Assembly: GCF_001677475.2 (NCBI RefSeq) | Contig: NZ_CP015229.1 | From: Escherichia coli | GTDB taxonomy: Bacteria; Pseudomonadota; Gammaproteobacteria; Enterobacterales; Enterobacteriaceae | Direction: 5' to 3' (one strand) | Length of the DNA stretch: 64,000 nucleotides | Shown: piece after piece, positions 1-64,000 of the stretch | How the letters are laid out: each line of letters opens with the position of its first letter | Numbering within the stretch: position 1 is the first letter of the stretch | Program-made: the position numbers and the translations under genes | The notes under the pieces: generated by a model | What the model was told of the DNA's origin: nothing | Seen by the model: the letters and a program-made list of their open reading frames with translations, nothing else | Database searches by the model: none

Positions 1-87
1 TGGTGCGAGGGGGGGGACTTGAACCCCCACGTCCGTAAGGACACTAACACCTGAAGCTAGCGCGTCTACCAATTCCGCCACCTTCGC
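1..87 (-). tRNA. leuQ: tRNA-Leu (anticodon CAG), 87 nt, ends CCA
   Basis: Reverse complement of 1..87 reads GCGAAGGTGGCGGAATTGGTAGACGCGCTAGCTTCAGGTGTTAGTGTCCTTACGGACGTGGGGGTTCAAGTCCCCCCCCTCGCACCA, the E. coli Leu tRNA; adjacency to rsmC suggests leuQ. Window starts at the tRNA 3' end. Confidence 0.85.
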
Positions 88-128
88 ATACCGTCAATTC
101 TTAAAAAGAATTGCTACCACGGAGGCGC

Positions 129-156
129 ATTCTAGTGGTTTTCAGCTTTTCGTCAA
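129..156 (-). promoter_or_regulatory. sigma70 promoter of the leu tRNA operon (-35 TTGACG, 16-nt spacer, -10 TAGAAT, GC-rich discriminator)
   Basis: Read on the minus strand upstream of the tRNA 5' end: TTGACG-N16-TAGAAT followed by GCGCCTCC, typical of stringently controlled stable-RNA promoters. Confidence 0.55.
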
Positions 157-199
157 TAGTTAATTATCGCCGGAGGTGTAATTGCTGGAAAAATGTCCA

Positions 200-387
<188 letters not shown>

Positions 388-1419
388 TTAACCTTTCTTC
401 GCCTGGCGGGTCATAATGGCGCGATACACCTTGAAACGCCCGGTTTGCGCGATAACTTCGTGGAAGCCAAATGTCTCATCCAGCACGTCCGGATAAGGCA
501 GGAAGGCGTTCGCTACAATTCGCAGCTCGCCGCCGCTATTAAGATGACGCACCGCGCCGCGAATCAGCGTTTGCGCGGCATCCAGGCTGGTTTGCATCCC
601 ATCGTGGAACGGCGGGTTGGAGATGATCATATCAAAACGACCTTTCACCTCGGAAAAGACGTTACTGGCAAAGACTTCACCTTCAACACCGTTGGCCGCA
701 AGTGTTGCGCGGCTGGCTTCTACCGCTGGCGCAGAGACATCGCACAGAGTGAGACGAATTTTCGGTGAATGGCGCGCAAAGGCAACCGAAAGCACGCCCG
801 CGCCGCAGCCGACATCCAGCACTTTACCTTTCGTGTGCGGAGTTAACGTCGAGAGCAGCAACTGGCTACCGACATCCAGACCGTCGCGGCTAAACACGCC
901 AGGCAGCGTTTTGACCGTCAGGCCATCGACGCTGTATTCGCCCCAGAATTTATCGGCATCAAACACCGGCTGTTTTTCCAGACGACCAAAATAGAGGCCA
1001 CAGCGACGGGCGCTGTCGACTTTATTCAACGGCGCATAATCTGCCAGCATCTGTTCGGCGCTGCGCACGCCGCTGCGGTTCTCGCCAACGACAAAAATAT
1101 CCGTGCCCACCGGCAGCAGAGAAAGTAAATTCATCAACTGGAACTGGGCTTCCGGTTTGTTCTTCGGCCAGTAGTAAATCAAAGTATCGCAATCTGCGAC
1201 GTCATCCGCCGTGGCGACCAGGCTAAAACGGGCGTTATCCCCCATCTGGCGGCTTAACACCTGCCAATGGTGGAATTGCTGGGTATGAGCACGGCTGGCC
1301 GCGGTATCTAAACGCGCGGGCAGGTCATCCTGTAAGTCTCCGGCAAAAAGAATACGGCTTTGTTCGAAATCATCACTGTGACGCAGCAAGACTTCACTTG
1401 CCGGGGTAAATGCAGACAT
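388..1419 (-). CDS. rsmC: 16S rRNA (guanine1207-N2)-methyltransferase
   Basis: 343-aa ORF with a methyltransferase fold motif ([12 protein letters not shown]) and K-12 synteny next to holD. Confidence 0.9.
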
Positions 1420-1521
1420 GGAATGCTCCTCAATTAATACTGGCGGCGATTATAGCCATATGTTGGCGCGGTATCGACGAATTTGCTATATTTGCGCCCC
1501 TGACAACAGGAGCGATTCGCT

Positions 1522-1935
1522 ATGACATCCCGACGAGACTGGCAGTTACAGCAACTGGGCATTACCCAGTGGTCGCTGCGTCGCCCTGGCGCGTTGCAGG
1601 GGGAGATTGCCATTGCGATCCCGGCACACGTCCGTCTGGTGATGGTGGCAAACGATCTTCCCGCCCTGACTGATCCTTTAGTGAGCGATGTTCTGCGCGC
1701 ATTAACCGTCAGCCCCGATCAAGTGCTGCAACTGACGCCAGAAAAAATCGCGATGCTGCCACAAGGCAGTCGCTGCAACAGCTGGCGGTTGGGTACTGAC
1801 GAACCGCTATCACTGGAAGGCGCTCAGGTGGCATCACCGGCGCTCACCGAATTACGGGCAAACCCAACGGCACGCGCCGCGTTATGGCAACAAATTTGCA
1901 CATATGAACACGATTTCTTCCCTCGAAACGACTGA
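1522..1935 (+). CDS. holD: DNA polymerase III psi subunit
   Basis: 137-aa ORF MTSRRDWQLQQLGITQWSL...; recognised as HolD; overlaps rimI start as in K-12. Confidence 0.9.
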   Translation: MTSRRDWQLQQLGITQWSLRRPGALQGEIAIAIPAHVRLVMVANDLPALTDPLVSDVLRALTVSPDQVLQLTPEKIAMLPQGSRCNSWRLGTDEPLSLEGAQVASPALTELRANPTARAALWQQICTYEHDFFPRND

Positions 1936-2350
1936 TTTACCAGCGGCTTACCACATTGAACAACGCGCCCACGCCTTTCCGTGGAGTGAAAAAACCTTTG
2001 CCAGCAACCAGGGCGAGCGTTATCTCAACTTTCAGTTAACGCAAAACGGCAAAATGGCGGCGTTTGCGATTACGCAAGTGGTGCTAGATGAAGCTACATT
2101 GTTCAATATTGCGGTCGATCCTGACTATCAGCGTCAGGGATTGGGAAGGGCGCTGCTGGAACATCTGATCGACGAACTGGAAAAACGCGGCGTGGCGACG
2201 CTATGGCTGGAAGTCCGTGCTTCAAACGCTGCCGCCATTGCCCTGTACGAAAGTTTAGGCTTTAACGAGGCGACAATTCGCCGCAATTACTACCCCACCA
2301 CGGACGGTCGCGAAGACGCCATCATCATGGCGTTGCCAATCAGTATGTAA
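1904..2350 (+). CDS. rimI: ribosomal protein S18 alanine N-acetyltransferase (GNAT)
   Basis: 148-aa ORF with GNAT motif [13 protein letters not shown]; synteny holD-rimI-yjjG. Confidence 0.9.
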
Positions 2351-2364
2351 GACAAGGTGGAATA

Positions 2365-3042
2365 ATGAAGTGGGACTGGATTTTCTTTGATGCCGATGAA
2401 ACGCTGTTTACCTTTGACTCATTCACCGGCCTGCAGCGGATGTTTCTTGACTACAGCGTCACCTTTACCGCTGAAGATTTTCAGGACTATCAGGCCGTTA
2501 ACAAGCCACTGTGGGTGGATTATCAAAACGGCGCGATCACTTCATTACAGCTTCAGCACGGGCGGTTTGAGAGCTGGGCCGAACGGCTGAACGTCGAGCC
2601 GGGTAAACTCAACGAAGCCTTTATTAATGCGATGGCGGAAATCTGTACGCCGCTGCCGGGCGCGGTTTCTCTGCTTAACGCCATTCGTGGCAACGCCAAA
2701 ATCGGCATCATCACCAACGGCTTTAGTGCCTTGCAACAGGTGCGTCTGGAACGCACGGGCCTGCGTGATTACTTCGATTTGCTGGTGATTTCCGAAGAAG
2801 TTGGCGTTGCCAAACCGAATAAGAAAATTTTCGATTATGCGCTGGAACAGGCGGGCAATCCTGACCGTTCACGCGTGCTGATGGTTGGCGACACTGCCGA
2901 GTCCGATATTCTCGGTGGCATCAACGCCGGGCTTGCGACCTGCTGGCTGAATGCGCACAATCGCGAGCAACCAGAAGGCATCGCGCCCACCTGGACCGTT
3001 TCTTCGTTGCACGAACTGGAGCAGCTCCTGTGTAAACACTGA
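2365..3042 (+). CDS. yjjG: HAD-family pyrimidine 5'-nucleotidase
   Basis: 225-aa ORF starting [15 protein letters not shown] (HAD DxD motif); K-12 synteny. Confidence 0.88.
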
Positions 3043-3132
3043 TTGCCTCCCCCCCGTTGATGGGTAAAATAGCCGCAATTTTTCGTTTTCAACAAGCGCG
3101 GCGCGATGCCGCTTACTCAAGAAGAAAGAATT

Positions 3133-3207
3133 ATGACGTTGTCTCCTTATTTGCAAGAGGTGGCGAAGCGCCGCACTTTTGCCATTATTTCTCACCCCAA
3201 TAATTAA
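3133..3207 (+). pseudogene. prfC: Displaced 5' end of prfC (first ~21 codons) left at attL, running into phage DNA to a stop
   Basis: ATG at 3133 encodes [22 protein letters not shown] then diverges (NN*) after the att core; the full prfC is at 54307. Confidence 0.8.
3184..3197. other. attL core (ATTATTTCTCACCC), left prophage junction
   Basis: Identical 14-bp sequence recurs at 54355..54368 inside the intact prfC 5' end; flanking ~20 bp match with one mismatch. Confidence 0.75.
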
Positions 3208-3361
3208 GCCTAAATTAAAGCTCTTTTACTTTTTCAAAGTCCTTTCAGTTAATTGATGTTTGGTTTTATAAGTCATTTAAATACAGTTAGTTATGTGGCT
3301 TCTTTAATTGAAAATTCTTTCATGTAACTTTAAATCGATCAGGTTGCTTTCATCAAAAATC

Positions 3362-3418
3362 TGTACATATGCTTGTACATAATGTACAAAGCAGCAGAGG
3401 TGTTTTGCGATTTGTACA
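3362..3418. promoter_or_regulatory. Cluster of four TGTACA-containing repeats (TTGTACATA / ATGTACAAA) between attL and int; candidate integrase arm-type sites
   Basis: ctgTACAtatgctTGTACATAATGTACAAAg ... tTGTACAag; the same 9-mers recur near attR (54172..54286). Confidence 0.4.
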
Positions 3419-3427
3419 AGGTGAGTA

Positions 3428-4663
3428 ATGGCGCTGTCTGATGCGTGGTTGCGTTCAGTCGTTGGAAAGGAACGTGATAAGGTTTTGGTTAAATCCGATC
3501 GTGATGGTCTGTCTGTCAGAGTATCACCGAAAGGTCGCGTAGTGTTCCAATATCGTTATCAATGGGCAGGGAAAGGTGAGCGCCTTGATATCGGAACTTA
3601 CCCGGCAACTGGATTAAAAGAGGCCAGAGAAGAAGTTATCCGTCTCCGTGGTGAACTCGAGTCAAACCGCAATCCACGATTAGTCAAGCAGGCTGAAAAA
3701 CGAAAAGCTACTGAAGCCATGACGGTAGAGTCTGTGATCCGTGCCTGGTATGAAGCATATTGTGTAAAAAATAAAAAAGGTTCTGAACAGATACTCCGCT
3801 CGTTTGAGCTGCACCTGTTCTCTAAAATCGGGAATATCCCTCACGATGCAGCTACATTGCATGATTGGTTAGAAGTCCTGGAGCCTCTTAGCACCAAGAC
3901 TCCAGCAATAGTAGACCGATTGCTAATTAACGCAAAGCAGGCTCATGTCTGGGCGTATAAGAGAAAGCTCATTGAAACTCGCCCACTGTCGGATATCACG
4001 GGTAAAGATATGGATATCCGTAAAGGTCAGAAAAAACGGTTTCTGACACATGATGAAATTAACATCCTTTATGCTGCGATCGATGGTTCTCGAATGGTTC
4101 CTAAATACCGAGCCTTCATTAAACTATTGCTGCATTTTGGTTGCCGTAGTTCAGAGCTAATTACTGCTAGGGTGGATGATTTTGATTTCATAAATAAGGT
4201 ATGGACTGTACCACCAGAACGACATAAGACTGGGGACATAACAGGCGAACCGCTAAAGCGGCCCATTATTGAACCGGTTGAAGAGCTTATAAAATACGTT
4301 ATCTCTATGAACAACGGTTCCGATATGCTTTTTACTAAGGAAGGAAGCAGGGAGCCAGTTGGTCGGACATCATTGCAGTCGCTGCCTTACAATTTAATGC
4401 AGTTCGCATGGCGACGTTTGGGGTATCAATTTCCTCATTGGTCTCTTCATGATTTGAGACGAACAGCACGAACAAACTTTTCTGATCTTACTGCTCCTCA
4501 TATTGCTGAAATAATGCTTGGTCATAAACTGCCAGGTGTATGGCAAGTTTATGATAAGAGCGATTATCTAGAAGAACAGCGTAAAGCTTACTGGGCATGG
4601 TGGGAGAGGGTTGAATCGATCGTTACTTGTACTGACTTAATCTCCAACGGACAGTTTGCGTAG
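3428..4663 (+). CDS. int: Tyrosine integrase, P4-type (N-terminal arm-binding domain plus catalytic domain)
   Basis: 411-aa ORF directly inside attL; C-terminal HDLRRTARTN and catalytic Y region typical of tyrosine recombinases; SD AAGGTGAG before ATG. Confidence 0.9.
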   Translation: MALSDAWLRSVVGKERDKVLVKSDRDGLSVRVSPKGRVVFQYRYQWAGKGERLDIGTYPATGLKEAREEVIRLRGELESNRNPRLVKQAEKRKATEAMTVESVIRAWYEAYCVKNKKGSEQILRSFELHLFSKIGNIPHDAATLHDWLEVLEPLSTKTPAIVDRLLINAKQAHVWAYKRKLIETRPLSDITGKDMDIRKGQKKRFLTHDEINILYAAIDGSRMVPKYRAFIKLLLHFGCRSSELITARVDDFDFINKVWTVPPERHKTGDITGEPLKRPIIEPVEELIKYVISMNNGSDMLFTKEGSREPVGRTSLQSLPYNLMQFAWRRLGYQFPHWSLHDLRRTARTNFSDLTAPHIAEIMLGHKLPGVWQVYDKSDYLEEQRKAYWAWWERVESIVTCTDLISNGQFA

Positions 4664-4821
4664 CCAGAGCGTAATCATATCTGCCAGTCCGCTGCGGATA
4701 CCTTGTGTACTGGGTTTTTAGCCAGACTACGTTAACCGGTAGCTTCAGTATTTGGGGTGTCGGCAGGAGTTTGATGGTTTATTGGGTTACTGTGGGACTA
4801 AGGATGTAGGGATGCCAATCG

Positions 4822-5955
4822 ATGAATTATGAAAAATATCATAGCACAAACAGAAGCAAGGGTTTGCGAACCTTCTGCTACTTAATTTATTATGTGCAGG
4901 TGATTTTTAATGTGATGAAGTGTTTTATGACTCGCGGAAACTTTGATTTTATAAACTCTAACGTGGTTTTCTCAGAAGCCGATAAGTCATTGTGGATTGA
5001 TCTCATTAACACCGATTGTATTTGGTATGATATGATAATTAATCCTCCTGATGATATAAGAACAAATAAGATAATAAAGAACTATCTCAGAATTATGGAA
5101 AAATATACGAGGGAAAGCTGTGAAAAGAGATTTATTTATTTCTTAGGTTCAAGAAAAAAAGTGAGGTTTTCAACCAAGAAACAGCCTAGGTATAACCCAT
5201 TCACAAAAAATATAGTATTCACTCTGTTGATTGGCAAAGAAGAGCGAAAGCTTCGGATAAAATATTCCTTTTGCACGTTTACGCAGAATGGGGTAGTGAA
5301 GGTAACTCCAAATGTTAGAGTAACTGAGAAGTTTCTCTACATTGAATATGAAAATGGCAATTTATGTGTGATGTCAGTTCATGATTTCGTAAACGGACAT
5401 TATATTGATTTAGGAATTCATACAGAAGTGCATTACGTAGGATATACACGTCATCCGCATCGGCGCCCTGTTGATTTTATTCACCGTGGCTTATCAAAGA
5501 TGCTGTATAGCGTTTCAAATGACGATAATGATTTTTTTGTTTGTTTTAGTATATTTAATCCAAGGATTATATCTCTGAATAATAAATGTAATGTGGTCTT
5601 TAATATTTCAAATTCTCTACTGGATGAAATTGATGTTGATAATGAGGGGAGAATTATTGAAAACTGCTTAATACGTTACTTTGATCCTAAGCTTCAAGAT
5701 GATGACAAGGAAAGTAAAAGGTCAGATTTAAATAAAATGTTTATGGACCTGGTGGAAAATAAAAAAATTAAAAAAATATACGTTAATTTTCAATATGAAA
5801 GGAATAATGAGTATTTCTGCTTTTACTCTAAAGTTGTTCCGCCGAAATTTCATCATTTCTTTGTGTTGGATTTTTCTGATGGCAAGATAAATATTGATAG
5901 AGACCAGGATATGATGACTCAGATGGCATTGTGCATGGGGTATTATAATTATTAA
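4822..5955 (+). CDS. Hypothetical protein, strongly AT-rich cargo gene between int and xis (function unknown)
   Basis: Single uninterrupted 377-codon ORF with N/K/I/F-rich composition, much lower GC than the flanks; alternative in-frame ATG at ~4915 has a better SD. No motif I can assign. Confidence 0.55.
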   Translation: MNYEKYHSTNRSKGLRTFCYLIYYVQVIFNVMKCFMTRGNFDFINSNVVFSEADKSLWIDLINTDCIWYDMIINPPDDIRTNKIIKNYLRIMEKYTRESCEKRFIYFLGSRKKVRFSTKKQPRYNPFTKNIVFTLLIGKEERKLRIKYSFCTFTQNGVVKVTPNVRVTEKFLYIEYENGNLCVMSVHDFVNGHYIDLGIHTEVHYVGYTRHPHRRPVDFIHRGLSKMLYSVSNDDNDFFVCFSIFNPRIISLNNKCNVVFNISNSLLDEIDVDNEGRIIENCLIRYFDPKLQDDDKESKRSDLNKMFMDLVENKKIKKIYVNFQYERNNEYFCFYSKVVPPKFHHFFVLDFSDGKINIDRDQDMMTQMALCMGYYNY

Positions 5956-6164
5956 TATTTCGCCTGATGCCAACTCAAAATCTTTTTTGTCGCATCCATT
6001 GTGGATTAATATTCAGAGGTAAGGGGTATCTGCGGAATTTATATTTTGCAGGATGAGCATACAATACATGATATAACATCTGTTTTTGGCACAGAGCATA
6101 TAGTCAGATTATGTTTAGTTCTGTGCCATAGATGGATATTATCTCACCTCTTGGCTAACTCTCA

Positions 6165-6359
6165 TTACTCAATAACTCCAGCAAATCTGTATATTTTGCG
6201 TGATGCCCATTTATTTGGGCAGGATTTAATATCAGGATCTGGAAAATCTGGCCTGTATTTCTGGCCTGTCCTCCTGTTTACGCTGTTCCAGCGAAGCACC
6301 GTCGATATTGAAACGCCACAGAATTCGGCGACTTGTTTTGTTGTCATTAAGTTGCTCAT
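6165..6359 (-). CDS. xis: Excisionase / AlpA-family small DNA-binding protein
   Basis: 64-aa ORF MSNLMTTKQVAEFCGVSISTVLRW..., winged-helix pattern of the AlpA/Xis family; SD GGAGGGG upstream; last gene of the leftward operon. Confidence 0.6.
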   Translation of the reverse strand: MSNLMTTKQVAEFCGVSISTVLRWNSVNRRTGQKYRPDFPDPDIKSCPNKWASRKIYRFAGVIE

Positions 6360-6393
6360 TGCTACCCCTCCAGCGGTTGTTCAGTTGAAAGAC

Positions 6394-6930
6394 TCATGCG
6401 CATGTGCGTAACTCCGATAACTCGTTAAAGCGTTCCATAAACATCCCGTAGGCATGGCCTGGCGACAGTGGAATAACTTTGAACATCTCTGTGGCAGAGA
6501 TGCCTTCCAGTACTGGCCAGAAAGAGCCATCATCAAGCCCGAGATCGCGGCGTTCGGTTGCCAGCATGATGAGATCGGCATATTTCACGGGTGTACTCAT
6601 AACCGGGGGTAACCCGTATTTCTCACGGATTACTGTGTCTATTTTTTCTTCCATCCGTTTATAGTCAGGAAGAAAGCGTTTCAGTGGTGCGGGGATGTCC
6701 TGGCAATACGCTTCTGTTGCATCATGCATTAACGCTTCAAAAGCAAATTCCTGCGGTACCAGCTGGCTGCAAAGCACCGCATGTTGGGCGACGCTGTAGA
6801 AGTGTGAAAGATGACCGGCAAAGCGACAGATATTTGAAAGGGAAACCGCGATATCGTTAATATCGATGTCGTCTTTATTTATCCTGTCATAATAAAAATG
6901 CTTCCCGGAAAAAGTTTTAATAAATGACAT
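6394..6930 (-). CDS. HD-domain phosphohydrolase, YfdR-like (5'-deoxynucleotidase family)
   Basis: HD motif (ALMHDATEAY); N-terminus MSFIKTFSGKHFYYD with SD GGAGAA chosen at 6930 rather than the track start 6957. Confidence 0.75.
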   Translation of the reverse strand: MSFIKTFSGKHFYYDRINKDDIDINDIAVSLSNICRFAGHLSHFYSVAQHAVLCSQLVPQEFAFEALMHDATEAYCQDIPAPLKRFLPDYKRMEEKIDTVIREKYGLPPVMSTPVKYADLIMLATERRDLGLDDGSFWPVLEGISATEMFKVIPLSPGHAYGMFMERFNELSELRTCA

Positions 6931-7057
6931 TTTGTTCTCCACGTATATGCGTTGCACCGTGCTGAATTCTGGTAAAAGGAAGCCCTCACCATCTGGCGAT
7001 TATTGGGTAAATTATGTTGACATAAATGCCCCCGCAGGGGCATTTGCAGTAATGAAA

Positions 7058-7882
7058 TCAGGCGGTGAAAGTACCAATAAAGGTTTCTACTTTGCTGTCT
7101 TTGAATTTCTCAACAAGCAGATCACGAAATTCGTTAGCCATTTCTTCCTGCACCGCTTCCAGCTGAATAATGCGCAGAACCAGTACAGGACGATCGCCAG
7201 TGATAATGCTGAGGCGTAATTTAAACGGACGTTCTTTCAGACCTTCAAACGGAACGCATTTAAATTCAAATGCCACTGGCATAATGTCTTTGGTCTTCGC
7301 TTCGACAGACTCCATCAGGGAGCGTTTGCCGCTGAAGTCATTATCTTCAAAATCAGCGGTCTGGTTCGCTTCAATTGTGATTTTACGGATCGCCGCAGCC
7401 GCTTTGGTTGCCTGAATGGCGTCACCATTAGCATCAAAGCCCACAAGGTAGTCGGCCCAGTCTTCAATCCATTCTGCCAGTGACTTCTGGGAGTTACGCT
7501 CGCCGTTAACAGACAACAGGGCAGAGAACGGTGCTGTCTTTTTCAGTTTGAGAGTGGCGGTGTTATCTGCGTGACCTGGTTCATCAATAGTACCCAGGTT
7601 AAGCACACTGACTGCTCGCATATTATCGGCATCGATAAAGCAGCGGGTGCCTTCATCTGCAAGATCTTTAGAATAACGGGTAAAGTCATCGATGCTGGCA
7701 GTGGAAAGCGCACCACGGAAACGGAAGCGATTTAAATTAAATTTTTCCAGATCATGAATGCGGAAATTCTCAGGCAATGCCACAGCATCGGCACCAATCT
7801 TACTGATAATTTCATTAACACCCTGAGCAGAAATAAGGGCATGGATTTGATTAATTGCGGTTGCGTCTAAGTTCTGAGACAT
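7058..7882 (-). CDS. YfdQ-like (DUF2303) prophage protein
   Basis: 274-aa ORF; recalled similarity to KplE1 YfdQ; same operon as the YfdR-like gene. Confidence 0.6.
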
Positions 7883-7947
7883 AATAAGTCCTCACTATAT
7901 AAAGATATTCAGTGATGAGATAAATAATCGGTTAATTAAGAACGATA

Positions 7948-8310
7948 TTAATGACCTGCTGCGCGGAGTTTTCCGTCAGGTTCACCGGCAAGAGTCAGTA
8001 ATTGTCCCTGGTCTTCCTGCAGAATAGTCAGGCGACCACCGCGATTGACATACATCGGCGTTTCGGTGGTGTCTTCTTCGGAAATTTTCCCGCGGTTAGT
8101 CGGGCGAACATATGAGAGTTTGTGTTTGATTTTCACACGGTTCTCATCAAATGGTTCGATTTCCAGGTTGAGTGAGACCTTACCTTTGGTTTTCGTGTTC
8201 ATCACACCTGAAGCGACTTCACTGAGAACTGCGCCGATTTTGGTTTCAAATACGCCGCCGTCCAGCTCCCCGATAAATGCCTGCACATCAGTACTGCGTT
8301 CGCTAGCCAT
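7948..8310 (-). CDS. YfdP-like prophage protein (120 aa)
   Basis: Track ORF trimmed to internal ATG at 8310 (MASERSTDVQ...) preceded by SD GAGGAG; synteny with yfdQ/yfdR-like genes. Confidence 0.5.
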   Translation of the reverse strand: MASERSTDVQAFIGELDGGVFETKIGAVLSEVASGVMNTKTKGKVSLNLEIEPFDENRVKIKHKLSYVRPTNRGKISEEDTTETPMYVNRGGRLTILQEDQGQLLTLAGEPDGKLRAAGH

Positions 8311-8944
8311 TTTGCTGCTCCTCATCATATCGACCCTGCAAGGTCGGTTGGTTTCTCCACAAAACAGAGAAGAACACCTGCGGTGGCAGCCGCCCGGATG
8401 GATTGGGTTATGAGCCCGTCGTCCGGTGATGCTCTTCTCTGTTTTGTAAAAAGAGCGGTACCAGCCGGAAGCAAGTGTACAAACTGGTACCGCCAAAGCA
8501 GTGGCTGTTGTGGTGACCGGTGCTGATCTCCGGCTTGCGGTTATTTCAGACTCTCACGGGTGTTTAATTGCCCCGCCGAACAGCTCTTTTCCGCAATAGC
8601 TGCAATGTCTTTCGCGCATCAGCCTGCGCATTCACCACAACGCTGAGAGCACTTAGCCAGTTACGGCACCACACTTTGTCGCGGTTCCATAAATGCCCTC
8701 ATCGTTGCACCCTGGTCTCTTCCCAGGTGTCAAACCGAACCGCCACGCTGGTTAGGCGTCTTATCAGCATCATCATTGACTTGCACATTCCGGCTACCTG
8801 GTTTGTTTGCCCGAGCAAGGAGTGGATTGTCCCCTTTAACGTCCCCAGACCGCTAACGACGCATGTGCCATACGCCGTGTTACAACCAAATTTTGTTAGT
8901 ACCTTGTTTGTTGGTCTGGAAAGAAAGATAAAATGAAGTTGCGC

Positions 8945-8985
8945 ATTATGCAAGTGTTTTTGTTGCGAGATATGCAATTTGATGG
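8945..8985. promoter_or_regulatory. Putative OL operator/PL promoter region (TTGCG-N5-TGCAA palindromes)
   Basis: TTGCGCATTATGCAA and TTGCGAGATATGCAA immediately downstream of the cI terminator; the same half-site recurs in the cI-cro intergenic region. Confidence 0.4.
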
Positions 8986-8989
8986 GTAA

Positions 8990-9012
8990 TGAAAAGCCAC
9001 CTTCGGGTGGCT
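8990..9012 (-). terminator. Rho-independent terminator downstream of the repressor gene
   Basis: GCCACC-TTCG-GGTGGC stem-loop followed by a U-run on the minus strand. Confidence 0.6.
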
Positions 9013-9032
9013 AATTGATGAGGAGGTAAGGG

Positions 9033-9725
9033 TTAATTGTGTCGCTTAAGGGTTTGTGACTGGCTGATTAAGACCTTTCCAAAGACCATAAACCGGTGTT
9101 CATTTTCGCTGGTAATTCCCCATTCACGGTAAATCTGGTTATCAGAAATCACCAGTAGTTTGTCAGGTATCATTTGCAGTCGTTTGACATAAATTTTATC
9201 ATCAAAACCAAATACATAGATACCATCTCCATCAAACTGATTGATACTGACATCAACGAAGATGAGATCTCCTGGCTCAATGGTTGGACACATACTGTCC
9301 CCACGAACGTTGATTACTTTAATGTGATTTGCTGGCCGTCCGCCAAACATCGATACAGCATTATCAGTTCTGTATTCAATGGCATGAATCACATCAATGA
9401 CATCACCGCCCTGGATAAGGCCATTTCCCGCACTGGCACTGATATCCAGCATTTCAATACGGAATACATCCTTCACCTGCGCAACATCCTCACTAATACT
9501 GTTTTTACATACAGTATTACTTTTGAAGTCTGAGGTAAAGAGATCAGCAATATCAACACCTAAGCTCCTGGCAATATTACTCAGGGCTTGTTCAGTGAAT
9601 TGTTTCTGCTTACCTGTTTCCAGGCGCGAGATATTTGCCGCATCCACTCCTATTGCTTCAGCGAGATCGGCGATTTTCATGTTCTTCGCTTGGCGAAGTT
9701 GTCTGACTCGATTTCCTATGTTCAT
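9033..9725 (-). CDS. CI-like repressor (N-terminal HTH, C-terminal S24/LexA-type autopeptidase)
   Basis: 230-aa ORF; HTH (MKIADLAEAIGVDAANISRLETGK) and S24 peptidase motifs (GDSM ... KRL). Confidence 0.85.
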   Translation of the reverse strand: MNIGNRVRQLRQAKNMKIADLAEAIGVDAANISRLETGKQKQFTEQALSNIARSLGVDIADLFTSDFKSNTVCKNSISEDVAQVKDVFRIEMLDISASAGNGLIQGGDVIDVIHAIEYRTDNAVSMFGGRPANHIKVINVRGDSMCPTIEPGDLIFVDVSINQFDGDGIYVFGFDDKIYVKRLQMIPDKLLVISDNQIYREWGITSENEHRFMVFGKVLISQSQTLKRHN

Positions 9726-9729
9726 GCGT

Positions 9730-9822
9730 TTATTACATTTCTTTATTGCGCGTTAAGCAAATCAACTTGCGCAAAATATTTGCGTGAAATAATATGCTCA
9801 TCACGCAATATGTGGAGGTTAT
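9730..9822. promoter_or_regulatory. Divergent promoter/operator region between cI and cro (OR-like)
   Basis: Repeated TTGCGCAA / TTGCGTGA ... TCACGCAA palindromic half-sites between divergent genes. Confidence 0.5.
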
Positions 9823-10083
9823 ATGCAATCACCATTACGGAATGTGCGTAAAGCGCACGGATTTACTTTGCAGCATGTTGCTGCTGGCGTTCAGGTCAAT
9901 CCAGCGACGCTGAGTCGTATTGAAAGACTGGAACAAATTCCATCTATCGAGCTTGCAGAACGTCTGGCCAATTTTTTTAAGGGTGAAATCAGCGAAATGC
10001 AGATTCTTTATCCGGCACGTTTTCAATCTAGCCAAAACCAGAATGGGTTTAAACCACAGGAACAGGAGATAAGCCGTGGGTAA
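9823..10083 (+). CDS. Cro-like HTH regulator (YdaS-like)
   Basis: 86-aa HTH ORF divergent from cI; SD GGAGG before ATG. Confidence 0.7.
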   Translation: MQSPLRNVRKAHGFTLQHVAAGVQVNPATLSRIERLEQIPSIELAERLANFFKGEISEMQILYPARFQSSQNQNGFKPQEQEISRG

Positions 10084-10627
10084 GCATCACTGGAAAGTGG
10101 AAAAACAGCCTGAGTGGTACGTGAAAGCTGTCAGAAAAACTATCGCGGCGTTGCCGGGGGGTTACGCTGAAGCTGCTGAGTGGCTGGATGTAACAGAGAA
10201 CGCTTTATTCAACCGCCTTCGTGCAGATGGCGATCAGATTTTCCCGCTGGGATGGGCAATGATTTTACAGCGCGCTGCTGGCACTCACTACATTGCGGAT
10301 GCTGTCGCACAGTCTGCTGGTGGGGTGTTTGTATCGCTTCCTGAAATTGAGGAAGTAGAGAACGCCGATATAAACCAGCGCCTGCTGGAAGTCATCGAAC
10401 AAATCGGGAGTTACTCAAAGCAGATTCGTTCGGCAATCGAAGATGGGGTAGTGGAGCCACACGAGCAGACAGCAATTAATGATGAGTTGTATCTGTCGAT
10501 TTCGAAGCTCCAGGAGCATGCGGCACTGGTCTACAAAATTTTCTGCGCTCCAGAAAAGAGTGACGCCCGCGAGTGTGCAGCTCCGGGCGTCGTGGCGTTT
10601 TGTGTCTGTGGAGAAACTAACGCATGA
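10076..10627 (+). CDS. YdaT-like protein (CII-position regulator of Rac-type immunity regions)
   Basis: 183-aa ORF overlapping the cro-like gene; GTG start with SD AGGAG; position and size match racR-ydaS-ydaT arrangement. Confidence 0.55.
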   Translation: MGKHHWKVEKQPEWYVKAVRKTIAALPGGYAEAAEWLDVTENALFNRLRADGDQIFPLGWAMILQRAAGTHYIADAVAQSAGGVFVSLPEIEEVENADINQRLLEVIEQIGSYSKQIRSAIEDGVVEPHEQTAINDELYLSISKLQEHAALVYKIFCAPEKSDARECAAPGVVAFCVCGETNA

Positions 10628-10772
10628 ACAGTTTAACGGCAAATAACCGTTTGTCGCAACAGCTGGTGGTCAGCGTCTCTGAACACCTGTTGTTACGGCA
10701 TGAATGCAGATTACCAAATCACCAGGCTGTAAGTAACCACAGAGAACTTTACCTGACTGTGGGGGGCGAGTT

Positions 10773-10952
10773 GTGCAGGAACTTAACCGCTGGTTTCGTG
10801 ACGGAAGAGGGCTTTATGTTCATGTTATTCGTTGGGAACCAGAAACACAGCGCGTTATCTATCTTCGCAAAGACTACCCGCATGAGTGCTTTAGTCCTTT
10901 GTGGAAATTCAGGCGTGATTTTGTTGAGTGTGACGGACCACCAACACATTGA
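10773..10952 (+). CDS. Hypothetical 59-aa protein (GTG start), upstream of a terminator
   Basis: GTG preceded by GGGGGG; ORF MQELNRWFRDGRGLYVHVIRWEPETQRV...; below the track length cutoff; hand-translated. Confidence 0.3.
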   Translation: MQELNRWFRDGRGLYVHVIRWEPETQRVIYLRKDYPHECFSPLWKFRRDFVECDGPPTH

Positions 10953-11037
10953 TTCTGCCATTCCGGGACGTTACACTGTTCAGGCACCTTATAAAACGGG
11001 TGCCGGGCGTGGAAACCCGGAATTCACCAAAGCGCAC

Positions 11038-11060
11038 AACCGCGCTCTTGCGGTTTTTTT
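11038..11060 (+). terminator. Rho-independent terminator (tR1-like) containing a boxA-like CGCTCTT
   Basis: AACCGC-GCTCTT-GCGGTT stem followed by TTTTTTTG. Confidence 0.5.
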
Positions 11061-11229
11061 GTGTCATGAGCAGCATTACGCCCAAATTATGGTGGGGCGT
11101 GCAGGGCCAACTTCGGTTGGGCCGGGTTCTTTGGTGACCGGTATTTCCACCCCTGTACGTCTCACCACCAATAAGGTCGTGGAAAGCCTTGGTGGTGAGT
11201 TATTAAAAATCACCAAAGAGGCTGCCATC

Positions 11230-11775
11230 ATGGCTACGATCCCAACCCTCACTCAACCTGAAATTGCCATCGTTGATGGTCAGGTTGTTACTTCATCCCT
11301 GGCTGTTGCCAACTTCTTCTCCAAACGTCATGACGATGTACTGAAAAAGATCCGCACGCTTGAATGCTCAGCATCATTCACTGCCCGCAATTTTTCGGTG
11401 AGTGATTACACTGATTGCACAGGTCGCAAACTTCATTGCTACCAAATCACACGCGACGGTTTTGCGTTTCTTGCTATGGGTTTCACGGGTAAACGTGCTG
11501 CCCAGTTCAAAGAGGCATATATCAATGCCTTTAACCAGATGGAGAAACAGCTTTCAAAGCCCGCTGTACCGAGCGACGTTGCACATAACGCCAGCGTTCT
11601 CTGTTCCTACATTTCATCAATTCATCAGGTCTGGCTGCAGCAGCTTTATCCTATGTTGGCAAAAGCCGAATCTCCGCTGGCTGTTAGCTTATATGATTAT
11701 ATTAATGATGCTTCGGCGCTGGCCTGCCTCATAAATTTGTCGCTGAACCCTTCAGAGGTAAGGGGGCGCAAATGA
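11230..11775 (+). CDS. Rha-family phage regulatory protein / antirepressor-like
   Basis: C-terminal part of track ORF 10624..11775; start set at MATIPTLTQPEIAIVDGQVV with SD AAAGAGG; Rha-like N-terminus. Confidence 0.6.
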   Translation: MATIPTLTQPEIAIVDGQVVTSSLAVANFFSKRHDDVLKKIRTLECSASFTARNFSVSDYTDCTGRKLHCYQITRDGFAFLAMGFTGKRAAQFKEAYINAFNQMEKQLSKPAVPSDVAHNASVLCSYISSIHQVWLQQLYPMLAKAESPLAVSLYDYINDASALACLINLSLNPSEVRGRK

Positions 11776-11996
11776 TCCGGAATATTTTCAAACGTTTTAC
11801 CAATCAGACTTTCCGTTGTCCTCGTCCGGGTCAGTGGTACACCACGCCTGCAGGGCATGTTCTACGTGTTAGCCTGGTTGACCGTGAATGTCAGAAGGTG
11901 GTTTGTGAACCGCTGGGCCGTAATTACCGCGTCAGTATGCCGCTTATAGCCTTTTGCTCCGGAAAAAACATGAAGCATCTCGGAGGTGCAGCATGA
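11772..11996 (+). CDS. Hypothetical small phage protein (74 aa)
   Basis: ATGA overlaps with both neighbours, suggesting translational coupling. Confidence 0.4.
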   Translation: MIRNIFKRFTNQTFRCPRPGQWYTTPAGHVLRVSLVDRECQKVVCEPLGRNYRVSMPLIAFCSGKNMKHLGGAA

Positions 11997-12811
11997 GTAT
12001 GGAGCTGATGGTTAAAGCGATGAAAATTCGAGTGGGTAATCCATTGCGAAAACTGGTTCTGATCAAGCTGGCTGATAATGCCAGCGATCAGGGTGAGTGC
12101 TGGCCCAGCTACCAGCATATTGCTGACCAGTGCGAGATTAGCAAACGTTCTGTGATGAATCATATTGCGGCCCTTTGTGATTCCGGGCTGGTAAAAAAAG
12201 TCACCCGGAAAGGTGAAAAAGGTAACTCAAGTAATATCTATCTCCTTCATCTTGATGGTGCAGGAGATTCACTAGGGGGTAGTGCAAATAATTCACTATC
12301 TGGTGCAGCAAATTCACCAGGTAGTGCAGGAGTTGCACCAGGGGGTGGTGCAGGAGATTCACCCAGAACCAGTCACTCTTTTGAACCAGTCAAAGAACCA
12401 GTCAATGAACCAATAGCTGTTGGTGCATCTGCTGATGAGTCTGTGCGAGTTCGTTCAAACCGACCGGAATACTCTCCGGAGTTTGAGCAGGCATGGCTGG
12501 CATACCCCAAACGTGCTGGTGGCAATTCAAAATCTGCAGCCTTCAAAGCCTGGAAAGCCCGTTTGAATGAGGGGGTAAAACCCGAAACCATGCTGGAAGG
12601 TGTGAAACGCTACGCGGGCTGGGTATCTGCGATGGGTAACAGCGGCACACAATTTGTGAAACAGGCTGTCACGTTCTTTGGTCCGGATCGTCATTTCGAA
12701 GAATCCTGGGAAGTTCCTGCGGTATCTGCAGCCAGACGCGAGGACCCGTACTTCAAAGCCAGTTACGACAACGTGGACTACAGCCAGATCCCGGCAGGAT
12801 TCAGGGGGTAA
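11993..12811 (+). CDS. Replication initiator, O-like (N-terminal HTH)
   Basis: Start at MSMELMVKAMK with SD GGAGGTG; N-terminal winged-helix; internal iteron-like DNA repeats. Confidence 0.6.
   Translation: MSMELMVKAMKIRVGNPLRKLVLIKLADNASDQGECWPSYQHIADQCEISKRSVMNHIAALCDSGLVKKVTRKGEKGNSSNIYLLHLDGAGDSLGGSANNSLSGAANSPGSAGVAPGGGAGDSPRTSHSFEPVKEPVNEPIAVGASADESVRVRSNRPEYSPEFEQAWLAYPKRAGGNSKSAAFKAWKARLNEGVKPETMLEGVKRYAGWVSAMGNSGTQFVKQAVTFFGPDRHFEESWEVPAVSAARREDPYFKASYDNVDYSQIPAGFRG
12250..12420. repeat. Iteron-like direct repeats inside the O-like gene (putative ori)
   Basis: About five imperfect ~18-21 bp repeats (GGTGCAGGAGATTCAC-like) followed by three GAACCAGTCA repeats, analogous to lambda ori within O. 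Confidence 0.45.
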
Positions 12812-12813
12812 TC

Positions 12814-13302
12814 ATGAGTCTTTTGAATGAAGTTCAGAAATTCATTGAAGCCCATCCGGGGTGTACTTCCGGAGACATTGCAGATGCTTTTGCAGGTTAC
12901 TCACGGCAGCGCGTTCTGCAGTCAGCAAGCAAGTTACGTCAGAGTGGGCGTGTGGCTCACCGTTGTGAAGGAGATACACGCAGACATTTCCCGCGCCTGA
13001 CTGAGAGAGCGCAGGAGCCGGAACCACAACCAGTTCGTGAAACCAGACCTGTGCGCAATTTCTATGTCGGCACTAACGATCCCCGGGTAATTTTGTGCCT
13101 GACCCGCCAGGCTGAAGAACTGGAGTCCAGGGGCTTATACCGTCGTGCTGCAACCGTGTGGATGGCGGCATTCCGTGAAAGCCACTCCCAGTCAGAACGA
13201 AACAATTTTCTGGCGCGCCGTGAGCGGTGCTTACGGAAAAGCAGCAAGCGCGCTGTATCGGGTGATGAGTGGTATCTGTCAGGGAATTACGTGGGGGCTT
13301 AA
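12814..13302 (+). CDS. PerC-family (Pch-like) transcriptional activator candidate
   Basis: 162-aa ORF with C-terminal LESRGLYRRAATVWMAAF resembling the PerC signature; recalled, not searched. Confidence 0.4.
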   Translation: MSLLNEVQKFIEAHPGCTSGDIADAFAGYSRQRVLQSASKLRQSGRVAHRCEGDTRRHFPRLTERAQEPEPQPVRETRPVRNFYVGTNDPRVILCLTRQAEELESRGLYRRAATVWMAAFRESHSQSERNNFLARRERCLRKSSKRAVSGDEWYLSGNYVGA

Positions 13303-13955
13303 TGAGTAATAAATATTGCCAGGCGCTGGTGGAACTGCGGAACAAACCAGCCCATGAACTGAAGGAAGTGGGCGATCAGTGGCGCACGCCGGACAACATT
13401 TTCTGGGGAATTAACACCCTGTTTGGCCCGTTTGTTCTGGATCTGTTCACCGACGGTGATAACGCCAAATGTGCCGCGTATTACACGGCGGAAGACAATG
13501 CGCTGGCGCATGACTGGTCAGAACGTCTTGCGGAGCTTAAAGGTGCTGCCTTTGGTAATCCCCCATACAGCCGCGCCAGTCAGCATGAGGGGCAATACAT
13601 CACCGGCATGCGTTACATCATGAAGCATGCCAGTGCCATGCGTGATAAGGGCGGACGCTATGTTTTCCTGATCAAAGCTGCCACCAGCGAAGTGTGGTGG
13701 CCGGAAGATGCAGATCATATTGCTTTTATTCGCGGGCGTATTGGTTTTGAAGTGCCTGCCTGGTTTATCCCGAAAGACGAGAAGCAGGTGCCGACAGGCG
13801 CTTTCTTCGCTGGTGCTATTGCTGTTTTCGATAAGACCTGGAAGGGACCGGCAATCAGCTACATCGGGCGCGATGAACTTGAGGCATGTGGTGAGGCGTT
13901 TCTGGCGCAGGTTCGCCAGCAGGCAGAACGGCTGGTCAGGGAGATAGTGGCATGA
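13302..13955 (+). CDS. Phage N6-adenine DNA methyltransferase (Dam-like, orphan)
   Basis: FGNPPYS (NPPY) catalytic motif; ATG at 13302 with SD; no adjacent restriction gene. Confidence 0.75.
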   Translation: MSNKYCQALVELRNKPAHELKEVGDQWRTPDNIFWGINTLFGPFVLDLFTDGDNAKCAAYYTAEDNALAHDWSERLAELKGAAFGNPPYSRASQHEGQYITGMRYIMKHASAMRDKGGRYVFLIKAATSEVWWPEDADHIAFIRGRIGFEVPAWFIPKDEKQVPTGAFFAGAIAVFDKTWKGPAISYIGRDELEACGEAFLAQVRQQAERLVREIVA

Positions 13956-14341
13956 AGCTGATCCTGCCTTTTCCGCCCAGCGTGAACACGTACTGGCGAC
14001 ACCCCAACAAAGGGGCGTTTGCAGGTAAGAGCCTGATAAGCGCGGCGGGGCGCAAATTCCAGAGCGCGGCGTGTGCAGCAATAGTTGAGCAGTTACGTCG
14101 TCTGCCGAAACCAACGTCGGCACCTGCTTCAGTGGAGATCGTGTTGTTTCCTCCGGATAACCGGATCCGCGATCTGGACAACTATAACAAGGCGCTGTTT
14201 GACGCCCTGACCCACGCGGGTGTGTGGGAAGACGACAGTCAGGTGAAAAGAATGCTGGTGGAGTGGGGACCGGTTATCCCGGAAGGGAAGGTCGAGATCA
14301 CTATCAGTAAGTACGAGAAAACGGCGGGTGCAGCCGCCTGA
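13952..14341 (+). CDS. rusA: RusA Holliday-junction resolvase
   Basis: 129-aa ORF MKLILPFPPSVNTYW... with conserved Asp residues typical of RusA. Confidence 0.85.
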   Translation: MKLILPFPPSVNTYWRHPNKGAFAGKSLISAAGRKFQSAACAAIVEQLRRLPKPTSAPASVEIVLFPPDNRIRDLDNYNKALFDALTHAGVWEDDSQVKRMLVEWGPVIPEGKVEITISKYEKTAGAAA

Positions 14342-14360
14342 TCAAGAGGAGAAACGAAGT

Positions 14361-15203
14361 ATGAATAATCTGATGGTCATTGATGGTATTGAAGTTCGTC
14401 GTGATGCTTATGGGCGTTACAGCCTGAACGATCTGCATCGGGCTGCTGTTGCATCTGGTGCAAATGCCAGAACTAAGGAGCCGGGAAAGTTTCTTTCCAG
14501 CCAACAGATTACTGAGCTGGTTCAGGAATTGATCGATACCCAAAATTTGGGTGTCGGTTCATTCAATGAAACTACCCAAAATTTGGGTAGTAAACCAGTA
14601 AGTAAAATAGAAGGGCGGAATGGAGGAACGTATGTCTGCAAGGAACTGGTGTATGCCTATGCAATGTGGATCAGCCCGTCATTCCATCTGAAGGTGATCC
14701 GTACTTTCGATATGGTAACCAGCACACCGGAAAAATTATCCGGGCAGGCTGCTGACAAGATGCAGGCTGGCGTGATCCTGCTGGACTTTATGCGCCGGGA
14801 ATTAAACCTGTCTAACTCATCAGTGCTTGGAGCCTGTCAGAAGCTTCAGGAGGCTGTTGGCTTACCGAATCTGGCACCGCGCTATGCCATTGATGCTCCT
14901 GCTGACGCGCCTGATGGCTCAAGTCGCCCCACGCTGTCGCTGAGTGCACTGCTGAAACAGTATGGTATCCGCCTGACGGCTAATCAGGCATATCACCAGA
15001 TGGTGAAGCTGGGGATCGTTGAACAACGCGAACGATACAGCCGTACCGCGATTAACAACATCAAAAAATTCTGGTCGCTGACGGCGAAAGGCTGCATGTT
15101 CGGCAAGAACATCACCAGTCCTGCAAATCCGCGCGAGACGCAGCCGCATTTCTTCGAATCCCGATTCCCTGAGCTGTTAAAGCTGCTCGATACCGTTCAT
15201 TGA
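14361..15203 (+). CDS. KilA-N domain protein (antirepressor-like)
   Basis: N-terminus MNNLMVIDGIEVRRDAYGRYSLNDLHRA is a KilA-N signature; start trimmed to ATG with SD AGAGGAG. Confidence 0.65.
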   Translation: MNNLMVIDGIEVRRDAYGRYSLNDLHRAAVASGANARTKEPGKFLSSQQITELVQELIDTQNLGVGSFNETTQNLGSKPVSKIEGRNGGTYVCKELVYAYAMWISPSFHLKVIRTFDMVTSTPEKLSGQAADKMQAGVILLDFMRRELNLSNSSVLGACQKLQEAVGLPNLAPRYAIDAPADAPDGSSRPTLSLSALLKQYGIRLTANQAYHQMVKLGIVEQRERYSRTAINNIKKFWSLTAKGCMFGKNITSPANPRETQPHFFESRFPELLKLLDTVH

Positions 15204-15204
15204 G

Positions 15205-16200
15205 GTGACCGTGAGAGCACTACTGACCCCTGAAATTGCCCCGCGTATGGGGATCGTATTGTTCAGGCCAGGTTCAGAGCTGATGCCCCTGTTTATGCAG
15301 GGGCGTGTCCTGCTGGAGCCTGAGCCGGAACGTTATTCATCTTTCGCCAGTGGTGCCGTTCCGGCGGCATCACAACCGCTGGCGGATGATCCTGCCGTTC
15401 GGGCCGTGTTCCGCAATGAGGCAGTGATCCGTCGTGCTGGTGGCGTGGAATGTCTTGAAAGCTGGTTACTTCGTGAAAAGGGCTGTCAGTGGCCTCATTC
15501 CGACTGGCACAGCGAGAACATGACCACAATGCGACACGCGCCGGGCGCAATCCGTCTGTGTTGGCACTGCGATAACCAGTTGCGTGATCAGTTCACGGAA
15601 CGGCTGGAATCAATGGCAACGGATAACTGTGCCCGCTGGGTGTTATCTGTCGTGCGTCGGGATCTCGGTTTTGATGACAGTCACGTAGTGACAATGCCGG
15701 AACTGTGCTGGTGGCTGGTTCGTAATGACCTGGCGGATGCCTTACCGGAAAGTGCAGCCCGTAAGGCACTGAGATTACCGAAGCCTGTTGTGCCGTCTGT
15801 CACCCGGGAAAGTGACCTTGTGCCTTCGGTTCCTGCCACCAGCATCATCCAGGATAAAGCGAAAAAGGTGCTGGCGCTGAAAGTGGATCCGGAGTCGCCG
15901 GAGTCTTTTATGTTACGCCCAAAACGTCGCCGCTGGGTTAATGAAAAGTACACGCGCTGGGTTAAGACACAGCCGTGTGCATGTTGTGGAAAGCCCGCTG
16001 ATGATCCCCACCACCTGATAGGCCACGGTCAGGGTGGAATGGGTACAAAAGCGCATGACCTTTTTGTGTTGCCTTTGTGCAGAAAGCATCACGACGAGCT
16101 GCATGCGAATACCGTGGCATTTGAAGAGAATTATGGCTCCCAGCTGGAGCTGATATTTCGTTTTATCGATCGTGCGCTGGCAATAGGCGTACTGGCGTAA
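15205..16200 (+). CDS. DUF968-type prophage protein (YdfU-like), Cys/His-rich C-terminus
   Basis: 331-aa ORF upstream of Q as in Qin; C-terminal CACCGKPADDPHHLIGHG...CRKHHDELH. Confidence 0.55.
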   Translation: MTVRALLTPEIAPRMGIVLFRPGSELMPLFMQGRVLLEPEPERYSSFASGAVPAASQPLADDPAVRAVFRNEAVIRRAGGVECLESWLLREKGCQWPHSDWHSENMTTMRHAPGAIRLCWHCDNQLRDQFTERLESMATDNCARWVLSVVRRDLGFDDSHVVTMPELCWWLVRNDLADALPESAARKALRLPKPVVPSVTRESDLVPSVPATSIIQDKAKKVLALKVDPESPESFMLRPKRRRWVNEKYTRWVKTQPCACCGKPADDPHHLIGHGQGGMGTKAHDLFVLPLCRKHHDELHANTVAFEENYGSQLELIFRFIDRALAIGVLA

Positions 16201-16213
16201 GTGGAGAACGAGC

Positions 16214-16966
16214 ATGAACCTTGAAGCTTTACCAAAATATTACTCCCCAAAATCGCCAAAATTGAGTGATGACGCACCGGCGACAGGCTCGGGTGGTTTA
16301 ACAATAACAGATGTGATGGCTGCGCAGGGGATGGTGCAGTCGAAAGCTCCGCTTGGTTTTGCCTTATTCCTGGCAAAAGTTGGTGTTCAGGATCCTCAGT
16401 TTGCGATTGAAGGTCTGCTCAATTACGCGATGGCAATGGATAATCCGACATTGAACAAATTGAGTGAAGAAATCCGGTTACAGATCATCCCTTACCTTGT
16501 GAATTTTGCCTTTGCTGATTATTCCAGGTCTGCGGCAAGTAAGGCTCGCTGTGAGTATTGTGCTGGTACTGGATTTCATAATGTATTGCGCGAAGTGGTG
16601 AAACACTCCAGAAGCGGGGAATCTGTTATCAAGGAAGAGTGGGTGAAGGAACTATGTCAGCATTGCCATGGTAAGGGAGAAGTCAGCACAGCGTGCAGAG
16701 GGTGTAAGGGGAAAGGTATTGTCCTGGATGAAAAAAGAACCCGGCTTCATAGCACGCCTGTTTATAAGGTTTGTGGGCGTTGCAATGGAAACCGGTTTAG
16801 TCGTTTACCAACGACACTGGCGCGGTGTCATGTCCAGAAGCTGGTACCAGACCTGACGGATTATCAGTGGTACAAAGGATATGCAGATGTCATTGATAAA
16901 CTGGTTACAAAGTGCTGGCAGGAAGAAGCATATGCTGAGGTGCAATTAAGAAAAGTGACGAGATAA
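16214..16966 (+). CDS. Late-gene antiterminator Q (zinc-binding)
   Basis: 250-aa ORF with multiple CxxC motifs (CEYCAGTG, CQHCHGKG, CRGCKGKG, CGRCNGN); upstream of the lysis cassette. Confidence 0.75.
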   Translation: MNLEALPKYYSPKSPKLSDDAPATGSGGLTITDVMAAQGMVQSKAPLGFALFLAKVGVQDPQFAIEGLLNYAMAMDNPTLNKLSEEIRLQIIPYLVNFAFADYSRSAASKARCEYCAGTGFHNVLREVVKHSRSGESVIKEEWVKELCQHCHGKGEVSTACRGCKGKGIVLDEKRTRLHSTPVYKVCGRCNGNRFSRLPTTLARCHVQKLVPDLTDYQWYKGYADVIDKLVTKCWQEEAYAEVQLRKVTR

Positions 16967-17727
16967 ATGATTTTCACCGAACGATGGCGACATAACGATT
17001 GTATTTTCTAAGGAAACGTGCAAAGAGTTTTCCAATGATGAGCCTTATATGCATACCGGTGGAAAATATCAATAAGCCGCGCAGAGTGGTTTTTTTGTGG
17101 ACATAAACTTTGTGCAGAACGGTAACCATTATGGTTGCCGTGAATGCAGTTTTTTTACATTGCTGGCTTTTTTAGATTTGTGTTAGTTATTGATATTAAC
17201 AAGAAGGGGAAAAGACATGCTAAAACGGCAGGATATGAAGGAAACGGTTATGCGTGAATGTTCCAGTGTGATTAACCATATCATCTGGAGAAGCCATCCT
17301 GATGCAGGGAAGAGGTAACAGTAACGCGCATCAATCAGGCTGCAAATAAATGGCTTACGCCGGAAATCTGGCTATCGATGTATTACCGGTTTGTTACCCA
17401 TGAAGAAAATTAAGGTGATAACGAAACTGATTTTATAGGTGTCTTGTCAGAGTGTTGCGATGAAACTTGTGTTGGCAGTGCAGGGAAAACAGTAGGATGA
17501 AAATTATAAATTGCTTTAAATTAGCTTGATTTTCCTCATGTTATGAGATATTTGTCTTATATTGCTGGTTAATTATGAAAATTTTTGTAAATCTACAGCA
17601 ATAAAATCCATATTAATTAAAGCACTAGATGCGTTTCTGATTTGTGCATGAAACATACATATCATAATGATTAATTGCATCTATAATTACAGATACAGCA
17701 TTGTGCTGTTAAAAAACTGGAGTCCCC

Positions 17728-17835
17728 ATGAATACATTATATGTAAGTGATTCAAATGAAAAATCTCATGACAGGAATAAAAACAATGAGGATAGTAAGG
17801 GTAAGGATAATAAAAAAGACAACCGGAAAGAGTAA
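17728..17835 (+). CDS. Hypothetical 35-aa highly charged small protein
   Basis: ATG with upstream CTGGAG; MNTLYVSDSNEKSHDRNKNNEDSKGKDNKKDNRKE; hand-translated, below track cutoff. Confidence 0.25.
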   Translation: MNTLYVSDSNEKSHDRNKNNEDSKGKDNKKDNRKE

Positions 17836-17870
17836 ATAATCTTTCCTGCATAAAAATACTAGGGTGGAAT

Positions 17871-17990
17871 ATGTCAGAACATCCAGATTTTGATGACCGT
17901 AAGCCTGATGATGAGCCCGTTGAGCGTCCTGATGAGGGGCAACCATTGAACCCTTTTTCACCGGATGATAAAAGAGATCCTATTATTTAG
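17871..17990 (+). CDS. Hypothetical 39-aa acidic small protein
   Basis: ATG preceded by GGGTGG; MSEHPDFDDRKPDDEPVERPDEGQPLNPFSPDDKRDPII; followed by a terminator. Confidence 0.25.
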   Translation: MSEHPDFDDRKPDDEPVERPDEGQPLNPFSPDDKRDPII

Positions 17991-18044
17991 ATATAGCAGA
18001 ATATAGCCGTTTAAAGTAGGTTGTGTTTTGTTGCTATCCTTAAA

Positions 18045-18071
18045 CCACCTCCACAGGAGGTGGTTTTTTAC
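18045..18071 (+). terminator. Rho-independent terminator
   Basis: CCACCTCC-ACAG-GGAGGTGG followed by TTTTTTA. Confidence 0.7.
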
Positions 18072-18126
18072 TAATGGAACATTAATTGGCAGATGTGATT
18101 GTGTACAACTTATGGGAGGCTTAAGA

Positions 18127-18312
18127 TTATTTTCTGCCAATAATAAAACCAAGCGTTAACCCTATGCTTAGAGCAACCACCACGCTAGTCAGTGGATAAT
18201 TTCTAAATTTATCTTTAACGTTTTCTTTGCCTCCCTGCAAAGCATCGTCAGCACATGATGCATATTTTTTGACAGTATTAACTATTTCGTTTTCAGATTG
18301 ATTTGAAGTCAT
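18127..18312 (-). CDS. Small C-terminally membrane-anchored protein, DUF883 (ElaB/YqjD)-like
   Basis: C-terminus DKFRNYPLTSVVVALSIGLTLGFIIGRK resembles ElaB-family anchors; start taken at internal ATG. Confidence 0.35.
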   Translation of the reverse strand: MTSNQSENEIVNTVKKYASCADDALQGGKENVKDKFRNYPLTSVVVALSIGLTLGFIIGRK

Positions 18313-18765
18313 GTTTGAAGTCCTGATGTTAAGTGGCTTTTTAATTATAGCAGATATGCTTTCAATGATAGGGCGGAGAGTTGTTATTGAGGTGATACTA
18401 TGACCACTCAATCAACATTACATAAAATGACGTTTACTCCTGTTTGGCACAGTAGCAGAATTTTGCTTCTGCTACTGAAGTCGCTTTAGCACTAGAATAT
18501 GCAGATGGATAAAGCAGTTCAGCGTATGTACTGCGTCATGCATATCGGTCTTGCAGATATGACGAGAAGGGGAGACAAGGTGTGTGTAATGTAGAAGTCT
18601 TTAAAGTGCTGTCTGGGATAACTCTATACTGAAGTGCAATTGATAAAAGTAACACGATAAAGGTTTTTCAATGAAGATGGTAACGTGATGCTTGCATTTT
18701 TCAAAAAATATGGATAAAATTTTTTCAACGATGGGCTTTGTATACCCGACGTTAAGAAAAAGTAG

Positions 18766-18792
18766 AAAACCCGCTGATGAGCGGGTTTTGTG
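18766..18792. terminator. Bidirectional rho-independent terminator
   Basis: AAACCCGC-TGATGA-GCGGGTTTTG with T/A runs on both sides. Confidence 0.55.
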
Positions 18793-19081
18793 CTTTAAAT
18801 GGGGCAATGGTAATGTTGAATCTCATCCCGGGACTCATGTCTGTTAACTTATTATTTAGCTGGTGACTTGGTTATTTGCCTGATGTTTAAAATGTTTTCT
18901 TCCAGTACAATGTCCCTAAACACAATGAGTCTGCTTATTATATTATTAGCAGAGCTATTACGGCCAAAGTACAGCATAAGCTTTTAAAGCCAGTCAACCA
19001 GTCATCAAGACAGACGGGGTTATTCATAAAAACTCTCCATGTGTGATCCGATGGGGCCTGAAATTAAAGCTTTAATATAGC

Positions 19082-19294
19082 TCATGAAAGGTAAACATTG
19101 GCAGCTGAAGGGCCACGCAGAGCATTTATCCGGCAAAATTCCACGCGTAATCCGGTGGTAATTTCTTCTGCATCGCGGAGATTGAGCGCTGAAACATGAA
19201 GCTGGACATCGATACGACCATCGGATGGGGTGATAAGACCCTTGCCGCTTTTGCCGTCAAAGGTTTTGACAATTCCTGTCATTTTACGGGACAA
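19082..19294 (-). CDS. Cold-shock protein, CspF/CspH-like
   Basis: 70-aa [30 protein letters not shown]...; cold-shock domain; non-ATG start as in K-12 cspH/cspF. Confidence 0.85.
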
Positions 19295-19594
19295 AAAAAT
19301 TCCTTAATACTGATAACTTGGCGCACTATACACACGTTCCTGAAGAAAGCTATAGTTTTTTGATGGGGTTGAAGATGGCTGGATGTCTAAAATAAACATT
19401 GCTTCATATGTTCAACTATGCGTTAATGATTGCGTCGGTTTGAAGAACAGACGATATACGAAGTAGTTTACTAAAGCAGTTCTCATTTCAGGTGTTATTC
19501 ACTTATTCCTTCTTTGAGTCTCTCCAATTAAGTACGAAGTCGTTTCTGTTATACAAGCCATTTATGCCGAAAGGCTCAAGTTAAGGAATGTAGA

Positions 19595-19810
19595 ATGTCA
19601 AATAAAATGACTGGTTTAGTAAAATGGTTTAACGCTGATAAAGGTTTTGGCTTTATTTCTCCTGTTGATGGTAGTAAAGATGTGTTTGTGCATTTTTCTG
19701 CGATTCAGAATGATAATTTTCGAACCTTATTTGAAGGTCAAAAGGTTACCTTCTCTGTAGAGAGTGGTGCTAAAGGTCCTGCAGCAGCAAATGTCATAAT
19801 TACTGATTAA
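19595..19810 (+). CDS. cspB: Cold-shock protein CspB
   Basis: 71-aa [44 protein letters not shown]...; near-identical to recalled CspB; divergent from the cspF-like gene as in Qin. Confidence 0.9.
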
Positions 19811-20092
19811 AATTAATAGTTTGTCTGTATACGATAACGAAGAAGGCTGATGCCTGAGTGGAGATACAGACAGAGTGGTGAATATTGGATCTCTTTAATA
19901 AATAGTAAGGAGATCCAATACATGAAACAATGGCCAGCATATTTGGCAATAACTTAATCAGGAAAAGTATGCTAACCATTGTGGTGAAGTGCAGGTTTGC
20001 TGCATGAATAGTTTTACAGCAGAAGCTAACTGCTAGCATAGCAAAACAAAGTGCGTAAGTGGATGACTCCCACAAAAAGCACCACAATATTA

Positions 20093-20115
20093 AACCCGCT
20101 CAGGCGGGTTTTTTA
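20093..20115 (+). terminator. Rho-independent terminator
   Basis: CCCGC-TCAG-GCGGG followed by TTTTTTATT. Confidence 0.65.
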
Positions 20116-20173
20116 TTATCTGCTTTAAATATGTTATTAAAATATAAAAAATACTTGTTACGAATAAAATCAA

Positions 20174-20344
20174 TCAAGCTACAGCTTTAAGATTTGTCTG
20201 GAATACTTTGTTGCAATGAGGGCAGATCAAAAGAGCACCTTTTTGTACTCTTGAAAAACTGTGTTCTGACTCTTGGGTGCAGTTTGGGCAGGAACATTTA
20301 ACGAGATAATTACGGCGTGATTTTGAGTCTTTACGTTCTGACAT
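20174..20344 (-). CDS. Small zinc-ribbon protein (two CxxC pairs), function unknown
   Basis: MSERKDSKSRRNYLVKCSCPNCTQ...CPHCNKVF; start at internal ATG with SD AGGA; a TGTATA-N8-TATACA palindrome lies just upstream. Confidence 0.45.
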   Translation of the reverse strand: MSERKDSKSRRNYLVKCSCPNCTQESEHSFSRVQKGALLICPHCNKVFQTNLKAVA

Positions 20345-20562
20345 AGGCTTTTCCTGTATAAATGGCCGTATACAGTACACTAAATATGAAAACATATCTC
20401 GTATTATTATTTAATATATGATTTTCTTTTAAAATAATTACCCACATTTTTAATGTGTCTGTTTTTTAGCGCCGTTGAGAACAACGTTTGCTATAAAAAC
20501 TAACCCATAGACTCCGATCTTTTCAAACATATTGCACCATCTGTGTACATCGGGGTGAGGAT

Positions 20563-20778
20563 ATGAAATCAATGGATAAGTTAACAACAGGTATCGCCTA
20601 TGGCACATCGGCTGGTAATGCTGGTTTCTGGGCATTGCAGTTACTCGATAAAGTAACTCCGTCACAGTGGGCTGCAATCGGTGTGCTGGGTAGTCTGGTT
20701 TTTGGCCTGCTGACATATCTGACAAACCTTTATTTCAAGATTAAAGAAGACAGGCGTAAGGTTGCGAGAAGAGAGTAA
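20563..20778 (+). CDS. Holin (phage 21 S / EssD-EssQ class II type)
   Basis: 71-aa ORF with two TM segments and charged C-terminus ([13 protein letters not shown]). Confidence 0.85.
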
Positions 20779-20782
20779 TCCA

Positions 20783-21334
20783 ATGACTCAAGACTATGAA
20801 CTGGTTGTGAAAGGAGTTCGCAATTTTGAGAATAAAGTGGCGGTAACTGTAGCCTTACGGGACAAAAAACACTTTGACGGTGAAATTTTTGACCTGGACA
20901 TCTCGCTGGACCGTGTTGAAGGTGCCGCGCTGGAGTTTTATGAGGCAGCAGCCAGAAGGAGCATCAGACAGGTCTTCCTGGATGTTGCTGCCGGGTTATG
21001 TGAAGGGGATGAGCAGTCGCCGGAAAAGCGCCCCATAATTTTAGAGGCGCAGAATGTGTGGATAACCTACAAAGGAAAGCTACCGGGAAGAATTACTGGT
21101 TCTCTGAAGACGCCACCGACGGCATTGCGGTCAGAAAAAGATGATATTGAATCGCCCATTGAAAAACTGGAGGGCAGCGTCGCTGATCTGAATAAAAAAT
21201 TGTCGGTGCTGATTCCTTCTGAAGATGAAAAAAAACGCCGCGATGAGCAGTTTGCGGCGTTTTACGATTATTGCATTGAAGTTACTCGCAGGAATTTTGT
21301 GAAGATTTTTGAGGAGGGTAAATCTCTTCAGTAA
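20783..21334 (+). CDS. Hypothetical protein between holin and endolysin
   Basis: 184 aa from ATG at 20783 (MTQDYELVVKGV...); no recognised motif; possibly YdfR-position gene. Confidence 0.4.
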   Translation: MTQDYELVVKGVRNFENKVAVTVALRDKKHFDGEIFDLDISLDRVEGAALEFYEAAARRSIRQVFLDVAAGLCEGDEQSPEKRPIILEAQNVWITYKGKLPGRITGSLKTPPTALRSEKDDIESPIEKLEGSVADLNKKLSVLIPSEDEKKRRDEQFAAFYDYCIEVTRRNFVKIFEEGKSLQ

Positions 21335-21542
21335 GCTTATTGGCGGACGCTGCAATTAATTCAGGAAGGTCCGCAAGGTCATCTGTCAGTGGATATGATG
21401 AAAAATCGGCGGCAGTTCTGTTAAGAAGCGCTTTAACTAATTCCTTTTCCTTCTCCGGCAACAAGTTGATTAGAGCTACGACTGCTTGCCTGAGTGCGAT
21501 TAAATCAGCAAAAGTTTGTTTTGGTAGATTTGTGTAATCCAT
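21282..21542 (-). CDS. Hypothetical 86-aa protein, convergent and 3'-overlapping the preceding ORF
   Basis: Minus-strand ATG preceded by SD GAGGCG; non-repetitive protein-like composition. Confidence 0.35.
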   Translation of the reverse strand: MDYTNLPKQTFADLIALRQAVVALINLLPEKEKELVKALLNRTAADFSSYPLTDDLADLPELIAASANKLTEEIYPPQKSSQNSCE

Positions 21543-21655
21543 AGTCGCCTCGGTGTTTATCAGATTGACATCCTCCTCCCGCCAGTGCCCATCACTGGTG
21601 AGGTAAGATTTAACATATCCGGGGATTTGAAGCCGATAAATCCTGATAAATATCC

Positions 21656-22683
<1,028 letters not shown>

Positions 22684-23045
22684 ATTAATATTAAATCGGA
22701 TTATTTTTAGCGCTGAATGTGAAATTTAAATAAAAAGGACTCTTCCATGAGTCAAAATCCTTGAAATCTTAAGGGTAAGATAAAAGGTCATTAGACAGAA
22801 TGACACGTTTTATTAATAAATAAAGCTATTGTTTCATTCGTGTGTTTTTCTTTACAAAAGTAATCCTTGCTATGGTTGGTTAATCATGCGTTAATGGTGT
22901 TCTGGTTTGTTACAAAATTATCTGAAGCAGTCATTGTTATAATTTTATTATTTGTACCTCTTGAGATTTCCTTGTTGGTTTTTCTCTCTGATATTTTTTT
23001 CGGACCATTCTGCCCAAGGGCTAACTTCTTCAAAAGGTAATAATG

Positions 23046-23258
23046 ATGTCTAACAAAATGACTGGTTTAGTGAAATGGTTTAACCCTGAAAAAGGTTTTG
23101 GTTTCATCACGCCGAAAGATGGTAGCAAAGATGTGTTTGTCCATTTCTCAGCTATTCAGAGCAACGATTTCAAAACGTTAACTGAGAATCAGGAAGTCGA
23201 ATTTGGTATTGAGAACGGACCTAAAGGCCCCGCGGCTGTTCATGTTGTGGCACTTTGA
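23046..23258 (+). CDS. cspI: Cold-shock protein CspI
   Basis: [70 protein letters not shown] matches recalled CspI. Confidence 0.9.
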
Positions 23259-23461
23259 GGTAGAAAATATTACAAACCATATTCACTTTAGATGCCCGTG
23301 TTGCCATGGTTCTCAGTATAGAACATCATCTTTTGATGTTTCTGACAGGAATCCTTTCGGGGCAAAATGTATCTTTTGTAAATCAATGATGATTACATTT
23401 GATAATATTTCACAATACTTAAATGTTAGCCGTCTGTCGTTAGATTTAAGAAAGTGAAAAT

Positions 23462-23486
23462 GAAGGCTCCTTCGGGAGCTTTTTTG
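23462..23486 (+). terminator. Rho-independent terminator after cspI
   Basis: GGCTCC-TTCG-GGAGC followed by TTTTTTG. Confidence 0.7.
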
Positions 23487-23490
23487 CTTA

Positions 23491-23760
23491 GTGTCTAGTC
23501 GATGGATACTCACATATTACGGTAACATTATGAAAAAAATAATAGTTTTTTTTAACTCTGAACCAGCAATGGTAGTGCCAGTGATGACCGGAGTTAACAC
23601 CATCATGCGTGAATATCCAAATGGCGAAACAACACACCTCACTGTAATGGCTGCAGGGTTTCCATCTCTGACCGGAGATCATAAAGTCATTTATGTAGCA
23701 GCGGATCGACATGTAACTTCAGAAGAAATTCTGGAAGCAGCAATGAGACTCTTGAATTGA
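23491..23760 (+). CDS. Hypothetical small protein
   Basis: 89-codon ORF; start uncertain; no recognised motif. Confidence 0.3.
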   Translation: MSSRWILTYYGNIMKKIIVFFNSEPAMVVPVMTGVNTIMREYPNGETTHLTVMAAGFPSLTGDHKVIYVAADRHVTSEEILEAAMRLLN

Positions 23761-23932
23761 TTTGATTCTAATGCATTGATAATAAATGATAATCATCTTT
23801 ATCTGTTTGTGTGAAATTTAGACCGTCGTATGTTGATTATTGCGATGTTTCATCTTATCTTTTATACGTTTGCTCCATATAATTGACACTACTGTGTACC
23901 AGGAAAGTCATAACAGACTAAAAGAGGAAATG

Positions 23933-24106
23933 ATGAACATTGAAGAGTTAAAAACAAAAACAGAAGCAGATATTTCTGAATATATAACAAAAAAAATCAT
24001 TGAGCTTAAGAAAAAGACCGGGAAAGAAGTTACCAGTATCCAGTTTACTGCACGGGAAAAAATGACTGGTCTTGAAAGCTATGATATCAAGATTGATTTA
24101 ATCTAG
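23933..24106 (+). CDS. gnsB: GnsA/GnsB-family small protein
   Basis: MNIEELKTKTEADISEYITKKIIELKKKTGKEVTSIQFTAREKMTGLESYDIKIDLI resembles GnsB; SD AGAGGA upstream. Confidence 0.75.
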   Translation: MNIEELKTKTEADISEYITKKIIELKKKTGKEVTSIQFTAREKMTGLESYDIKIDLI

Positions 24107-24401
24107 TCTGTTTATAGTATTAGCATCAATTTCTTGTCAGATGCTATTCAACAATACAATTTACCCATAAACCTCGTTTTTACGGGGTTTTGTTATATTT
24201 AAACATTACCGAATAGATATAAATCTCGATAGTCGGTGGTATTGGTTGTGTGACAATACCTAGTCTTTTCGGTATGCCTGGAGAGAATACAAACGACAGA
24301 TTATGTAAGGGAAACGCGCTGAAACTTTCACACTTTCATGCTGAGTGATTTGACGTTATATTTTTAGCCGCAAGTGAAGAGCAAACGCATGGAGCGACAA
24401 A

Positions 24402-24608
24402 ATGCATAAAGATCAATACACTGATGACTCATCCCTGGATCAGGTCCGTGTAAAAACTATGCTCACTAGCACCATTTCTATGAGTTATCCGGATGTTGTA
24501 ATTGCATGTATAGAACATCAAGTGTCTCTGGAAGCATTCAGGGCAATTGAGGCAGCGTTGGTGAAGCACGATAAGAATTCGAAGGATTATTCCCTGGTGG
24601 TTGACTGA
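24402..24608 (+). CDS. Hypothetical small protein
   Basis: 68-aa ORF, no recognised motif. Confidence 0.3.
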
Positions 24609-24858
24609 TCACCATAACTGCTAACCATTCAAACTATTTCACCTGTGACAGAGTCAATATCGCATTCTGTCACTGTCAGGCTAATACAGAACTACAATTC
24701 AACTACTGCAATGCCTCGTAATTAGGTGAATTTACAATATCGTCCTGTTCGGATGCCAACTGCATTTCTGAGGATAAGGCGTTTATGACTCACATATTTG
24801 TCCCACACGCTCGCCAGTCCTGTGCGGGGTGGGAGGGGAGGTAAAGAAACCGGGATGT

Positions 24859-25053
24859 TCATCCATCATCACTTTGGATTGATGTATATGCTCTCTTTTC
24901 TGACGTTAGTCTCCGACGGCAGGCTTCAATGACCCAGGCTGAGAAATTCCCAGACCCTTTTTGCTCAAGAGCGATGTTAATTTGTTCAATCATTTGGTTA
25001 GGAAAGCGGATGTTGCGGGTTGTTGTTCTGCAGGTTCTGTTCTTCGTTGACAT
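24859..25053 (-). CDS. Small DNA-binding protein (DUF3950-like) upstream of cos
   Basis: 64-aa ORF MSTKNRTCRTTTRNIRFPNQMIEQINIALEQKGSGNFSAWVIEACRRRL, ribbon-helix-helix-like pattern. Confidence 0.5.
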   Translation of the reverse strand: MSTKNRTCRTTTRNIRFPNQMIEQINIALEQKGSGNFSAWVIEACRRRLTSEKRAYTSIQSDDG

Positions 25054-25239
25054 GAGGTTGCCCCGTATTCAGTGTCGCTGATTTGTATTGTCTGAAGTTG
25101 TTTTTACGTTAAGTTGATGCAGATCAATTAATACGATACCTGCGTCATAATTGATTATTTGACGTGGTTTGATGGCGTAGATGCACGTTGTGACATGTAG
25201 ATGATAATTATTATCATTTTGCGGGTCCTTTCCGGCGAT

Positions 25240-25330
25240 CCGACAGGTTACGGGGCGGCGACCTCGCGGTTTTTCGCTATTTATGAGATTTTTTGAGGGG
25301 GTGGTTGTTGTTTAATTGTTTGGTATATCT
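25240..25330. other. cos site; cosN cohesive end GGGCGGCGACCT at about 25253..25264
   Basis: Sequence ACAGGTTACG|GGGCGGCGACCT|CGCGGTTTTTCGCTATTTATGA matches the lambda cos junction from memory. Confidence 0.8.
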
Positions 25331-25480
25331 AATTGATAAGTAAGGTGAAAATAAAATAAATACAACAACCTTACGATGTGCTTTGATGTCATTAATGTGA
25401 AAAAATTAAATGATATCAAATGGTTTTGTAAAAACACATGGTTGTTGTATCGCTTTTTATCGATGACTTATGGAGAGGAG

Positions 25481-25987
25481 ATGGCCTTTTTATTGAATAA
25501 AAGTGATATGGCCTCCTCCATCGGTATCTCTGTTCAGGCATTTGATAAATGGGGCGTTCCTCCTGTCGAGCGTCGGGGGAGGGAAGTTTTTTATGACGTT
25601 AAAACTGTACTGGAGATAGATCGCGAGCGGCGACAACACAATCATAGAACACCTGATGACGGGGGCGATCTGGAGGAAAGGCTGCTTCGGGCCAGAGCTG
25701 AACTGACAGAAGAACAGGCCGTAGCTCAAAAACTTAAAAATCAGGTAACCGAAGGTAAGCTCATCGATTCAGACTTCTGCGTTTTCGCCCTCAGCAAGCT
25801 GGCGATGGCATTGTCCAGTACGCTTGATTCTATTCCGTTATCCATGCAGCGACAGTTCCCGGATTTAACGCCACGTCATCTTGACCATCTGAAAACCCTT
25901 ATTGCGAAGGGCGCAAATCAGTGTGCGCGGGCAGGGGATAAATTACCGGATTTGCTGGATGAATATATCAGAGCAACAACTGAATAA
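25481..25987 (+). CDS. nu1: Terminase small subunit Nu1
   Basis: Lambda Nu1-like; start at ATG with SD GGAGAGGAG in the track frame. Confidence 0.85.
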   Translation: MAFLLNKSDMASSIGISVQAFDKWGVPPVERRGREVFYDVKTVLEIDRERRQHNHRTPDDGGDLEERLLRARAELTEEQAVAQKLKNQVTEGKLIDSDFCVFALSKLAMALSSTLDSIPLSMQRQFPDLTPRHLDHLKTLIAKGANQCARAGDKLPDLLDEYIRATTE

Positions 25988-27887
25988 TCTGATGGCTGCC
26001 GTTTCGGTTGCGCTGCAGCCTCTGGTCAGGGTTGTACCGATGACGGCAGTTGAATGGGCTGACCAGTATTATTATCTGCCGAAAGAATCCTCATACGGTG
26101 ACGGCGAATGGAAAACGCTGCCGTTCCAGATCGCCATCATGAACAGTATGGGGAATGATCAGATCCGCACTGTTAATCTGATTAAATCTGCCCGTGTTGG
26201 CTATACAAAGATGTTGCTGGGGGTGGTCGGGTATTTTATTGAGCATAAATCCCGAAACAGTCTGCTTTTTCAGCCCACGGATTCTGCCGCTGAAGATTTT
26301 ATGAAGTCTCACGTGGAGACGACGATTAGGGACGTGCCATGCCTGAAAGACCTTTCCCCATGGCTGGGTCGTAAACATCGTGATAATACCCTCACGCTGA
26401 AACGCTTTTCATCGGGCGTCGGTTTCTGGTGCCTGGGCGGCGCTGCCGCCAAAAACTACCGTGAAAAATCCGTGGATGTGGTCTGCTATGACGAACTTTC
26501 CTCGTTCGAACCGGATGTTGAAAAAGAGGGTTCGCCAACCCTGCTGGGGGATAAACGTATTGAGGGCTCTGTATGGCCAAAATCCATTCGCGGCTCGACG
26601 CCTAAAATCAAAGGCTCCTGCCAGATCGAAAAAGCCGCTAACGAGTCGGCACATTTCATGCGTTTTTATGTGCCCTGTCCGCACTGTGGGGGGGAGCAGT
26701 ATCTGAAATTTGGCGATGATGCCTCGCCTTTCGGTCTTAAGTGGGAGAAGAATAAGCCAGAAAGTGTTTTCTACCTTTGTGAGCATCATGGCTGTGTGAT
26801 CCATCAGTCTGAGCTTGACCAGAGTAACGGGCGGTGGATCTGTGAAAACACGGGCATGTGGACCCGTGACGGCCTGATGTTTTTCAGCGCCCGGGGTGAT
26901 GAAATTCCGCCGCCGCGCTCCATCACTTTCCATATCTGGACGGCGTACAGTCCGTTCACCACCTGGGTACAGATTGTCTATGACTGGCTGGATGCACTGA
27001 AAGATCCCAACGGCCTGAAAACCTTTGTGAACACCACGCTGGGCGAGACCTACGAAGAGGCCGTGGGCGAAAAACTCGATCACCAGGTACTGATGGATAA
27101 GGTTGTGCGTTACACGGCGGCGGTGCCTGCCCGGGTGGTTTATCTGACGGCCGGCATTGACTCGCAGCGAAACCGTTTTGAGATGTATGTCTGGGGATGG
27201 GCTCCGGGAGAGGAAGCCTTTCTGGTGGATAAAATCATCATTATGGGGCGTCCCGATGAGGAAGAGACGCTGTTACGTGTGGATGCGGCGATCAACAAAA
27301 AATACCGCCATGCAGACGGAACCGAAATGACCATTTCCCGTGTCTGCTGGGACATCGGGGGGATCGATGGCGAAATCGTTTATCAGAGGTCAAAAAAACA
27401 CGGTGTTTTCCGGGTGCTGCCGGTAAAAGGCGCATCTGTCTATGGCAAGCCGGTGATCACCATGCCAAAAACCCGCAATCAGCGGGGCGTGTATCTGTGT
27501 GAAGTGGGGACGGACACCGCAAAAGAAATTCTCTATGCCCGTATGAGAGCCGATCCCACGCCTGCGGATGAAGCCACGTCGTATGCCATCCGTTTTCCTG
27601 ATGATCCGGAGATTTTTTCGCAGACAGAGGCGCAGCAACTGGTGGCGGAAGAGCTTGTGGAGAAGTGGGAAAAAGGAAAGATGCGTCTGCTGTGGGATAA
27701 CAAAAAGCGGCGTAACGAAGCGCTGGACTGCCTGGTGTATGCCTACGCGGCATTACGTGTGTCCGTGCAACGTTGGCAGCTTGATCTGGCTGTACTGGCA
27801 AAATCCCGGGAAGAAGAGACGACCCGGCCAACCCTTAAAGAACTGGCAGCGAAGCTGTCCGGAGGAGTGAATGGTTACAGTCGCTGA
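25959..27887 (+). CDS. A: Terminase large subunit A
   Basis: MNISEQQLNNL... with strong recalled similarity to lambda gpA (Walker A and endonuclease regions). Confidence 0.92.
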   Translation: MNISEQQLNNLMAAVSVALQPLVRVVPMTAVEWADQYYYLPKESSYGDGEWKTLPFQIAIMNSMGNDQIRTVNLIKSARVGYTKMLLGVVGYFIEHKSRNSLLFQPTDSAAEDFMKSHVETTIRDVPCLKDLSPWLGRKHRDNTLTLKRFSSGVGFWCLGGAAAKNYREKSVDVVCYDELSSFEPDVEKEGSPTLLGDKRIEGSVWPKSIRGSTPKIKGSCQIEKAANESAHFMRFYVPCPHCGGEQYLKFGDDASPFGLKWEKNKPESVFYLCEHHGCVIHQSELDQSNGRWICENTGMWTRDGLMFFSARGDEIPPPRSITFHIWTAYSPFTTWVQIVYDWLDALKDPNGLKTFVNTTLGETYEEAVGEKLDHQVLMDKVVRYTAAVPARVVYLTAGIDSQRNRFEMYVWGWAPGEEAFLVDKIIIMGRPDEEETLLRVDAAINKKYRHADGTEMTISRVCWDIGGIDGEIVYQRSKKHGVFRVLPVKGASVYGKPVITMPKTRNQRGVYLCEVGTDTAKEILYARMRADPTPADEATSYAIRFPDDPEIFSQTEAQQLVAEELVEKWEKGKMRLLWDNKKRRNEALDCLVYAYAALRVSVQRWQLDLAVLAKSREEETTRPTLKELAAKLSGGVNGYSR

Positions 27888-28077
27888 ACTGCAGGCGCTG
27901 CGTCAGGCGCGCCTTGATTTATTAACCGGTAAACGGGTGGTGTCTGTCCAGAAAGATGGTCGCAGAATTGAATATACGGCGGCTTCTCTGGATGAGCTTA
28001 ACCGGGCGATCAATGATGCGGAGTCGGTACTGGGGACAACCCGACGTCGCCGTCGTCCGCTGGGAGTGAGGTTATGA
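27871..28077 (+). CDS. W: Head-tail joining protein W
   Basis: 68-aa lambda W-like (TGKRVVSVQKDGRRIEYTA). Confidence 0.85.
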   Translation: MVTVAELQALRQARLDLLTGKRVVSVQKDGRRIEYTAASLDELNRAINDAESVLGTTRRRRRPLGVRL

Positions 28078-29666
28078 AACGAACGCCTGTCCTGATTGAT
28101 GTGAACGGTGTTCCGCTTCGTGAGAGTCTCAGCTACAACGGGGGCGGCGCAGGATTTGGCGGGCAAATGGCGGAGTGGTTGCCACCGGCGCAGAGTGCCG
28201 ATGCGGCCCTGCTGCCCGCGTTGCGTCTGGGGAATGCCCGGGCAGATGATCTGGTGCGCAATAACGGAATAGCGGCTAATGCGGTTGCCCTGCATAAGGA
28301 TCACATTGTCGGGCATATGTTTCTGATCAGCTACCGTCCGAACTGGCGCTGGCTGGGGATGCGGGAGACCGCAGCAAAAAGCTTTGTCGATGAGGTGGAG
28401 GCGTCCTGGTCGGAATACGCCGAAGGGATGTTTGGCGAGATCGACGTGGAAGGAAAACGCACGTTCACGGAATTTATCCGTGAAGGTGTGGGCGTTCATG
28501 CGTTTAACGGCGAAATCTTTGTGCAGCCGGTCTGGGATACGGAAACCACGCAGTTATTCCGTACGCGTTTTAAAGCTGTGAGTCCGAAACGGGTGGACAC
28601 GCCTGGACACGGTATGGGGAACCGTTTTCTGCGGGCCGGTGTGGAGGTCGATCGATATGGCCGTGCCGTCGCGTACCATATCTGTGAGGATGATTTTCCG
28701 TTCTCTGGTAGTGGACGATGGGAACGGATCCCGCGTGAACTTCCCACCGGGCGTCCGGCCATGCTGCATATTTTCGAGCCGGTGGAGGACGGGCAGACCC
28801 GTGGGGCTAATCAGTTTTACAGCGTCATGGAACGGCTGAAGATGCTCGATTCCCTGCAGGCAACACAGCTTCAGTCGGCCATAGTGAAGGCGATGTATGC
28901 AGCGACGATTGAAAGTGAACTTGATACCGAAAAGGCCTTTGAATATATCGCCGGCGCGCCACAGGAGCAGAAGGATAATCCGCTTATTAATATTCTGGAG
29001 AAGTTCTCCAGCTGGTATGACACGAATAACGTGACACTGGGCGGAGTCAAAATTCCGCACCTTTTCCCTGGTGATGATCTGAAACTACAGACTGCGCAGG
29101 ATTCAGACAATGGATTTTCTGCACTTGAACAGGCGCTGCTGCGGTATATCGCCGCCGGTCTTGGCGTTTCCTACGAACAGTTGTCCCGTGATTACTCGAA
29201 GGTCAGTTACTCAAGTGCCCGCGCCTCCGCCAATGAGTCGTGGCGCTATTTTATGGGGCGGCGAAAATTTATTGCGGCCCGGCTGGCCACGCAGATGTTT
29301 TCCTGCTGGCTGGAAGAGGCACTTCTTCGGGGGATTATTCGTCCGCCACGGGCACGTTTTGATTTTTATCAGGCGCGATCAGCCTGGTCACGGGCAGAGT
29401 GGATTGGTGCCGGAAGAATGGCCATTGACGGGCTCAAGGAAGTCCAGGAATCAGTGATGCGCATTGAGGCCGGACTGAGCACGTATGAGAAAGAGCTGGC
29501 GCTAATGGGCGAGGATTATCAGGACATTTTCCGCCAGCAGGTCAGGGAATCTGCAGAGCGGCAAAAAGCCGGACTCTCACGTCCGGTGTGGATATCGCAG
29601 GCGTATCAGCAGCAGATAGCGGAGAGTCGCAGGCCGGAAGAGGAGACAACACCACGTGAGACGTAA
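28074..29666 (+). CDS. B: Portal protein B
   Basis: 530-aa lambda gpB-like; packaging gene order. Confidence 0.9.
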   Translation: MKRTPVLIDVNGVPLRESLSYNGGGAGFGGQMAEWLPPAQSADAALLPALRLGNARADDLVRNNGIAANAVALHKDHIVGHMFLISYRPNWRWLGMRETAAKSFVDEVEASWSEYAEGMFGEIDVEGKRTFTEFIREGVGVHAFNGEIFVQPVWDTETTQLFRTRFKAVSPKRVDTPGHGMGNRFLRAGVEVDRYGRAVAYHICEDDFPFSGSGRWERIPRELPTGRPAMLHIFEPVEDGQTRGANQFYSVMERLKMLDSLQATQLQSAIVKAMYAATIESELDTEKAFEYIAGAPQEQKDNPLINILEKFSSWYDTNNVTLGGVKIPHLFPGDDLKLQTAQDSDNGFSALEQALLRYIAAGLGVSYEQLSRDYSKVSYSSARASANESWRYFMGRRKFIAARLATQMFSCWLEEALLRGIIRPPRARFDFYQARSAWSRAEWIGAGRMAIDGLKEVQESVMRIEAGLSTYEKELALMGEDYQDIFRQQVRESAERQKAGLSRPVWISQAYQQQIAESRRPEEETTPRET

Positions 29667-31161
29667 TCTTTCACACATTATTGCCGCAGCATTCAATGAA
29701 CCGCTGCTTCTGGAGCCCGCCTATGCGCGGGTTTTCTTTTGCGCGCTCGGGCGCGAGATGGGGGCAGCAAGTCTTTCGGTACCACAACAACAGGTACAGC
29801 TTGATGCTCCCGGAATGCTGGCTGAAACGGACGAGTATATGGCCGGAGGTAAACGACCGGCCCGTGTTTACCGGGTGGTGAACGGTATTGCTGTACTGCC
29901 GGTGACCGGCACGCTGGTGCACCGGCTGGGTGGTATGCGGCCATTTTCCGGAATGACAGGCTATGACGGCATTGTCGCCTGTCTTCAGCAGGCAATGGCG
30001 GATAGCCAGGTGCGGGGCGTACTGCTGGACATTGACAGTCCGGGCGGGCAGGCCGCCGGCGCGTTTGACTGCGCTGACATGATTTACCGCCTCCGTCAGC
30101 AGAAGCCGGTCTGGGCACTGTGCAATGACACGGCCTGTTCTGCAGCCATGCTGCTGGCGTCGGCCTGCTCCCGACGGCTGGTTACCCAGACATCCCGTAT
30201 CGGCTCCATTGGCGTGATGATGAGCCATGTCAGCTATGCCGGTCATCTGGCGCAGGCCGGTGTGGATATCACGCTGATTTACTCAGGGGCGCACAAGGTG
30301 GATGGCAATCAGTTTGAAGCGTTGCCGGCAGAGGTTCGCCAGGACATGCAGCAGCGGATTGATGCGGCGCGCCGGATGTTTGCCGAAAAAGTGGCGATGT
30401 ATACCGGTCTGTCTGTTGATGCCATCACGGGAACAGAGGCTGCCGTTTTTGAAGGTCAGTCCGGCATTGAGGCCGGGCTGGCGGATGAATTAATCAATGC
30501 GTCGGATGCCATCAGTGTGATGGCCACGGCGCTGAACAGTAATGTCAGAGGAGGCACTATGCCGCAATTAACTGCAACGGAAGCCGCCGCGCAGGAGAAC
30601 CAGCGAGTGATGGGGAGCCTGACATGCCAGGAAGCGAAAGGACGTGAACAGCTTGCCACGATGCTGGCAGGACAACAGGGCATGAGCGTTGAACAGGCCC
30701 GGGCGATTCTGGCCGCGGCGGCACCGCAGCAGCCGGTGGCATCCACGCAGAGTGAAGCCGATCGCATTATGGCGTGTGAAGAAGCGAACGGTCGTGAACA
30801 ACTGGCGGCAACGCTGGCGGCGATGCCGGAGATGACGGTGGAAAAAGCCCGCCCGATCCTGGCTGCTTCACCGCAGGCGGATGCCGGACCATCACTCCGT
30901 GATCAGATCATGGCACTGGATGAGGCAAAAGGGGCTGAGGCGCAGGCTGAACAGCTGGCTGCCTGCCCGGGAATGACAGTGGAGAGCGCCCGGGCTGTGC
31001 TGGCTGCGGGATCAGGTAAGGCAGAACCGGTCTCTGCATCCACAACCGCCATGTTTGAACATTTCATGGCGAACCATTCACCGGCAGCGGTACAGGGTGG
31101 CGTGGCACAGACGTCAGCAGACGGTGATGCGGACGTGAAAATGCTCATGGCCATGCCATGA
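29656..31161 (+). CDS. C: Head maturation protease C (S49 family) with nested scaffold Nu3-like C-terminal region
   Basis: 501-aa ORF; C-terminal three tandem ~35-aa repeats. Confidence 0.85.
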   Translation: MRRNLSHIIAAAFNEPLLLEPAYARVFFCALGREMGAASLSVPQQQVQLDAPGMLAETDEYMAGGKRPARVYRVVNGIAVLPVTGTLVHRLGGMRPFSGMTGYDGIVACLQQAMADSQVRGVLLDIDSPGGQAAGAFDCADMIYRLRQQKPVWALCNDTACSAAMLLASACSRRLVTQTSRIGSIGVMMSHVSYAGHLAQAGVDITLIYSGAHKVDGNQFEALPAEVRQDMQQRIDAARRMFAEKVAMYTGLSVDAITGTEAAVFEGQSGIEAGLADELINASDAISVMATALNSNVRGGTMPQLTATEAAAQENQRVMGSLTCQEAKGREQLATMLAGQQGMSVEQARAILAAAAPQQPVASTQSEADRIMACEEANGREQLAATLAAMPEMTVEKARPILAASPQADAGPSLRDQIMALDEAKGAEAQAEQLAACPGMTVESARAVLAAGSGKAEPVSASTTAMFEHFMANHSPAAVQGGVAQTSADGDADVKMLMAMP

Positions 31162-31197
31162 AGTCAGTGCTGACCATCAATAGGAGGTTTTTACAAT

Positions 31198-31545
31198 ATG
31201 GTGACGAAAACCATCACTGAACAGCGTGCGGAAGTACGTATTTTTGCCGGTAATGATCCGGCTCATACCGCCACAGGCAGCAGCGGGATTTCTCAGGCAA
31301 CACCGGCACTGACGCCCCTGATGCTGGATGAGTCTACCGGGAAACTGGTGGTCTGGGACGGACAGAAAGCCGGTAGTGCGGCTGGCATACTGGTACTGCC
31401 GCTTGAAGGCACAGAGACGGTGCTGACGTATTACAAGTCGGGAACCTTTGCGACGGAGGCAATCCACTGGCCTGAAAGTGTGGATGAACACAAAAAGGCC
31501 AACGCCTTTGCCGGCAGTGCCCTGAGTCACGCGGCGCTGCCGTAA
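31198..31545 (+). CDS. D: Head decoration protein D
   Basis: Lambda gpD-like (NDPAHTATG...PLMLD...KSGTFA). Confidence 0.88.
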   Translation: MVTKTITEQRAEVRIFAGNDPAHTATGSSGISQATPALTPLMLDESTGKLVVWDGQKAGSAAGILVLPLEGTETVLTYYKSGTFATEAIHWPESVDEHKKANAFAGSALSHAALP

Positions 31546-31602
31546 CACGTTATCAGGCCACCGCGGTGGCCTGACTGATTTCTGAATGAAAGGAACTGAT
31601 TT

Positions 31603-32631
31603 ATGGGATTGTTTACGACCCGCCAGTTGCTCGGTTATACCGAACAAAAAGTGAAATATCGTGCGCTGTTTCTGGAGCTGTTTTTCCGCCGTACGGTGAA
31701 TTTCCATACCGAAGAGGTGATGCTGGACAAAATTACCGGAAAAACGCCGGTGGCGGCCTATGTCTCCCCGGTTGTTGAAGGAAAAGTGCTGCGTCATCGT
31801 GGTGGTGAAACCCGCGTGTTGCGTCCGGGCTACGTCAAGCCGAAACACGAATTTAATTACCAGCAGGCGGTTGAGCGCCTTCCTGGTGAAGATCCATCTC
31901 AACTGAACGATCCGGCTTACCGCCGTCTGCGTATCATTACCGATAACCTCAAACAGGAAGAGCACGCGATTGTCCAGGTGGAAGAAATGCAGGCGGTAAA
32001 TGCTGTGTTGTATGGCAAATACACCATGGAAGGAGACCAGTTCGAGAAAATTGAGGTCGATTTTGGCAGGTCGACGAAGAATAACATCACACAGGGTAGC
32101 GGTAAGGAATGGTCAAAACAGGATCGTGACACGTTCGATCCTACACATGATATTGATCTTTACTGCGACCAGGCCAGCGGTCTTGTGAATATTGCCATCA
32201 TGGACGGTACCGTTTGGCGTCTGCTGAATGGTTTTAAGCTGTTTCGCGAAAAACTGGATACCCGTCGCGGTTCAAATTCACAACTCGAAACGGCAGTGAA
32301 AGATCTGGGCGCAGTGGTGTCCTTCAAGGGGTATTACGGCGATCTGGCTATTGTTGTGGCGAAAACGTCTTATATAGCAGAAGACGGTATCGAAAAACGT
32401 TATCTTCCAGATGGCATGCTGGTCCTGGGGAATACTGCTGCAGATGGGATCCGTTGTTACGGAGCCATTCAGGATGCGCAGGCGTTGTCCGAAGGTGTGG
32501 TGGCTTCTTCCCGTTATCCGAAACACTGGCTGACGGTGGGGGATCCTGCCCGTGAATTTACCATGACGCAGTCCGCACCGCTGATGGTGTTGCCGGACCC
32601 GGATGAGTTTGTGGTGGTACAGGTGAAATAA
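31603..32631 (+). CDS. E: Major capsid protein E
   Basis: 342-aa lambda gpE-like (PGYVKPKHE, DPAREFTM, LPDPDEFV). Confidence 0.92.
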   Translation: MGLFTTRQLLGYTEQKVKYRALFLELFFRRTVNFHTEEVMLDKITGKTPVAAYVSPVVEGKVLRHRGGETRVLRPGYVKPKHEFNYQQAVERLPGEDPSQLNDPAYRRLRIITDNLKQEEHAIVQVEEMQAVNAVLYGKYTMEGDQFEKIEVDFGRSTKNNITQGSGKEWSKQDRDTFDPTHDIDLYCDQASGLVNIAIMDGTVWRLLNGFKLFREKLDTRRGSNSQLETAVKDLGAVVSFKGYYGDLAIVVAKTSYIAEDGIEKRYLPDGMLVLGNTAADGIRCYGAIQDAQALSEGVVASSRYPKHWLTVGDPAREFTMTQSAPLMVLPDPDEFVVVQVK

Positions 32632-32640
32632 TCCGTGAGC

Positions 32641-32668
32641 GGGGGCGAAATGCCCCCGTGTCTTTTTT
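32641..32668 (+). terminator. Terminator-like hairpin between E and FI (possible attenuator)
   Basis: GGGGGC-GAAAT-GCCCCC followed by GTGTCTTTTTTC. Confidence 0.35.
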
Positions 32669-32682
32669 CACAGGGGGCTGAT

Positions 32683-33057
32683 ATGGCAACGAAAGAGCAA
32701 AATCTGAAACGGCTTGATGAACTGGCCCTGATTCTGGGGCGTGAGCCGGATATATCCGGGAGTGCCGCAGAGATAGCGCAGCGGGTGGCGGAATGGGAAG
32801 AGGAAATGCAGTCATCCGGCGATGATGTACAGGTTATGAATATGGATATCCGGGAGCAGGAAACCGCGGCTCATGATGTTCGTGAGGAAACATCCGGCGC
32901 GTTAACGCGCATCAGAGTTCTGACCTGCCTCCATCTCTGTGGCATTGATGGTGAAACGGGGGAATCCGTTGAGCTTGCGGATGTTGGTCGGGTGATTCTG
33001 ATTATGTCCTCAGATGCAAAAACACACGTTGATGGCGGAATGGCTGTTTATGCGTGA
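32683..33057 (+). CDS. FI: DNA packaging protein FI
   Basis: Start at MATKEQN with SD GGGGG; position between E and FII. Confidence 0.7.
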   Translation: MATKEQNLKRLDELALILGREPDISGSAAEIAQRVAEWEEEMQSSGDDVQVMNMDIREQETAAHDVREETSGALTRIRVLTCLHLCGIDGETGESVELADVGRVILIMSSDAKTHVDGGMAVYA

Positions 33058-33403
33058 TTTTCAGAATGCCTTTGATGCCGCCCTTGCCGGGGTGGACAGT
33101 ACGATTGTTGAAGTGATGGGCATCAGTGCGCAGTTCACCTCCGGTGCACAGCGTGGCGGCGAGGTTCATGGCGTTTTTGACGATCCGGAGTCGCTGGGTT
33201 TTGCCAGTAGTGGGATCCGTATTGAAGGAAGCAACCCGTCATTATTTGTGCTTACGGATACGGTTTGTGCTGTACGGCGTGGTGACACGCTGACCATTAA
33301 CGGCGAGATATTCTGGGTGGATCGTGTTTCTCCGGATGACGGAGGGAGTTGTTATCTCTGGCTCAACCGGGGGCAACCACCTGCCGTTAACCGTCGCCGC
33401 TGA
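33050..33403 (+). CDS. FII: Head-tail connector FII
   Basis: 117 aa from MRDFQNAF; C-terminus VDRVSPDDGGSC.LWL.RG.PPAVNRRR as in lambda FII. Confidence 0.85.
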   Translation: MRDFQNAFDAALAGVDSTIVEVMGISAQFTSGAQRGGEVHGVFDDPESLGFASSGIRIEGSNPSLFVLTDTVCAVRRGDTLTINGEIFWVDRVSPDDGGSCYLWLNRGQPPAVNRRR

Positions 33404-33414
33404 AAGGGGGATGT

Positions 33415-33993
33415 ATGGCCATAAAAGGTCTTGAGCAGGCCGTTGAAAACCTCAGCCGTATCAGCAAAACGGCGGTGCCTGGTGCCGCCGCAATGGCCAT
33501 TAACCGCGTTGCTTCATCCGCGATATCGCAGTCGGCGTCACAGGTTGCCCGTGAGACAAAGGTACGCCGGAAACTGGTAAAGGAAAGGGCCAGGCTGAAA
33601 AGGGCCACGGTCAAAAATCCGCAGGCCAGAATCAAGGTTAACCGGGGGGATTTGCCCGTAATCAAGCTGGGTAACGCGCGGATTGTCCTGCCCCGACGCA
33701 GGCGTCGTAAAAAGGGGCAGCGTTCAGCCCTGAAAGGTGGCGGCAGCGTGCTTGTGGTGGGAAACCGTCGTATTCCCGGCGCGTTTATTCAGCAACTGAA
33801 AAATGGCCGCTGGCATGTTATGCAGCGTGTGGCCGGGAAAAACCGTTACCCCATTGATGTAGTGAAAATCCCGATGGCGGTGCCGCTGACCACGGCGTTT
33901 AAACAAAATATTGAGCGGATACGGCGTGAACGTCTTCCGAAAGAGCTGGGCTATGCGCTGCAGCATCAACTGAGGATGGTAATAAAGCGATGA
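33415..33993 (+). CDS. Z: Tail completion protein Z
   Basis: 192-aa lambda gpZ-like. Confidence 0.85.
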   Translation: MAIKGLEQAVENLSRISKTAVPGAAAMAINRVASSAISQSASQVARETKVRRKLVKERARLKRATVKNPQARIKVNRGDLPVIKLGNARIVLPRRRRRKKGQRSALKGGGSVLVVGNRRIPGAFIQQLKNGRWHVMQRVAGKNRYPIDVVKIPMAVPLTTAFKQNIERIRRERLPKELGYALQHQLRMVIKR

Positions 33994-34385
33994 AACATAC
34001 TGAACTCCGTGCAGCCGTACTGGATGCACTGGAGAAGCATGACACCGGGGCGACGTTTTTTGATGGTCGCCCCGCTGTTTTTGATGAGGCGGATTTTCCG
34101 GCAGTTGCCGTTTATCTCACCGGCGCTGAATACACGGGCGAAGAGCTGGACAGCGATACCTGGCAGGCGGAGCTGCATATCGAAGTTTTCCTGCCTGCTC
34201 AGGTGCCGGATTCAGAGCTGGATGCGTGGATGGAGTCCCGGATTTATCCGGTGATGAGTGATATCCCGGCACTGTCAGATTTGATCACCAGTATGGTGGC
34301 CAGCGGCTATGACTACCGGCGCGACGATGATGTGGGCCTGTGGAGTTCAGCCGATCTGACTTATGTCATTACCTATGAAATGTGA
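33990..34385 (+). CDS. U: Tail terminator protein U
   Basis: 131 aa; matches recalled lambda gpU almost residue for residue. Confidence 0.95.
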
Positions 34386-34392
34386 GGACGCT

Positions 34393-35133
34393 ATGCCTGT
34401 ACCAAATCCTACAATGCCGGTGAAAGGTGCCGGGACCACCCTGTGGGTTTATAAGGGGAGCGGTGACCCTTATGCGAATCCGCTTTCAGACGTTGACTGG
34501 TCGCGTCTGGCAAAAGTTAAAGACCTGACGCCCGGCGAACTGACCGCTGAGTCCTATGACGACAGCTATCTCGATGATGAAGATGCAGACTGGACTGCGA
34601 CCGGGCAGGGGCAGAAATCCGCCGGAGATACCAGCTTCACGCTGGCGTGGATGCCCGGAGAGCAGGGGCAGCAGGCGCTGCTGGCGTGGTTTAATGAAGG
34701 TGATACCCGTGCCTATAAAATCCGCTTCCCGAACGGCACGGTCGATGTGTTCCGTGGCTGGGTGAGCAGTATCGGTAAGGCGGTGACGGCGAAGGAAGTG
34801 ATCCCCCGTACGGTGAAGGTCACCAATGTGGGCCGTCCGTCAATGGCAGAAGATCGCAGTACGGTAACAGCGGCAACCGGTATGACTGTGACGCCTGCCA
34901 GCTCCTCGGTGGTGAAAGGGCAGAGCACCACGCTGACCGTGGCATTCCAGCCGGAGGGCGCAACTGACAAGAGCTTCCGTGCGGTGTCAGCGGATAAAAC
35001 AAAAGCCACCGTGTCGGTCAGTGGTATGACCATCACCGTGAAAGGCGTTGCTGCAGGCAAGGTCAACATTCCGGTTGTATCCGGTAATGGTGAACTTGCT
35101 GCGGTTGCAGAAATCACTGTCACCGACAGTTAA
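34393..35133 (+). CDS. V: Major tail protein V
   Basis: [31 protein letters not shown]...; near-identical to recalled lambda gpV including the C-terminal Ig-like domain. Confidence 0.95.
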
Positions 35134-35148
35134 TCCGGAGAGTCAGCG

Positions 35149-35571
35149 ATGTTCCTGAAAACCGAATCATTTGAACATAACGGCGTGACCGTCACGCTTT
35201 CTGAACTGTCAGCCCTGCAGCGTATTGAGCATCTCGCCCTGATGAAACGGCAGGCAGAACAGGCGGAGTCAGACAGCAACCGGCAGGTTACTGTGGAAGA
35301 CGTCATCAGAACCGGTGCTTGTGTGGTGGCGATGTCCCTGTGGCATAACCATCCGAAGAAGACGCAGATGCCGTCCATGAATGAAGCCGTTAAACAGATT
35401 GAGCAGGAAGTGCTTACCACCTGGCCCACAGAGGCAATTTCTCATGCTGAAAACGTGGTGTACCGGCTGTCCGGAATGTATGAGTTTGTGGTGAATGATG
35501 CCCCTGACCAGGCAGAGGACGCCGGGCCTGCAGAGCCTGTTTCTGCGGGAAAGTGTTCGACGGTGAGCTGA
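35149..35571 (+). CDS. G: Tail assembly chaperone G
   Basis: 140-aa lambda gpG-like; ends just past the slippery site. Confidence 0.9.
   Translation: MFLKTESFEHNGVTVTLSELSALQRIEHLALMKRQAEQAESDSNRQVTVEDVIRTGACVVAMSLWHNHPKKTQMPSMNEAVKQIEQEVLTTWPTEAISHAENVVYRLSGMYEFVVNDAPDQAEDAGPAEPVSAGKCSTVS
35547..35553 (+). other. Programmed -1 ribosomal frameshift slippery heptamer GGGAAAG (G to G-T fusion)
   Basis: G GGA AAG in the G frame, followed by the T ORF in the -1 frame. Confidence 0.85.
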
Positions 35572-35987
35572 GTTTTGCCCTGAAACTGGCGCGCGAGATG
35601 GGGCGACCCGACTGGCGTGCCATGCTTGCCGGGATGTCATCCACGGAGTATGCCGACTGGCACCGCTTTTACAGTACCCATTATTTTCATGATGTTCTGC
35701 TGGATATGCACTTTTCCGGGCTGACGTACACCGTACTCAGCCTGTTTTTCAGCGATCCGGATATGCATCCGCTGGATTTCAGTCTGCTGAACCGGCGCGA
35801 GGCTGACGAAGAGCCTGAAGATGATGTGCTGATGCAGAAAGCGGCAGGGCTTGCCGGAGGTGTCCGCTTTGGCCCGGACGGGAATGAAGTTATCCCTACT
35901 TCCCCGGATGTGGCGGACATGACGGAGGATGACGTAATGCTGATGACAGTATCAGAAGGGATCGCAGGAGGAGTCCGGTATGGCTGA
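35553..35987 (+). CDS. T: Tail assembly protein T (expressed as G-T frameshift fusion)
   Basis: -1 frame ORF downstream of the slippery site; lambda gpT-like. Confidence 0.85.
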   Translation: MFDGELSFALKLAREMGRPDWRAMLAGMSSTEYADWHRFYSTHYFHDVLLDMHFSGLTYTVLSLFFSDPDMHPLDFSLLNRREADEEPEDDVLMQKAAGLAGGVRFGPDGNEVIPTSPDVADMTEDDVMLMTVSEGIAGGVRYG

Positions 35988-38541
35988 ACCGGTAGGCGAT
36001 CTGGTCGTTGATTTGAGTCTGGATGCGGCCAGATTTGACGAGCAGATGGCCAGAGTCAGGCGTCATTTTTCCGGTACGGAAAGTGATGCGAAAAAAACAG
36101 CGGCAGTCGTTGAACAGTCGCTGAGCCGACAGGTGCTGGCTGCACAGAAAGCGGGGATTTCCGTCGGGCAGTATAAAGCCGCCATGCGTATGCTGCCTGC
36201 ACAGTTCACCGACGTGGCCACGCAGCTTGCAGGCGGGCAAAGTCCGTGGCTGATCCTGCTGCAACAGGGGGGGCAGGTGAAGGACTCCTTCGGCGGGATG
36301 ATCCCCATGTTCAGGGGGCTTGCCGGTGCGATCACTCTGCCGATGGTCGGGGCCACCTCGCTGGCGGTGGCGACCGGTGCGCTGGCGTATGCCTGGTATC
36401 AGGGCAACTCAACCCTGTCCGATTTCAACAAAACGCTGGTCCTTTCCGGCAATCAGGCGGGACTGACGGCAGATCGTATGCTGGTCCTGTCCAGAGCCGG
36501 GCAGGCGGCAGGGCTGACGTTTAACCAGACCAGCGAGTCACTCAGCGCACTGGTTAAGGCGGGGGTAAGCGGTGAGGCTCAGATTGCGTCCATCAGCCAG
36601 AGTGTGGCGCGTTTCTCCTCTGCATCCGGCGTGGAGGTGGACAAGGTCGCTGAAGCCTTCGGGAAGCTGACCACAGACCCGACGTCGGGGCTGACGGCGA
36701 TGGCACGCCAGTTCCATAACGTGACGGCGGAGCAGATTGCGTATGTTGCTCAGTTGCAGCGTTCCGGCGATGAAGCCGGGGCATTGCAGGCGGCGAACGA
36801 GGCCGCAACGAAAGGGTTTGATGACCAGACCCGCCGCCTGAAAGAGAACATGGGCACGCTGGAGACCTGGGCAGACAGGACTGCGCGGGCATTCAAATCC
36901 ATGTGGGATGCGGTGCTGGATATTGGTCGTCCTGATACCGCGCAGGAGATGCTGATTAAGGCAGAGGCTGCGTTTAAGAAAGCAGACGACATCTGGAATC
37001 TGCGCAAGGATGATTATTTTGTTAACGATGAAGCGCGGGCGCGTTACTGGGATGATCGTGAAAAGGCCCGTCTTGCGCTTGAAGCCGCCCGAAAGAAGGC
37101 TGAGCAGCAGACTCAACAGGACAAAAATGCGCAGCAGCAGAGCGATACCGAAGCGTCACGGCTGAAATATACCGAAGAGGCGCAGAAGGCTTACGAACGG
37201 CTGCAGACGCCGCTGGAGAAATATACCGCCCGTCAGGAAGAACTGAACAAGGCACTGAAAGACGGGAAAATCCTGCAGGCGGATTACAACACGCTGATGG
37301 CGGCGGCGAAAAAGGATTATGAAGCGACGCTGAAAAAGCCGAAACAGTCCGGCGTGAAGGTGTCTGCGGGCGATCGTCAGGAAGACAGTGCTCATGCTGC
37401 CCTGCTGACGCTTCAGGCAGAACTCCGGACGCTGGAGAAGCATGCCGGAGCGAATGAGAAAATCAGCCAGCAGCGCCGGGATTTGTGGAAGGCAGAAAGT
37501 CAGTTCGCGGTACTGGAGGAGGCGGCACAACGTCGCCAGCTGTCCGCACAGGAGAAATCCCTGCTGGCGCATAAAGATGAGACGCTGGAGTACAAACGCC
37601 AGCTGGCTGCACTTGGCGACAAGGTTACGTATCAGGAGCGCCTGAACGCGCTGGCGCAGCAGGCGGATAAATTCGCACAGCAGCAACGGGCAAAACGGGC
37701 CGCCATTGATGCGAAAAGCCGGGGGCTGACTGACCGGCAGGCAGAACGGGAAGCCACGGAACAGCGCCTGAAGGAACAGTATGGCGATAATCCGCTGGCG
37801 CTGAATAACGTCATGTCAGAGCAGAAAAAGACCTGGGCGGCTGAAGACCAGCTTCGCGGGAGCTGGATGGCAGGCCTGAAGTCCGGCTGGAGTGAGTGGG
37901 AAGAGAGCGCCACGGACAGTATGTCGCAGGTAAAAAGTGCAGCCACGCAGACCTTTGATGGTATTGCACAGAATATGGCGGCGATGCTGACCGGCAGTGA
38001 GCAGAACTGGCGCAGCTTCACCCGTTCCGTGCTGTCCATGATGACAGAAATTCTGCTTAAGCAGGCAATGGTGGGGATTGTCGGGAGTATCGGCAGCGCC
38101 ATTGGCGGGGCTGTTGGTGGCGGCGCATCCGCGTCAGGCGGTACAGCCATTCAGGCCGCTGCGGCGAAATTCCATTTTGCAACCGGAGGATTTACGGGAA
38201 CCGGCGGCAAATATGAGCCAGCGGGGATTGTTCACCGTGGTGAGTTTGTCTTCACGAAGGAGGCAACCAGCCGGATTGGCGTGGGGAATCTTTACCGGCT
38301 GATGCGCGGCTATGCCACCGGCGGTTATGTCGGTACACCGGGCAGCATGGCAGACAGCCGGTCGCAGGCGTCCGGGACGTTTGAGCAGAATAACCATGTG
38401 GTGATTAACAACGACGGCACGAACGGGCAGATAGGTCCGGCTGCTCTGAAGACGGTGTATGACATGGCCCGCAAGGGTGCCCGTGATGAAATTCAGACAC
38501 AGATGCGTGATGGTGGCCTGTTCTCCGGAGGTGGACGATGA
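35980..38541 (+). CDS. H: Tape measure protein H
   Basis: 853-aa ORF, near-identical to recalled lambda gpH. Confidence 0.95.
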   Translation: MAEPVGDLVVDLSLDAARFDEQMARVRRHFSGTESDAKKTAAVVEQSLSRQVLAAQKAGISVGQYKAAMRMLPAQFTDVATQLAGGQSPWLILLQQGGQVKDSFGGMIPMFRGLAGAITLPMVGATSLAVATGALAYAWYQGNSTLSDFNKTLVLSGNQAGLTADRMLVLSRAGQAAGLTFNQTSESLSALVKAGVSGEAQIASISQSVARFSSASGVEVDKVAEAFGKLTTDPTSGLTAMARQFHNVTAEQIAYVAQLQRSGDEAGALQAANEAATKGFDDQTRRLKENMGTLETWADRTARAFKSMWDAVLDIGRPDTAQEMLIKAEAAFKKADDIWNLRKDDYFVNDEARARYWDDREKARLALEAARKKAEQQTQQDKNAQQQSDTEASRLKYTEEAQKAYERLQTPLEKYTARQEELNKALKDGKILQADYNTLMAAAKKDYEATLKKPKQSGVKVSAGDRQEDSAHAALLTLQAELRTLEKHAGANEKISQQRRDLWKAESQFAVLEEAAQRRQLSAQEKSLLAHKDETLEYKRQLAALGDKVTYQERLNALAQQADKFAQQQRAKRAAIDAKSRGLTDRQAEREATEQRLKEQYGDNPLALNNVMSEQKKTWAAEDQLRGSWMAGLKSGWSEWEESATDSMSQVKSAATQTFDGIAQNMAAMLTGSEQNWRSFTRSVLSMMTEILLKQAMVGIVGSIGSAIGGAVGGGASASGGTAIQAAAAKFHFATGGFTGTGGKYEPAGIVHRGEFVFTKEATSRIGVGNLYRLMRGYATGGYVGTPGSMADSRSQASGTFEQNNHVVINNDGTNGQIGPAALKTVYDMARKGARDEIQTQMRDGGLFSGGGR

Positions 38542-38867
38542 AGACCTTCCGCTGGAAAGTGAAACCCGGTATGGATGTGGCTTCGGTCCCTTCTGTAAGA
38601 AAGGTGCGCTTTGGTGATGGCTATTCCCAGCGAGCGCCTGCCGGGCTGAATGCCAACCTGAAAACGTACAGCGTGACGCTTTCTGTCCCCCGTGAGGAGG
38701 CCACGGTACTGGAGTCGTTTCTGGAAGAGCACGGGGGCTGGAAATCCTTTCTGTGGACGCCGCCTTATGAGTGGCGGCAGATAAAGGTGACCTGCGCAAA
38801 ATGGTCGTCGCGGGTCAGTATGCTGCGTGTTGAGTTCAGCGCAGAGTTTGAACAGGTGGTGAACTGA
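38538..38867 (+). CDS. M: Minor tail protein M
   Basis: 109-aa lambda gpM-like. Confidence 0.92.
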   Translation: MKTFRWKVKPGMDVASVPSVRKVRFGDGYSQRAPAGLNANLKTYSVTLSVPREEATVLESFLEEHGGWKSFLWTPPYEWRQIKVTCAKWSSRVSMLRVEFSAEFEQVVN

Positions 38868-39565
38868 TGCAGGATATCCGGCAGGAAACACTGAATGAAT
38901 GCACCCGTGCGGAGCAGTCGGCCAGCGTGGTGCTCTGGGAAATCGACCTGACAGAGGTCGGTGGAGAACGTTATTTTTTCTGTAATGAGCAGAACGAAAA
39001 AGGTGAGCCGGTCACCTGGCAGGGGCGACAGTATCAGCCGTATCCCATTCAGGGGAGCGGTTTTGAACTGAATGGCAAAGGCACCAGTACGCGCCCCACG
39101 CTGACGGTTTCTAACCTGTACGGTATGGTCACCGGGATGGCGGAAGATCTGCAGAGTCTGGTCGGCGGAACGGTGGTCCGGCGTAAGGTTTACGCCCGTT
39201 TTCTGGATGCGGTGAACTTCGTCAACGGAAACAGTGACGCCGATCCGGAGCAGGAGGTGATCAGCCGCTGGCGCATCGAGCAGTGCAGCGAACTGAGCGC
39301 GGTGAGTGCCTCCTTTGTACTGTCCACGCCGACGGAAACGGATGGCGCTGTTTTTCCGGGACGTATCATGCTGGCCAACACCTGCACCTGGACCTATCGC
39401 GGTGACGAGTGCGGTTATAGCGGTCCGGCTGTCGCGGATGAATATGACCAGCCAACGTCCGATATCACGAAGGATAAATGCAGCAAATGCCTGAGCGGTT
39501 GTAAGTTCCGCAATAACGTCGGCAACTTTGGCGGCTTCCTTTCCATTAACAAACTTTCGCAGTAA
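38867..39565 (+). CDS. L: Minor tail protein L
   Basis: 232-aa lambda gpL-like with C-terminal Cys cluster. Confidence 0.92.
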   Translation: MQDIRQETLNECTRAEQSASVVLWEIDLTEVGGERYFFCNEQNEKGEPVTWQGRQYQPYPIQGSGFELNGKGTSTRPTLTVSNLYGMVTGMAEDLQSLVGGTVVRRKVYARFLDAVNFVNGNSDADPEQEVISRWRIEQCSELSAVSASFVLSTPTETDGAVFPGRIMLANTCTWTYRGDECGYSGPAVADEYDQPTSDITKDKCSKCLSGCKFRNNVGNFGGFLSINKLSQ

Positions 39566-39570
39566 ATCCC

Positions 39571-40314
39571 ATGACACAGACAGAATCAGCGATTCTGGCG
39601 CACGCCCGGCGATGTGCGCCAGCGGAGTCGTGCGGCTTCGTGGTGAGAACGCCGGAGGGGGAAAGATATTTTCCCTGCGTGAATATTTCCGGTGAGCCGG
39701 AGGCGTATTTCCGTATGTCGCCGGAAGACTGGCTGCAGGCAGAAATGCAGGGTGAGATTGTGGCGCTGGTCCACAGCCACCCCGGTGGTCTGCCCTGGCT
39801 GAGTGAGGCCGACCGGCGGCTGCAGGTGCAGAGTGATTTGCCGTGGTGGCTGGTCTGCCGGGGGACGATTCATAAGTTCCGCTGTGTGCCGCATCTCACC
39901 GGGCGGCGCTTTGAGCACGGTGTGACGGACTGTTACACACTGTTCCGGGATGCTTATCATCTGGCGGGGATTGAGATGCCGGATTTTCATCGCGAGGATG
40001 ACTGGTGGCGTAACGGCCAGAATCTCTATCTGGATAATCTGGAGGCGACGGGGCTGTATCAGGTGCCGTTGTCAGCGGCACAGCCGGGCGATGTGCTGCT
40101 GTGCTGTTTTGGTTCATCGGTGCCGAATCACGCCGCAATTTACTGCGGCGACGGCGAGCTGCTGCACCATATTCCTGAACAACTGAGCAAACGAGAGAGG
40201 TACACCGACAAATGGCAGCGACGCACACACTCCCTCTGGCGTCACCGGGCATGGCGCGCATCTGCCTTTACGGGGATTTACAACGATTTGGTCGCCGCAT
40301 CGACCTTCGTGTGA
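39571..40314 (+). CDS. K: Tail assembly protein K (MPN/JAB plus NlpC/P60-like)
   Basis: 247-aa lambda gpK-like (HSHP motif). Confidence 0.9.
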   Translation: MTQTESAILAHARRCAPAESCGFVVRTPEGERYFPCVNISGEPEAYFRMSPEDWLQAEMQGEIVALVHSHPGGLPWLSEADRRLQVQSDLPWWLVCRGTIHKFRCVPHLTGRRFEHGVTDCYTLFRDAYHLAGIEMPDFHREDDWWRNGQNLYLDNLEATGLYQVPLSAAQPGDVLLCCFGSSVPNHAAIYCGDGELLHHIPEQLSKRERYTDKWQRRTHSLWRHRAWRASAFTGIYNDLVAASTFV

Positions 40315-40883
40315 AAACGGGGGCTGAAGCCATCCGGGCACTGGCCACACAGCTCCCGGCGTTTCGTCAGAAACTGAGCGACGGCTGGTATCAGGTACGG
40401 ATTGCCGGGCGGGACGTCAGCACGTCCGGGTTAACGGCGCAGTTACATGAGACTCTGCCTGATGGCGCTGTGATTCATATTGTTCCCAGAGTCGCCGGGG
40501 CCAAGTCAGGTGGCGTATTCCAGATTGTCCTGGGGGCTGCCGCCATTGCCGGATCATTCTTTACCGCCGGAGCCACCCTTGCAGCATGGGGGGCAGCCAT
40601 TGGGGCCGGTGGTATGACCGGCATCCTGTTTTCTCTCGGTGCCAGTATGGTGCTCGGTGGTGTGGCGCAGATGCTGGCACCGAAAGCCAGAACTCCCCGT
40701 ACACAGACAACGGATAACGGTAAGCAGAACACCTATTTCTCCTCACTGGATAACATGGTTGCCCAGGGCAATGTTCTGCCTGTTCTGTACGGGGAAATGC
40801 GCGTGGGGTCACGCGTGGTTTCTCAGGAGATCAGCACGGCAGACGAAGGGGACGGTGGTCAGGTTGTGGTGATTGGTCGCTGA
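40212..40883 (+). CDS. I: Tail assembly protein I
   Basis: 223-aa ORF matching recalled lambda gpI; overlaps K 3' end. Confidence 0.9.
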   Translation: MAATHTLPLASPGMARICLYGDLQRFGRRIDLRVKTGAEAIRALATQLPAFRQKLSDGWYQVRIAGRDVSTSGLTAQLHETLPDGAVIHIVPRVAGAKSGGVFQIVLGAAAIAGSFFTAGATLAAWGAAIGAGGMTGILFSLGASMVLGGVAQMLAPKARTPRTQTTDNGKQNTYFSSLDNMVAQGNVLPVLYGEMRVGSRVVSQEISTADEGDGGQVVVIGR

Positions 40884-40943
40884 TGCAAAATGTTTTATGT
40901 GAAACCGCCTGCGGGCGGTTTTGTCATTTATGGAGCGTGAGGA

Positions 40944-42370
40944 ATGGGTAAAGGAAGCAGTAAGGGGCATACCCCGCGCGAAGCGAAGGACAACCTGAAG
41001 TCCACGCAGTTGCTGAGTGTGATCGATGCCATCAGCGAAGGGCCGGTTGAAGGTCCGGTGGATGGATTAAAAAGCGTGCTGCTGAACAGTACGCCGGTGC
41101 TGGACACTGAGGGGAATACCAACATCTCCGGTATCACGGTGGTGTTCCGTGCCGGTGAGCAGGAGCAGACACCGCCGGAGGGGTTTGAATCCTCCGGCTC
41201 CGAGACGGTGCTGGGTACGGAAGTGAAATATGACACGCCGATCACCCGCACCATTACGTCTGCAAACATCGACCGTCTGCGCTTTACCTTCGGTGTACAG
41301 GCACTGGTGGAAACCACCTCAAAGGGTGACAGGAATCCGTCGGAAGTCCGTCTGCTGGTTCAGATACAACGTAACGGTGGCTGGGTGACGGAAAAAGACA
41401 TCACCATTAAGGGCAAAACCACCTCGCAGTATCTGGCCTCGGTGGTGGTGGATAACCTGCCGCCGCGCCCGTTTAATATCCGGATGCGCAGGATGACGCC
41501 GGACAGCACCACAGACCAGCTGCAGAACAAAACGCTCTGGTCGTCATACACCGAAATTATCGATGTGAAACAGGGCTACCCGAACACGGCACTGGTCGGC
41601 GTGCAGGTGGACTCGGAGCAGTTCGGCAGCCAGCAGGTGAGCCGTAATTATCATCTGCGCGGGCGTATTCTGCAGGTGCCGTCGAATTATAACCCGCAGA
41701 CGCGGCAATACAGCGGTATCTGGGACGGAACGTTTAAACCGGCATACAGCAACAACATGGCCTGGTGTCTGTGGGATATGCTGACCCATCCGCGCTACGG
41801 CATGGGGAAACGTCTTGGTGCGGCGGATGTGGACAAATGGGCGCTGTATGTCATCGGCCAGTACTGCGACCAGTCAGTACCGGACGGCTTTGGCGGCACG
41901 GAGCCGCGCATCACCTGTAATGCATACCTGACCACACAGCGCAAGGCGTGGGATGTGCTCAGTGATTTCTGCTCGGCGATGCGCTGTATGCCGGTATGGA
42001 ACGGGCAGACGCTGACGTTCGTGCAGGACCGACCATCAGATAAGGTGTGGACCTATAACCGCAGTAATGTGGTGATGCCGGATGATGGCGCGCCGTTCCG
42101 CTACAGCTTCAGCGCCCTGAAGGACCGCCATAATGCCGTTGAGGTGAACTGGATTGACCCGAACAACGGCTGGGAGACGGCGACAGAGCTTGTTGAAGAT
42201 ACGCAGGCCATTGCCCGTTACGGTCGTAATGTCACGAAGATGGATGCCTTTGGCTGTACCAGCCGGGGGCAGGCACACCGCGCCGGGCTGTGGCTGATTA
42301 AAACGGAACTGCTGGAGACGCAGACCGTGGATTTCAGCGTGGGTGCTGAAGGGCTTCGCCATGTACCGGG
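40944..42370 (+). pseudogene. J: Tail tip/host-specificity protein J, 5' fragment (~476 codons) truncated by IS insertion
   Basis: Lambda J-like N-terminus ending ...GLRHVPG at the IS junction; track ORF runs a few codons into the IS to a stop. Confidence 0.9.
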
Positions 42371-42463
42371 TATGAGACGACAATAACTCAGTCCGCCTGG
42401 CGCCGATTATTCTGGCCGGTTTTGTAACCTGAGTGTCATTTACATGATCCAACAGGAAATGGC

Positions 42464-43963
42464 GTGACGCTCAATACTTCTCAGGTCAGTTACTATATGA
42501 CTCAGCGTAAGAAAGGTATAACTCAGCATATCTCGGCCATGAAGGCTGGTATCTCAGTCCGTTCTGGTCGTCGGATCGAAAAAGGAGAGTGGGCAAAAAA
42601 CAGTGTTCGGCACTGGCGCACACGCAAAGATCCTCTGGAAGCTGTGTGGGACAGCATGCTTGTTCCTCTGTTGAAAGAGAGGCCGGCTCTGACACCAACA
42701 ACTCTACTGGAGATGCTACAGGATAAATATCCCGGCCAGTACCCCAACAGCCTTCGAAGAACAATGCAACGGCGGGTTCGCGAATGGAAACTACAGTATG
42801 GTACAGAGCAGGAGGTCATGTTCCGCCAGCAACATCAGCCCGGCCTGCGAGGCCTGTCGGACTTTACTGAACTGAAAGGTGTAGTTGTCACCATCGCCGG
42901 TAAGTTGTTGGCGCATAAGTTGTATCACTTCCGTCTGGAATGGAGCCACTGGAGCTGGATGCGGGTTGTTCTGGGTGGTGAGAGCTTCTCTGCTCTGGCT
43001 GAAGGCCTGCAGGAAGCCCTCGGACAACTGGGCGGAGTGCCGGTAGAACATAAAACGGACAGCCTGAGGGCAGCATGGAAACAACAGGGCGAAGATGGAC
43101 GCCGCGAGCTGACTGAGCGTTATGCTACTCTCTGTCAGCACTACGGAATGCAGGGCGTACACAATAATGCCGGTCGGGGCCACGAAAATGGCTCGGTTGA
43201 AAGTGCCCACGGACATCTGAAAAGGCGTATCTGTCAGGCGCTGATACTGCGGGGCAGTAACGACTTCAGCACCATAGAAGAATATCAGGCCTTCATCACT
43301 CAGCAGGTTATGCGGCACAACCGTAACAATCAGGATCTGGTCAAGGAAGAACGTCTTCATCTGAAACCGCTGCCGCTTCGTCGCAGTGCTGACTATGATG
43401 AGCTGACTGTGAGGGTTAGTCGCAGCAGTACCATCAATGTGAAGCACGTCGTCTACAGCGTACCTTCCCGGCTTGTAGGTCAACTGTTACGGGTCAGGTT
43501 ATGGGACGATCGTCTGAGCTGTTACGTTGGCAGCAGCGAGGTCATGAGCTGCCCTCGCGTCAGACCAGAAAAAGGGAAGACGCGGGCCCGTCGTATCGAC
43601 TTCCGACATGTGATCGACAGTCTGGCAAAAAAGCCCGGTGCGTTCTGCCATGCAACGCTGAGAAATGACATCCTGCCGGACGATGAATGGCGGAGGCTGT
43701 GGCGTCGCTTATGTAATCATCTGGAGCCCGATATGGCAGGAAGGCTGATGGTACATGCCCTGAAACTGGCTGCAGGATACGACGATATCTCAGTCGTGGC
43801 AAAAGGTATGGAGCAGATGCTGAATACCCCGGGAAACGTGGATCTGCACCGGCTGATGCGCTTCCTGGGTATAAAAGAAAAGGCGTTGCCGGTAGTCAAT
43901 GTGATACAGCATAACCTGAGCAGTTATGAGCAACTACTGCGTGGCAAGGGAGGTTCGCAGTGA
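42464..43963 (+). CDS. istA: IS21-family transposase IstA
   Basis: 499-aa ORF with N-terminal HTH and DDE-type core; followed by overlapping IstB. Confidence 0.8.
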   Translation: MTLNTSQVSYYMTQRKKGITQHISAMKAGISVRSGRRIEKGEWAKNSVRHWRTRKDPLEAVWDSMLVPLLKERPALTPTTLLEMLQDKYPGQYPNSLRRTMQRRVREWKLQYGTEQEVMFRQQHQPGLRGLSDFTELKGVVVTIAGKLLAHKLYHFRLEWSHWSWMRVVLGGESFSALAEGLQEALGQLGGVPVEHKTDSLRAAWKQQGEDGRRELTERYATLCQHYGMQGVHNNAGRGHENGSVESAHGHLKRRICQALILRGSNDFSTIEEYQAFITQQVMRHNRNNQDLVKEERLHLKPLPLRRSADYDELTVRVSRSSTINVKHVVYSVPSRLVGQLLRVRLWDDRLSCYVGSSEVMSCPRVRPEKGKTRARRIDFRHVIDSLAKKPGAFCHATLRNDILPDDEWRRLWRRLCNHLEPDMAGRLMVHALKLAAGYDDISVVAKGMEQMLNTPGNVDLHRLMRFLGIKEKALPVVNVIQHNLSSYEQLLRGKGGSQ

Positions 43964-44715
43964 GCAATATCCATCACCTTGAACATAGCCTGCGTAAACT
44001 ACGCCTGACACGAGTTGGAGCTGAATGGCACGCTCTGGAAAAACGAGCGCTGGCAGAAGGCTGGACACCATCGCGCTATCTTCTGACGCTATGCAATGAA
44101 GAACTCCTGTGGCGCGAGAGTGAAAAACTGCGTCGTTATAAAAAGGAGGCCCGGTTGCCAGTTGCCAAAACGCTGAGCGAATACGACTTCAGTCAGGTGC
44201 CGGAACTGAATGGAGCTCAGTTCCGGCAACTCTGTGAAACGACAGACTGGGTTGATGCAGGAGAAAACGTTCTGCTGTTCGGAGCCAGCGGGTTGGGGAA
44301 AAGCCATCTGGCGGCAGCGATCGTGGATGGCGTAGTAGGTCAGGGCTACCGGGCCCGGTTCTACAGCGCAGGAGAGCTGTTGCAGGAACTACGTAAAGCC
44401 AGAGCTCAGTTGAAACTGAATGAGCTGCTACTGAAACTGGATCGCTACCGGGTGATAGTGGTGGATGATCTTGGCTATGTCAAACGCGATAGTGCCGAAA
44501 CGGGTGTGCTGTTCGAGTTAATAGCGCATCGCTATGAACGTGGGAGCCTGGTGATAACCAGTAACCATCCGTTCAGCATGTGGGGCAGCATCTTCGTGGA
44601 TGAGACTATGGCGGTGGCTGCGGCAGACAGGCTGATCCATCACGGATATATGTTCGAACTGAAAGGGGAAAGCTACAGGAAAAAGACAGCGAAGGCAGTA
44701 ACAAGCGCGACTTGA
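43960..44715 (+). CDS. istB: IS21-family ATP-binding helper IstB
   Basis: Walker A (LLFGASGLGKSHLA), Walker B (VVDDLGYV) and C-terminal DRLIHHG motif. Confidence 0.88.
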   Translation: MSNIHHLEHSLRKLRLTRVGAEWHALEKRALAEGWTPSRYLLTLCNEELLWRESEKLRRYKKEARLPVAKTLSEYDFSQVPELNGAQFRQLCETTDWVDAGENVLLFGASGLGKSHLAAAIVDGVVGQGYRARFYSAGELLQELRKARAQLKLNELLLKLDRYRVIVVDDLGYVKRDSAETGVLFELIAHRYERGSLVITSNHPFSMWGSIFVDETMAVAAADRLIHHGYMFELKGESYRKKTAKAVTSAT

Positions 44716-44781
44716 TGTCGCCCTGAAGGGTGCGGCCAGTATAGTTGGCGCGAGTCGGCAAAACTAGTTGACGTCTAATAA

Positions 44782-46773
44782 CCGGGCGATGTCATTGAAA
44801 TCTGCGATGATGACTATGCCGGTATCAGCACCGGTGGTCGCGTGCTGGCGGTGAACAGCCAGACCCGGACGCTGACGCTCGACCGTGAAATCACGCTGCC
44901 ATCCTCCGGTACCACGCTGATAAGCCTGGTTGACGGAAGTGGTAATCCGGTCAGCGTGGAGGTTCAGTCCGTCACCGACGGACTTAAGGTGAAAGTGAAC
45001 CGGGTTCCTGACGGCGTTGCAGAATACAGCGTGTGGGGGCTGAAGCTGCCGACGCTGCGCCAGCGCCTGTTCCGCTGCGTGAGTATCCGTGAGAACGACG
45101 ACGGCACGTATGCCATCACTGCCGTGCAGCATGTACCGGAAAAAGAAGCCATCGTGGATAACGGGGCGCACTTTGACGGCGACCAGAGCGGCACGGTGAA
45201 TGGTGTCACGCCGCCAGCGGTGCAGCACCTGACCGCCGAAGTCACCGCAGACAGCGGGGAATATCAGGTGCTGGCGCGCTGGGACACGCCGAAGGTGGTG
45301 AAGGGCGTGAGCTTCCTGCTCCGTCTGACCGTAACAGCGGATGACGGCAGTGAGCGGCTGGTCAGCACGGCCCGGACGACGGAAACCACATACCGCTTCA
45401 CGCAACTGGCGCTGGGGAACTACAGGCTGACAGTCCGGGCGGTAAATGCGTGGGGGCAGCAGGGCGATCCGGCGTCGGTATCGTTCCGGATTGCCGCACC
45501 GGCAGCACCGTCGAGGATTGAGCTGACGCCGGGCTATTTTCAGATAACCGCCACGCCGCATCTTGCCGTTTATGACCCGACGGTACAGTTTGAGTTCTGG
45601 TTCTCGGAAAAGCGGATTACCGATATCAGGCAGGTTGAAACCACAGCCCGCTATCTTGGTACGGCGCTGTACTGGATAGCCGCCAGTATCAATATCAAAC
45701 CGGGCCATGATTATTACTTTTATATCCGCAGTGTGAACACCGTTGGCAAATCGGCATTCGTGGAGGGCGTCGGTCGGGCGAGCGATGATGCGGAAGGTTA
45801 CCTGGATTTTTTCAAAGGCAAGATAACCGAATCCCATCTCGGTAAAGAGCTGCTGGAAAAAGTTGATTTGACGGAGGATAACGCCAGCAGACTGGATGAG
45901 TTTTCGAAAGAGTGGAAGGACGCTAACGATAAATGGAATGCCATGTGGGGCGTCAAAATTGAGCAGACCAAAGACGGCAAACATTATGTCGCGGGTATTG
46001 GCCTCAGCATGGAGGACACGGAGGAAGGCAAGCTGAGCCAGTTTCTGGTTGCCGCTAACCGTATCGCGTTTATTGACCCGGCAAACGGGAATGAAACGCC
46101 GATGTTTGTGGCGCAGGGCAACCAGATATTCATGAACGACGTGTTCCTGAAGCGCCTGACAGCCCCCACCATTACCAGCGGTGGCAGTCCTCCGGTATTT
46201 TCCCTGACATCAGACGGAAAGCTGACCGCTAAAAATGCGGATATCAGTGGTAGTGTGAATGCGAACTCAGGAACGCTCAACAATGTCACGATTAACCAGA
46301 ACTGTACGATTAAGGGCATGCTGGAGGCGACTCAGGTCAGAGGTGACTTCGTTAAAGCTGTATCCAAATCATTTCCGAAACAGGCTGGTACGTGGGGTAA
46401 CACGGAAACACCAAACGGGACGGTTACAGTCACCATCAGCGATGATCATAACTTTGACCGTCAAATCATTATTCCGCCCATTATCTTTAACGGAATAGCG
46501 TATAGCGATCCGGGAAGTGGTAATAACCCGGGAGGTACAAGATACACGGGTTATGGTTTTGAAGTTCGCAAAAACGGTGTATTAATCGCATCCAGAGAAA
46601 CTAAAGGGGCCATTCCCGGTAGCTACAGTGCGGTTATTGATATGCCGAGTGGCAGGGGAAGCGTCACTCTGGAGTTTAAGGTTTTCCATAAAGGCAATCA
46701 GTGGGCAGGTAATATCACCGACTGTACGGTGATTGTGACCAAAAAAGCCGCTTCCGGCATCAGTATTCGTTGA
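44782..46773 (+). pseudogene. J: Tail tip/host-specificity protein J, 3' fragment
   Basis: Resumes in frame ([29 protein letters not shown]...) exactly as lambda J continues after ...HVPG. Confidence 0.9.
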
Positions 46774-46794
46774 AATTGTTATAACCCATATAAG

Positions 46795-46820
46795 GGCACC
46801 AGAAATGGTGCCTTTTTTAT
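46795..46820 (+). terminator. Rho-independent terminator after J
   Basis: GGCACC-AGAAAT-GGTGCC followed by TTTTTTATT. Confidence 0.7.
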
Positions 46821-46842
46821 TGCAGAAAAGCGAGAGGTAATT

Positions 46843-47442
46843 ATGCGTAAACTTTATGCCGCCATTTTGTCCGCAGCCATTTGTCTGGCCGTATCCGGTG
46901 CGCTTGCATGGGCATCTGAACATCAGTCCACGCTGAGCGCGGGGTATCTTCATGCCCGGACCAACGTTCCCGGCAGTGATGATCTGAACGGGATTAACGT
47001 GAAATACCGTTATGAGTTTACGGATACGCTGGGGCTGGTGACGTCATTCAGCTATGCAGGAGACAAGAATCGCCAGCTGACCCGTTACAGCGATACCCGC
47101 TGGCATGAAGATTCCGTGCGTAACCGCTGGTTCAGCGTGATGGCGGGGCCGTCTGTGCGCGTGAATGAATGGTTCAGCGCGTATGCGATGGCGGGTATGG
47201 CTTACAGCCGTGTTTCGACTTTTTCCGGGGATTACCTTCGCGTAACTGACAACAAGGGGAAAACGCACGATGTGCTGACCGGAAGTGATGACGGTCGCCA
47301 CAGCAACACGTCTCTGGCGTGGGGGGCTGGCGTGCAGTTTAACCCGACCGAATCCGTGGCCATTGATATTGCTTATGAAGGTTCTGGCAGTGGTGACTGG
47401 CGCACTGACGGTTTCATCGTGGGTGTCGGTTATAAATTCTGA
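46843..47442 (+). CDS. lom: Lom-like outer-membrane beta-barrel protein (Ail/Lom family)
   Basis: 199-aa ORF with signal peptide and C-terminal ...GVGYKF; position J-lom-stf as in lambda. Confidence 0.85.
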   Translation: MRKLYAAILSAAICLAVSGALAWASEHQSTLSAGYLHARTNVPGSDDLNGINVKYRYEFTDTLGLVTSFSYAGDKNRQLTRYSDTRWHEDSVRNRWFSVMAGPSVRVNEWFSAYAMAGMAYSRVSTFSGDYLRVTDNKGKTHDVLTGSDDGRHSNTSLAWGAGVQFNPTESVAIDIAYEGSGSGDWRTDGFIVGVGYKF

Positions 47443-47467
47443 TTAGCCAGGTAACACAGTGTTATGA

Positions 47468-47496
47468 CAGCCCGCCGGTTCAGGTGGGCTTTTTTG
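47468..47496 (+). terminator. Terminator-like hairpin after lom
   Basis: AGCCCGCC...GGTGGGCT followed by TTTTTTG. Confidence 0.45.
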
Positions 47497-47506
47497 TGGG
47501 GGGAAT

Positions 47507-50446
47507 ATGGCAGTAAAGATTTCAGGTGTACTGAAAGACGGCACAGGAAAACCGGTACAGAACTGCACAATCCAGCTGAAAGCAAAACGTAACAGCACCA
47601 CGGTGGTGGTGAACACGCTGGCCTCAGAAAATCCGGATGAAGCCGGGCGTTATAGCATGGACGTTGAGTACGGTCAGTACAGCGTTATTCTGTTGGTGGA
47701 AGGATGCCCGCCGTCACATGCCGGGACCATCACCGTGTATGAAGATTCCCGACCCGGTACGCTGAATGATTTTCTCGGTGCCATGACGGAGGATGATGCC
47801 CGTCCGGAGGCTCTGCGCCGTTTTGAACTGATGGTGGAAGAGGTGGCGCGTAACGCGTCCGCGGTGGCACAGAACACGGCAGCCGCGAAGAAGTCAGCCG
47901 GCGATGCCGGCACATCTGCCCGTGAGGCGGCAACCCATGCGACTGATGCTGCAGATTCAGCACGTGCAGCCAGCACGTCAGCCGGACAGGCCGCGACGTC
48001 AGCTCAGGAGGCTTTTTCCTGCGCAGGAACGGCATCAGCAAAAGCCTCTGAGGCATCAAAAAGTGCTGCCGCTGCAGAGTCCTCAAAAAGCGCGGCGGCC
48101 ACCAGTGCCGGTGCCGCGAAAACGTCTGAAACGAATGCTGCAGCGTCACAACAATCAGCAGCCACTTCTGCATCCACCGCGACCACGAAAGCGTCAGAAG
48201 CTGCCACCTCAGCCCGGGATGCGTCGGCTTCAAAAGAGGCGGCAAAATCATCAGAAACGAGCGCAGCCTCGAGCGCAAGTAGTTCCGCTTCCTCGGCAAC
48301 AGCGGCAGCAAATTCTGCGAAGGCGGCAAAAACGTCCGAGACGAACGCCAGGTCTTCTGAAACGGCAGCGGAACAGAGCGCCTCAGCTGCGGCAGGTTCA
48401 GAAACTACCGCTGCATCATCAGCCCGTGAGGCGTCAGTCAAAGCGGAGGAGGCTGCAGCCAGTGCCACTGCCGCCGGAAAATCGGCAGAAAGCGCCGCAT
48501 CATCCGCTTCAACAGCCACAACGAAGGCTGGCGAAGCCACTGAACAGGCCAGCGCAGCAGCGAGGTCAGCTTCCGCAGCGAAGACATCCGAAACGAACGC
48601 GAAAGCGTCGGAAACCAGCGCAGAATCCTCAAAAACGGCTGCCGCATCGTCCGCCAGTTCGGCGGCGTCATCGGCCTCATCGGCGTCTGCTTCAAAAGAT
48701 GAGGCGACCAGACAAGCGTCAGCAGCGAAGGGCAGCGCCACGACGGCATCCACGAAGGCAACAGAGGCTGCTGGCAGTGCGACGGCGGCAGCACAGAGCA
48801 AAAGTACGGCGGAATCCGCGGCAACGCGCGCCGAGACAGCGGCAAAACGGGCAGAGGATATTGCATCCGCCGTGGCGCTTGAGGATGCGAGCACGACGAA
48901 AAAGGGGATAGTACAGCTCAGCAGTGCGACCAACAGCACTTCCGAGTCACAGGCGGCAACGCCAAAGGCAGTAAAAGCAGCCAATGACAATGCTGAGAAA
49001 CGTCTGCAGAAAGATCAGAACGGTGCGGATATCCCTGGCAAAGACACCTTTACGAAAAATATTGGTGCCTGCCGTGCCTTCGGTGGGTCAGTAAGCACAA
49101 CAACAGGAAACTGGACGACTGCACAGTTTATCGAGTGGCTGGATTCTCAGGGAGCATTTAACCATCCATACTGGATGTGCAAGGGTTCCTGGTCTTATGG
49201 CAATAATAAAATCATTACTGATACTGGCTGCGGTAATATTCATCTCGCCGGAGCTGTCATTGAAGTAATGGGGATAAAGTCAGCGATGACGATCCGCATT
49301 ACCACTCCGACTACATCCAGCGGTGGCGGAACAACCAACGCCCAGTTTACCTATATTAATCACGGAACAGATTATTCACCTGGCTGGCGAAGGGACTATA
49401 ACTCCAGAAATAAGCCAACGGCATCAGAGATCGGGGCGCTACCGTCAGGTGGAACAGCAGTATCATCAGTTAATCTGGCTTCAAAAGGTCGGGTAGCCGC
49501 GCTGACAGACAATACGCAGGGGGCAGCAGGTCTTGAGTTATACGAGGTGTATAACAACGGATATCCAACAGCGTATGGAAATATCATTCACCTGAAAGGG
49601 ATGACAGCCGTTGGCGAAGGTGAGTTACTCATCGGCTGGAGTGGTACAAGCGGTGCTCATGCTCCGGCATTTATTCGTTCACGACGGGATACGACCGACG
49701 CAAACTGGTCGCCGTGGGCGCAGCTTTACACCTCGGCTCATCCTCCTGCAGAGTTTTATCCAGTCGGTGCACCAATCCCGTGGCCATCAGATACCGTTCC
49801 GTCTGGCTATGCCCTGATGCAGGGGCAGACTTTTGACAAATCTGCATACCCGAAACTTGCAGCGGCTTATCCGTCAGGCGTTATTCCTGATATGCGTGGC
49901 TGGACGATTAAGGGCAAGCCCGCCAGTGGTCGTGCCGTATTGTCTCAGGAACAGGACGGCATTAAATCGCACACCCACAGCGCCAGCGCATCCAGTACGG
50001 ATTTGGGGACGAAAACCACATCGTCGTTTGATTACGGCACTAAATCCACGAATAACACCGGTGCGCATACCCATAGTTTAAGTGGCAGCACGAATGCGGC
50101 TGGTAATCACAGCCATAGAGATGGCCGTCGATTTAACCCCAGTGTTTTTAAAGATACTTATCAATATGGTTATACAAGCTCAGGTCAAAATACCTGGGGG
50201 GTACAAGGCTCAGTAGGTATGTCTACGGGGTGGTTAGCTAATACCAGTACAGATGGTAATCATAGCCACTCACTGTCCGGTACAGCAGTATCTGCAGGTG
50301 CACACGCGCATACTGTCGGTATTGGTGCTCATACGCACTCCGTTGCGATAGGGTCACATGGACACACCATCACCGTTAACGCTGCTGGTAACGCGGAAAA
50401 CACCGTCAAAAACATCGCATTTAACTATATTGTGAGGCTTGCATGA
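47507..50446 (+). CDS. stf: Side tail fibre protein Stf (Ala/Ser-rich repeats; C-terminal HxH repeats)
   Basis: 979-aa ORF; long low-complexity central region; C-terminus [18 protein letters not shown]...[15 protein letters not shown] typical of lambda-type Stf. Confidence 0.85.
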
Positions 50447-51345
50447 TTACGCTCATTCTTTCTGCACCAGTAACAGAAATGGCTGAAGCATTTAAGCGGG
50501 TATTCGCAAATGCAGATAATGTGAATATTGTCGGAAAGCCATTTGAAACAATCAGGGAATTTGACTGCATGGTAAGTGCGGCAAACAGTTTCGGCCTGAT
50601 GGATGGCGGTGTTGATGCCGCCATTACCGCATTCTTCGGTACTCAGTTACAGTCCCGCGTTCAGAATCATATTCTTCGTGAATATCTCGGCGAGCAGCCT
50701 GTAGGTTCTGCATTTGTTATTGAAACGGGGCATAATCATCATCCCTGGCTGGTACATGCGCCAACAATGCGTGTTCCGCTGACAATTGACGGAACAGACG
50801 CTGTATATAACGCAACCTGGGCCGCTCTGCTTGCCATCTTTCAGCACAATAAACACGCAACGACAGACAGGAAAATAAAAACGGTGGTATTCCCTGCAAT
50901 GGGAGCCGGATGTGGTCAGGTGCCGTTTGAAAGTGTTGCCCGGCAGATGAAGCAGGCATGGGATAACTTTAATAAAAAAACAGAATCAATTAACTGGGAA
51001 TACGCACAATCCCGCCAGTCGGCAGTATTTGGCACATATGCATACTGTCCGGGTAATTCTGTTTGCCGTTATGCGGATACTAAATATATTGGATGCGGCG
51101 ATTATCGGACGTATTGCTCACGTTCCGGGCAGGTCTGTATTAACCCTGAACATCAGGCTGATGATGTACTGATACAACATCAGGCTAATAACCGGTTTCG
51201 CCCTGGTTCGCATATACACCGGATTAATCCAGAAAATCCCGTAGGTAATGTCATCTCTGGCGCACATAGCCACGGAAGTAGCATCGTTATTGGTGCTCAC
51301 ACCCATACGCTCAATAAACAATATTCTGTCTCTGATATTAAGTAG
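50443..51345 (+). CDS. Macro-domain (ADP-ribose binding/hydrolase-like) protein with tail-fibre-like His-repeat C-terminus, inserted between stf and tfa
   Basis: ATGA overlap with stf stop; macro motifs [18 protein letters not shown] and [14 protein letters not shown]; C-terminal [18 protein letters not shown] echoes the Stf C-terminus; stop 8 nt before tfa ATG. Confidence 0.6.
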
Positions 51346-51353
51346 AGGTGAAC

Positions 51354-51929
51354 ATGGATTTCAGAATGAGTGAACAACCACGGACCATAACAATTTATAA
51401 TCTGCTGGCCGGAACTAATGAATTTATTGGTGAAGGTGATGCATATATTCCGCCTCATACAGGTCTGCCAGCAAACAGTACCGATATTGCACCGCCAGAT
51501 ATTCCGGCTGGCTTTGTGGCTGTTTTCAACAGTGATGAGGCATCGTGGCATCTCGTTGAAGACCATCGGGGTAAAACCGTCTATGACGTGGCTTCCGGCG
51601 ACGCGTTATTTATTTCTGAACTTGGCCCATTACCGGAAAATGTCACTTGGTTATCCCCGGAAGGGGAGTTTCAGAAGTGGAACGGCACAGCCTGGGTGAA
51701 GGATACGGAAGCAGAAAAACTGTTCCGGATCCGGGAGGCGGAAGAAACAAAAAACAACCTGATGCAGGTAGCCAGTGAGCATATTGCGCCGCTTCAGGAT
51801 GCTGCAGATCTGGAAATTGCAACGGAGGAAGAAATCTCGTTGCTGGAAGCATGGAAAAAGTATCGGGTATTGCTGAACCGTGTTGATACGTCAACTGCAC
51901 AGGATATTGAATGGCCAGCACTGCCGTAG
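51354..51929 (+). CDS. tfa: Tail fibre assembly protein Tfa
   Basis: [41 protein letters not shown]... matches recalled lambda Tfa; SD GAGGTG upstream. Confidence 0.9.
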
Positions 51930-52026
51930 GGTAAAACATATAAATTCTATAATTAGATGTATCTTTCCATTTACGGCAAGGAAGGGGGCTTGGAAGACGT
52001 AAAGCATCTCACACCGAGATTATTTT

Positions 52027-52617
52027 TTATATGTCAGGTGTCTGAAGTTTTGCTTTGGCTCTTAAAATGGTTTGCCGCGAGGTTTTGAATTCCCGGGCAA
52101 TGGCACTTATACTTACACCTGACTTAATTCGTTCGAATACCACCTGTTTCTGTTCTTCATTTAACACAGGTGGTCGACCAAAACGTTTCCCTGCGCCCCG
52201 GGCTCTTACTATCCCGGAATGAGTGCGTTCAAGTAAAAGGTCTCGTTCAAATTCAGCGACTGCTGAAATTACTTGCATCATCATTTTTCCTGTTGGACTG
52301 GTCAGGTCAATGCCCCCCAATGCTAAGCAATGCACTCTGATACCTGTTTCGGTCAGTTGTTCCACTGTTTTCCTGATATCCATTGCATTACAACCAAGGC
52401 GATCCAGTTTTGTCACAATCAATTGATCACCACATTTCAGGCGAGCAAGCAACCGGTTAAAACCAGGACGCTCACTGGTTGCTGCTGAGCCGCTAATGTG
52501 TTCTTCGATTATTTGCTGAGGTTTGATTTTAAAACCTGCACTTTCGATTTCCCGGCGTTGATTTTCGGGGGTCTGATCCAGCGTTGATATCCGACAGTAA
52601 GCAAAAATTCGAGACAT
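52027..52617 (-). CDS. pin: Serine recombinase / DNA invertase (Pin/Hin/Gin family)
   Basis: 196-aa [18 protein letters not shown]... with catalytic Ser motif and C-terminal HTH; adjacent to tfa as in e14/Rac/Qin. Confidence 0.88.
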
Positions 52618-52996
52618 AGTGAGACTCTATACGAAATTGGTGTACATATCATAATGCATATCCAAAAATTATTTCGCTTATTATTGTACATATTTGTATG
52701 TATACGTTCGAAAATAAACGAATTCGGATGCAGTCCCGTAATTTTGGTGTAACCAAAAATCGATTTTTTGAAAAATGGCTTTAACTCGGTTTGTTTTTCG
52801 AACTCCGGGCGGACTCGAGGAAGACGAATAATAGTGTTGTATGTTATTTTAACCAGATTTTAAGTTGTTTGGTCGTGGAAAAGTGGAGCAAAATGTTGTT
52901 AAAGTGGAAAAATGGTAAAAAAAGTAGGTTGTTGCGGAATAACGTAGTTGTTGATATTTTTTTAATGCATTGAAAAATTATTTTTCAGGGGGGGTA

Positions 52997-53230
52997 TTAC
53001 ACTTTACCATTTAAATTTTGGTTGTCTTTAAGAACTGATATCGCTGTTTGTAATAATTCTTTGTTATCCAGCCATGACTTTTTCTTTATGTTTCCTTCAA
53101 TGTAATCAAGCAATGTTCTGGTATTGATAGGTCTTCCCTGTTTTGCTACTTCCACGACAGCATCTCCCAGGATAATTCTGACTTCAGGAAGCTGCGCAGG
53201 GAACCACTTTAGGGTGTCTTTTGATTTCAT
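52997..53230 (-). CDS. YdfK/YnaE-like cold-shock-induced prophage protein
   Basis: MKSKDTLKWFPAQLPEVRIILGDAVVEVAKQGRPINTRTLLDYIEGNIKK...; matches recalled YdfK; start trimmed to internal Met. Confidence 0.75.
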   Translation of the reverse strand: MKSKDTLKWFPAQLPEVRIILGDAVVEVAKQGRPINTRTLLDYIEGNIKKKSWLDNKELLQTAISVLKDNQNLNGKV

Positions 53231-53298
53231 GAAGATATTCCTTAAAATATTATTGGTTTTCATTGCAATATTGTATGTCTGATTCAGGATATGTTGAC

Positions 53299-53412
53299 TT
53301 ATACATCGGTTTTGTCCGGGTTATTGGATATGCCAATCCCTAATTTTATTAGAGCATGACCAAAAATGCTGAATATGATAAGTAGTGAAGTGATTATCAG
53401 TATGCTGTTCAT
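53299..53412 (-). CDS. Hypothetical 37-aa hydrophobic membrane peptide (type I toxin-like)
   Basis: Hand-translated [37 protein letters not shown]; SD GAGG 4 nt upstream; TTGTCA/TATATA promoter-like elements upstream. Confidence 0.3.
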
Positions 53413-53838
53413 ATAGCCTCGAATTAGTATGGTGTTATATATAATATAGTTGACAATTTTTATCCTGGGTGTTCTTAAAGTTCGTAGATGAACCCTGTAG
53501 TTTCAGGTATACAGGAATGCTTACAGATAGCGGCAAAAGTCAGGAGGTTAATGGCGCAAACTGAAGGGGTAGCTGCGAACTAACTTAGGTAGAGACTCTA
53601 CACGGATTCGGTTTAAAAGTATACATAGATAACAATTTTTATCTGAAGAAGAAAAATATTAAGGTGATATGGTCATATATACTTTAATGCGGAAGAATGA
53701 ATGTGATGAGAGTGCTGTATCTGAATGGTTGAAAAACCGCAGACACGTCGTATGCAAGAACGTGCTGCGGTTGGCTGGTGAACTTCCGATAGTGCGAGTA
53801 TTGAATGATTTCCAGCCGTTACCGATTTTACGTGTTAA

Positions 53839-54087
53839 TTAGTGAACAAACCACTCGTCAGCAGACTCCCAGGTATCTTTCAGAGTTTCCTGAACAAAAG
53901 TTTTAGCTGAATCTTTATCGGCGGTGCGCGTAACAGAAAGGCCATCGTTGCTGGTGGCTTTTACGATCACCTCTACATCGTCATAACGCTTACTGATGCG
54001 TCGAGTTAATTCTTCCTTTAACGCATCCACAGCACCGTTTGGCATTTTAGTCATTTTCTCTTTGGCTATGCAGATCTCAATACGCAT
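53839..54087 (-). CDS. dinI: DinI-family damage-inducible protein
   Basis: 82-aa [13 protein letters not shown]...[11 protein letters not shown] matching the DinI family; two LexA boxes upstream. Confidence 0.85.
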
Positions 54088-54102
54088 AAAAATCCCTCTA
54101 CA

Positions 54103-54146
54103 CTGTGTTTGTATACAGTGTTATTTTTAACTGTATGAATAAACAG
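54103..54146. promoter_or_regulatory. Two tandem LexA boxes (CTGT-N8-ACAG) in the dinI-like promoter
   Basis: CACTGTGTTTGTATACAGTG at 54101..54120 and AACTGTATGAATAAACAGTG at 54129..54148. Confidence 0.75.
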
Positions 54147-54171
54147 TGTCAATAGAACAAAGATTGCTGCA

Positions 54172-54286
54172 TGTACAAATGTTCTTTGGCTACAAATACA
54201 CCTACTGATCATGTTCTGCTATGCTCTGATACCTCCAAAATGTACAATCAGCGGCATGAATTTTTCTTTGTACATATGATTGTACA
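54172..54286. promoter_or_regulatory. TGTACA-containing repeats near attR (ATGTACAAA, TTGTACATA x2); candidate arm-type sites overlapping the phage-borne prfC promoter region
   Basis: Same 9-mers as at 3362..3418 near attL. Confidence 0.4.
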
Positions 54287-54306
54287 TAATCAAAGAGACA
54301 ACAATT

Positions 54307-55893
54307 ATGACAAGCCTTTTGGCCGCAGAGGTAGCGAAAAGAAGAACCTTTGCAATTATTTCTCACCCGGACGCCGGTAAAACAACCATCACCGAGAAGG
54401 TGCTGCTGTTCGGACAGGCCATTCAGACCGCCGGTACAGTAAAAGGCCGTGGCTCTAACCAGCACGCTAAGTCGGACTGGATGGAGATGGAAAAGCAGCG
54501 TGGGATCTCCATTACCACGTCTGTGATGCAGTTTCCGTATCACGACTGCCTGGTTAACCTGCTCGACACCCCGGGGCACGAAGACTTCTCGGAAGATACC
54601 TATCGTACTCTGACGGCGGTGGACTGCTGCCTGATGGTTATCGACGCTGCAAAAGGTGTTGAAGATCGTACCCGCAAGCTGATGGAAGTTACCCGTCTGC
54701 GCGACACGCCGATCCTCACCTTTATGAACAAACTTGACCGTGATATCCGCGACCCGATGGAGCTGCTCGATGAAGTTGAGAACGAGCTGAAAATCGGCTG
54801 TGCACCGATCACCTGGCCGATTGGCTGCGGCAAGCTGTTTAAAGGCGTTTACCACCTTTATAAAGATGAAACCTATCTTTATCAGAGCGGTAAAGGCCAC
54901 ACCATTCAGGAAGTCCGCATTGTTAAAGGGCTGAATAACCCGGATCTCGATGCTGCGGTTGGTGAAGATCTGGCGCAGCAGCTGCGTGACGAACTGGAAC
55001 TGGTGAAAGGCGCGTCTAACGAGTTCGACAAAGAGCTGTTCCTTGCGGGCGAAATCACTCCGGTATTCTTCGGTACTGCGCTGGGTAACTTCGGCGTTGA
55101 TCATATGCTGGATGGCCTGGTGGAGTGGGCCCCTGCGCCGATGCCGCGTCAGACTGATACCCGTACCGTAGAGGCGAGCGAAGACAAATTTACCGGCTTC
55201 GTATTTAAAATTCAGGCCAACATGGACCCGAAACACCGCGACCGCGTGGCGTTTATGCGTGTGGTGTCCGGTAAATATGAAAAAGGCATGAAGCTGCGCC
55301 AGGTGCGTACTGCGAAAGATGTGGTGATCTCCGACGCGCTGACCTTTATGGCGGGTGACCGTTCGCACGTTGAAGAAGCGTATCCTGGCGATATCCTCGG
55401 CCTGCACAACCACGGCACCATTCAGATCGGCGACACCTTTACCCAGGGTGAGATGATGAAGTTCACCGGTATTCCGAACTTCGCGCCAGAACTGTTCCGT
55501 CGTATCCGCCTGAAAGATCCGCTGAAGCAAAAACAGCTGCTTAAAGGGCTGGTACAGCTTTCCGAAGAGGGCGCGGTGCAGGTGTTCCGTCCGATCTCCA
55601 ACAACGATCTGATCGTTGGTGCGGTTGGTGTGCTGCAGTTTGATGTGGTGGTAGCGCGTCTGAAGAGCGAATACAACGTTGAAGCAGTGTATGAGTCAGT
55701 CAACGTTGCCACTGCCCGCTGGGTAGAATGTGCGGACGCGAAGAAATTCGAAGAGTTCAAGCGTAAGAACGAAAGCCAACTGGCGCTTGATGGCGGCGAT
55801 AACCTCGCTTACATCGCTACCAGCATGGTCAATCTGCGCCTGGCGCAGGAACGTTATCCGGACGTTCAGTTCCACCAGACCCGCGAGCATTAA
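54307..55893 (+). CDS. prfC: Peptide chain release factor 3 (RF3), reconstituted with a phage-derived 5' end
   Basis: [27 protein letters not shown]... with GTPase motifs; first ~16 codons come from the prophage side of attR. Confidence 0.92.
54355..54368. other. attR core (ATTATTTCTCACCC) within prfC codons 17-21
   Basis: Exact copy of the 14-bp sequence at 3184..3197. Confidence 0.75.
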
Positions 55894-56285
55894 TTCTTGC
55901 CTCCAGGGCGCGGTAGCCGCTGCGCCCTGTCAATTTCCCTTCCTTATTAGCCGCTTACGGAATGTTCTTAAAACATTCACTTTTGCTTATGTTTTCGCTG
56001 ATATCCCGAGCGGTTTCAAAATTGTGATCTATATTTAACAAAGTAATGACATTTCTGACGGCGTTAAATACCGTTCAATGCGTAGATATCAGTATCTAAA
56101 GCCGTCGATTGTCATTCTACCGATATTAATAACTGATTCAGAGGCTGTAATGGTCGTTATTCATCACCCATCGCTTTTGTGATGGCGACCATTGACTTCT
56201 GTAGAGGGTGAAGTCTCTCCCTATTCAGCAATGCAACCTCGTGTTGCCAGGCTCAAATTACGAGCAAACATACAGGAATAAATCG

Positions 56286-56891
56286 ATGACTATGACAAGA
56301 CTGAAGATTTCGAAAACTCTGCTGGCTGTAATGTTGACCTCTGCCGTCGCGACCGGCTCTGCCTACGCGGAAAACAACGCACAGACTACCAATGAAAGCG
56401 CAGGGCAAAAAGTCGATAGCTCTATGAATAAAGTCGGTAATTTCATGGATGACAGCGCCATCACCGCGAAAGTGAAGGCGGCGCTGGTGGATCATGACAA
56501 CATCAAGAGCACCGATATCTCTGTCAAAACCGATCAAAAAGTCGTGACCCTGAGCGGTTTCGTTGAAAGCCAGGCTCAGGCCGAAGAGGCAGTGAAAGTG
56601 GCGAAAGGCGTTGAAGGGGTGACCTCTGTCAGCGACAAACTGCACGTTCGCGACGCTAAAGAAGGCTCTGTGAAGGGCTACGCGGGTGACACCGCCACCA
56701 CCAGTGAAATCAAAGCCAAACTGCTGGCGGACGATATCGTCCCTTCCCGTCATGTGAAAGTTGAAACCACCGACGGCGTGGTTCAGCTCTCCGGTACCGT
56801 CGATTCCCAGGCACAGAGCGACCGTGCTGAAAGTATCGCCAAAGCGGTAGATGGTGTGAAAAGCGTTAAAAATGATCTGAAAACTAAGTAA
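56286..56891 (+). CDS. osmY: Periplasmic osmotically inducible protein OsmY (two BON domains)
   Basis: [28 protein letters not shown] signal peptide then BON repeats; track start 56208 is upstream of the recognised start. Confidence 0.9.
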
Positions 56892-57017
56892 TTCGTCGTA
56901 ATTCGTCCTCCCGAACTTTGTCGGGAGGCGCGATGTGCACCACACTAAAAATATCGCATTGAGTGATTTTCACGCTCATATCAAGCGGTGACATTAACTA
57001 TGGTAAAGGAGACGCTT

Positions 57018-57179
57018 ATGTTTCGTTGGGGCATCATATTTCTGGTTATCGCGTTAATCGCCGCCGCACTTGGGTTTGGTGGTCTGGCCGGTACCGCTGC
57101 AGGCGCAGCTAAAATTGTCTTTGTCGTCGGGATTATTCTGTTCCTGGTGAGTTTGTTCATGGGCCGAAAACGACCCTAG
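57018..57179 (+). CDS. ytjA: Small membrane protein YtjA (DUF1328)
   Basis: 53 aa [22 protein letters not shown]... with SD AAGGAG. Confidence 0.8.
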
Positions 57180-57210
57180 ATTTCAGACCATTAAGAAAAT
57201 TTTATCCAAA

Positions 57211-57240
57211 GCCAGTCCAGCGGACTGGCTTTTGCGGTTT
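57211..57240 (+). terminator. Rho-independent terminator after ytjA
   Basis: GCCAGTCC-AGCG-GACTGGC followed by TTTTGCGGTTTT. Confidence 0.7.
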
Positions 57241-57300
57241 TAGCGAATAATAAATTGCGTTACTTTGTCATTCTTTCACAACAAAAACAGGAAGGCAGAG

Positions 57301-58370
57301 GTGGGGCAGCGAATACCTGTAACGCTTGGTAATATTGCGCCGTTGTCGCTAAGGCCGTTCCAGCCTGGACGAATAGCTCTGGTGTGCGAAGGCGGCGGAC
57401 AGCGTGGAATTTTCACGGCTGGCGTGCTGGATGAGTTTATGCGCGCGCAGTTTAATCCTTTCGATCTTTATCTCGGCACATCTGCCGGGGCGCAGAACCT
57501 CTCGGCGTATATCTGCAATCAGCCCGGTTACGCGCGCAAAGTCATCATGCGCTATACCACAAAACGCGAATTTTTCGATCCATTGCGCTTTGTCCGTGGA
57601 GGAAATCTTATCGATCTCGACTGGCTGGTGGAGGCCACCGCAAGCCAGATGCCGTTGCAAATGGATACCGCAGCGCGGTTATTTGACAGCGGCAAATCGT
57701 TTTATATGTGCGCCTGTCGTCAGGATGACTATGCGCCGAATTACTTTTTGCCAACTAAACAAAACTGGCTGGATGTGATTCGCTCCTCCAGTGCGATACC
57801 TGGCTTTTATCGTAGCGGAGTGTCGCTGGAAGGTATTAACTACCTGGATGGTGGGATCAGTGATGCGATCCCGGTTAAAGAGGCGGCAAGGCAGGGCGCT
57901 AAAACGTTAGTCGTCATCCGCACTGTGCCGTCACAAATGTACTACACGCCGCAGTGGTTCAAACGCATGGAACGCTGGCTGGGTGACAGTAGCCTGCAGC
58001 CGCTGGTCAATCTGGTGCAGCATCATGAAACCAGCTATCGTGACATTCAGCAATTTATTGAGAAACCACCGGGCAAGCTGCGGATATTCGAAATTTATCC
58101 GCCGAAGCCATTACATAGTATCGCGCTTGGCAGTCGGATTCCGGCGCTGCGTGAAGACTATAAACTTGGGCGTTTATGCGGTCGTTATTTCCTCGCCACG
58201 GTCGGTAAATTATTGACTGAAAAAGCGCCGCTTACCCGCCATCTGGTGCCAGTGGTGACGCCGGAATCGATCGTTATTCCGCCTGCGCCAGTCGCCAACG
58301 ATACGCTGGTTGCCGAAGTGAGCGATGCTCCGCAGGCGAACGACCCGACATTTAACAATGAGGATCTGGC

Positions 58371-58374
<4 letters not shown>
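57301..58374 (+). CDS. yjjU: Patatin-like phospholipase YjjU
   Basis: GxGxxG (CEGGGQRG) and GTSAG serine motif; GTG start with SD AGGAAGG preferred over the track start. Confidence 0.8.
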
Positions 58375-59350
<976 letters not shown>

Positions 59351-59352
59351 TG

Positions 59353-60216
59353 TTACAAATACAGCGCCGGGAATATTAAGCGGCTCACCCCGCGCACCTT
59401 TAATGCATCAGCCAACGGCTCAACGTCTTCCGGCGTGGCGCTCGCCCAGCTTTGCGCTTCGCCATACACGCCGTGGGCATGAAACGCGTTCAGGCGTACC
59501 GGAACATCGCCGACTCCCTTGATAAACGCCGCCAGTTCTTCGATGTGTTGCAAATAATCCACCTGGCCAGGGATTACCAGCAAACGCAGTTCCGCCAGCT
59601 TACCGCGCTCTGCCAGCAAACAGATGCTGCGCTTAATCTGCTGATTATCGCGTCCGGTTAATTGCTGATGACATTCGCTCCCCCACGCTTTGAGATCGAG
59701 CATTGCGCCGTCGCACACCGGAAGCAATTTTTCCCAGCCGGTTTCGCTCAACATGCCATTACTGTCCACCAGACAGGTGAGGTGGCGCAGTTGCGGATCA
59801 TTTTTGATAGCAGTAAACAGCGCCACCACAAACGGTAGCTGGGTCGTGGCTTCGCCGCCGCTTACCGTTATCCCTTCGATAAACAGCACTGCTTTGCGGA
59901 TATGGCTAAGCACCTCATCCACGCTCATGGACTGCGCCATTGGCGTGGCATGTTGCGGACACATCTTCAGGCAGGTATCACATTGCTCGCAGACCACAGC
60001 GTTCCACACCACTTTGCCGTCAACAATCTGCAACGCCTGATGCGGACACTGTGGCACGCACTCCCCACAGTCATTGCAGCGTCCCATCGTCCACGGATTG
60101 TGACAGTTTTTACAGCGCAGATTGCAGCCCTGCAAAAACAGAGCCAGACGACTGCCTGGCCCGTCAACGCAGGAGAAGGGGATAATCTTACTGACTAAAG
60201 CGCATCTGCTGTTCAT
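59353..60216 (-). CDS. yjjW: Glycyl-radical enzyme activating protein YjjW (radical SAM)
   Basis: CxxxCxxC radical-SAM and ferredoxin-like Cys clusters. Confidence 0.85.
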
Positions 60217-61738
60217 GGCTTATCACGCGCGGCTGGCGTTCCAGAATACGAGTGTTGCGTGCTGCTTCTTCGCCTAGCCAGGTGGTGTTGGTGCGTGAAC
60301 CTTCGGCGCGATATTTTTCTAAATCCGACAAACGCACCATATAACCGGTAACGCGAACCAGATCGTTACCGCTGACATTGGCGGTAAATTCACGCATTCC
60401 GGCTTTAAAGGCTCCGAGGCAAAGCTGTACCAGCGCCTGCGGATTACGTTTGATGGTTTCGTCGAGCGTCAGAATATCGCTGATACCGGAATAATAATAA
60501 GCATGATGCGGGGCGACAGTTTGCAGATGGGTGATCGGATCTGGCTCATCGCCATACGGCAAACGCGCGCCCGGCGTGGTGCCGATATCGGAACTGATCC
60601 CCGACTGTGCGTGTAACATGGCGCGTTTTTGCCAGCCATATTTCACGGGGGTATTGGCGACAAACTCCGCCAGTTGCGCGCTGATGCGATAACCCACTTC
60701 ATTTGCAGCAGCTTCTTTACCGTAACGTGCGACAATTCCTTCTTTCTCACACAGTAAGTTAACTGCTTCCGCCAGTCCGTACATGCCAAACATTGGCACA
60801 AAACGTTCAGGGTTAATCAGCCCTTCTTTCACCAGGAAGCTATTCTCAAAGAAGTGTGATTGTTGATAGAGGAATTCACACCGCGCATCGATGATGGCGA
60901 TCTGCTGCTGGCAGTAGTGCGGTAGAGTGCGCGTAAAGAAGTCTTCCAGCGATTCACTGCGCTCGGCAATGGCTTTCAGGTTAAGGCGTACCAGCGTGCT
61001 GCCACCACCCGCCAGCGGCAGTGAGTTGTAACAGCTCACAATCCCGTAGCCCCCTTTTGTGAAAATTTTATCATGCACCGGACCGTTGGCGATGTGCGGT
61101 TTGCTACATTCACAGATGTTTTTCGCCACTTCCAGCAGCAGGTCATCAGGGGTGATTTCAGGATCGTAGATAAAGGTCAGGTTCGGTGAAACCTGCTTCA
61201 ACTCTGCGTCTGCACGTAAAATCGCACGGGTAATGGGCGAATCAGATGGGCCGATATTGGCATGCATAAAGGCGTCTGGCAGGGTTCTGTCGAGGTAACG
61301 CCAGAAACGTTTTATTCGAATATCGATCTCGTCTTGTGTTAGAATTCTAACATACGGTTGCAACAACGCATCCAGTTGCCCCAGGTAGACCGGCATCGAT
61401 GTGACCGACGGTACGTGGTGGTAAAGAATGGTCAGCAGAGAGAGTGCGTCATCAAGATCTTTCGCGCCTTCCAGCTCCAGCCATTCGGAACCGTTCGCCA
61501 GAAAACGGGCGTAATCGGGTAAGACATAGCGCGGTTTGTACGGCGCATGACCTTCAAACATATCGCAGATTACACCCTCATCCAGCGCGCGGCGGGCTTC
61601 GGCAGGAAGCTGCGGATAAGGCAGATTGTTTTCTGCTTCCAGTGCCAGAAAATGGCGCTTCTGCTCCGGGCTAAGCACTGGGCTGGTGACAATTTGCTGG
61701 CAACGTTGTTGCAGTGCATTTTCATGAGAAGTGGGCAT
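60188..61738 (-). CDS. yjjI: YjjI, putative glycine-radical enzyme
   Basis: 516-aa ORF, K-12 synteny, overlaps yjjW start. Confidence 0.85.
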
Positions 61739-61995
61739 CTTCTTTTCCTTTTATGCCGAAGGTGATGCGCCATTGTAAGAAGTTTCGTGATGTTCACTTT
61801 GATCCTGATGCGTTTGCCACCACTGACGCATTCATTTGAAAGTGAATTATTTGAACCAGATCGCATTACAGTGATGCAAACTTGTAAGTAGATTTCCTTA
61901 ATTGTGATGTATATCGAAGTGTGTTGCGGAGTAGATGTTAGAATACTAACAAACTCGCAAGGTGAATTTTATTGGCGACAAGCCAGGAGAATGAA

Positions 61996-62775
61996 ATGAC
62001 TGATCTGAAAGCAAGCAGCCTGCGTGCACTGAAATTGATGGACCTGACCACCCTGAATGACGACGACACCGACGAGAAAGTAATCGCTCTGTGTCATCAG
62101 GCCAAAACTCCGGTTGGCAATACCGCCGCTATCTGTATCTATCCTCGCTTTATCCCAATTGCTCGCAAAACGCTGAAAGAGCAGGGTACCCCGGAAATCC
62201 GTATCGCTACGGTAACCAACTTCCCACACGGTAACGACGACATCGAAATCGCGCTGGCAGAAACCCGTGCGGCAATCGCCTACGGTGCTGATGAAGTTGA
62301 CGTTGTGTTCCCGTACCGCGCGCTGATGGCGGGTAACGAGCAGGTTGGTTTTGACCTGGTGAAAGCCTGTAAAGAGGCTTGCGCGGCAGCGAATGTACTG
62401 CTGAAAGTGATCATCGAAACCGGCGAACTAAAAGACGAAGCGCTGATCCGTAAAGCGTCTGAAATCTCCATCAAAGCGGGTGCTGACTTCATCAAAACCT
62501 CTACCGGTAAAGTGGCAGTGAACGCGACGCCGGAAAGCGCACGCATCATGATGGAAGTGATCCGTGATATGGGCGTAGAAAAAACCGTTGGTTTCAAACC
62601 GGCGGGCGGCGTGCGTACTGCGGAAGATGCGCAGAAATATCTCGCCATCGCAGATGAACTGTTCGGTGCTGACTGGGCCGATGCGCGTCACTACCGCTTT
62701 GGCGCTTCCAGCCTGCTGGCAAGCCTGCTGAAGGCTCTGGGCCACGGCGACGGTAAGAGCGCCAGCAGCTACTAA
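61996..62775 (+). CDS. deoC: Deoxyribose-phosphate aldolase
   Basis: [29 protein letters not shown]... with SD AGGAGAATGAA; track start is 8 codons upstream. Confidence 0.92.
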
Positions 62776-62852
62776 GGCTTGATTTGCCGGATGACGCAGC
62801 GATGCTCATCCGGTTCCCCGATTACCTCGTCTCTTTTCCACGGGAGGTTACC

Positions 62853-64000
62853 TTGTTTCTCGCACAAGAAATTATTCGTAAAAAACGTGATGGTCATGCG
62901 CTGAGCGATGAAGAAATTCGTTTCTTTATCAACGGTATTCGCGACAACACTATCTCCGAAGGGCAGATTGCCGCCCTCGCGATGACCATTTTCTTCCACG
63001 ATATGACAATGCCTGAGCGTGTCTCGCTGACCATGGCGATGCGAGATTCAGGAACCGTTCTCGACTGGAAAAGCCTGCATCTGAATGGCCCGATTGTTGA
63101 TAAACACTCGACCGGCGGCGTCGGCGATGTGACTTCGCTGATGTTGGGGCCGATGGTCGCAGCCTGCGGCGGCTATATTCCGATGATCTCCGGTCGCGGC
63201 CTCGGTCATACTGGCGGTACGCTCGACAAACTGGAATCCATCCCTGGCTTCGACATTTTCCCGGATGACAACCGTTTCCGCGAAATTATTAAAGACGTCG
63301 GCGTGGCGATTATCGGCCAGACCAGCTCACTGGCTCCGGCGGATAAACGTTTCTACGCGACCCGTGATATTACCGCAACCGTGGACTCCATCCCGCTGAT
63401 CACTGCCTCGATCCTGGCGAAGAAACTGGCGGAAGGTCTGGATGCGTTGGTGATGGACGTGAAAGTAGGTAGTGGTGCATTTATGCCGACCTACGAACTC
63501 TCTGAAGCCCTTGCCGAAGCGATTGTTGGCGTAGCTAACGGCGCGGGCGTGCGCACCACCGCGCTGCTCACCGATATGAATCAGGTACTGGCCTCCAGTG
63601 CAGGTAACGCGGTTGAGGTTCGTGAAGCAGTGCAGTTCCTGACGGGAGAATATCGTAACCCGCGTCTGTTTGATGTCACGATGGCGCTGTGCGTTGAGAT
63701 GCTTATCTCCGGCAAACTGGCGAAAGATGACGCCGAAGCGCGCGCGAAATTGCAGGCGGTGCTGGACAACGGTAAAGCGGCAGAAGTCTTTGGTCGTATG
63801 GTAGCGGCACAAAAAGGCCCGACTGACTTCGTTGAGAACTACGCGAAGTATCTACCGACAGCGATGCTGACGAAAGCAGTCTATGCTGATACCGAAGGTT
63901 TTGTCAGTGAAATGGATACCCGTGCGCTGGGGATGGCAGTGGTTGCAATGGGCGGCGGACGCCGTCAGGCATCTGACACCATCGATTACAGCGTCGGCTT
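62853..64000 (+). CDS. deoA: Thymidine phosphorylase, 3'-truncated by window end
   Basis: TTG start; [29 protein letters not shown]...; runs off the window. Confidence 0.9.

What the first reader, a model, noticed from the sequence alone, without database searches (positions are those of the whole stretch)
25240..25330. Lambda-type cos site
The 12-nt cohesive end GGGCGGCGACCT and flanking sequence match lambda from memory, so the packaging specificity is likely lambda-like.
Basis: established knowledge. Interest (0 to 1): 0.2.

Follow-up and report, generated by a model that had tools for sequence, protein, structure and literature searches.

The report
Lambdoid prophage cos, N15-type cosB
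This is the ordinary DNA-packaging (cos) site of a lambda-like prophage of E. coli: its cutting site is identical to lambda's, but the neighbouring recognition site and the protein that reads it are of the already described N15/"Monarch" type, so lambda's own enzyme probably would not start packaging here.

Summary
GGGCGGCGACCT occurs once, at 25253-25264. The cosQ heptamer (25223-25229), the 350 bp to its left (342/353) and 26 of the next 29 bp match lambda. Lambda similarity stops at about 25293.

From there to about 25690 lies a different module. Three GGTTGTTGT boxes sit at 25303 (+), 25362 (-) and 25440 (+), arranged like lambda's R3-I1-R2-R1, with an IHF-like box between the first two. 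Their sequence is that of phage N15's R3. No lambda-type R box is present.

The small terminase (25481-25987) has an N15-type DNA-binding domain: its recognition stretch is identical to N15 gp1, and the domain is 33% identical to lambda Nu1. Its C-terminal half and the large terminase are PhiR12-like (91% and 95%), and the large terminase is 66% identical to lambda gpA.

This fits the "Monarch group" of prophages described by Feiss et al. (2015). In that study, lambda-specific terminase packaged cosB-N15 DNA about 10^-4 as well as its own.

So the cohesive ends and termination signals are lambda-type, but initiation specificity is most likely N15-type. The feature is ordinary and already known. 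This copy also has an IS21-family element inside tail gene J.

The parts
25223..25229 (+). cosQ heptamer GGGTCCT (packaging-termination signal)
   Evidence: Identical to lambda bp 48473-48479 and at the same distance from the nick. Present in 6 of the 7 related E. coli loci examined. The exception is L014, where IS1 has destroyed the site.
25253..25264 (+). cosN cohesive-end sequence GGGCGGCGACCT. Inferred nicks fall between 25252/25253 on the + strand and 25264/25265 on the - strand.
   Evidence: Exact and unique match. It is 12/12 with lambda, and the flanks at -6 to +17 differ from lambda at one base. Nick positions are inferred from lambda, not measured.
25265..25293 (+). I2 segment between cosN and cosB, lambda-like
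   Evidence: 26/29 identical to lambda bp 13-41. Lambda similarity ends here. PMC4669245 states that I2 is needed, with cosQ and cosN, for termination.
25300..25315 (+). R3 box of cosB (core GGTTGTTGT at 25303-25311, bp 51-59), N15 type
   Evidence: GGTTGTTGTTTAA is shared with N15 bp 50-62, within and just beyond R3-N15. 12/16 positions are invariant among 7 related E. coli loci. The same box lies at bp 51-59 in Pseudomonas phages Hali and U6, which have the same TerS helix.
25326..25338 (-). IHF-like box (I1 equivalent), TATCAATTAGATA on the - strand
   Evidence: One mismatch to WATCAANNNNTTR. It lies at bp 74-86 on the - strand, the same place and strand as the best consensus matches in lambda (bp 74-91). 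The TTGATAA core is invariant in diverged relatives. Binding was not tested.
25359..25373 (-). R2 box (core at 25362-25370), inverted relative to R3
   Evidence: Exact inverted GGTTGTTGT. It is at bp 110-118, against lambda R2 at bp 109-120 and PhiR12 R2 at bp 110. 12/15 positions invariant in relatives.
25414..25426 (+). Second conserved IHF-like box (TATCAAATGGTTT) between R2 and R1
   Evidence: One mismatch to the IHF consensus. 10/15 positions invariant in relatives, against 10/39 in the spacer before it. Its role is unknown.
25437..25451 (+). R1 box (core at 25440-25448), same orientation as R3
   Evidence: Exact GGTTGTTGT. It is at bp 188-196, about 33 bp further from cosN than lambda R1 at bp 155. 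10/15 positions invariant in relatives.
25481..25987 (+). Small terminase subunit (TerS, 168 aa), a mosaic of an N15-type winged-HTH N-terminus and a PhiR12-type C-terminal half
   Evidence: Pfam Phage_Nu1, E = 1e-20. PGAP annotates the same ORF in strain 144. aa 1-48 are 79% identical to N15 gp1 and 33% to Nu1, and SVQAFDKWGV is identical to N15. aa 80-168 are 91% identical to PhiR12 TerS. The AF2 model has a strand-helix-helix-wing-helix N-terminus with pLDDT about 80-85.
25959..27887 (+). Large terminase subunit (TerL, 642 aa), with ATPase and the endonuclease that would nick cosN
   Evidence: Pfam GpA_ATPase (2e-54) and GpA_nuclease (1e-70). It is 95% identical to PhiR12 TerL, 66% to lambda gpA and 67% to N15 gp2.

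Best explanation
This is the cos site of a roughly 50 kb lambdoid prophage inserted at the 5' end of prfC. It is a three-part mosaic.

(1) The right-arm end, cosQ, cosN and I2 are essentially lambda's. The phage's gpA-family TerL would therefore make nicks staggered by 12 bases, leaving 5'-GGGCGGCGACCT ends, and would terminate packaging at cosQ-cosN-I2 as in lambda.

(2) cosB and the first ~70 codons of TerS form a different, exchangeable recognition module. Three N15-type R boxes (GGTTGTTGT) sit in the lambda layout R3(+) - IHF site - R2(-) - R1(+). They are read by a TerS winged-helix domain whose recognition helix is identical to that of N15. By analogy with lambda, an IHF-induced bend would bring R3 and R2 together for the TerS dimer. 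That anchors TerL over cosN and starts packaging rightwards into the terminase and head genes.

Initiation specificity is therefore predicted to be of the N15/Monarch type. Lambda- or 21-specific terminase should not start packaging here. This terminase might package lambda-type DNA, as N15-specific terminase does.

Shown here: the sequence identities, box positions, conservation and mosaic junctions. Inferred: nicking, TerS and IHF binding, and cross-packaging behaviour.
For: Lambda-like part:
- The 12-mer is exact and unique.
- cosQ, cosN, I2 and the left arm match lambda.
- Lambda-type matches stop at 25293, and similarity to other phages resumes only at about 25691.

N15-type recognition module:
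- Three GGTTGTTGT copies lie within 150 bp, against 0.56 expected in the whole window.
- R3 and R2 are at bp 51 and 110. This is the same place and orientation as lambda (53, 109-120) and PhiR12 (50, 110).
- No lambda-type or PhiR12-type boxes are present, and no rR2.
- The TerS DNA-binding stretch is identical to N15.

Exchangeable module:
- PhiR63 has the same left arm but lambda cosB/Nu1.
- PhiR12 has the same TerS C-terminal half and TerL but another cosB/DBD.

Selection on the boxes:
- Among 7 E. coli loci spanning 74-100% identity, the R and IHF-like boxes are 67-80% invariant. The two long spacers are 26-32% invariant.
- Pseudomonas phages Hali and U6 have TerS about 47% identical with the same helix, and unrelated genome ends. 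They carry GGTTGTTGT at bp 51-59 from the end.

Context and literature:
- Intact Nu1/gpA/gpW/portal genes follow.
- PMC4669245 describes exactly this combination for the Monarch group. [quoted passage not shown]
Against: - No experiment exists for this site.
- The Monarch sequence itself could not be obtained, so identity with that group rests on matching its published description.
- The R3 core starts 1 bp further from the nick than in N15 (bp 51 against 50). In the N15 register, only 5/12 of bp 48-59 match.
- The published cross-packaging data concern N15's simple cosB with a lambda TerL hybrid, not a complex cosB with a 66%-identical TerL.
- The IHF-like box has a mismatch in the TTR part, and such matches are frequent in AT-rich DNA: four with at most 1 mismatch occur in 228 bp.
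- The conservation analysis rests on only 7 sequences.
- Foldseek gave only weak winged-HTH hits, with E of 0.09 or higher.
- In this copy an IS21-family element splits gene J and raises the att-to-att length to about 51.2 kb. The cos may therefore not currently serve production of infectious particles.
Confidence: 0.8

Rival explanations
1. Fully lambda-specific cos. Lambda terminase would recognise, cut and package this DNA like lambda's own.
For: cosN, cosQ and I2 are identical or nearly identical to lambda. The cosB layout and the R3/R2 positions are as in lambda.
Against: No lambda-type R box is present in cosB. The TerS DNA-binding domain is 33% identical to Nu1 and has a different recognition helix. 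Lambda similarity ends at 25293. Lambda helpers package cosQ-lambda cosN-lambda cosB-N15 chromosomes at about 5e-4 (PMC4669245 Table 6).
Confidence: 0.04
2. A further specificity, distinct from both lambda and N15. The complex cosB, with R3 shifted by 1 bp, an extra-long R2-R1 spacer, a second IHF-like box and a PhiR12-type TerS/TerL backbone, would work only with its own terminase. N15-specific terminase would not use it efficiently, or the reverse.
For: - R3 register differs by 1 bp from N15.
- R1 is about 33 bp further out than in lambda.
- A second IHF-like box is conserved.
- There are 8 substitutions in TerS aa 1-45 relative to N15, outside the recognition stretch.
- TerL is only 66-67% identical to lambda gpA and N15 gp2.
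Against: The recognition stretch and the box core are identical to N15. In lambda, shifts of 1-2 bp in the cosN-R3 distance are tolerated (PMC4669245). The authors who described the Monarch group judged that it shares N15's specificity.
Confidence: 0.12
3. A fossil. The cos is a sequence relic in a defective prophage and no longer functions in packaging.
For: In this window an IS21-family element interrupts tail gene J. The att-to-att length is about 51.2 kb, about 105% of lambda. Related loci show decay: IS1 in cosB in strain N25, and cos without a TerS gene in NCTC86.
Against: TerS, TerL, gpW, portal and the downstream head and tail ORFs are full length. The J gene is uninterrupted in strain 144, which carries the cos/TerS segment 25100-25720 at 100% identity. 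The boxes are conserved against drifting spacers. The IS insertion looks recent and affects tails, not DNA packaging.
Confidence: 0.1
4. The cos of a phage-inducible chromosomal island (PICI) that hijacks a lambda-like helper.
For: PICIs carry lambda-like cosQ and cosN with an unrelated sequence at the R3 position (PMC9026076).
Against: In PICIs an rpp gene starts about 100 bp from cosN, and there are no I1/R2/R1 sites or terminase genes. Here a tripartite cosB is followed by TerS, TerL, gpW, portal, and head and tail genes within a complete prophage.
Confidence: 0.01

Closest known systems
Bacteriophage lambda cos (cosQ-cosN-I2-cosB: R3-I1-R2-R1; Nu1/A terminase)
   Same: Identical 12-nt cohesive end and cosQ, near-identical I2 and right-arm end. 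Same cosB layout, with R3 and R2 at the same positions and orientations and an IHF-like box at the same place. Nu1-family TerS starts about 200 bp from cosN (bp 229 against 191), followed by gpA-family TerL.
   Different: The R-box sequence is GGTTGTTGT, not CGTTTCC(T/G)TTCT. The TerS DNA-binding domain is 33% identical. R1 is about 33 bp further out. TerL is 66% identical.
Phage N15 cos (simple cosB: R3 only plus remote rR2)
   Same: The R-box core and its 3' flank (GGTTGTTGTTTAA). The TerS recognition stretch is identical, and the DNA-binding domain is 79% identical.
   Different: N15 has a single R3 at bp 48-59, no IHF site, no R2 or R1, and an rR2 inside gene 1. Its gene 1 starts at bp 89. 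Its cohesive end differs from lambda at 2 of 12 positions. Here the box starts 1 bp further from the nick, and cosN is lambda's.
"Monarch group" prophages (Feiss et al. 2015, PMC4669245)
   Same: [quoted passage not shown]
   Different: Direct sequence comparison was not possible because the Monarch sequence and the Virology 2015 paper were not available. Whether Monarch shares the lambda-like left arm or the PhiR12-like TerL is unknown.
Phage 21 versus lambda paradigm, and the PhiR63 / PhiR12 / PhiR5 phages from E. coli ECOR strains
   Same: The principle is the same: one common cosN/cosQ combined with alternative cosB + TerS-DBD modules. PhiR63 shares the window's left arm (99.5%). PhiR12 shares the TerS C-terminal half and TerL (91% and 95%).
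   Different: Those phages carry other R-box types: lambda-type in PhiR63, CATGTCCGG in PhiR12, and CATGTC(A/G)-type in PhiR5.

Membership tests
Lambda-like cos site (12-base 5' cohesive ends; cosQ-cosN-cosB) | 12-base cohesive-end sequence with strong identity to lambda's | tested here: met
   12/12, unique in the window
Lambda-like cos site (12-base 5' cohesive ends; cosQ-cosN-cosB) | Conserved 7-bp cosQ at the lambda distance upstream of the nick | tested here: met
   GGGTCCT at 25223-25229, which is lambda 48473-48479 in register
Lambda-like cos site (12-base 5' cohesive ends; cosQ-cosN-cosB) | cosB with R3 - IHF site - R2 (inverted) - R1 to the right of cosN | tested here: met
   Three exact 9-mers at bp 51 (+), 110 (-) and 188 (+), with an IHF-like box at bp 74-86. 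The boxes are conserved in relatives.
Lambda-like cos site (12-base 5' cohesive ends; cosQ-cosN-cosB) | Adjacent Nu1-family TerS and gpA-family TerL genes | tested here: met
   Pfam Phage_Nu1 1e-20; GpA_ATPase 2e-54; GpA_nuclease 1e-70
Lambda-like cos site (12-base 5' cohesive ends; cosQ-cosN-cosB) | Terminase actually nicks here to give 12-nt 5' overhangs | not testable with these tools
   Needs sequencing of virion DNA ends or an in vitro cos-cleavage assay
Lambda packaging-initiation specificity (cosB-lambda / gpNu1) | R boxes matching the lambda consensus CGTTTCC(T/G)TTCT | tested here: not met
   No match with up to 3 of 12 mismatches in 25265-25480. The same search finds R3, R2 and R1 in lambda.
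Lambda packaging-initiation specificity (cosB-lambda / gpNu1) | TerS recognition helix of gpNu1 type | tested here: not met
   SVQAFDKWGV against SIRTIQNWQE. The DNA-binding domain is 33% identical.
Lambda packaging-initiation specificity (cosB-lambda / gpNu1) | Packaged by lambda terminase | not testable with these tools
   Published proxy: lambda helper on cosB-N15 gives about 5e-4 (PMC4669245 Table 6)
N15 / Monarch packaging specificity | R3 matching R3-N15 (GAGGTTGTTGTT, bp 48-59) at about the same distance from cosN | tested here: met
   GGTTGTTGTTTAA is shared. It starts at bp 51 here and at bp 50 in N15, a 1-bp shift. The match is 11/12 after a 1-bp slide and 5/12 in strict register.
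N15 / Monarch packaging specificity | TerS recognition helix identical to TerS-N15 | tested here: met
   Residues 17-26, SVQAFDKWGV, are identical
N15 / Monarch packaging specificity | Monarch subgroup: tripartite cosB with an IHF site and no rR2 in the TerS gene | tested here: met
   Three boxes plus an IHF-like box. No further box with at most 1 mismatch in 25253-26000.
N15 / Monarch packaging specificity | Sequence identity to the Monarch prophage cos itself | not testable with these tools
   PMC4461450 is not held. The figure sequences are not in the text of PMC4669245.
N15 / Monarch packaging specificity | Winged helix-turn-helix, dimeric DNA-binding domain | tested here: inconclusive
   The AF2 model shows strand-helix-helix-wing-helix for aa 1-54, with pLDDT about 80-85. 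Foldseek finds only weak MerR/excisionase/RppA-type hits, E of 0.09 or higher. phmmer against the PDB finds no gpNu1. The dimer state was not tested.
PICI cos | rpp gene about 100 bp from cosN; no R2/R1/I1; no terminase genes | tested here: not met
   TerS starts at bp 229 and a full terminase and head-tail gene set follows

The most novel reading that the evidence does not exclude
The Monarch-type complex cosB could be a functionally distinct recognition system rather than N15 specificity with extra sites. It combines a lambda cosN/cosQ with a divergent TerL. Because N15-type TerS tolerates lambda cosB, prophages of this kind (about 5% of complete E. coli genomes) could package co-resident lambda-type prophage or island DNA one-way, while being immune to packaging by those elements. 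That would give a directional mobilisation network among lambdoid prophages.
Probability: 0.15. Interest if true: 0.35.

Novelty: already known. Interest (0 to 1): 0.12.

Why it matters
For annotation, the lesson is that a lambda-identical cohesive end does not tell which terminase will package a genome. The specificity module is cosB plus the first ~70 codons of TerS. It is swapped independently of cosN: at least four module types share this cosN among the E. coli phages seen here.

In practice, DNA carrying this cos should anneal with lambda ends. It is unlikely to be a good substrate for lambda packaging extracts.

Beyond that, the site is a routine feature of a common lambdoid prophage.

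Tried and rejected
- **Papers not held.** The paper that defines R3-N15 and Monarch (Virology 2015, PMC4461450) and the lambda/21 contacts paper (PMC5006951) could not be read. Identity with Monarch could therefore not be checked at the sequence level.
- **PhiR12 as phage 21-type.** I first recalled the PhiR12-type box (CATGTCCGG) as phage 21-like. No phage 21 record turned up in the collection. The PhiR5-type TerS and boxes look closer to the lambda/21 kind. I dropped the label.
- **Sequence search of the PDB.** phmmer of TerS against PDB sequences found no gpNu1.
- **Structure search.** Foldseek with the AF2 model gave no hit with E of 0.001 or lower.
- **PICI cos.** Considered and rejected on gene content.
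- **Fourth GGTTGTTGT at 25018.** It lies inside the DUF3950/YnfO gene and is also present in lambda, which uses a different R box. I treated it as chance.
- **Large scans.** Metagenome- and genome-scale scans were not run. The cost was not justified for an ordinary feature.

Full report
**Observation**

The window contains the exact lambda cohesive-end sequence GGGCGGCGACCT once, at 25253-25264 on the + strand. The relaxed search (up to 2 mismatches) is not above chance. The exact hit, however, sits in a long block of lambda homology. In lambda's register:
- the cohesive end is 12/12
- the cosQ heptamer GGGTCCT lies at 25223-25229 with lambda's spacing
- the 353 bp to the left are 342/353 identical
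- bp 13-41 (the I2 segment) are 26/29
- 25240-25293 is 51/54

Megablast hits to lambda, HK629/630, DE3 and similar phages all end at window position 25293. Similarity to any sequenced phage resumes only at about 25691 (three-way alignment).

**What lies in the gap**

Between 25294 and the start of the small terminase gene there are three exact copies of GGTTGTTGT, at 25303 (+), 25362 (-) and 25440 (+). A fourth lies outside cos. Only 0.56 copies are expected in the whole window.

[quoted passage not shown] Lambda's R3, R2 (inverted) and R1 lie at bp 53, 109-120 and 155. The best IHF-consensus match between the first two boxes is TATCAATTAGATA (one mismatch) at bp 74-86 on the - strand. This is the same place and strand as the best matches in lambda.

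The layout is therefore lambda's complex cosB, R3-I1-R2-R1, but the box sequence is different. A search for the lambda R consensus with up to 3 of 12 mismatches finds nothing here, while it finds all three boxes in lambda. The sequence instead equals the core of phage N15's R3: GGTTGTTGTTTAA is shared, starting at bp 50 in N15 and bp 51 here.

**The proteins**

| Gene | Window position | Evidence |
|---|---|---|
| TerS (168 aa) | 25481-25987 | Pfam Phage_Nu1, 1e-20; same ORF in RefSeq annotation of an identical prophage segment |
| TerL (642 aa) | 25959-27887 | GpA_ATPase + GpA_nuclease |
| gpW, lambda-family portal | following TerL | |

TerS is a mosaic:
- Residues 1-48 are 79% identical to N15 gp1 and 33% to lambda Nu1.
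- The stretch SVQAFDKWGV is identical to N15; lambda has SIRTIQNWQE.
- Residues 80-168 are 91% identical to the TerS of the PhiR12 phages and 43% to lambda.

TerL is 95% identical to PhiR12 TerL, 66% to lambda gpA and 67% to N15 gp2.

An AlphaFold model gives a strand-helix-helix-wing-helix N-terminus with pLDDT about 80-85. Foldseek returns only weak MerR/excisionase/RppA-type winged-HTH hits, so the fold test is only weakly supportive.

**An exchangeable module**

- PhiR63_1 shares the window's left arm (99.5%) through I2 and then continues with lambda-type cosB and Nu1.
- PhiR12 shares the TerS C-terminal half and TerL. It has its own DNA-binding domain and its own boxes (CATGTCCGG) at bp 50 (+), 110 (-) and 145 (+).
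- PhiR5 shows yet another box type behind the same cosN.

The cohesive end is thus common currency. cosB plus the TerS DNA-binding domain is swapped as a unit.

**Evidence that the boxes matter**

This cosB type occurs in 298 of 5426 complete E. coli genomes, at 100% down to about 74% identity. In an alignment of seven such loci, the R boxes and IHF-like boxes are 67-80% invariant. The two long spacers are 26-32% invariant.

There is also an independent check. Pseudomonas phages Hali and vB_Pae_U6 have a TerS only about 47% identical but with the same helix (GIS.QAFDKWGV). Their genome-end sequence (GGTAATTCGAAC...) is unrelated. They carry GGTTGTTGT at bp 51-59 from that end, and U6 has an inverted copy near bp 251, like N15's rR2. 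This assumes the Hali record starts at the physical end. Helix and box therefore travel together across large distances.

**Comparison with the literature**

Feiss et al. (PLoS One 2015, PMC4669245) define lambda-like phages by their 12-base ends. [quoted passage not shown]

They describe N15's simple cosB (R3 at bp 48-59, plus a remote rR2). They also describe a second group of prophages, "exemplified by Monarch". That group has TerS recognition helices identical to N15 and strong R-site identity, but a complex tripartite cosB with an IHF site and no rR2.

The window matches each of those points. There is no rR2 equivalent. I could not align it with Monarch itself because that paper is not held.

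Their Table 6 shows that lambda- and 21-specific helpers package a cosQ-lambda cosN-lambda cosB-N15 chromosome at 2-5 x 10^-4. The N15-specific helper packages lambda chromosomes at a useful level. [quoted passage not shown]

**Mechanism**

*Shown:* the sequence anatomy, the mosaic junctions, and the conservation.

*Inferred by analogy with lambda and N15:*
1. TerS dimers bind R3 and R2 across an IHF-induced bend.
2. This positions TerL to nick between 25252/25253 (+ strand) and 25264/25265 (- strand).
3. Packaging proceeds rightwards.
4. Termination uses cosQ-cosN-I2 and should be interchangeable with lambda.

Initiation should be N15/Monarch-specific.

*Caveats:*
- R3 is shifted by 1 bp relative to N15.
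- R1 is about 33 bp further out than in lambda.
- A second IHF-like box (25414-25426) is conserved but unexplained.
- No experiment exists on a complex N15-type cosB.

**State of this copy**

The window holds the whole prophage, collinear with that of E. coli strain 144, which lies between yjjG and prfC. A 14-bp repeat at 3184 and 54355 is the likely att core, giving 51.2 kb.

Relative to strain 144, the window has a 2.4 kb IS21-family element inside gene J. It has IstA-like and IstB ORFs and imperfect terminal inverted repeats at 42366-42418 and 44733-44785. This copy is therefore probably tail-defective and slightly oversize. The cos site and terminase genes are intact.

**Verdict**

This is an ordinary, already described kind of site.

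Noticed in passing
window 42366-44785: A roughly 2.4 kb IS21-family element interrupts the tail-tip gene J. It has a 499-aa IstA-like ORF at 42464-43963, a 251-aa IstB ORF at 43960-44715, and imperfect terminal inverted repeats. The J halves are at 40944-42386 and 44842-46773. The insertion is absent from the otherwise collinear prophage of E. coli strain 144.
   Followed up: partly
window 3184-3197 and 54355-54368: The 14-bp direct repeat ATTATTTCTCACCC is the likely att core. The prophage sits in the 5' end of prfC, with the integrase on the yjjG side and a DinI-like gene on the prfC side. The att-to-att length is 51,171 bp, or about 48.75 kb without the IS.
   Followed up: partly
L011 (E. 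coli OkiPb01701, NZ_AP042598.1, about 1562227): This locus has the same N15-type cosB and TerS, but a different sequence where cosN should be: ...GGGTCCTTTCCGGAACCTGAAACACCGGGGGTCGGTAGACGCGCAAAAACGCGCTATTTATGAG. It may be a variant cohesive end joined to the same cosB.
   Followed up: no
L014 (E. coli N25) and L013 (E. coli NCTC86): These are decayed copies of the same cos type. In N25, IS1 replaces cosQ, cosN and R3. In NCTC86, cosQ-cosN-cosB is present but no TerS gene follows.
   Followed up: no
window 25414-25426: A second IHF-like box, TATCAAATGGTTT, lies between R2 and R1. It is conserved in diverged relatives (10/15 invariant) while the preceding spacer is not (10/39). It has no counterpart that I know of in lambda's shorter R2-R1 interval.
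   Followed up: partly
L017 (Pseudomonas phage Hali, bp 1-260) and L018 (vB_Pae_U6): These Pseudomonas phages have an N15-type TerS helix. They carry GGTTGTTGT at bp 51-59 from an unrelated end sequence (GGTAATTCGAAC...) and an inverted copy near bp 251. This is the N15 'simple cosB + rR2' layout in another genus.
   Followed up: partly
window 25018-25026: A fourth GGTTGTTGT lies inside the YlcI/YnfO (DUF3950) gene at 24859-25053 (-). It is also present in lambda, so it is probably a coincidence of coding sequence.
   Followed up: partly
window about 23000-24700: A block of accessory genes lies just left of cos: cspI-like cold-shock gene, ymcF/ynfQ, ynfN, gnsB. It is shared with PhiR63_1 and strain 144.
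   Followed up: no
L001 and L003 (lambda A, N15 gene 2): My global alignment gives 87% identity between lambda gpA and N15 gp2. PMC4669245 states 64.9% identity for the two TerLs. The discrepancy is unexplained.
   Followed up: no

Follow-up and report, generated by a model that had tools for sequence, protein, structure and literature searches.

The open reading frame (ORF) at 29656-31161 of the Escherichia coli window analysed here (the whole 64,000-nucleotide stretch of contig NZ_CP015229.1 under study) is almost certainly a phage 21-type head gene 5 with a nested gene 6, in a phage 21-like E. coli prophage, and three tandem copies of a unit of about 40 residues were found in the scaffold part of its product. 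This triple repeat is not new, as it is already in the phage 21 GenBank record as the Tri boxes. Comparison of sequences shows that lambda-type head cassettes have this unit as an old module, conserved widely near the C-terminus of S49 proteases, and that the 21/Gifsy-1 lineage tripled it long ago and kept all three copies under purifying selection. As for the role of the unit, a tethering of scaffold and protease inside the capsid shell is proposed; taken as a whole, identity and mechanism together, this explanation is given about an even chance.

Results

Identity of the ORF and its place in the head cassette

The ORF lies within a run of head genes, all on the plus strand:

28074..29666, plus strand: portal gene (lambda B analogue), upstream neighbour (ORF list, phage 21 records)
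29656..31161, plus strand: gene 5 analogue (lambda C analogue), S49 prohead protease plus scaffold region, 501 aa, whose GTG start falls within the 3' end of the portal gene (ORF list)
30091..30534, plus strand: Peptidase_S49 (SppA-like) catalytic domain, aa 146-293 (Pfam PF01343, E=5.2e-35)
31198..31545, plus strand: head decoration gene shp (lambda D analogue), downstream neighbour (ORF list, phage 21 records)
31603..32631, plus strand: major capsid protein gene 7 (lambda E analogue), its product sharing 61% identity with lambda E and 84% with its counterpart in Gifsy-1

The order of these genes, from the portal gene through the ORF and shp to the major capsid protein gene, is that of a lambda C-type gene in its cassette, and distant relatives are arranged alike. 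The PF01343 profile scored 121 bits on the ORF against a cut-off of 24.9, which places the protein in the S49 family, and the SppA structures 3rst and 4kwb of the PDB matched the protease domain (aa ~77-290) at E~5e-16; a match to TIGR00706 (SppA_dom) stayed below its cut-off. The ORF was also matched by phrog_53 (head maturation protease) at E=1e-227. The sequence-only reading had taken this ORF for a protease/scaffold gene of the C/Nu3 type, an assignment borne out by the Peptidase_S49 and phrog_53 matches, by 53% identity to lambda C and by the position between the portal and capsid genes. Lambda gpC itself, as Medina et al. (2010) are cited in PMC8508860, serves in the proteolysis and processing of scaffold and capsid proteins in the procapsid.

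When the ORF was compared with gene 5 of phage 21 (M81255.1, OL657228.1), 6 of 1506 nucleotides differed, without indels, resulting in four amino acid changes (L49F, I257V, S321I and A373V). The nested start, its ribosome binding site (RBS), the three boxes with their positions and the neighbouring genes are all identical in genes 5 and 6 of phage 21, and the structural module of the prophage is colinear with that of the phage at 97% identity. Unlike phage 21, the prophage copy is integrated and has its J gene interrupted by an IS21-family element. In the second phage 21 record, OL657228.1, genes 5 and 6 are the coding sequences CPT_21_05 and CPT_21_06; M81255.1 ('Bacteriophage 21 head gene operon') marks inside gene 6 a 'Tri1 box', a 'Tri box' and a 'Tri3 box', with 'function unknown'. 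The same region is present in 1869 of 5426 complete E. coli genomes, with 2921 E. coli places counted, and the triple repeat is a known and very common variant.

Two other kinds of feature in this region were considered and rejected. The 'CII binding site' matches of OL657228.1 (window 30564-30577 and 30798-30811, minus strand) are due to chance, the pattern occurring 14 times in the window against 15.7 expected. Antisense ORFs on the minus strand, such as those at 30456-30767 and 30903-31154, are of the kind that GC-rich coding sequence commonly produces, and they found no support.

Three tandem units and a conserved tail in the scaffold part

Self-alignment and a profile HMM delimited three units, followed by a C-terminal tail:

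30604..30729, plus strand: repeat unit R1, aa 317-358, RVMGSLTCQEAKGREQLATMLAGQQGMSVEQARAILAAAAP (GenBank 'Tri1 box' = 30626-30729)
30760..30873, plus strand: repeat unit R2, aa 369-406, RIMACEEANGREQLAATLAAMPEMTVEKARPILAASP (GenBank 'Tri box' = 30766-30876)
30901..31014, plus strand: repeat unit R3, aa 416-453, QIMALDEAKGAEAQAEQLAACPGMTVESARAVLAAGS (GenBank 'Tri3 box' = 30907-31020)
31015..31158, plus strand: C-terminal tail, aa 454-501, motif AMFEHFM..SPAAVQGG...DADVKMLMAMP (alignments of 21-, Gifsy- and lambda-type C-termini)

The three tandem repeats that the sequence-only reading had noticed in the protease/scaffold ORF are real, and they have the form that it gave, IMAxxEAxGxE...LAxxPxMTVExARxILAA. 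The best off-diagonal self-similarity score of the protein was 97, compared to 34.9 ± 5.8 (maximum 63; z ~10.7) in 1000 shuffles that preserved its composition, and therefore the repeat is not a chance effect of an Ala-rich composition. The unit profile found exactly three domains in the ORF (aa 314-358, 367-407 and 415-453, 64-80 bits), and the Tri boxes of GenBank, once mapped, translate to R1, R2 and R3, so that the triplication is the one of phage 21. Their assignment to the C-terminal scaffold part was also right, although the coordinates first given for them spanned the whole ORF and the repeats occupy only aa 317-453 (window 30604-31014).

The repeat has a period of 47-50 aa and a conserved core of 37-41 aa, R1 being longer by 3 residues; the units are separated by linkers of 8-10 residues rich in Pro, Gln, Ser and Ala, and a short linker precedes R1. 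Amino acid identity between pairs of units is 51-62% in one comparison (62% for R1 vs. R2) and 51-65% in another, and 12 columns are invariant in nine units from five phages; E-A-x-G-x-E and A-R/K are invariant residues of the unit. At the DNA level the units are 57-68% identical, with third codon positions at 35-39% identity, near saturation. Tandem Repeats Finder (minimum score 30) detected no DNA repeat and a repeat search gave 12-nt seeds only, but detection at this level is uninformative because the copies are too diverged. R1, R2 and R3 are thus old copies, and the conservation of the motif despite nearly saturated third positions shows that each of them is under selection.

The tail is homologous to the end of the lambda protein (ALDRLM..AP..LAAG...DAVNDLLNTPV) and is not a fourth repeat. 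The 'DRLM' found past the lambda unit was considered as the vestige of a second repeat and rejected, as it aligns with the conserved tail (ALDRLM / AMFEHFM / AFDAFM).

Copy number and spread of the unit

The presence of the same repeats in lambda would have refuted the sequence-only observation, but lambda has one copy only. A single copy was likewise found in phi80, N15, 2B8 and an Aeromonas phage, and three in Gifsy-1. Among enterobacterial prophages there are variants with two copies (P0018 and P0022, the latter an in-register R1/R2 fusion) and with four (P0032/L009); neither kind was seen among isolated phages.

The breadth of the family was assayed by an exhaustive profile search, in which the unit profile (44 positions) matched 1008 representative proteins at E<=1e-3. 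A word-indexed search with the 200-aa scaffold gave mostly close E. coli and Salmonella fragments, being useful for the copy-number variants and not for breadth. Among the best 150 of the 1008 matches, 51 of the 53 proteins of at least 380 aa have one copy, and the unit lies at a median distance of 51 residues from the C-terminus, after linkers that vary greatly in length and composition. The genetic context of six relatives was examined, and the five with readable downstream genes show a terminase-gpW-portal-S49-HDPD-Phage_cap_E cassette.

The closest parallel outside the phage 21 records is STM2605 of the Salmonella prophage Gifsy-1 ('prohead protease; lambda gpC homolog'), a protein of 498 aa with three units in the same order, diverged in sequence and from another host genus. 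Its identity to the ORF product is 70% over the protease and 53.5% over the scaffold region. The first two Gifsy-1 units are positional orthologues of R1 (73%) and R2 (81%) of the prophage, with identities above that between R1 and R2 (62%). Gifsy-1 thus shows that the triplication predates the 21/Gifsy split.

A putative nested scaffold and its length

The start of a nested gene could be read just past the protease domain:

30547..30554, plus strand: Shine-Dalgarno-like AGAGGAGG, 4 nt upstream of an internal ATG (read directly; putative RBS in M81255.1 and OL657228.1)
30559..31161, plus strand: nested in-frame gene 6 analogue (lambda Nu3 analogue, putative scaffold), 200 aa, starting at aa 302 of the ORF (maps onto the phage 21 CDS 'gp6'/'scaffolding protein')

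The arrangement AGAGGAGG-N4-ATG (30547-30561) is the only strong Shine-Dalgarno sequence plus start (SD+start) within aa 200-330, and a GGAGG or AGGAG followed by ATG is kept at the same position in Gifsy-1, phi80, N15, L009 and lambda. Initiation at this GGAGG and ATG would give a 200-aa scaffold made of the three units and the tail. The nested gene was matched in three stretches each by phrog_8399 (head scaffolding protein) and phrog_8940 (capsid assembly protein).

Of the possible effect of the repeats on scaffold length or stoichiometry, suggested when they were first noticed, the part on length is ambiguous because it depends on the lambda start that is chosen. In RefSeq, lambda nu3 starts within the protease domain (aa 239) instead of at the conserved SD+ATG past it (aa 309). 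Compared to the 201 aa of RefSeq lambda Nu3, the 200-aa nested product shows no difference in length, whereas from the conserved SD+ATG the lambda product would have 131 aa and, like N15 gp6 with 137 aa, would be ~65 aa shorter than the nested product.

Predicted structure

AlphaFold models show helices with a turn at a conserved P-G-M-T/S in every unit, as a helix-turn-helix when a single sequence was used and as three short helices with a 13-sequence alignment. The pLDDT was 55-86 per unit (model mean 60-65) and the pTM 0.24-0.29, a low value that suggests no fixed arrangement between units. The units are predicted to be helix-turn-helix-like beads on a flexible string. This picture is in keeping with the title of a paper on lambda gpNu3 that calls the protein intrinsically disordered (Medina et al. 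2011, listed by PMC11922011 and PMC11565965).

In Pfam there is no family for the ~40-residue unit, which also has no relative of solved structure, and the HHH, DUF7178 and DUF7518 matches in the ORF were all rejected as far below threshold. A PDB sequence search with the unit profile returned chance matches only (haemoglobin, E=0.5; DacD, E=1.5), and Foldseek of the AlphaFold model against the PDB gave nothing significant (best E=8.2); because this model is of low confidence, no fold was assigned to the unit.

Discussion

Our proposal, a tentative one to which we give somewhat less than an even chance, is that the units act as contact modules by which scaffold and protease are tethered within the capsid shell, with multivalency as the consequence of having three copies. 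The unit would be a small helix-turn-helix-like element on a flexible chain that folds or docks upon binding, and it would hold the scaffold, and the protease sharing its C-terminus, against the inside of the Phage_cap_E shell during assembly. Three units per chain would make the scaffold or protease molecule multivalent and able to bridge up to three capsid subunits, and single-unit scaffolds such as lambda Nu3 could reach the same valency by oligomerising. Helical or helix-turn-helix (HTH) motifs direct assembly in the scaffolds of SPP1, phi29 and 80alpha (PMC11565965), and a Nu3-E interaction was detected for lambda in two-hybrid tests (PMC3224144). Several observations count against the tether. 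The unit is not at the extreme C-terminus, and the conserved tail after it could be the real capsid-targeting element; the unit occurs together with the Phage_portal_2 portal and the protease just as it does with Phage_cap_E, so that the partner is not singled out; and the host prophage has its J gene disrupted. Also against the tether, neither sequence or profile similarity to the P22 scaffold nor a significant Foldseek match was found, the AlphaFold models are of low confidence, and the two- and four-copy variants were seen in prophages and not among isolated phages. A broader version, in which the unit would be a discrete unnamed domain for capsid docking in all lambda-type S49 protease/scaffold proteins, its copy number (1-4) an evolvable dial of scaffold valency, and three units in cis a replacement for the oligomerisation of single-unit scaffolds, is possible but doubtful.

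The two-hybrid data of lambda also include Nu3-Nu3 and C-Nu3 contacts (PMC3224144), which count against the capsid tether and in favour of units that associate with each other, scaffold to scaffold and scaffold to protease, to build an internal core. C and Nu3 share exactly the unit-bearing C-terminal region, and the conserved tail stands C-terminal to the units, where other scaffolds have their capsid-binding elements; the tail would then bind the capsid protein, and three units would alter the geometry of the oligomer and not the capsid valency. Nevertheless, this tail is kept only among enterobacterial relatives and is unrecognisable in distant ones, whereas the unit is kept throughout, and the AlphaFold models do not pack the three units on each other. 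Self-association is regarded as unlikely.

Less probable still is a binding of the units to the portal (gp4/B) that would recruit it, or bring protease and scaffold to it, when head assembly is initiated. Nu3 is needed to incorporate B into the procapsid, the lambda interactions in Table 2 of PMC3224144 include C-B and Nu3-B, and every unit-bearing gene examined lies directly 3' of a Phage_portal_2 gene. Such adjacency is, however, a property of the whole cassette, and with 12 portal subunits per head against an abundant scaffold, a triplicated portal site would have no obvious use.

The low-complexity linkers around the units, whose length is very variable among relatives, the range of one to four copies and the existence of partial in-frame deletions would also fit units devoid of a specific binding function. 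The units would then be a flexible Ala-rich spacer whose expansion is tolerated and which governs only how long or bulky the scaffold is. The twelve invariant columns, the amino acid identity kept while synonymous positions are near saturation, the positional orthology with Gifsy-1 and the finding of the motif in 1008 representative proteins make this very improbable.

Before or during the packaging of DNA, scaffold proteins are released or broken down, which counts against DNA binding by the units. The least probable reading, as helix-hairpin-helix (HhH) non-specific DNA-binding motifs, is close to refuted: the weak Pfam HHH match (PF00633; aa 427-450, E=0.096) reached 13 bits against a cut-off of 24 and concerned only R3 of the three units, RuvA stood among the top Foldseek rows at the level of noise (E 9-10, TM 0.15-0.18), and the units have G-M-T/S in place of the hairpin signature G-h-G.

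As a discovery the triplication carries little weight, the phage 21 record having carried it for decades and roughly one complete E. coli genome in three having the gene. Its modest value is in the unit, an uncatalogued module that is conserved widely among lambda-type head cassettes and of which natural versions with one, two, three and four copies offer a ready series for testing scaffold/protease tethering in lambda-like procapsids.

Among known systems, bacterial SppA (S49; PDB 3rst, 4kwb and 3bf0) is homologous to the protease domain (aa ~77-290) and has no counterpart of the repeat units or of the tail, the match of the solved chains ending at aa 290. Lambda gpC/gpNu3 (NC_001416, lambdap05/06) shares both architecture and cassette; gpC has 60% identity over the protease part and a homologous C-terminal tail. 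The positional counterpart of the lambda unit, SRIMGILNCEEAHGREEQARVLAETPGMTVKTARRILAAAP, is R1, with 60% identity and a 3-residue GIL/GSL insertion common to both. The two proteins differ in having one unit in lambda vs. three in the prophage ORF, ~55 vs. ~15 residues in the linker before the unit, and 439 vs. 501 aa in total.

For the proposed capsid tether, the working analogy is the C-terminal coat-binding HTH of P22 gp8, where a mostly disordered scaffold touches the capsid protein through a short helical hairpin (PMC11565965, PMC11922011), and the same analogy extends to the helical or HTH capsid-binding motifs of SPP1, phi29 and 80alpha. No sequence or profile similarity to the unit was detected in P22 gp8 (hhalign probability 1.4%, for a short match outside the HTH). 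P22 has one HTH, right at its C-terminal end, whereas the prophage unit occurs in tandem, has a tail after it and is also found fused to a protease. In the doubtful broader version of the proposal, three tandem units in cis would be comparable to the 'trimer of dimers' reported for the P22 scaffold on the procapsid lattice.

Three repeats in the protease/scaffold gene

The sequence-only reading had taken one ORF of the head region for a protease/scaffold gene of the C/Nu3 type, and this assignment was confirmed. A Peptidase_S49 domain was found at aa 146-293 (Pfam, E=5e-35), within the N-terminal two thirds of the 501-aa protein and related to bacterial SppA structures (PDB, E~5e-16), and the whole protein matched PHROG 53, 'head maturation protease'. 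Its neighbours are also head genes, as the start of the ORF overlaps the end of the portal gene and the decoration gene and then the major capsid gene follow downstream.

Three tandem repeats had also been claimed for the C-terminal part of this protein, and they were borne out when the protein was compared with itself window by window (BLOSUM62). The top off-diagonal segment scored 97, compared to 34.9±5.8 (maximum 63) when the same 200 residues were shuffled 1000 times. The repeat is therefore genuine rather than a product of the Ala-rich composition, and the observation is correct, with solid statistical support.

The ORF and its repeat units (self-comparison, C-terminal third of the protein)
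29656-31161, + strand: protease/scaffold ORF, 501 codons, GTG start
aa 317-358, + strand: first unit, R1
aa 369-406, + strand: second unit, R2
aa 416-453, + strand: third unit, R3

R2 and R3 align without gaps and R1 has three additional residues following the first I/V-M, with pairwise protein identities of 51-62% among the three. The repeat was undetectable in repeat searches at the DNA level, nucleotide identity among the units being 57-68% and only 35-39% at third codon positions. The motif was retained in each copy while synonymous sites drifted to near saturation, which is the mark of purifying selection acting on all three copies. From its N-terminus on, the protein consists of a protease, a linker, three conserved helical units and a tail.

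Prior annotation in phage 21

The triple repeat is already known, as it has long been annotated in phage 21 and belongs to a very common E. coli prophage family. Phage 21 is colinear with the structural genes of the window from about 26.1 to 42.4 kb (97% identity), and its gene 5 differs from the ORF at 6 of 1506 nt, with zero indels. M81255.1, an older entry in GenBank ('Bacteriophage 21 head gene operon'), marks gene 5 and, nested in-frame within it, gene 6, for which a separate putative ribosome-binding site is given; gene 6 contains three repeat_region features named 'Tri1 box', 'Tri box' and 'Tri3 box', whose note reads 'function unknown; putative'. Placed on the window, these boxes translate to R1, R2 and R3.

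Tri boxes of M81255.1 transferred to the window
30626-30729, + strand: Tri1 box
30766-30876, + strand: Tri box
30907-31020, + strand: Tri3 box

In a 2022 phage 21 genome the products of genes 5 and 6 are named 'capsid protease/scaffolding protein' and 'scaffolding protein', and the 603-nt scaffold region was present, often in more than one copy, in 1869 of the 5426 complete E. coli genomes. What is added here is that lambda and most relatives have a single unit, that natural variants have one to four, that the copies are old and under selection, and that the unit is uncatalogued as a domain.

Nested start

An internal ATG at window position 30559, preceded by AGAGGAGG, is the only strong Shine-Dalgarno (SD) sequence plus start within aa 200-330 of the protein. 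The nested start is present, and translation from it is predicted. Directly after the S49 domain (window 30547-30561; protein motif GG(T/R)M), this GGAGG/AGGAG plus ATG is conserved in the window, Gifsy-1, phi80, N15, the four-unit variant and lambda, where it lies at codon 309 of C (caGGAGGgcgaATG). The RefSeq start of lambda nu3 (aa 239 of C) is without a comparable SD, and on 165 contigs the lambda product of 131 aa has been annotated as 'hypothetical protein'. As judged from these start sites, a shorter scaffold may be made, or mainly made, by lambda.

Two 'CII binding site' annotations in the phage 21 genome OL657228.1 (pattern TTGYN6TTGY) correspond to window 30564-30577 and 30798-30811 on the minus strand. 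With 14 occurrences of this pattern in the window and 15.7 expected by chance, both are most likely chance matches and were rejected.

Spread and copy number of the unit

A 44-position profile built from nine units and scored against 1.84 billion representative proteins gave 1008 matches at E<=1e-3 and 116 at E<=1e-10. Within the best 150 of these 1008 matches, among proteins of at least 380 aa, 51 had one unit, one had three (P0089, from a third lineage with the context Nu1-A-W-portal-S49-HDPD) and one was a deletion derivative of a 21-type gene; in proteins of this length the unit started at a median position of 342 (range 268-450) and ended a median of 51 residues short of the C-terminus. 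The linker ahead of it is highly variable, often acidic or of low complexity. The distant members P0183, P0125, P0159 and P0192 share with the four-copy (L009) and three-copy (L011) loci a cassette of large terminase, gpW, Phage_portal_2, S49, HDPD and Phage_cap_E, in this order and as far as each contig extends. The units are old and conserved and are associated with lambda-type head cassettes. Zero Pfam or NCBIfam models cover the unit, and a PDB sequence search found zero chains resembling it.

In an alignment of enterobacterial relatives, the E. coli variant P0032 (a cluster of 48 sequences) had four units, 77-90% identical in protein and only 42-61% at third positions; this form was absent among the isolated phages of the collection searched. 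Two units were found in P0018, which has lost R2, in P0022, by an in-register R1/R2 fusion, and at the N-terminus of P0129, a 198-aa metagenomic protein. Partial in-frame deletions of R2 were seen in P0009, P0011 and P0016, and in P0112 the deleted stretch begins where the protease domain ends and reaches into R2; like P0018 and P0022, these four are natural in-frame deletion variants of the 21-type gene. Copy number is plastic, with one to four units in natural variants.

The P0032 gene occupies positions 1-1043 of L009, an E. coli draft-genome contig whose downstream genes, read to 6042, are lambda-like D, E, FI and FII followed by the baseplate genes GPW_gp25 and Baseplate_J_N; in this locus a head module of the lambda type is thus joined to a module of the contractile-tail type. 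The database protein P0195 (258 aa) resembles the scaffold region of the Gifsy type but differs from it systematically by the substitutions A>V, P>L, T>I/M, S>F, H>Y and R>C/W, which are C-to-T at the DNA level and hence probably derive from reads of bisulfite-treated or damaged DNA; it was rejected as an artefact and is no true variant.

Predicted structure and putative role of the units

In an AlphaFold2 model of the 200-aa scaffold alone (mean pLDDT 65, 70-86 in the units; pTM 0.29), each unit formed two helices, a long one and then one of 9-11 residues, with a turn between them at the conserved P-G/E-M-T/S. With an alignment of 13 three-unit homologues (mean pLDDT 60, pTM 0.24), each formed three short helices. 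Packing of the units against each other was seen in neither model, which fits a beads-on-a-string protein that would fold on binding, in agreement with the intrinsic disorder of lambda gpNu3 reported in the title of Medina et al. 2011 (PMC11922011, PMC11565965). A Foldseek search of the scaffold model against the PDB returned nothing (best E=8.2), and profile comparison with the P22 scaffold showed no similarity. A Pfam HHH match on the 501-aa protein was under threshold and was discarded.

The scaffolds of SPP1, phi29 and 80alpha have helical or HTH motifs that bind the capsid (PMC11565965, PMC11922011), the two-hybrid partners of lambda Nu3 are E (the major capsid protein), Nu3 itself and C (PMC3224144), and nothing in the scaffold region other than the unit is conserved throughout the family. 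Because of these precedents, contacts and conservation, we consider it the likeliest reading, at a little short of an even chance, that each unit would tether scaffold and protease to the capsid shell by contacting its inner surface, and that a chain with three units would be multivalent. Of the two main rivals, self-association of the units is rather unlikely, and binding to the portal, the incorporation of which needs Nu3 in lambda (PMC3224144), is more doubtful still. Units acting as a mere spacer are very unlikely, and HhH-type DNA-binding motifs even more so.

Context of the prophage

The left end of the window is chromosomal, as it carries a tRNA and a host-type gene. At the other side of the head genes, the tip-attachment gene J is split within 40944-46773, and colinearity with phage 21 ends near position 42370. 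Infectious tails can probably not be made by this prophage.

Features outside the head genes
1-87, minus strand: tRNA-Leu(CAG)
388-1419, minus strand: host-type rRNA methyltransferase-like ORF (MTS_N+MTS)
40944-42386: J N-terminal part (FNIII-A_GpJ, Phage-tail_3)
42464-43963: IstA-like ORF of an IS21-family element between the J parts
43960-44715: IstB ORF of the same element
44842-46773: J C-terminal part (Ig_J, Phage_Tail_Tip, Ig_GpJ_C)

Directly after a side-tail-fibre-like ORF (47507-50446; phage_tail_N, Collar), a 300-aa ORF at 50443-51345 has a Macro domain (E=8e-19); placed where the tail module ends, it is possibly an accessory gene or a moron.

Comparison with lambda, Gifsy-1 and other phages

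When the same repeats were looked for in lambda, its C protein (439 aa, 53% identical to the 501-aa protein) was found to hold one unit only, SRIMGILNCEEAHGREEQARVLAETPGMTVKTARRILAAAP, in contrast to the three of the window protein. This unit is preceded by a Thr/Ser/Ala/Asp-rich linker of ~55 residues and followed by a tail. A 'DRLM' after it was considered as a second repeat and rejected, since it belongs to the tail homologous in both phages (lambda ALDRLM...DLLNTPV aligned with window AMFEHFM...KMLMAMP). A single unit is likewise present in phages 2B8, phi80, N15 and Aeromonas phiARM81ld, whereas the Salmonella prophage Gifsy-1 has three. Because a small insertion is shared by R1 and the one lambda unit, these two correspond in position, which makes R2 and R3 the added copies. 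R1 and R2 are closer to their Gifsy-1 counterparts (73% and 81%, respectively) than to each other (62%); therefore, the triplication predates the split of these lineages.

Whether the phage-21-type scaffold differs in length from that of lambda depends on which start lambda uses: there is no difference from the RefSeq nu3 (201 aa, start at aa 239 of C), whereas it is ~65 residues longer than the 131-aa product from the conserved SD plus ATG at aa 309, and likewise ~65 residues longer than N15 gp6 (137 aa).

What the first reader, a model, noticed from the sequence alone, without database searches (positions are those of the whole stretch)
32641..32668. Terminator-like hairpin between capsid gene E and FI
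A 6-bp GC stem followed by a U-rich tract lies in the short E-FI spacer; it could attenuate transcription to set head-to-packaging protein ratios.
Basis: seen in the sequence. Interest (0 to 1): 0.2.

Follow-up and report, generated by a model that had tools for sequence, protein, structure and literature searches.

The report
Conserved RNA hairpin after capsid gene
A stable RNA hairpin with a weak U-rich tail sits right after the major capsid gene of this phage-21-like prophage, as in lambda and many relatives; it is a real but ordinary, already-described kind of feature whose exact role (leaky terminator or mRNA protector) is still untested.

Summary
An 8-bp stem (32639-32646 / 32652-32659, 7 G-C plus 1 G·U, loop GAAAU, -16.8 kcal/mol) followed by GUC-UUUUUU lies in the 51-nt spacer between the major capsid gene (phage 21 gene 7, lambda E family) and FI.

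It is not chance. It is the top-ranked terminator-like site in 20 kb of the late region. It is 100% paired in 22 sequence variants, and every stem substitution is C-to-U giving G·U. Stable hairpins of unrelated sequence occupy the same position in 12 of 16 E-family phage lineages examined, including lambda. GenBank already annotates the N15 equivalent as a "putative rho-indep. transcription terminator".

As a terminator it is sub-canonical. The U6 run is displaced by 3 nt, so it scores below validated lambda terminators. Across lineages the hairpin is conserved and the U-tract is not. The operon also lies downstream of a Q-type antiterminator gene.

My best reading is a leaky terminator-type hairpin whose main effect is a protected 3' end for capsid mRNA. 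This is a new member of a known kind and of low interest.

The parts
31603..32631 (+). Major capsid protein gene (phage 21 gene 7 / lambda E family), stop codon UAA 32629-32631
   Evidence: ORF; Pfam PF03864 Phage_cap_E E=6.9e-64; 98% nt identity to phage 21 M81255 gene 7
32639..32659 (+). RNA stem-loop: 5' arm 32639-32646 GCGGGGGC, loop 32647-32651 GAAAU, 3' arm 32652-32659 GCCCCCGU; 7 G-C plus 1 G·U; -16.8 kcal/mol
   Evidence: 100% paired in 22 variants with only G·U-preserving substitutions; single copy in the window
32660..32669 (+). Tail GUCUUUUUUC: U6 run 32663-32668, displaced 3 nt from the stem (sub-canonical U-tract)
   Evidence: tail score nT 1.7-2.35 against 4.1-4.4 for lambda tR2 and toop; mostly conserved within the 21 type but with variants UUGUUUU, UUUAUU, UUUUUG
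32673..32677 (+). Shine-Dalgarno of FI (GGGGG; polymorphic GGAGG/GGGAG/AGAGG in relatives)
   Evidence: RBS annotated in M81255 and OL657228; variants
32683..33057 (+). FI (DNA-packaging protein; phage 21 ORF1) gene
   Evidence: internal ATG of the listed ORF; Pfam PF14000 Packaging_FI E=1e-16; PGAP gpFI in NZ_CP195759
31553..31574 (+). Companion hairpin in the D-E spacer (UCAGGCCAC-CGCG-GUGGCCUGA, -16.8 kcal/mol, no U-tract), so the capsid cistron is bracketed by hairpins
   Evidence: lambda, N15, phi80 and K245 have a canonical hairpin plus U7 at the same spacer; N15's is annotated as a putative terminator
31198..31545 (+). Head decoration protein gene (shp / lambda D family)
   Evidence: Pfam PF02924 HDPD E=6.7e-25
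16214..16966 (+). Q-type late antiterminator gene (context: the hairpin lies inside the co-oriented late operon downstream of it)
   Evidence: ORF; Pfam PF03589 Antiterm E=4e-50; PGAP 'antitermination protein ydfT' in the 99%-identical prophage of NZ_CP195759

Best explanation
This is a sense-strand RNA stem-loop of the intrinsic-terminator type, with a weak tail, placed at the 3' end of the major-capsid cistron inside a Q-antiterminated late operon.

Proposed working (inferred):
1. During lytic growth, Q-modified RNA polymerase reads through it, so FI and the tail genes are still transcribed.
2. The hairpin folds in the finished RNA.
3. 3' ends arise just downstream of it. They come from low-efficiency termination by polymerases lacking Q, or from endonucleolytic cleavage in the U-rich tail.
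4. At those ends the G-C stem blocks 3'-to-5' exonucleases.
5. The capsid (D-E) segment of the late mRNA therefore outlasts or outnumbers the downstream segments. This helps supply about 400 copies per virion of E against catalytic amounts of FI.

Shown here: the structure, its strand, its conservation and its genomic context. Inferred: 3'-end formation, protection from decay and any effect on protein ratios.
For: - The stable hairpin is at exactly this place and is unlikely by chance.
- Selection acts on the RNA of the + strand. In 22 distinct 21-type spacer variants from 80 IMG/VR loci plus phages, the 8-bp stem is paired in 100% of cells. All 5 substituted sequences carry C-to-U changes giving G·U, which would be A·C mismatches on the other strand. 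One variant has matched one-base deletions in both arms. The adjacent SD is freely polymorphic.
- In the lambda type, the basal A-U pair is G·U in 16 loci and G-C in N15 and phi80. The rest of the stem is invariant in 83 loci.
- Position is conserved while sequence is not. Twelve of 16 E-family lineages, from Escherichia, Aeromonas, Salmonella, Vibrio, Xylella, Burkholderia, Rhodobacter, Serratia and Ruegeria phages, have a stable hairpin 2-31 nt after the capsid stop codon. Most beat 295-300 of 300 shuffles; lambda's own beat only 264 of 300.
- The U-tract is weak here and not conserved, whereas validated lambda terminators score high. This points to the hairpin itself as the selected part.
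- The Q-type antiterminator gene lies upstream and all late genes are co-oriented. The 8-bp stem is of the short kind that processive antitermination bypasses (PMC10325885).
- Terminator hairpins are reported to raise upstream transcript abundance (PMC11696848).
- A second hairpin follows D, the other very abundant head protein.
Against: - No transcript data were available. 3' ends, half-lives and read-through are all untested.
- Within the 21 type the U6 run is fairly well conserved, which a pure stability hairpin would not need. PhAER-5 and JS26 carry canonical terminators at this site. Real, possibly substantial, termination therefore cannot be excluded.
- Four of 16 lineages lack the hairpin.
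- No two-sided compensatory change occurs within the 21 type, and shuffling control (a) is uninformative there.
- The loci are closely related prophages, so variant counts are sequences, not independent events.
- My terminator score is a re-implementation from memory of d'Aubenton-Carafa 1990 with modern energies. It was calibrated only on lambda tR2 and toop and on its recovery of other hairpin+U-tract sites in a lambda-wide scan.
Confidence: 0.5

Rival explanations
1. Genuine transcriptional attenuator. A substantial fraction of late-operon polymerases terminate at about 32666-32669, directly lowering transcription of FI and everything downstream relative to the head genes.
For: G-C hairpin plus U6 on the sense strand, top-ranked by the consensus scan. 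The U run is largely conserved within the 21 type. N15's equivalent is annotated as a putative rho-independent terminator. Canonical terminators sit at the same site in PhAER-5 and JS26. There is precedent for leaky terminators right after the capsid gene balancing expression in T7 and LUZ100 (PMC10134795; PMC9163698). The phage L paper lists partial termination as one possible role (PMC8022706).
Against: The U-tract starts 3 nt after the stem, so the score is -8 to +1 against +17 and +21 for validated lambda terminators. Most lineages lack a usable U-tract. The operon is under Q-type processive antitermination, which bypasses short-stem terminators. All tail genes, some needed in high copy (V), lie downstream, so strong attenuation here would be costly. 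From my own knowledge, Sampson et al. 1988 attributed the lambda ratios to translation initiation.
Confidence: 0.2
2. Safety insulator. The hairpin mainly stops polymerases that are not Q-modified (spurious initiation inside the prophage head genes, read-in during lysogeny), keeping downstream late genes silent until Q is made.
For: The element only needs to work on unmodified RNAP, which fits its co-existence with Q. This role is explicitly proposed for intra-late-operon terminators in phage L and P22 (PMC8022706). Several other + strand terminator-like sites lie in the late region between Q and the terminase genes.
Against: It does not explain why the hairpin sits specifically after the capsid gene (and after D) in so many lineages, including virulent Chi-like and Casjensviridae phages with no lysogeny. 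The weak U-tract makes it a poor stop even for unmodified RNAP. Promoter-like sites upstream are no more frequent than chance.
Confidence: 0.15
3. Translational switch for FI. The 3' arm GCCCCC (32652-57) can pair either with the 5' arm (hairpin A) or with the FI Shine-Dalgarno GGGGGC (32673-78, hairpin B). A ribosome terminating at the E stop codon would then transiently mask the 5' arm and alter FI initiation.
For: Hairpin B is -15.6 kcal/mol, against -16.8 for A. It becomes the minimum-energy fold when bases up to 32646 are removed. The stop codon is only 7 nt from the stem.
Against: With the 5' arm free, B has probability 0.009. In the commonest allele (SD GGAGG, 27 or more loci) B drops to -9.4 kcal/mol. 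Other alleles (GGGAG, AGAGG, GGGGA) also break it. Lambda, N15 and the others have no such complementarity. The stop-to-hairpin distance varies from 2 to 31 nt among lineages. The outer helix of the minimum-energy fold is only 94% paired with no covariation.
Confidence: 0.05
4. No function: a neutral palindrome, a DNA-level element (protein site or recombination junction) or a chance G/C run.
For: The context z-score is modest (-1.65). The spacer is a mosaic junction between E and differing FI alleles. There are no Rfam matches.
Against: Unrelated sequences form hairpins at the same position in 12 of 16 lineages. Stem substitutions are exclusively G·U-preserving on the sense strand, which is meaningless for duplex DNA or a protein site. 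The stem is more conserved than the neighbouring SD.
Confidence: 0.05

Closest known systems
Putative rho-independent terminator stem-loops flanking the major head gene of phage N15 (GenBank AF064539 features 5980-6004 and 7053-7073), and the homologous lambda E-FI hairpin
   Same: Same gene order (D, hairpin, E, hairpin, FI) and same strand. Same anatomy: a 7-8 bp G-C stem, a 4-5 nt loop and a pyrimidine/U-rich tail immediately before the FI Shine-Dalgarno. Capsid proteins are 59-61% identical.
   Different: The stem sequence is unrelated (GCGGGGGC/GCCCCCGU against R-UGGCCC/GGGCCA-Y). The 21-type tail has a true U6 run but displaced by 3 nt. The 21-type D-E hairpin lacks the A-tract and U7 that lambda and N15 have. 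It is not annotated in the phage 21 records or in the lambda records.
Intra-late-operon terminators of P22-like phages (phage L and P22, after the procapsid gene module)
   Same: A predicted intrinsic terminator inside a single-promoter, Q/gp23-antiterminated late operon at the end of the head-gene block. The authors state the role is unknown and offer partial termination or blocking non-antiterminated transcription (PMC8022706).
   Different: Different capsid protein family and gene order. No sequence relationship was tested.
T7 T-phi and the LUZ100 terminator immediately downstream of the major capsid gene
   Same: A leaky terminator placed right after the most abundant structural gene, thought to balance expression (PMC10134795; PMC9163698).
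   Different: Those act on a phage single-subunit RNA polymerase, have a dedicated upstream promoter and are experimentally mapped. Here the polymerase is host RNAP modified by Q, and nothing has been mapped.
Intercistronic 3' stabiliser hairpins of polycistronic mRNAs (for example REP in malE-malF and the puf operon hairpins; named from my own knowledge)
   Same: A stable G-C stem-loop just 3' of the cistron needed in highest amount. The proposed action is blocking 3' exonucleases to give segmental differences in mRNA stability. Terminator hairpins raising upstream transcript abundance are reported in PMC11696848.
   Different: It is not a repeated element (single copy in the window) and has no REP consensus. 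The stability effect is untested here.

Membership tests
Intrinsic (Rho-independent) transcription terminator | G-C-rich stem-loop in the nascent RNA, on the transcribed sense strand, downstream of a stop codon | tested here: met
   8-bp stem with 7 G-C pairs, -16.8 kcal/mol, starting 7 nt after the capsid-gene UAA, on the + strand like all late genes
Intrinsic (Rho-independent) transcription terminator | U-tract of about 7-9 nt immediately following the stem | tested here: inconclusive
   The tail is GUC-UUUUUU-C, with 7 U in the first 10 nt after G32658 but the run displaced by 3 nt. Tail score nT is 1.7-2.35 and d is -8.4 to +1.1, against nT 4.1-4.4 and d +16.8 and +20.8 for lambda tR2 and toop. 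It passes the looser consensus scan.
Intrinsic (Rho-independent) transcription terminator | RNA 3' ends formed 7-9 nt after the stem; measurable termination efficiency | not testable with these tools
   No transcript data for this prophage, phage 21 or lambda could be read. Liu 2013, Casjens & Hendrix 2015 and Sampson 1988 are not held.
Post-capsid-gene hairpin of lambda-E-family head modules | Stable stem-loop within about 30 nt after the stop codon of a Phage_cap_E gene, before the next head or connector gene | tested here: met
   Present in the window and in 11 other of 16 lineages. Shuffle tests gave 0-5 of 300 for ten of them, 2 of 300 for the window and 36 of 300 for lambda.
Post-capsid-gene hairpin of lambda-E-family head modules | Pairing maintained under sequence change | tested here: met
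   The 21 type is 100% paired with only G·U substitutions, plus one paired deletion. Lambda, lambda variants and N15 show A-U, G·U and G-C at the basal pair.
mRNA 3' stabiliser hairpin (segmental decay barrier) | Upstream segment more stable or abundant than downstream; dependence on the hairpin and on PNPase/RNase II | not testable with these tools
   Inferred only from anatomy and from hairpin-without-U-tract conservation.
REP/BIME-type repeated extragenic palindrome | Multi-copy palindromic element with a family consensus | tested here: not met
   Only one match in the window with up to 3 mismatches. True REP-like palindromes lie at 59152-59280 and 229-256 with a different sequence.
Any curated Rfam RNA family | Covariance-model match | tested here: not met
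   No match at E<=1 in 28000-38000 on either strand.

The most novel reading that the evidence does not exclude
The GGGGGC / GCCCCC / GGGGGC triplet (32641-46, 32652-57, 32673-78) could be a three-segment RNA switch. A ribosome finishing the heavily translated capsid gene would mask the first segment and free the middle one to sequester the FI ribosome-binding site. FI translation (and hairpin-dependent termination) would then be tuned inversely to capsid translation, as a translation-sensing attenuator inside a phage late operon.
Probability: 0.04. Interest if true: 0.45.

Novelty: new member of a known kind. Interest (0 to 1): 0.15.

Why it matters
It matters little on its own. The hairpin is one instance of a widespread and already annotated habit of tailed phages: a stem-loop or leaky terminator right after the major capsid gene.

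The modest value is comparative. Across lambda-E-family phages the stem-loop is conserved, with sense-strand G·U-only substitutions, while the U-tract is not. This points to an RNA-level role such as 3'-end protection rather than efficient termination. The role of such intra-operon "terminators" in Q-antiterminated late operons is explicitly described as unknown (PMC8022706). The spacer is non-coding, so clean disrupting and compensatory mutants in lambda or phage 21 could settle it.

For annotation, the survey also shows that the phi80 FI start codon is probably mis-called inside the hairpin.

Tried and rejected
- **Rfam scan** of 28-38 kb at E<=1 found nothing.
- **Repeated element (REP-like):** rejected, single copy.
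- **RNase III site:** rejected on anatomy, since an 8-bp stem is far shorter than known RNase III substrates (my own knowledge).
- **Bidirectional or antisense terminator:** rejected. The reverse strand has an A-run before the hairpin and no U-tract after it, and the G·U variants would be mismatches on that strand.
- **Outer helix of the minimum-energy fold** (32632-38 with 32668-75, touching the SD): only 94% paired, 9 broken cells, no covariation, so not adopted.
- **SD-sequestering alternative hairpin B:** allele-specific and not conserved.
- **Internal promoters upstream** that might need insulating: promoter-like sites are at chance level.
- **Tandem Repeats Finder** on the Nu3 'Tri box' region found nothing at its thresholds.
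- **Literature look-ups that failed:** Liu et al. 2013 lambda ribosome profiling, Casjens & Hendrix 2015 and Sampson et al. 1988 are not held. Searches for lambda 3'-end mapping found no data on the E-FI site. The lambda RIL-seq preprint names three Hfq-dependent sRNAs (PreS, plus LPR2 and 6S RNA in the late operon) and my term search of its text found no mention of the capsid-gene region, so a 3'-derived sRNA reading has no support there.
- **First ungapped comparison of the window with NZ_CP195759** failed because of an off-by-one offset and indels. BLAST then showed 99% identity over 30 kb.

Full report
**What is there.** Window 32625-32690 reads ...GUGAAAUAA UCCGUGA GCGGGGGC GAAAU GCCCCCGU GUCUUUUUUC ACAGGGGGCUGAU AUG....
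- The capsid-gene ORF 31603-32631 ends with UAA at 32629-31.
- The stem is 32639-46 paired with 32652-59: seven G-C pairs plus a basal G·U. The loop is GAAAU and the energy is -16.8 kcal/mol.
- A U6 run occupies 32663-68. The FI Shine-Dalgarno GGGGG is at 32673-77 and the FI ATG at 32683.
- Pfam confirms the neighbours: head decoration protein D (31198-31545), Phage_cap_E (31603-32631), Packaging_FI (32683-33057) and Phage_attach/FII.
The full element is slightly larger.

**Where the window comes from.**
- The region is 98% identical to the phage 21 head operon (M81255, OL657228) and to several E. coli phages and prophages. The capsid protein is only 61% identical to lambda E.
- The window matches a prophage of E. 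coli JCKP02 at 99% over 30 kb.
- In that prophage the order is a Q-type antitermination gene, lysis genes, terminase, portal, protease, D, E, FI, FII and tail genes, all on one strand.
- In the window the Q-like ORF is 16214-16966 (Pfam Antiterm, E=4e-50).
- The hairpin therefore lies about 16 kb into a late operon that, by analogy with lambdoid phages, is transcribed from one late promoter under processive antitermination. PMC10695390 and PMC8022706 describe this organisation.
- Neither phage 21 record annotates the hairpin.

**Is it more than chance?**
- The consensus scan ranks it first among terminator-like sites in 25-40 kb and in 16-36 kb. The D-E spacer hairpin (31553-31574) ranks second.
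- Single hairpins of -16.8 kcal/mol or better within 28 nt occur roughly ten times per strand in the window, against about two per dinucleotide shuffle. One in a given 51-nt spacer is expected about 0.002 times.
- Shuffling the spacer itself reaches the observed energy in 2 of 300 trials.
- The 66-nt context z-score is only -1.65, because G and C runs survive shuffling.
- In a 141-nt context the stem pairs have probability 0.89-0.99.
- The sequence is single-copy in the window and matches no Rfam family.

**Comparative evidence within the sequence type.**
- Eighty IMG/VR loci encoding a 94-100% identical capsid protein, plus the phage records, gave 22 distinct spacer variants.
- On these, the 8-bp stem is paired in 100% of cells. 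Four pairs vary, always on one side, and always by C-to-U giving G·U or U·G (five sequences).
- One variant has lost one G and one C from opposite arms. Two have lost a single C.
- G·U pairs are meaningful only in RNA, and only on the + strand. On the other strand they would be A·C mismatches.
- By contrast the FI Shine-Dalgarno a few bases downstream is freely polymorphic (GGGGG, GGAGG, GGGAG, AGAGG, GGGGA).
- Shuffling control (a) is uninformative because there are no two-sided changes. The slide control shows 97% pairing against 44-68%.
- These are related prophages, so the counts are sequences rather than independent events.

**Comparative evidence across types.**
- Lambda's E-FI spacer has an unrelated sequence but the same anatomy: UAA-UC-AUGGCCC-UUCG-GGGCCAU-UGUUUCUCU-...GGAGG...AUG.
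- In 83 lambda-type loci the stem is invariant except for the basal A, which is G (G·U) in 16 loci. N15 and phi80 have G-C at that pair. This gives an A-U / G·U / G-C series.
- The N15 GenBank record annotates stem_loops as "putative rho-indep. transcription terminator" both between genes 7 and 8 (D/E) and between genes 8 and 9 (E/FI). The kind of feature is therefore already described.
- I sampled E-family capsid genes down to 24% identity. Stable hairpins lie 2-31 nt after the capsid stop codon in the 21 type, lambda, N15, phi80, Aeromonas PhAER-5, Salmonella Chi, Vibrio K245, Xylella Salvo, BcepNazgul, RcDora, Serratia JS26 and Ruegeria V7.
- No hairpin is found in Cr-LKS3, phiAP1 and KLER1-1, which have spacers of 1-10 nt, or in Nitratiruptor NrS-5.
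- Spacer-shuffle tests give 0-5 of 300 for ten of these, 36 of 300 for lambda and 55 of 300 for NrS-5.
- A hairpin in the D-E spacer is restricted to the lambda, N15, phi80, 21 and K245 group.

**Is it a good terminator?**
- I re-implemented from memory the d'Aubenton-Carafa hairpin/U-tract score, using ViennaRNA energies.
- Lambda tR2 scores +16.8 and toop +20.8. A lambda-wide scan also returns other high-scoring hairpin+U-tract sites, which I take from memory to be further known lambda terminators. It also returns the lambda D-E spacer hairpin (+13.6).
- The window's E-FI element scores -8.4, or +1.1 if the basal G·U is counted as tail, because the U6 run starts 3 nt after the stem.
- Lambda's E-FI element scores -13 to -3, N15 -16, Chi -39, K245 -49 and Salvo -33. 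Only PhAER-5 (+33) and JS26 (+16) look canonical.
- What is conserved after the capsid gene is thus a stable stem-loop, not a terminator tail. Within the 21 type, however, the U run is mostly kept.

**Mechanism.**
- Q-type antiterminators make RNA polymerase resistant to terminators throughout the late operon (PMC8022706; PMC7547250).
- In another processive antitermination system, only extraordinarily long stems resist antitermination (PMC10325885). An 8-bp stem with a displaced U-tract should therefore be read through by Q-modified polymerase.
- Read-through is also required, because FI, FII and all tail genes lie downstream.
- The hairpin can still fold in the completed RNA. Terminator hairpins are reported to raise upstream transcript abundance (PMC11696848).
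- I therefore favour (0.5) a leaky-terminator-type hairpin whose main consequence is a protected 3' end for the D-E (capsid) part of the late message.
- The rivals are a genuine attenuator (0.2), an insulator against non-antiterminated transcription (0.15), a translational switch on FI (0.05) and no function (0.05).
- Leaky terminators immediately after the capsid gene are documented for T7 and LUZ100.
- From my own knowledge, not checked here: Sampson et al. 1988 attributed lambda late-protein ratios mainly to translation initiation, and Ray & Pearson (1974-75) reported differing functional decay of lambda late messages.

**The alternative pairing.**
- In this allele the 3' arm GCCCCC can also pair with the FI SD GGGGGC (hairpin B, 32652-32678, -15.6 kcal/mol).
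- B becomes the minimum-energy fold if the 5' arm is removed, as a ribosome at the E stop codon might do.
- With the 5' arm free its probability is 0.009. It falls to -9.4 kcal/mol in the commonest allele (GGAGG), and nothing comparable exists in lambda or N15.
- I regard it as a by-product of a purine-rich SD next to a C-rich arm, and keep it only as the low-probability novel reading.

**Verdict.**
- This is a new, unannotated member of a known kind of element. It is ordinary for phage head operons and of low interest.
- The useful by-products are the evidence for RNA-level selection on the stem, the finding that the hairpin rather than the U-tract is what is conserved across the lambda-E family, and a clean experimental design to resolve its role.

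Noticed in passing
window 31553-31574: Second strong hairpin (UCAGGCCAC-CGCG-GUGGCCUGA, perfect palindrome containing CCGCGG, -16.8 kcal/mol) in the D-E spacer, without a U-tract. In lambda, N15, phi80 and Vibrio K245 the same spacer holds a canonical A-tract/hairpin/U7 terminator (d=+13.6 in lambda). Relatives vary at the top of the stem and in the loop (CCGCGG to CCATGG; GTGG to TTGG).
   Followed up: partly
L008 (phi80 JX871397) 1736-1774, record 7196-7234: The phi80 FI homologue is annotated to start at GTG 7196. That codon lies inside the post-capsid hairpin (GUGGCCC-UGUC-GGGCCAC). The N15-equivalent ATG 36 nt downstream (record 7232), preceded by GGAG, is the likelier start.
   Followed up: partly
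window 32652-32678: Alternative hairpin pairing the 3' arm of the terminator-like stem with the FI Shine-Dalgarno (GCCCCC with GGGGGC), -15.6 kcal/mol. It is allele-specific and weakens to -9.4 in GGAGG alleles.
   Followed up: yes
window 32672-32700 and FI gene: The E-FI spacer is a mosaic junction. Loci with near-identical capsid genes and hairpins carry at least two FI 5' sequence types (GCAACGAAAGAGC against GCAACAAAAGAAG) and several SD variants. BLAST hits to PhiR12-type phages break into two pieces here.
   Followed up: no
window 30626-31020 (in the C/Nu3 gene 29656-31161): Three diverged repeats of about 110 bp, annotated in M81255 as Tri1/Tri/Tri3 boxes, 'function unknown'. They are visible in the protein as a thrice-repeated E-A-x-G-x-E-Q-L-A...M-(S/T)-V-E-x-A-R-x-(I/V)-L-A-A motif. 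Tandem Repeats Finder did not detect them.
   Followed up: partly
window 50443-51345 (+): A 300-aa ORF between the tail-fibre gene and the tail-fibre assembly gene. It corresponds to a PGAP 'macro domain-containing protein' in the matching prophage of NZ_CP195759 and may be a cargo or anti-defence gene.
   Followed up: no
window 16214-25000: The prophage is a mosaic: a Qin-like late regulatory/lysis region (ydfT-type Q, essQ holin, rrrQ, rzpQ, several csp genes, gnsB) joined to phage-21-type head genes and lambda-like tail genes. Canonical terminator-like hairpins at 18042-18066, 20092-20111 and 24169-24190 lie between Q and the terminase genes and would also need antitermination.
   Followed up: partly
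window 229-256, 59152-59179, 59253-59280: REP-like palindromes (CCGGATGCGGCGTGAACGCCTTATCCGG) lie in what are presumably host chromosomal flanks of the prophage.
   Followed up: no
phage collection hits H21, H68, H159: Aeromonas phage AP1 (MT713136) carries a 245-bp 98% match to the start of this capsid gene. A 'Campylobacter phage CJLB-4' record holds a lambda-type capsid gene, and a 'Staphylococcus phage SA 1298 Kay' record holds a Chi-type capsid gene (30% identity). These are probably contamination or mislabelled records.
   Followed up: no

What the first reader, a model, noticed from the sequence alone, without database searches (positions are those of the whole stretch)
33990..40883. 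Tail module U-I near-identical to lambda inside an otherwise divergent prophage
U, V, H, M, L and I match lambda residue for residue over long stretches from memory, while the head genes are clearly homologous but diverged and the early and lysis regions resemble KplE1/Rac/Qin. This marks a recent recombinational exchange boundary somewhere between E and U.
Basis: established knowledge. Interest (0 to 1): 0.3.

Follow-up and report, generated by a model that had tools for sequence, protein, structure and literature searches.

The report
Lambda-type tail genes, phage-21-type head
The prophage carries tail genes almost identical to phage lambda's joined to head genes of the phage 21 type; this is the long-known lambda/21 mosaic joint found in about a tenth of E. 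coli genomes, so it is ordinary.

Summary
Window 33990-40883 (genes U to I) is 98.9% identical in nucleotides to lambda 8552-15444, while the head genes are only about 58% identical.

The near-identical block is larger than reported. It starts 23 nt before the FII stop codon (about 33380) and runs through Z and most of J to 46329. At 42371-44780 a 2,410-bp ISEc10 element splits J.

The "divergent" head genes are phage 21 head genes (98.9% nt identity). Phage 21 itself has the same head/tail joint against lambda, and about 610 of 5,426 complete E. coli genomes carry it. The FII/Z boundary is therefore an old, shared module joint, not a recent private exchange.

Recent exchange does exist, on a finer scale inside the tail module:
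- A 567-bp patch in V-G is 21-like (p = 4e-16).
- The sister prophage in strain M114 differs from the window at 28 sites, confined to 869 nt of U-V.
- Another sister, JCKP02, differs in patches across L to J.

The U-I block occurs in 68% of complete E. coli genomes, with a median of three copies per genome that has a match, so templates for gene conversion are plentiful.

This is classic lambdoid mosaicism, already known and of low interest.

The parts
26500..33380 (+). Phage-21-type head module. It runs from about codon 180 of terminase A through W, B, C/Nu3, D, E, FI and FII. This is the 'divergent' side of the joint.
   Evidence: 98.85% nt identity to phage 21 and 57.6% to lambda over 26437-33221. 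Proteins are 93-99.6% identical to 21 and 24-66% to lambda. Third-codon identity to lambda is 41-44%.
33050..33403 (+). FII, the head-tail joining gene, of 21 type. It contains the homeologous shoulder (33222-33380) and the joint (33380-33386).
   Evidence: Pfam Phage_attach. Protein identity is 97.4% to 21 and 65.8% to lambda. The shoulder is 71% identical to lambda against a 57.6% background.
33415..33993 (+). Z, the tail completion gene. It belongs to the shared tail module but is roughly equidistant from lambda and 21.
   Evidence: Pfam Minor_tail_Z, E = 5e-82. Protein identity to lambda is 189/192. Over 33381-33989 the window is 97.9% identical to lambda and 97.2% to 21.
33990..34385 (+). 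U, the tail terminator gene.
   Evidence: 130/131 identical to lambda U. Pfam Phage_tail_U.
34393..35133 (+). V, the major tail tube gene, with a C-terminal Ig-like domain.
   Evidence: 240/246 identical to lambda V. Pfam Phage_TTP_12 plus Big_2.
34001..34869 (+). Recent conversion patch in U and the N-terminal part of V. It holds 28 of the 54 differences counted between the window and its sister prophage in M114 over window 25300-42370.
   Evidence: 28 differences in 869 nt, against 0 in the flanking 620 nt and 461 nt. The window equals lambda at 22 of the 28 sites.
34764..35330 (+). 21-like patch inside the otherwise lambda-like block, covering the V Ig domain and the 5' part of G.
   Evidence: 98.2% identical to 21 against 94.7% to lambda. 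Informative sites are 23 (window = 21) against 3 (window = lambda), compared with 27 against 206 in the rest of the block; Fisher p = 4e-16.
35149..35987 (+). G (35149-35571) and the T reading frame (35553-35987), the tape-measure chaperones. The -1 frameshift heptamer GGGAAAG lies at 35547-35553.
   Evidence: G is 131/140 and T 143/144 identical to lambda. The slippery heptamer is at the position homologous to lambda 10109.
35980..38541 (+). H, the tape measure gene (853 aa).
   Evidence: 847/853 aa and 99.41% nt identical to lambda.
38538..40883 (+). Tail-tip assembly genes: M (38538-38867), L (38867-39565), K (39571-40314) and I (40212-40883).
   Evidence: M 109/109, L 230/232, K 246/247 (against corrected lambda) and I 222/223. 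Nucleotide identity to lambda is 99.40%. Pfam: Prok-JAB plus NLPC_P60 for K, Lambda_tail_I for I.
40944..42370 (+). 5' part of J (central tail fibre), codons 1-475, ending at the IS insertion.
   Evidence: 98.0% nt identical to lambda. The reading frame runs into the IS and stops at 42386.
42371..44780 (+). ISEc10 (IS21 family) inserted in J. istA is at 42464-43963 and istB at 43960-44715. The 6-bp target duplication ACCGGG sits at 42365-42370 and 44781-44786.
   Evidence: 99.9% identical over 2,410 bp to annotated ISEc10 copies. Pfam IstB_IS21, E = 9e-62. None of 5,426 complete E. coli genomes has this J::IS junction.
44787..46773 (+). 3' part of J. It is lambda-like up to 46329. The last ~150 codons (the receptor-binding end) are of a different type.
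   Evidence: 95% nt identical to lambda 16926-18474. Once the IS and one copy of the duplication are removed, J is 3,414 nt (1,137 aa) with no internal stop. Residues 1001-1137 are about 35% identical to lambda J. The 3' end plus lom is 97.7% identical to phages Perceval, Ayreon, ev099 and PhiR49_1.

Best explanation
What it is. The region is a standard lambda-type non-contractile tail operon. It comprises Z, U, V, G/G-T (made by a -1 frameshift), H, M, L, K, I and J. It belongs to a ~51-kb lambdoid prophage integrated in the 5' end of prfC.

The main joint. The tail operon is fused to a phage-21-type head module at the 3' end of FII. That is the point where the independent head and tail assembly pathways meet. 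The joint is old and inherited: it is the same lambda/21 module boundary seen in phage 21 itself and in roughly one in nine complete E. coli genomes. It bears the signature of homeologous recombination, a ~160-nt shoulder of intermediate identity next to the high-identity block.

Why the tail is so close to lambda. The tail module is one widely shared allele pool, 95-99% identical across lambdoid phages and present in about 68% of complete E. coli genomes, typically in several copies. Homologous recombination and gene conversion between incoming or co-resident lambdoid elements keep overwriting it in patches of a few hundred to a few thousand nucleotides. In this prophage most patches (U, the N-terminal part of V, the end of G, T, H, M, L, K, I, and the 5' part of J) currently carry the allele that lambda also carries. 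The V-G patch carries the 21-like allele, and part of Z and the 3' end of J carry other alleles.

Functional state. The module cannot now yield infectious tails, because J is split by a strain-private ISEc10 insertion.

Shown versus inferred. Shown: the identities, the joint position, the patch structure, the prevalence and the IS. Inferred: the recombination pathway (Red or RecA), the direction of each conversion, and the loss of function.
For: - Sliding-window and segment identities against lambda and phage 21 place the joint and the patches.
- Base-level alignment of the joint across six genomes shows the switch at 33380-33386.
- Third-codon identity to lambda is 41-44% in heads and 92-99.6% in tails, so the contrast reflects different ancestry rather than different selective constraint.
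- The joint probe is covered at 80% or more in 610 of 5,426 genomes. The U-I block is in 3,671 of 5,426 genomes, with a median of 3 places per genome that has a match.
- The 21-like V-G patch is supported at Fisher p = 4e-16.
- Sister prophages at the same site have near-identical heads but tails that differ in patches.
- Phage D2 has an alternative joint at FI/FII.
- The shoulder fits the 'hit plus shoulder' signature of homeologous exchange described for lambdoid phages (PMC2327257).
- Gene content, Pfam families and the frameshift heptamer match lambda.
- The IS and its target duplication are documented.
Against: - The direction and donors of the conversion patches are not determined. Only two sister prophages were compared base by base, and no formal recombination-detection program was run.
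- The rest of this strain's genome is not available, so co-resident donor prophages cannot be shown.
- The 610-genome figure rests on megablast coverage of 80% or more, not on inspection of every joint.
- That 21-type FII works with a lambda-type tail is inferred from the viability of phage 21, not tested here.
Confidence: 0.88

Rival explanations
1. One reading: a single recent recombination imported a lambda tail module (U-I) into an otherwise unrelated prophage, creating a new boundary between E and U.
For: - The tail block is closer to lambda (98.9%) than to phage 21 (96.6%); informative sites in 33381-42370 are 270 (window = lambda) against 71 (window = 21).
- Just right of the joint the window carries lambda's GCCGTTAACCG, where 21, ev017 and 4A7 have GCCGCCAGCCG.
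- H to I is 99.4% identical to lambda.
Against: - The head/tail joint position is shared with phage 21, ev017, 4A7 and about 610 complete E. coli genomes.
- Z, directly next to the joint, is roughly equidistant from lambda and 21.
- The block contains a 21-like patch and other-allele patches.
- 49 E. coli records match the block at 99% or more, as well as or better than lambda does, so lambda is not a privileged donor.
Confidence: 0.08
2. No recombination: heads and tails share one history, but tail genes evolve far more slowly under stronger constraint.
For: Tail proteins are highly conserved among lambdoid phages.
Against: - Synonymous and third-codon positions are saturated in heads (41-44% identity) but 92-99.6% identical in tails.
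- Identity to lambda is 71% in the 159 nt before 33380 and 100% in the 255 nt after it.
- Phage D2 places the switch elsewhere, at FI/FII.
Confidence: 0.01
3. Artefact: laboratory lambda DNA (vector, sequencing control or size standard) was mis-assembled into the contig.
For: Lambda DNA is a common laboratory contaminant, and the match is long.
Against: - There are 77 differences from lambda in 6.9 kb, including a 21-like patch.
- The same head-tail arrangement, contiguous with the same flanking genes, occurs in independent complete genomes from Australia, China and the UK.
- The block is colinear with an intact prophage bounded by repeats of the prfC 5' coding sequence.
Confidence: 0.01

Closest known systems
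Phage lambda tail operon (NC_001416 7977-18903, genes Z to J)
   Same: - Same genes in the same order and of the same sizes.
- 98.9% nt identity over U-I and 98.2% over 33222-42370.
- Same G-T frameshift heptamer.
- Same H length, 853 aa.
   Different: - The V-G patch is 21-like.
- Part of Z (33636-33861) carries a third allele.
- The last ~150 codons of J are of another type (about 35% aa identity).
- J is split by ISEc10.
- The heads, cosB/Nu1, early and lysis regions are not lambda's.
Phage 21 (OL657228; genus Jouyvirus) structural region
   Same: Colinear from terminase A to J at 97.1% nt over 16.3 kb. The heads are 98.85% identical. The head/tail joint against lambda is in the same place.
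   Different: - cosB, Nu1 and the first ~180 codons of A differ (26% aa identity for Nu1).
- The tails are 96.6% identical, less than the match to lambda, with 21-specific divergence in the 3' end of H and in M.
- The attachment site is prfC instead of icd.
- The early and lysis regions are unrelated.
Sister prophages at the yjjG-prfC site in E. coli M114, JCKP02, 1604D011, strain 144 and others
   Same: M114 is 99.8% identical over 35.9 kb plus 13.5 kb, with the same integration site, backbone, heads and joint.
   Different: None of them carries ISEc10 in J. Their tails differ from the window in discrete patches: U-V in M114, and V-G and L-J in JCKP02.
Phage D2 / 4A7 (genus Bievrevirus)
   Same: 21-type head genes joined to the lambda-type tail module.
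   Different: D2 switches from 21-type to lambda-type at the FI/FII overlap, about 340 bp upstream of the window's joint. 4A7 shares the window's joint but carries the 21-like allele just after it.

Membership tests
Lambda-type siphovirus tail module (Z-U-V-G/T-H-M-L-K-I-J) | Gene order and gene sizes colinear with lambda | tested here: met
   All eleven reading frames from Z to J are in lambda order. Those from Z to I have the same lengths as in lambda; the rejoined J is 1,137 aa and diverges from lambda J over its last ~150 codons.
Lambda-type siphovirus tail module (Z-U-V-G/T-H-M-L-K-I-J) | Protein families of the individual tail proteins | tested here: met
   Pfam Minor_tail_Z, Phage_tail_U, Phage_TTP_12 plus Big_2, Prok-JAB plus NLPC_P60, and Lambda_tail_I, all above the gathering score.
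Lambda-type siphovirus tail module (Z-U-V-G/T-H-M-L-K-I-J) | Programmed -1 frameshift between G and T at the slippery heptamer GGGAAAG | tested here: met
   The heptamer at 35547-35553 is at the position homologous to lambda 10109, and the flanking sequence is conserved. Frameshifting itself was not tested.
Lambda-type siphovirus tail module (Z-U-V-G/T-H-M-L-K-I-J) | Intact central fibre gene J, needed for a functional tail tip | tested here: not met
   J is interrupted after codon 475 by ISEc10. The frame is restored only by removing the IS and one copy of the duplication in silico.
Lambda-type siphovirus tail module (Z-U-V-G/T-H-M-L-K-I-J) | Assembly of tails that join to heads | not testable with these tools
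   This needs prophage induction and electron microscopy or complementation.
Phage-21-type head/packaging module | Head genes W to FII nearly identical to phage 21 | tested here: met
   98.85% nt identity over 26437-33221. Proteins W, B, C, D, E, FI and FII are 95.7-99.6% identical.
Phage-21-type head/packaging module | 21-type packaging specificity (cosB plus the Nu1 DNA-binding domain) | tested here: not met
   - Nu1 is 26% identical to 21 gp1 and 31.5% to lambda Nu1.
- cosB diverges from both after about +35.
- Window 25250-25690 has no near match in 50,697 phage records.
- cosN is identical to both.
IS21 family (ISEc10) | Two consecutive genes, istA (transposase) and istB (helper ATPase) | tested here: met
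   ORFs of 499 aa and 251 aa. The element is 99.9% identical to copies annotated as ISEc10 istA/istB. Pfam IstB_IS21, E = 9e-62.
IS21 family (ISEc10) | Short target-site duplication flanking the element | tested here: met
   6-bp ACCGGG on both sides, present once in lambda at 16926-16931.
IS21 family (ISEc10) | Terminal inverted repeats | tested here: inconclusive
   The ends TATGAGACGACAA and TATTAGACGTCAA (reverse complement) match at 11 of 13 positions by eye. They were not compared with an ISfinder reference.
Lambdoid mosaic joint made by homeologous recombination ('hit plus shoulder', Martinsohn et al. 2008) | A block above 90% identity flanked by a ~200-bp shoulder of intermediate identity, above the background | tested here: met
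   The 159-nt shoulder is 71% identical, between a 57.6% background and a block of 98% or more. The definition comes from PMC2327257. Only the left side was assessed.

The most novel reading that the evidence does not exclude
The near-identity to lambda may be maintained mainly by concerted evolution inside bacterial chromosomes. Under this reading, repeated gene conversion occurs between the several lambdoid tail modules co-resident in one E. coli genome, and exchange between infecting phages plays the smaller part. Prophages with a dead tail, like this J::ISEc10 one, would then act as reservoirs and recipients of tail alleles. The window/M114/JCKP02 trio would give naturally dated conversion tracts, for example 0.87 kb in U-V, from which tract length and rate could be measured.
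Probability: 0.3. Interest if true: 0.3.

Novelty: already known. Interest (0 to 1): 0.12.

Why it matters
It matters little beyond annotation. The finding is a textbook case of lambdoid modular mosaicism, and it re-finds the lambda/21 head-tail module boundary. That boundary was, to my knowledge, known from early heteroduplex maps (not checked here) and is confirmed by the complete phage 21 sequence (PMC9119081).

Practical value:
- The prophage can be annotated with confidence, with a 21-type capsid and a lambda-type tail.
- It should be flagged as tail-defective because of J::ISEc10.
- "Identical to lambda" should not be read as recent descent from lambda, since the same tail allele pool is in two thirds of complete E. 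coli genomes.

The comparison with sister prophages is a small but clean illustration that tail modules turn over by short conversion patches faster than the adjacent head module diverges.

Tried and rejected
- **Selective constraint alone.** Rejected by third-codon identities.
- **Lambda contamination or mis-assembly.** Rejected by the 77 differences, the internal 21-like patch and independent genomes with the same arrangement.
- **The same J::IS junction in other genomes.** None found among 5,426, so the source genome is apparently not in the collection.
- **Structured RNAs in the tail module.** None found in Rfam at the gathering threshold.
- **An invertible tail-fibre segment next to the Pin-like recombinase.** No inverted repeats found.
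- **Review papers.** I tried to read Feiss et al. 2022 (MMBR, PMC9799177) and Casjens & Hendrix 2015 (PMC4424060) for published statements on the lambda/21 joint and the K-gene correction. Neither is held. The literature search gave no open paper that describes the FII joint explicitly.
- **Whole-module alignment including phages D2 and 4A7.** This failed because loci L007, L008 and L010 never reached the scripting machine. Only the 1.1-kb junction region of those phages was aligned, with DNA alignment.
- **A wrong offset.** One script used a wrong offset and produced meaningless output. It was redone correctly.
Full report
**1. Check of the observation.**
Window 33990-40883 runs exactly from the start of U to the stop of I. 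Megablast against 50,697 phage records returns lambda and its laboratory derivatives at 98.9% identity over the whole 6,894 nt (lambda 8552-15444), and 82 records cover at least 80% of the query. A three-way alignment counts 77 differences from lambda in this block.

Protein identities to lambda are as follows.

| Protein | Identical residues |
|---|---|
| U | 130/131 |
| V | 240/246 |
| G | 131/140 |
| T | 143/144 |
| H | 847/853 |
| M | 109/109 |
| L | 230/232 |
| K | 246/247 |
| I | 222/223 |

The -1 frameshift heptamer GGGAAAG between G and T is conserved at 35547. Pfam assigns the expected families: Minor_tail_Z, Phage_tail_U, Phage_TTP_12 plus Big_2, Prok-JAB plus NLPC_P60, and Lambda_tail_I. 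By contrast, the head proteins are 24-66% identical to lambda, and head DNA is 57.6% identical.

**2. True extent of the block.**
BLASTN of the whole window against lambda gives one alignment, 33222-42370 against lambda 7784-16931, at 98.2%. A second follows at 44781-46329 against lambda 16926-18474, at 95%.

On the left, identity to lambda is 57.6% across the heads. It rises to 71% in a 159-nt shoulder (33222-33380) and then becomes perfect from 33380 for 255 nt. The joint therefore lies 23 nt before the FII stop codon, so Z belongs to the shared block.

On the right, the block runs through 87% of J. The last ~150 codons of J are about 35% identical to lambda J. Together with lom they are 97.7% identical to phages Perceval, Ayreon, ev099 and PhiR49_1.

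**3. The gap in J is an insertion sequence.**
Positions 42371-44780 (2,410 bp) are 99.9% identical to copies annotated as ISEc10, IS21 family, with istA and istB. IstB matches Pfam IstB_IS21. The hexamer ACCGGG, single in lambda at 16926-16931, flanks the element on both sides. Removing the IS and one copy of the repeat restores a 3,414-nt J with no stop codon. No complete E. coli genome among 5,426 has this junction, and the closest sister prophage lacks the IS. The insertion is therefore recent, private to this strain, and probably inactivates tail-tip formation. The loss of function is an inference.

**4. What the "divergent" heads are.**
The head region matches phage 21 and relatives (ev017, PhiR57_1, 4A7, 1W, 3W) at 97.7-98.0%. 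Against the complete phage 21 genome (OL657228; PMC9119081), the window is colinear from terminase A to the IS site: 26033-42370 against 21 783-17119, at 97.1%. Identity is 98.85% over 26437-33221.

Lambda against phage 21 shows the same pattern as lambda against the window. The heads are 66-69% identical, followed by one 10.2-kb alignment at 95.5% that starts at lambda 7837 / 21 8025.

A 1-kb probe centred on the joint is covered at 80% or more in 610 of 5,426 complete E. coli genomes. A further ~3,000 genomes match only from window 33275 rightwards. The one of these that was inspected has lambda-type heads.

**5. Ancestry, not selective constraint.**
Third-codon-position identity to lambda is 41-44% in A, B, E and FII. 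It is 92-99.6% in Z, U, V, H, L and I. Different selective constraint cannot produce that contrast or the step at 33380. The two sides have different coalescence times, which means recombination.

**6. Fine structure of the tail block.**
Three-way informative sites over 33381-42370 are 270 (window = lambda), 71 (window = 21) and 47 (lambda = 21). They are not evenly spread.

| Segment | Identity pattern |
|---|---|
| FII end plus Z (33381-33989) | Roughly equidistant: 97.9% window-lambda, 97.2% window-21, 97.4% lambda-21 |
| 33636-33861 | 13 differences from lambda, 7 of them unique to the window |
| U and the N-terminal part of V | 99.2% lambda-like |
| 34764-35330 (V Ig domain and start of G) | 21-like: 98.2% against 94.7%; 23 to 3 informative sites; Fisher p = 4e-16 against the rest |
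| H | 99.41% lambda-like |
| M, L, K, I | 99.40% lambda-like |
| J | Declines from 98% to 94% |

At the joint itself the window carries lambda's GCCGTTAACCG, where 21, ev017 and 4A7 have GCCGCCAGCCG. This places the switch from 21-like to lambda-like sequence within 33380-33386. Phage D2 switches at the FI/FII overlap instead.

**7. Evidence for truly recent exchange.**
Sister prophages occupy the same chromosomal site. M114 is 99.8% identical over the shared 49 kb. Its 54 differences in 25300-42370 include 28 confined to 34001-34869, with none in the flanking 620 nt and 461 nt. At 22 of those 28 sites the window equals lambda.

JCKP02 has heads that differ from the window by 0-4 sites per 300 nt, apart from the D-gene patch described in section 11. 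Its tail, however, differs by 25 sites in 34768-35367 and by up to 33 per 300 nt in L-K-I-J. Tail patches are therefore replaced faster than the neighbouring heads diverge.

Templates are abundant. The U-I block is present at 80% coverage or more in 3,671 of 5,426 genomes, with a median of three places per genome that has a match and up to 14. Forty-nine records match at 99% or more, as well as or better than lambda does.

**8. Mechanism.**
The genes encode the lambda tail pathway. This rests on established knowledge of lambda, supported here by identity and Pfam matches. Z and U complete and terminate the tube, V forms the tube, G and G-T chaperone the tape measure H, and M, L, K, I and J build the tip.

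The main joint sits where separately assembled heads and tails meet, so either side can be exchanged without breaking intra-module contacts. The viability of phage 21 shows that 21-type FII works with this tail type; that step is an inference.

The shoulder next to the high-identity block is the signature that Martinsohn, Radman and Petit described for homeologous, Red-promoted exchange among lambdoid phages (PMC2327257). Which pathway acted, and in which direction, is not shown here.

**9. Surroundings.**
The prophage lies between yjjG and prfC. It is bounded by a 42-nt imperfect repeat of the first prfC codons at 3156-3197 and 54327-54368. The early genes carry CPS-53/KplE1-type names (yfdN/P/Q/R) and the lysis genes Qin-type names (essQ, rrrQ, rzpQ) in the M114 annotation.

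**10. Verdict.**
The recent events are small patches inside the tail module. Nothing here departs from known lambdoid mosaicism, so the novelty is "already known" and the interest is low.

**11. Side observations.**
Other things seen along the way:
- The lambda reference sequence lacks one base in K.
- The cosB/Nu1 pair is unusual.
- A macro-domain gene sits between stf and tfa.
- The window carries a private patch in the D gene.

These and a few others are itemised under "noticed in passing".

Noticed in passing
window 42371-44780 (target duplication at 42365-42370 and 44781-44786): A complete ISEc10 (IS21 family, istA plus istB) is inserted in J after codon 475, with a 6-bp ACCGGG duplication. 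The junction is absent from all 5,426 complete E. coli genomes searched. It probably makes the prophage unable to build infectious tails.
   Followed up: yes
window 39705 (L001 lambda ~14266): The classic lambda reference (NC_001416/J02459) lacks one G that is present in the window and in phage 21. Newer lambda records match the query over 6,894 nt rather than 6,893, which suggests they carry it too. With the G, K is 247 aa with a complete JAB plus NlpC/P60 architecture, instead of the annotated 199 aa starting at 14276.
   Followed up: partly
window 25265-26500: cosN (GGGCGGCGACCT, 25253-25264) is identical to lambda and 21. cosB, Nu1 (25481-25987, 168 aa, Pfam Phage_Nu1) and the first ~180 codons of terminase A differ from both. 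Positions 25250-25690 have no near match in 50,697 phage records. This may be a further packaging specificity.
   Followed up: partly
window 50443-51345: A 300-aa macro-domain protein gene sits exactly between the side-tail-fibre gene and the tail-fibre assembly gene (PHROG 2613, function unknown). Homologues occupy the same place in Gifsy-1, Salmonella phages SEN4/SEN5 and Escherichia phage Chuche.
   Followed up: partly
window 46330-46773: The last ~150 codons of J (the receptor-binding end) are about 35% identical to lambda J. Together with lom they are 97.7% identical in nucleotides to phages Perceval, Ayreon, ev099 and PhiR49_1. This marks the right-hand mosaic boundary of the lambda-like block and implies a receptor specificity other than lambda's.
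   Followed up: partly
window 3156-3197 and 54327-54368: A 42-nt imperfect direct repeat (81%) covers the first codons of prfC and bounds the ~51-kb prophage. The phage integrates into the 5' end of prfC and supplies a replacement N-terminal coding segment. The integrase gene is at about 3437-4672.
   Followed up: partly
window 31293-31663: A cluster of 13 differences in the head-decoration gene D separates the window from M114. The same stretch also differs from JCKP02 and phage 21, which are otherwise nearly identical there. It is a small window-private conversion patch in the head module.
   Followed up: no
L007 (phage D2) 7500-7520, equivalent to window ~33040-33050: Phage D2 joins 21-type FI to lambda-type FII at the FI/FII overlap. 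This is a second natural head/tail joint, about 340 bp upstream of the one in the window.
   Followed up: partly
window 10984-11172: Rfam matches to the isrK Hfq-binding RNA and the C4 antisense RNA lie side by side, next to the Rha/antirepressor-like region of the early operon.
   Followed up: no
window 12256-12362: Four copies of the 17-nt repeat TGGTGCAGGAGATTCAC, spaced 21-45 nt apart, lie inside the helix-turn-helix replication-type gene. They are probably origin iterons.
   Followed up: no
window 19434-19873 and 22889-23304: Two cspA-type thermoregulator leaders (Rfam RF01766) precede cold-shock gene morons (cspB and cspI by the M114 annotation) in the lysis region. They also account for the 200-nt direct repeat at 19595 and 23046.
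   Followed up: no
window 52027-52617 (- strand): A Pin/Gin-like recombinase gene lies next to the tail-fibre assembly gene, but no inverted repeats or invertible segment were found in 47400-52800. The invertase appears orphaned.
   Followed up: partly
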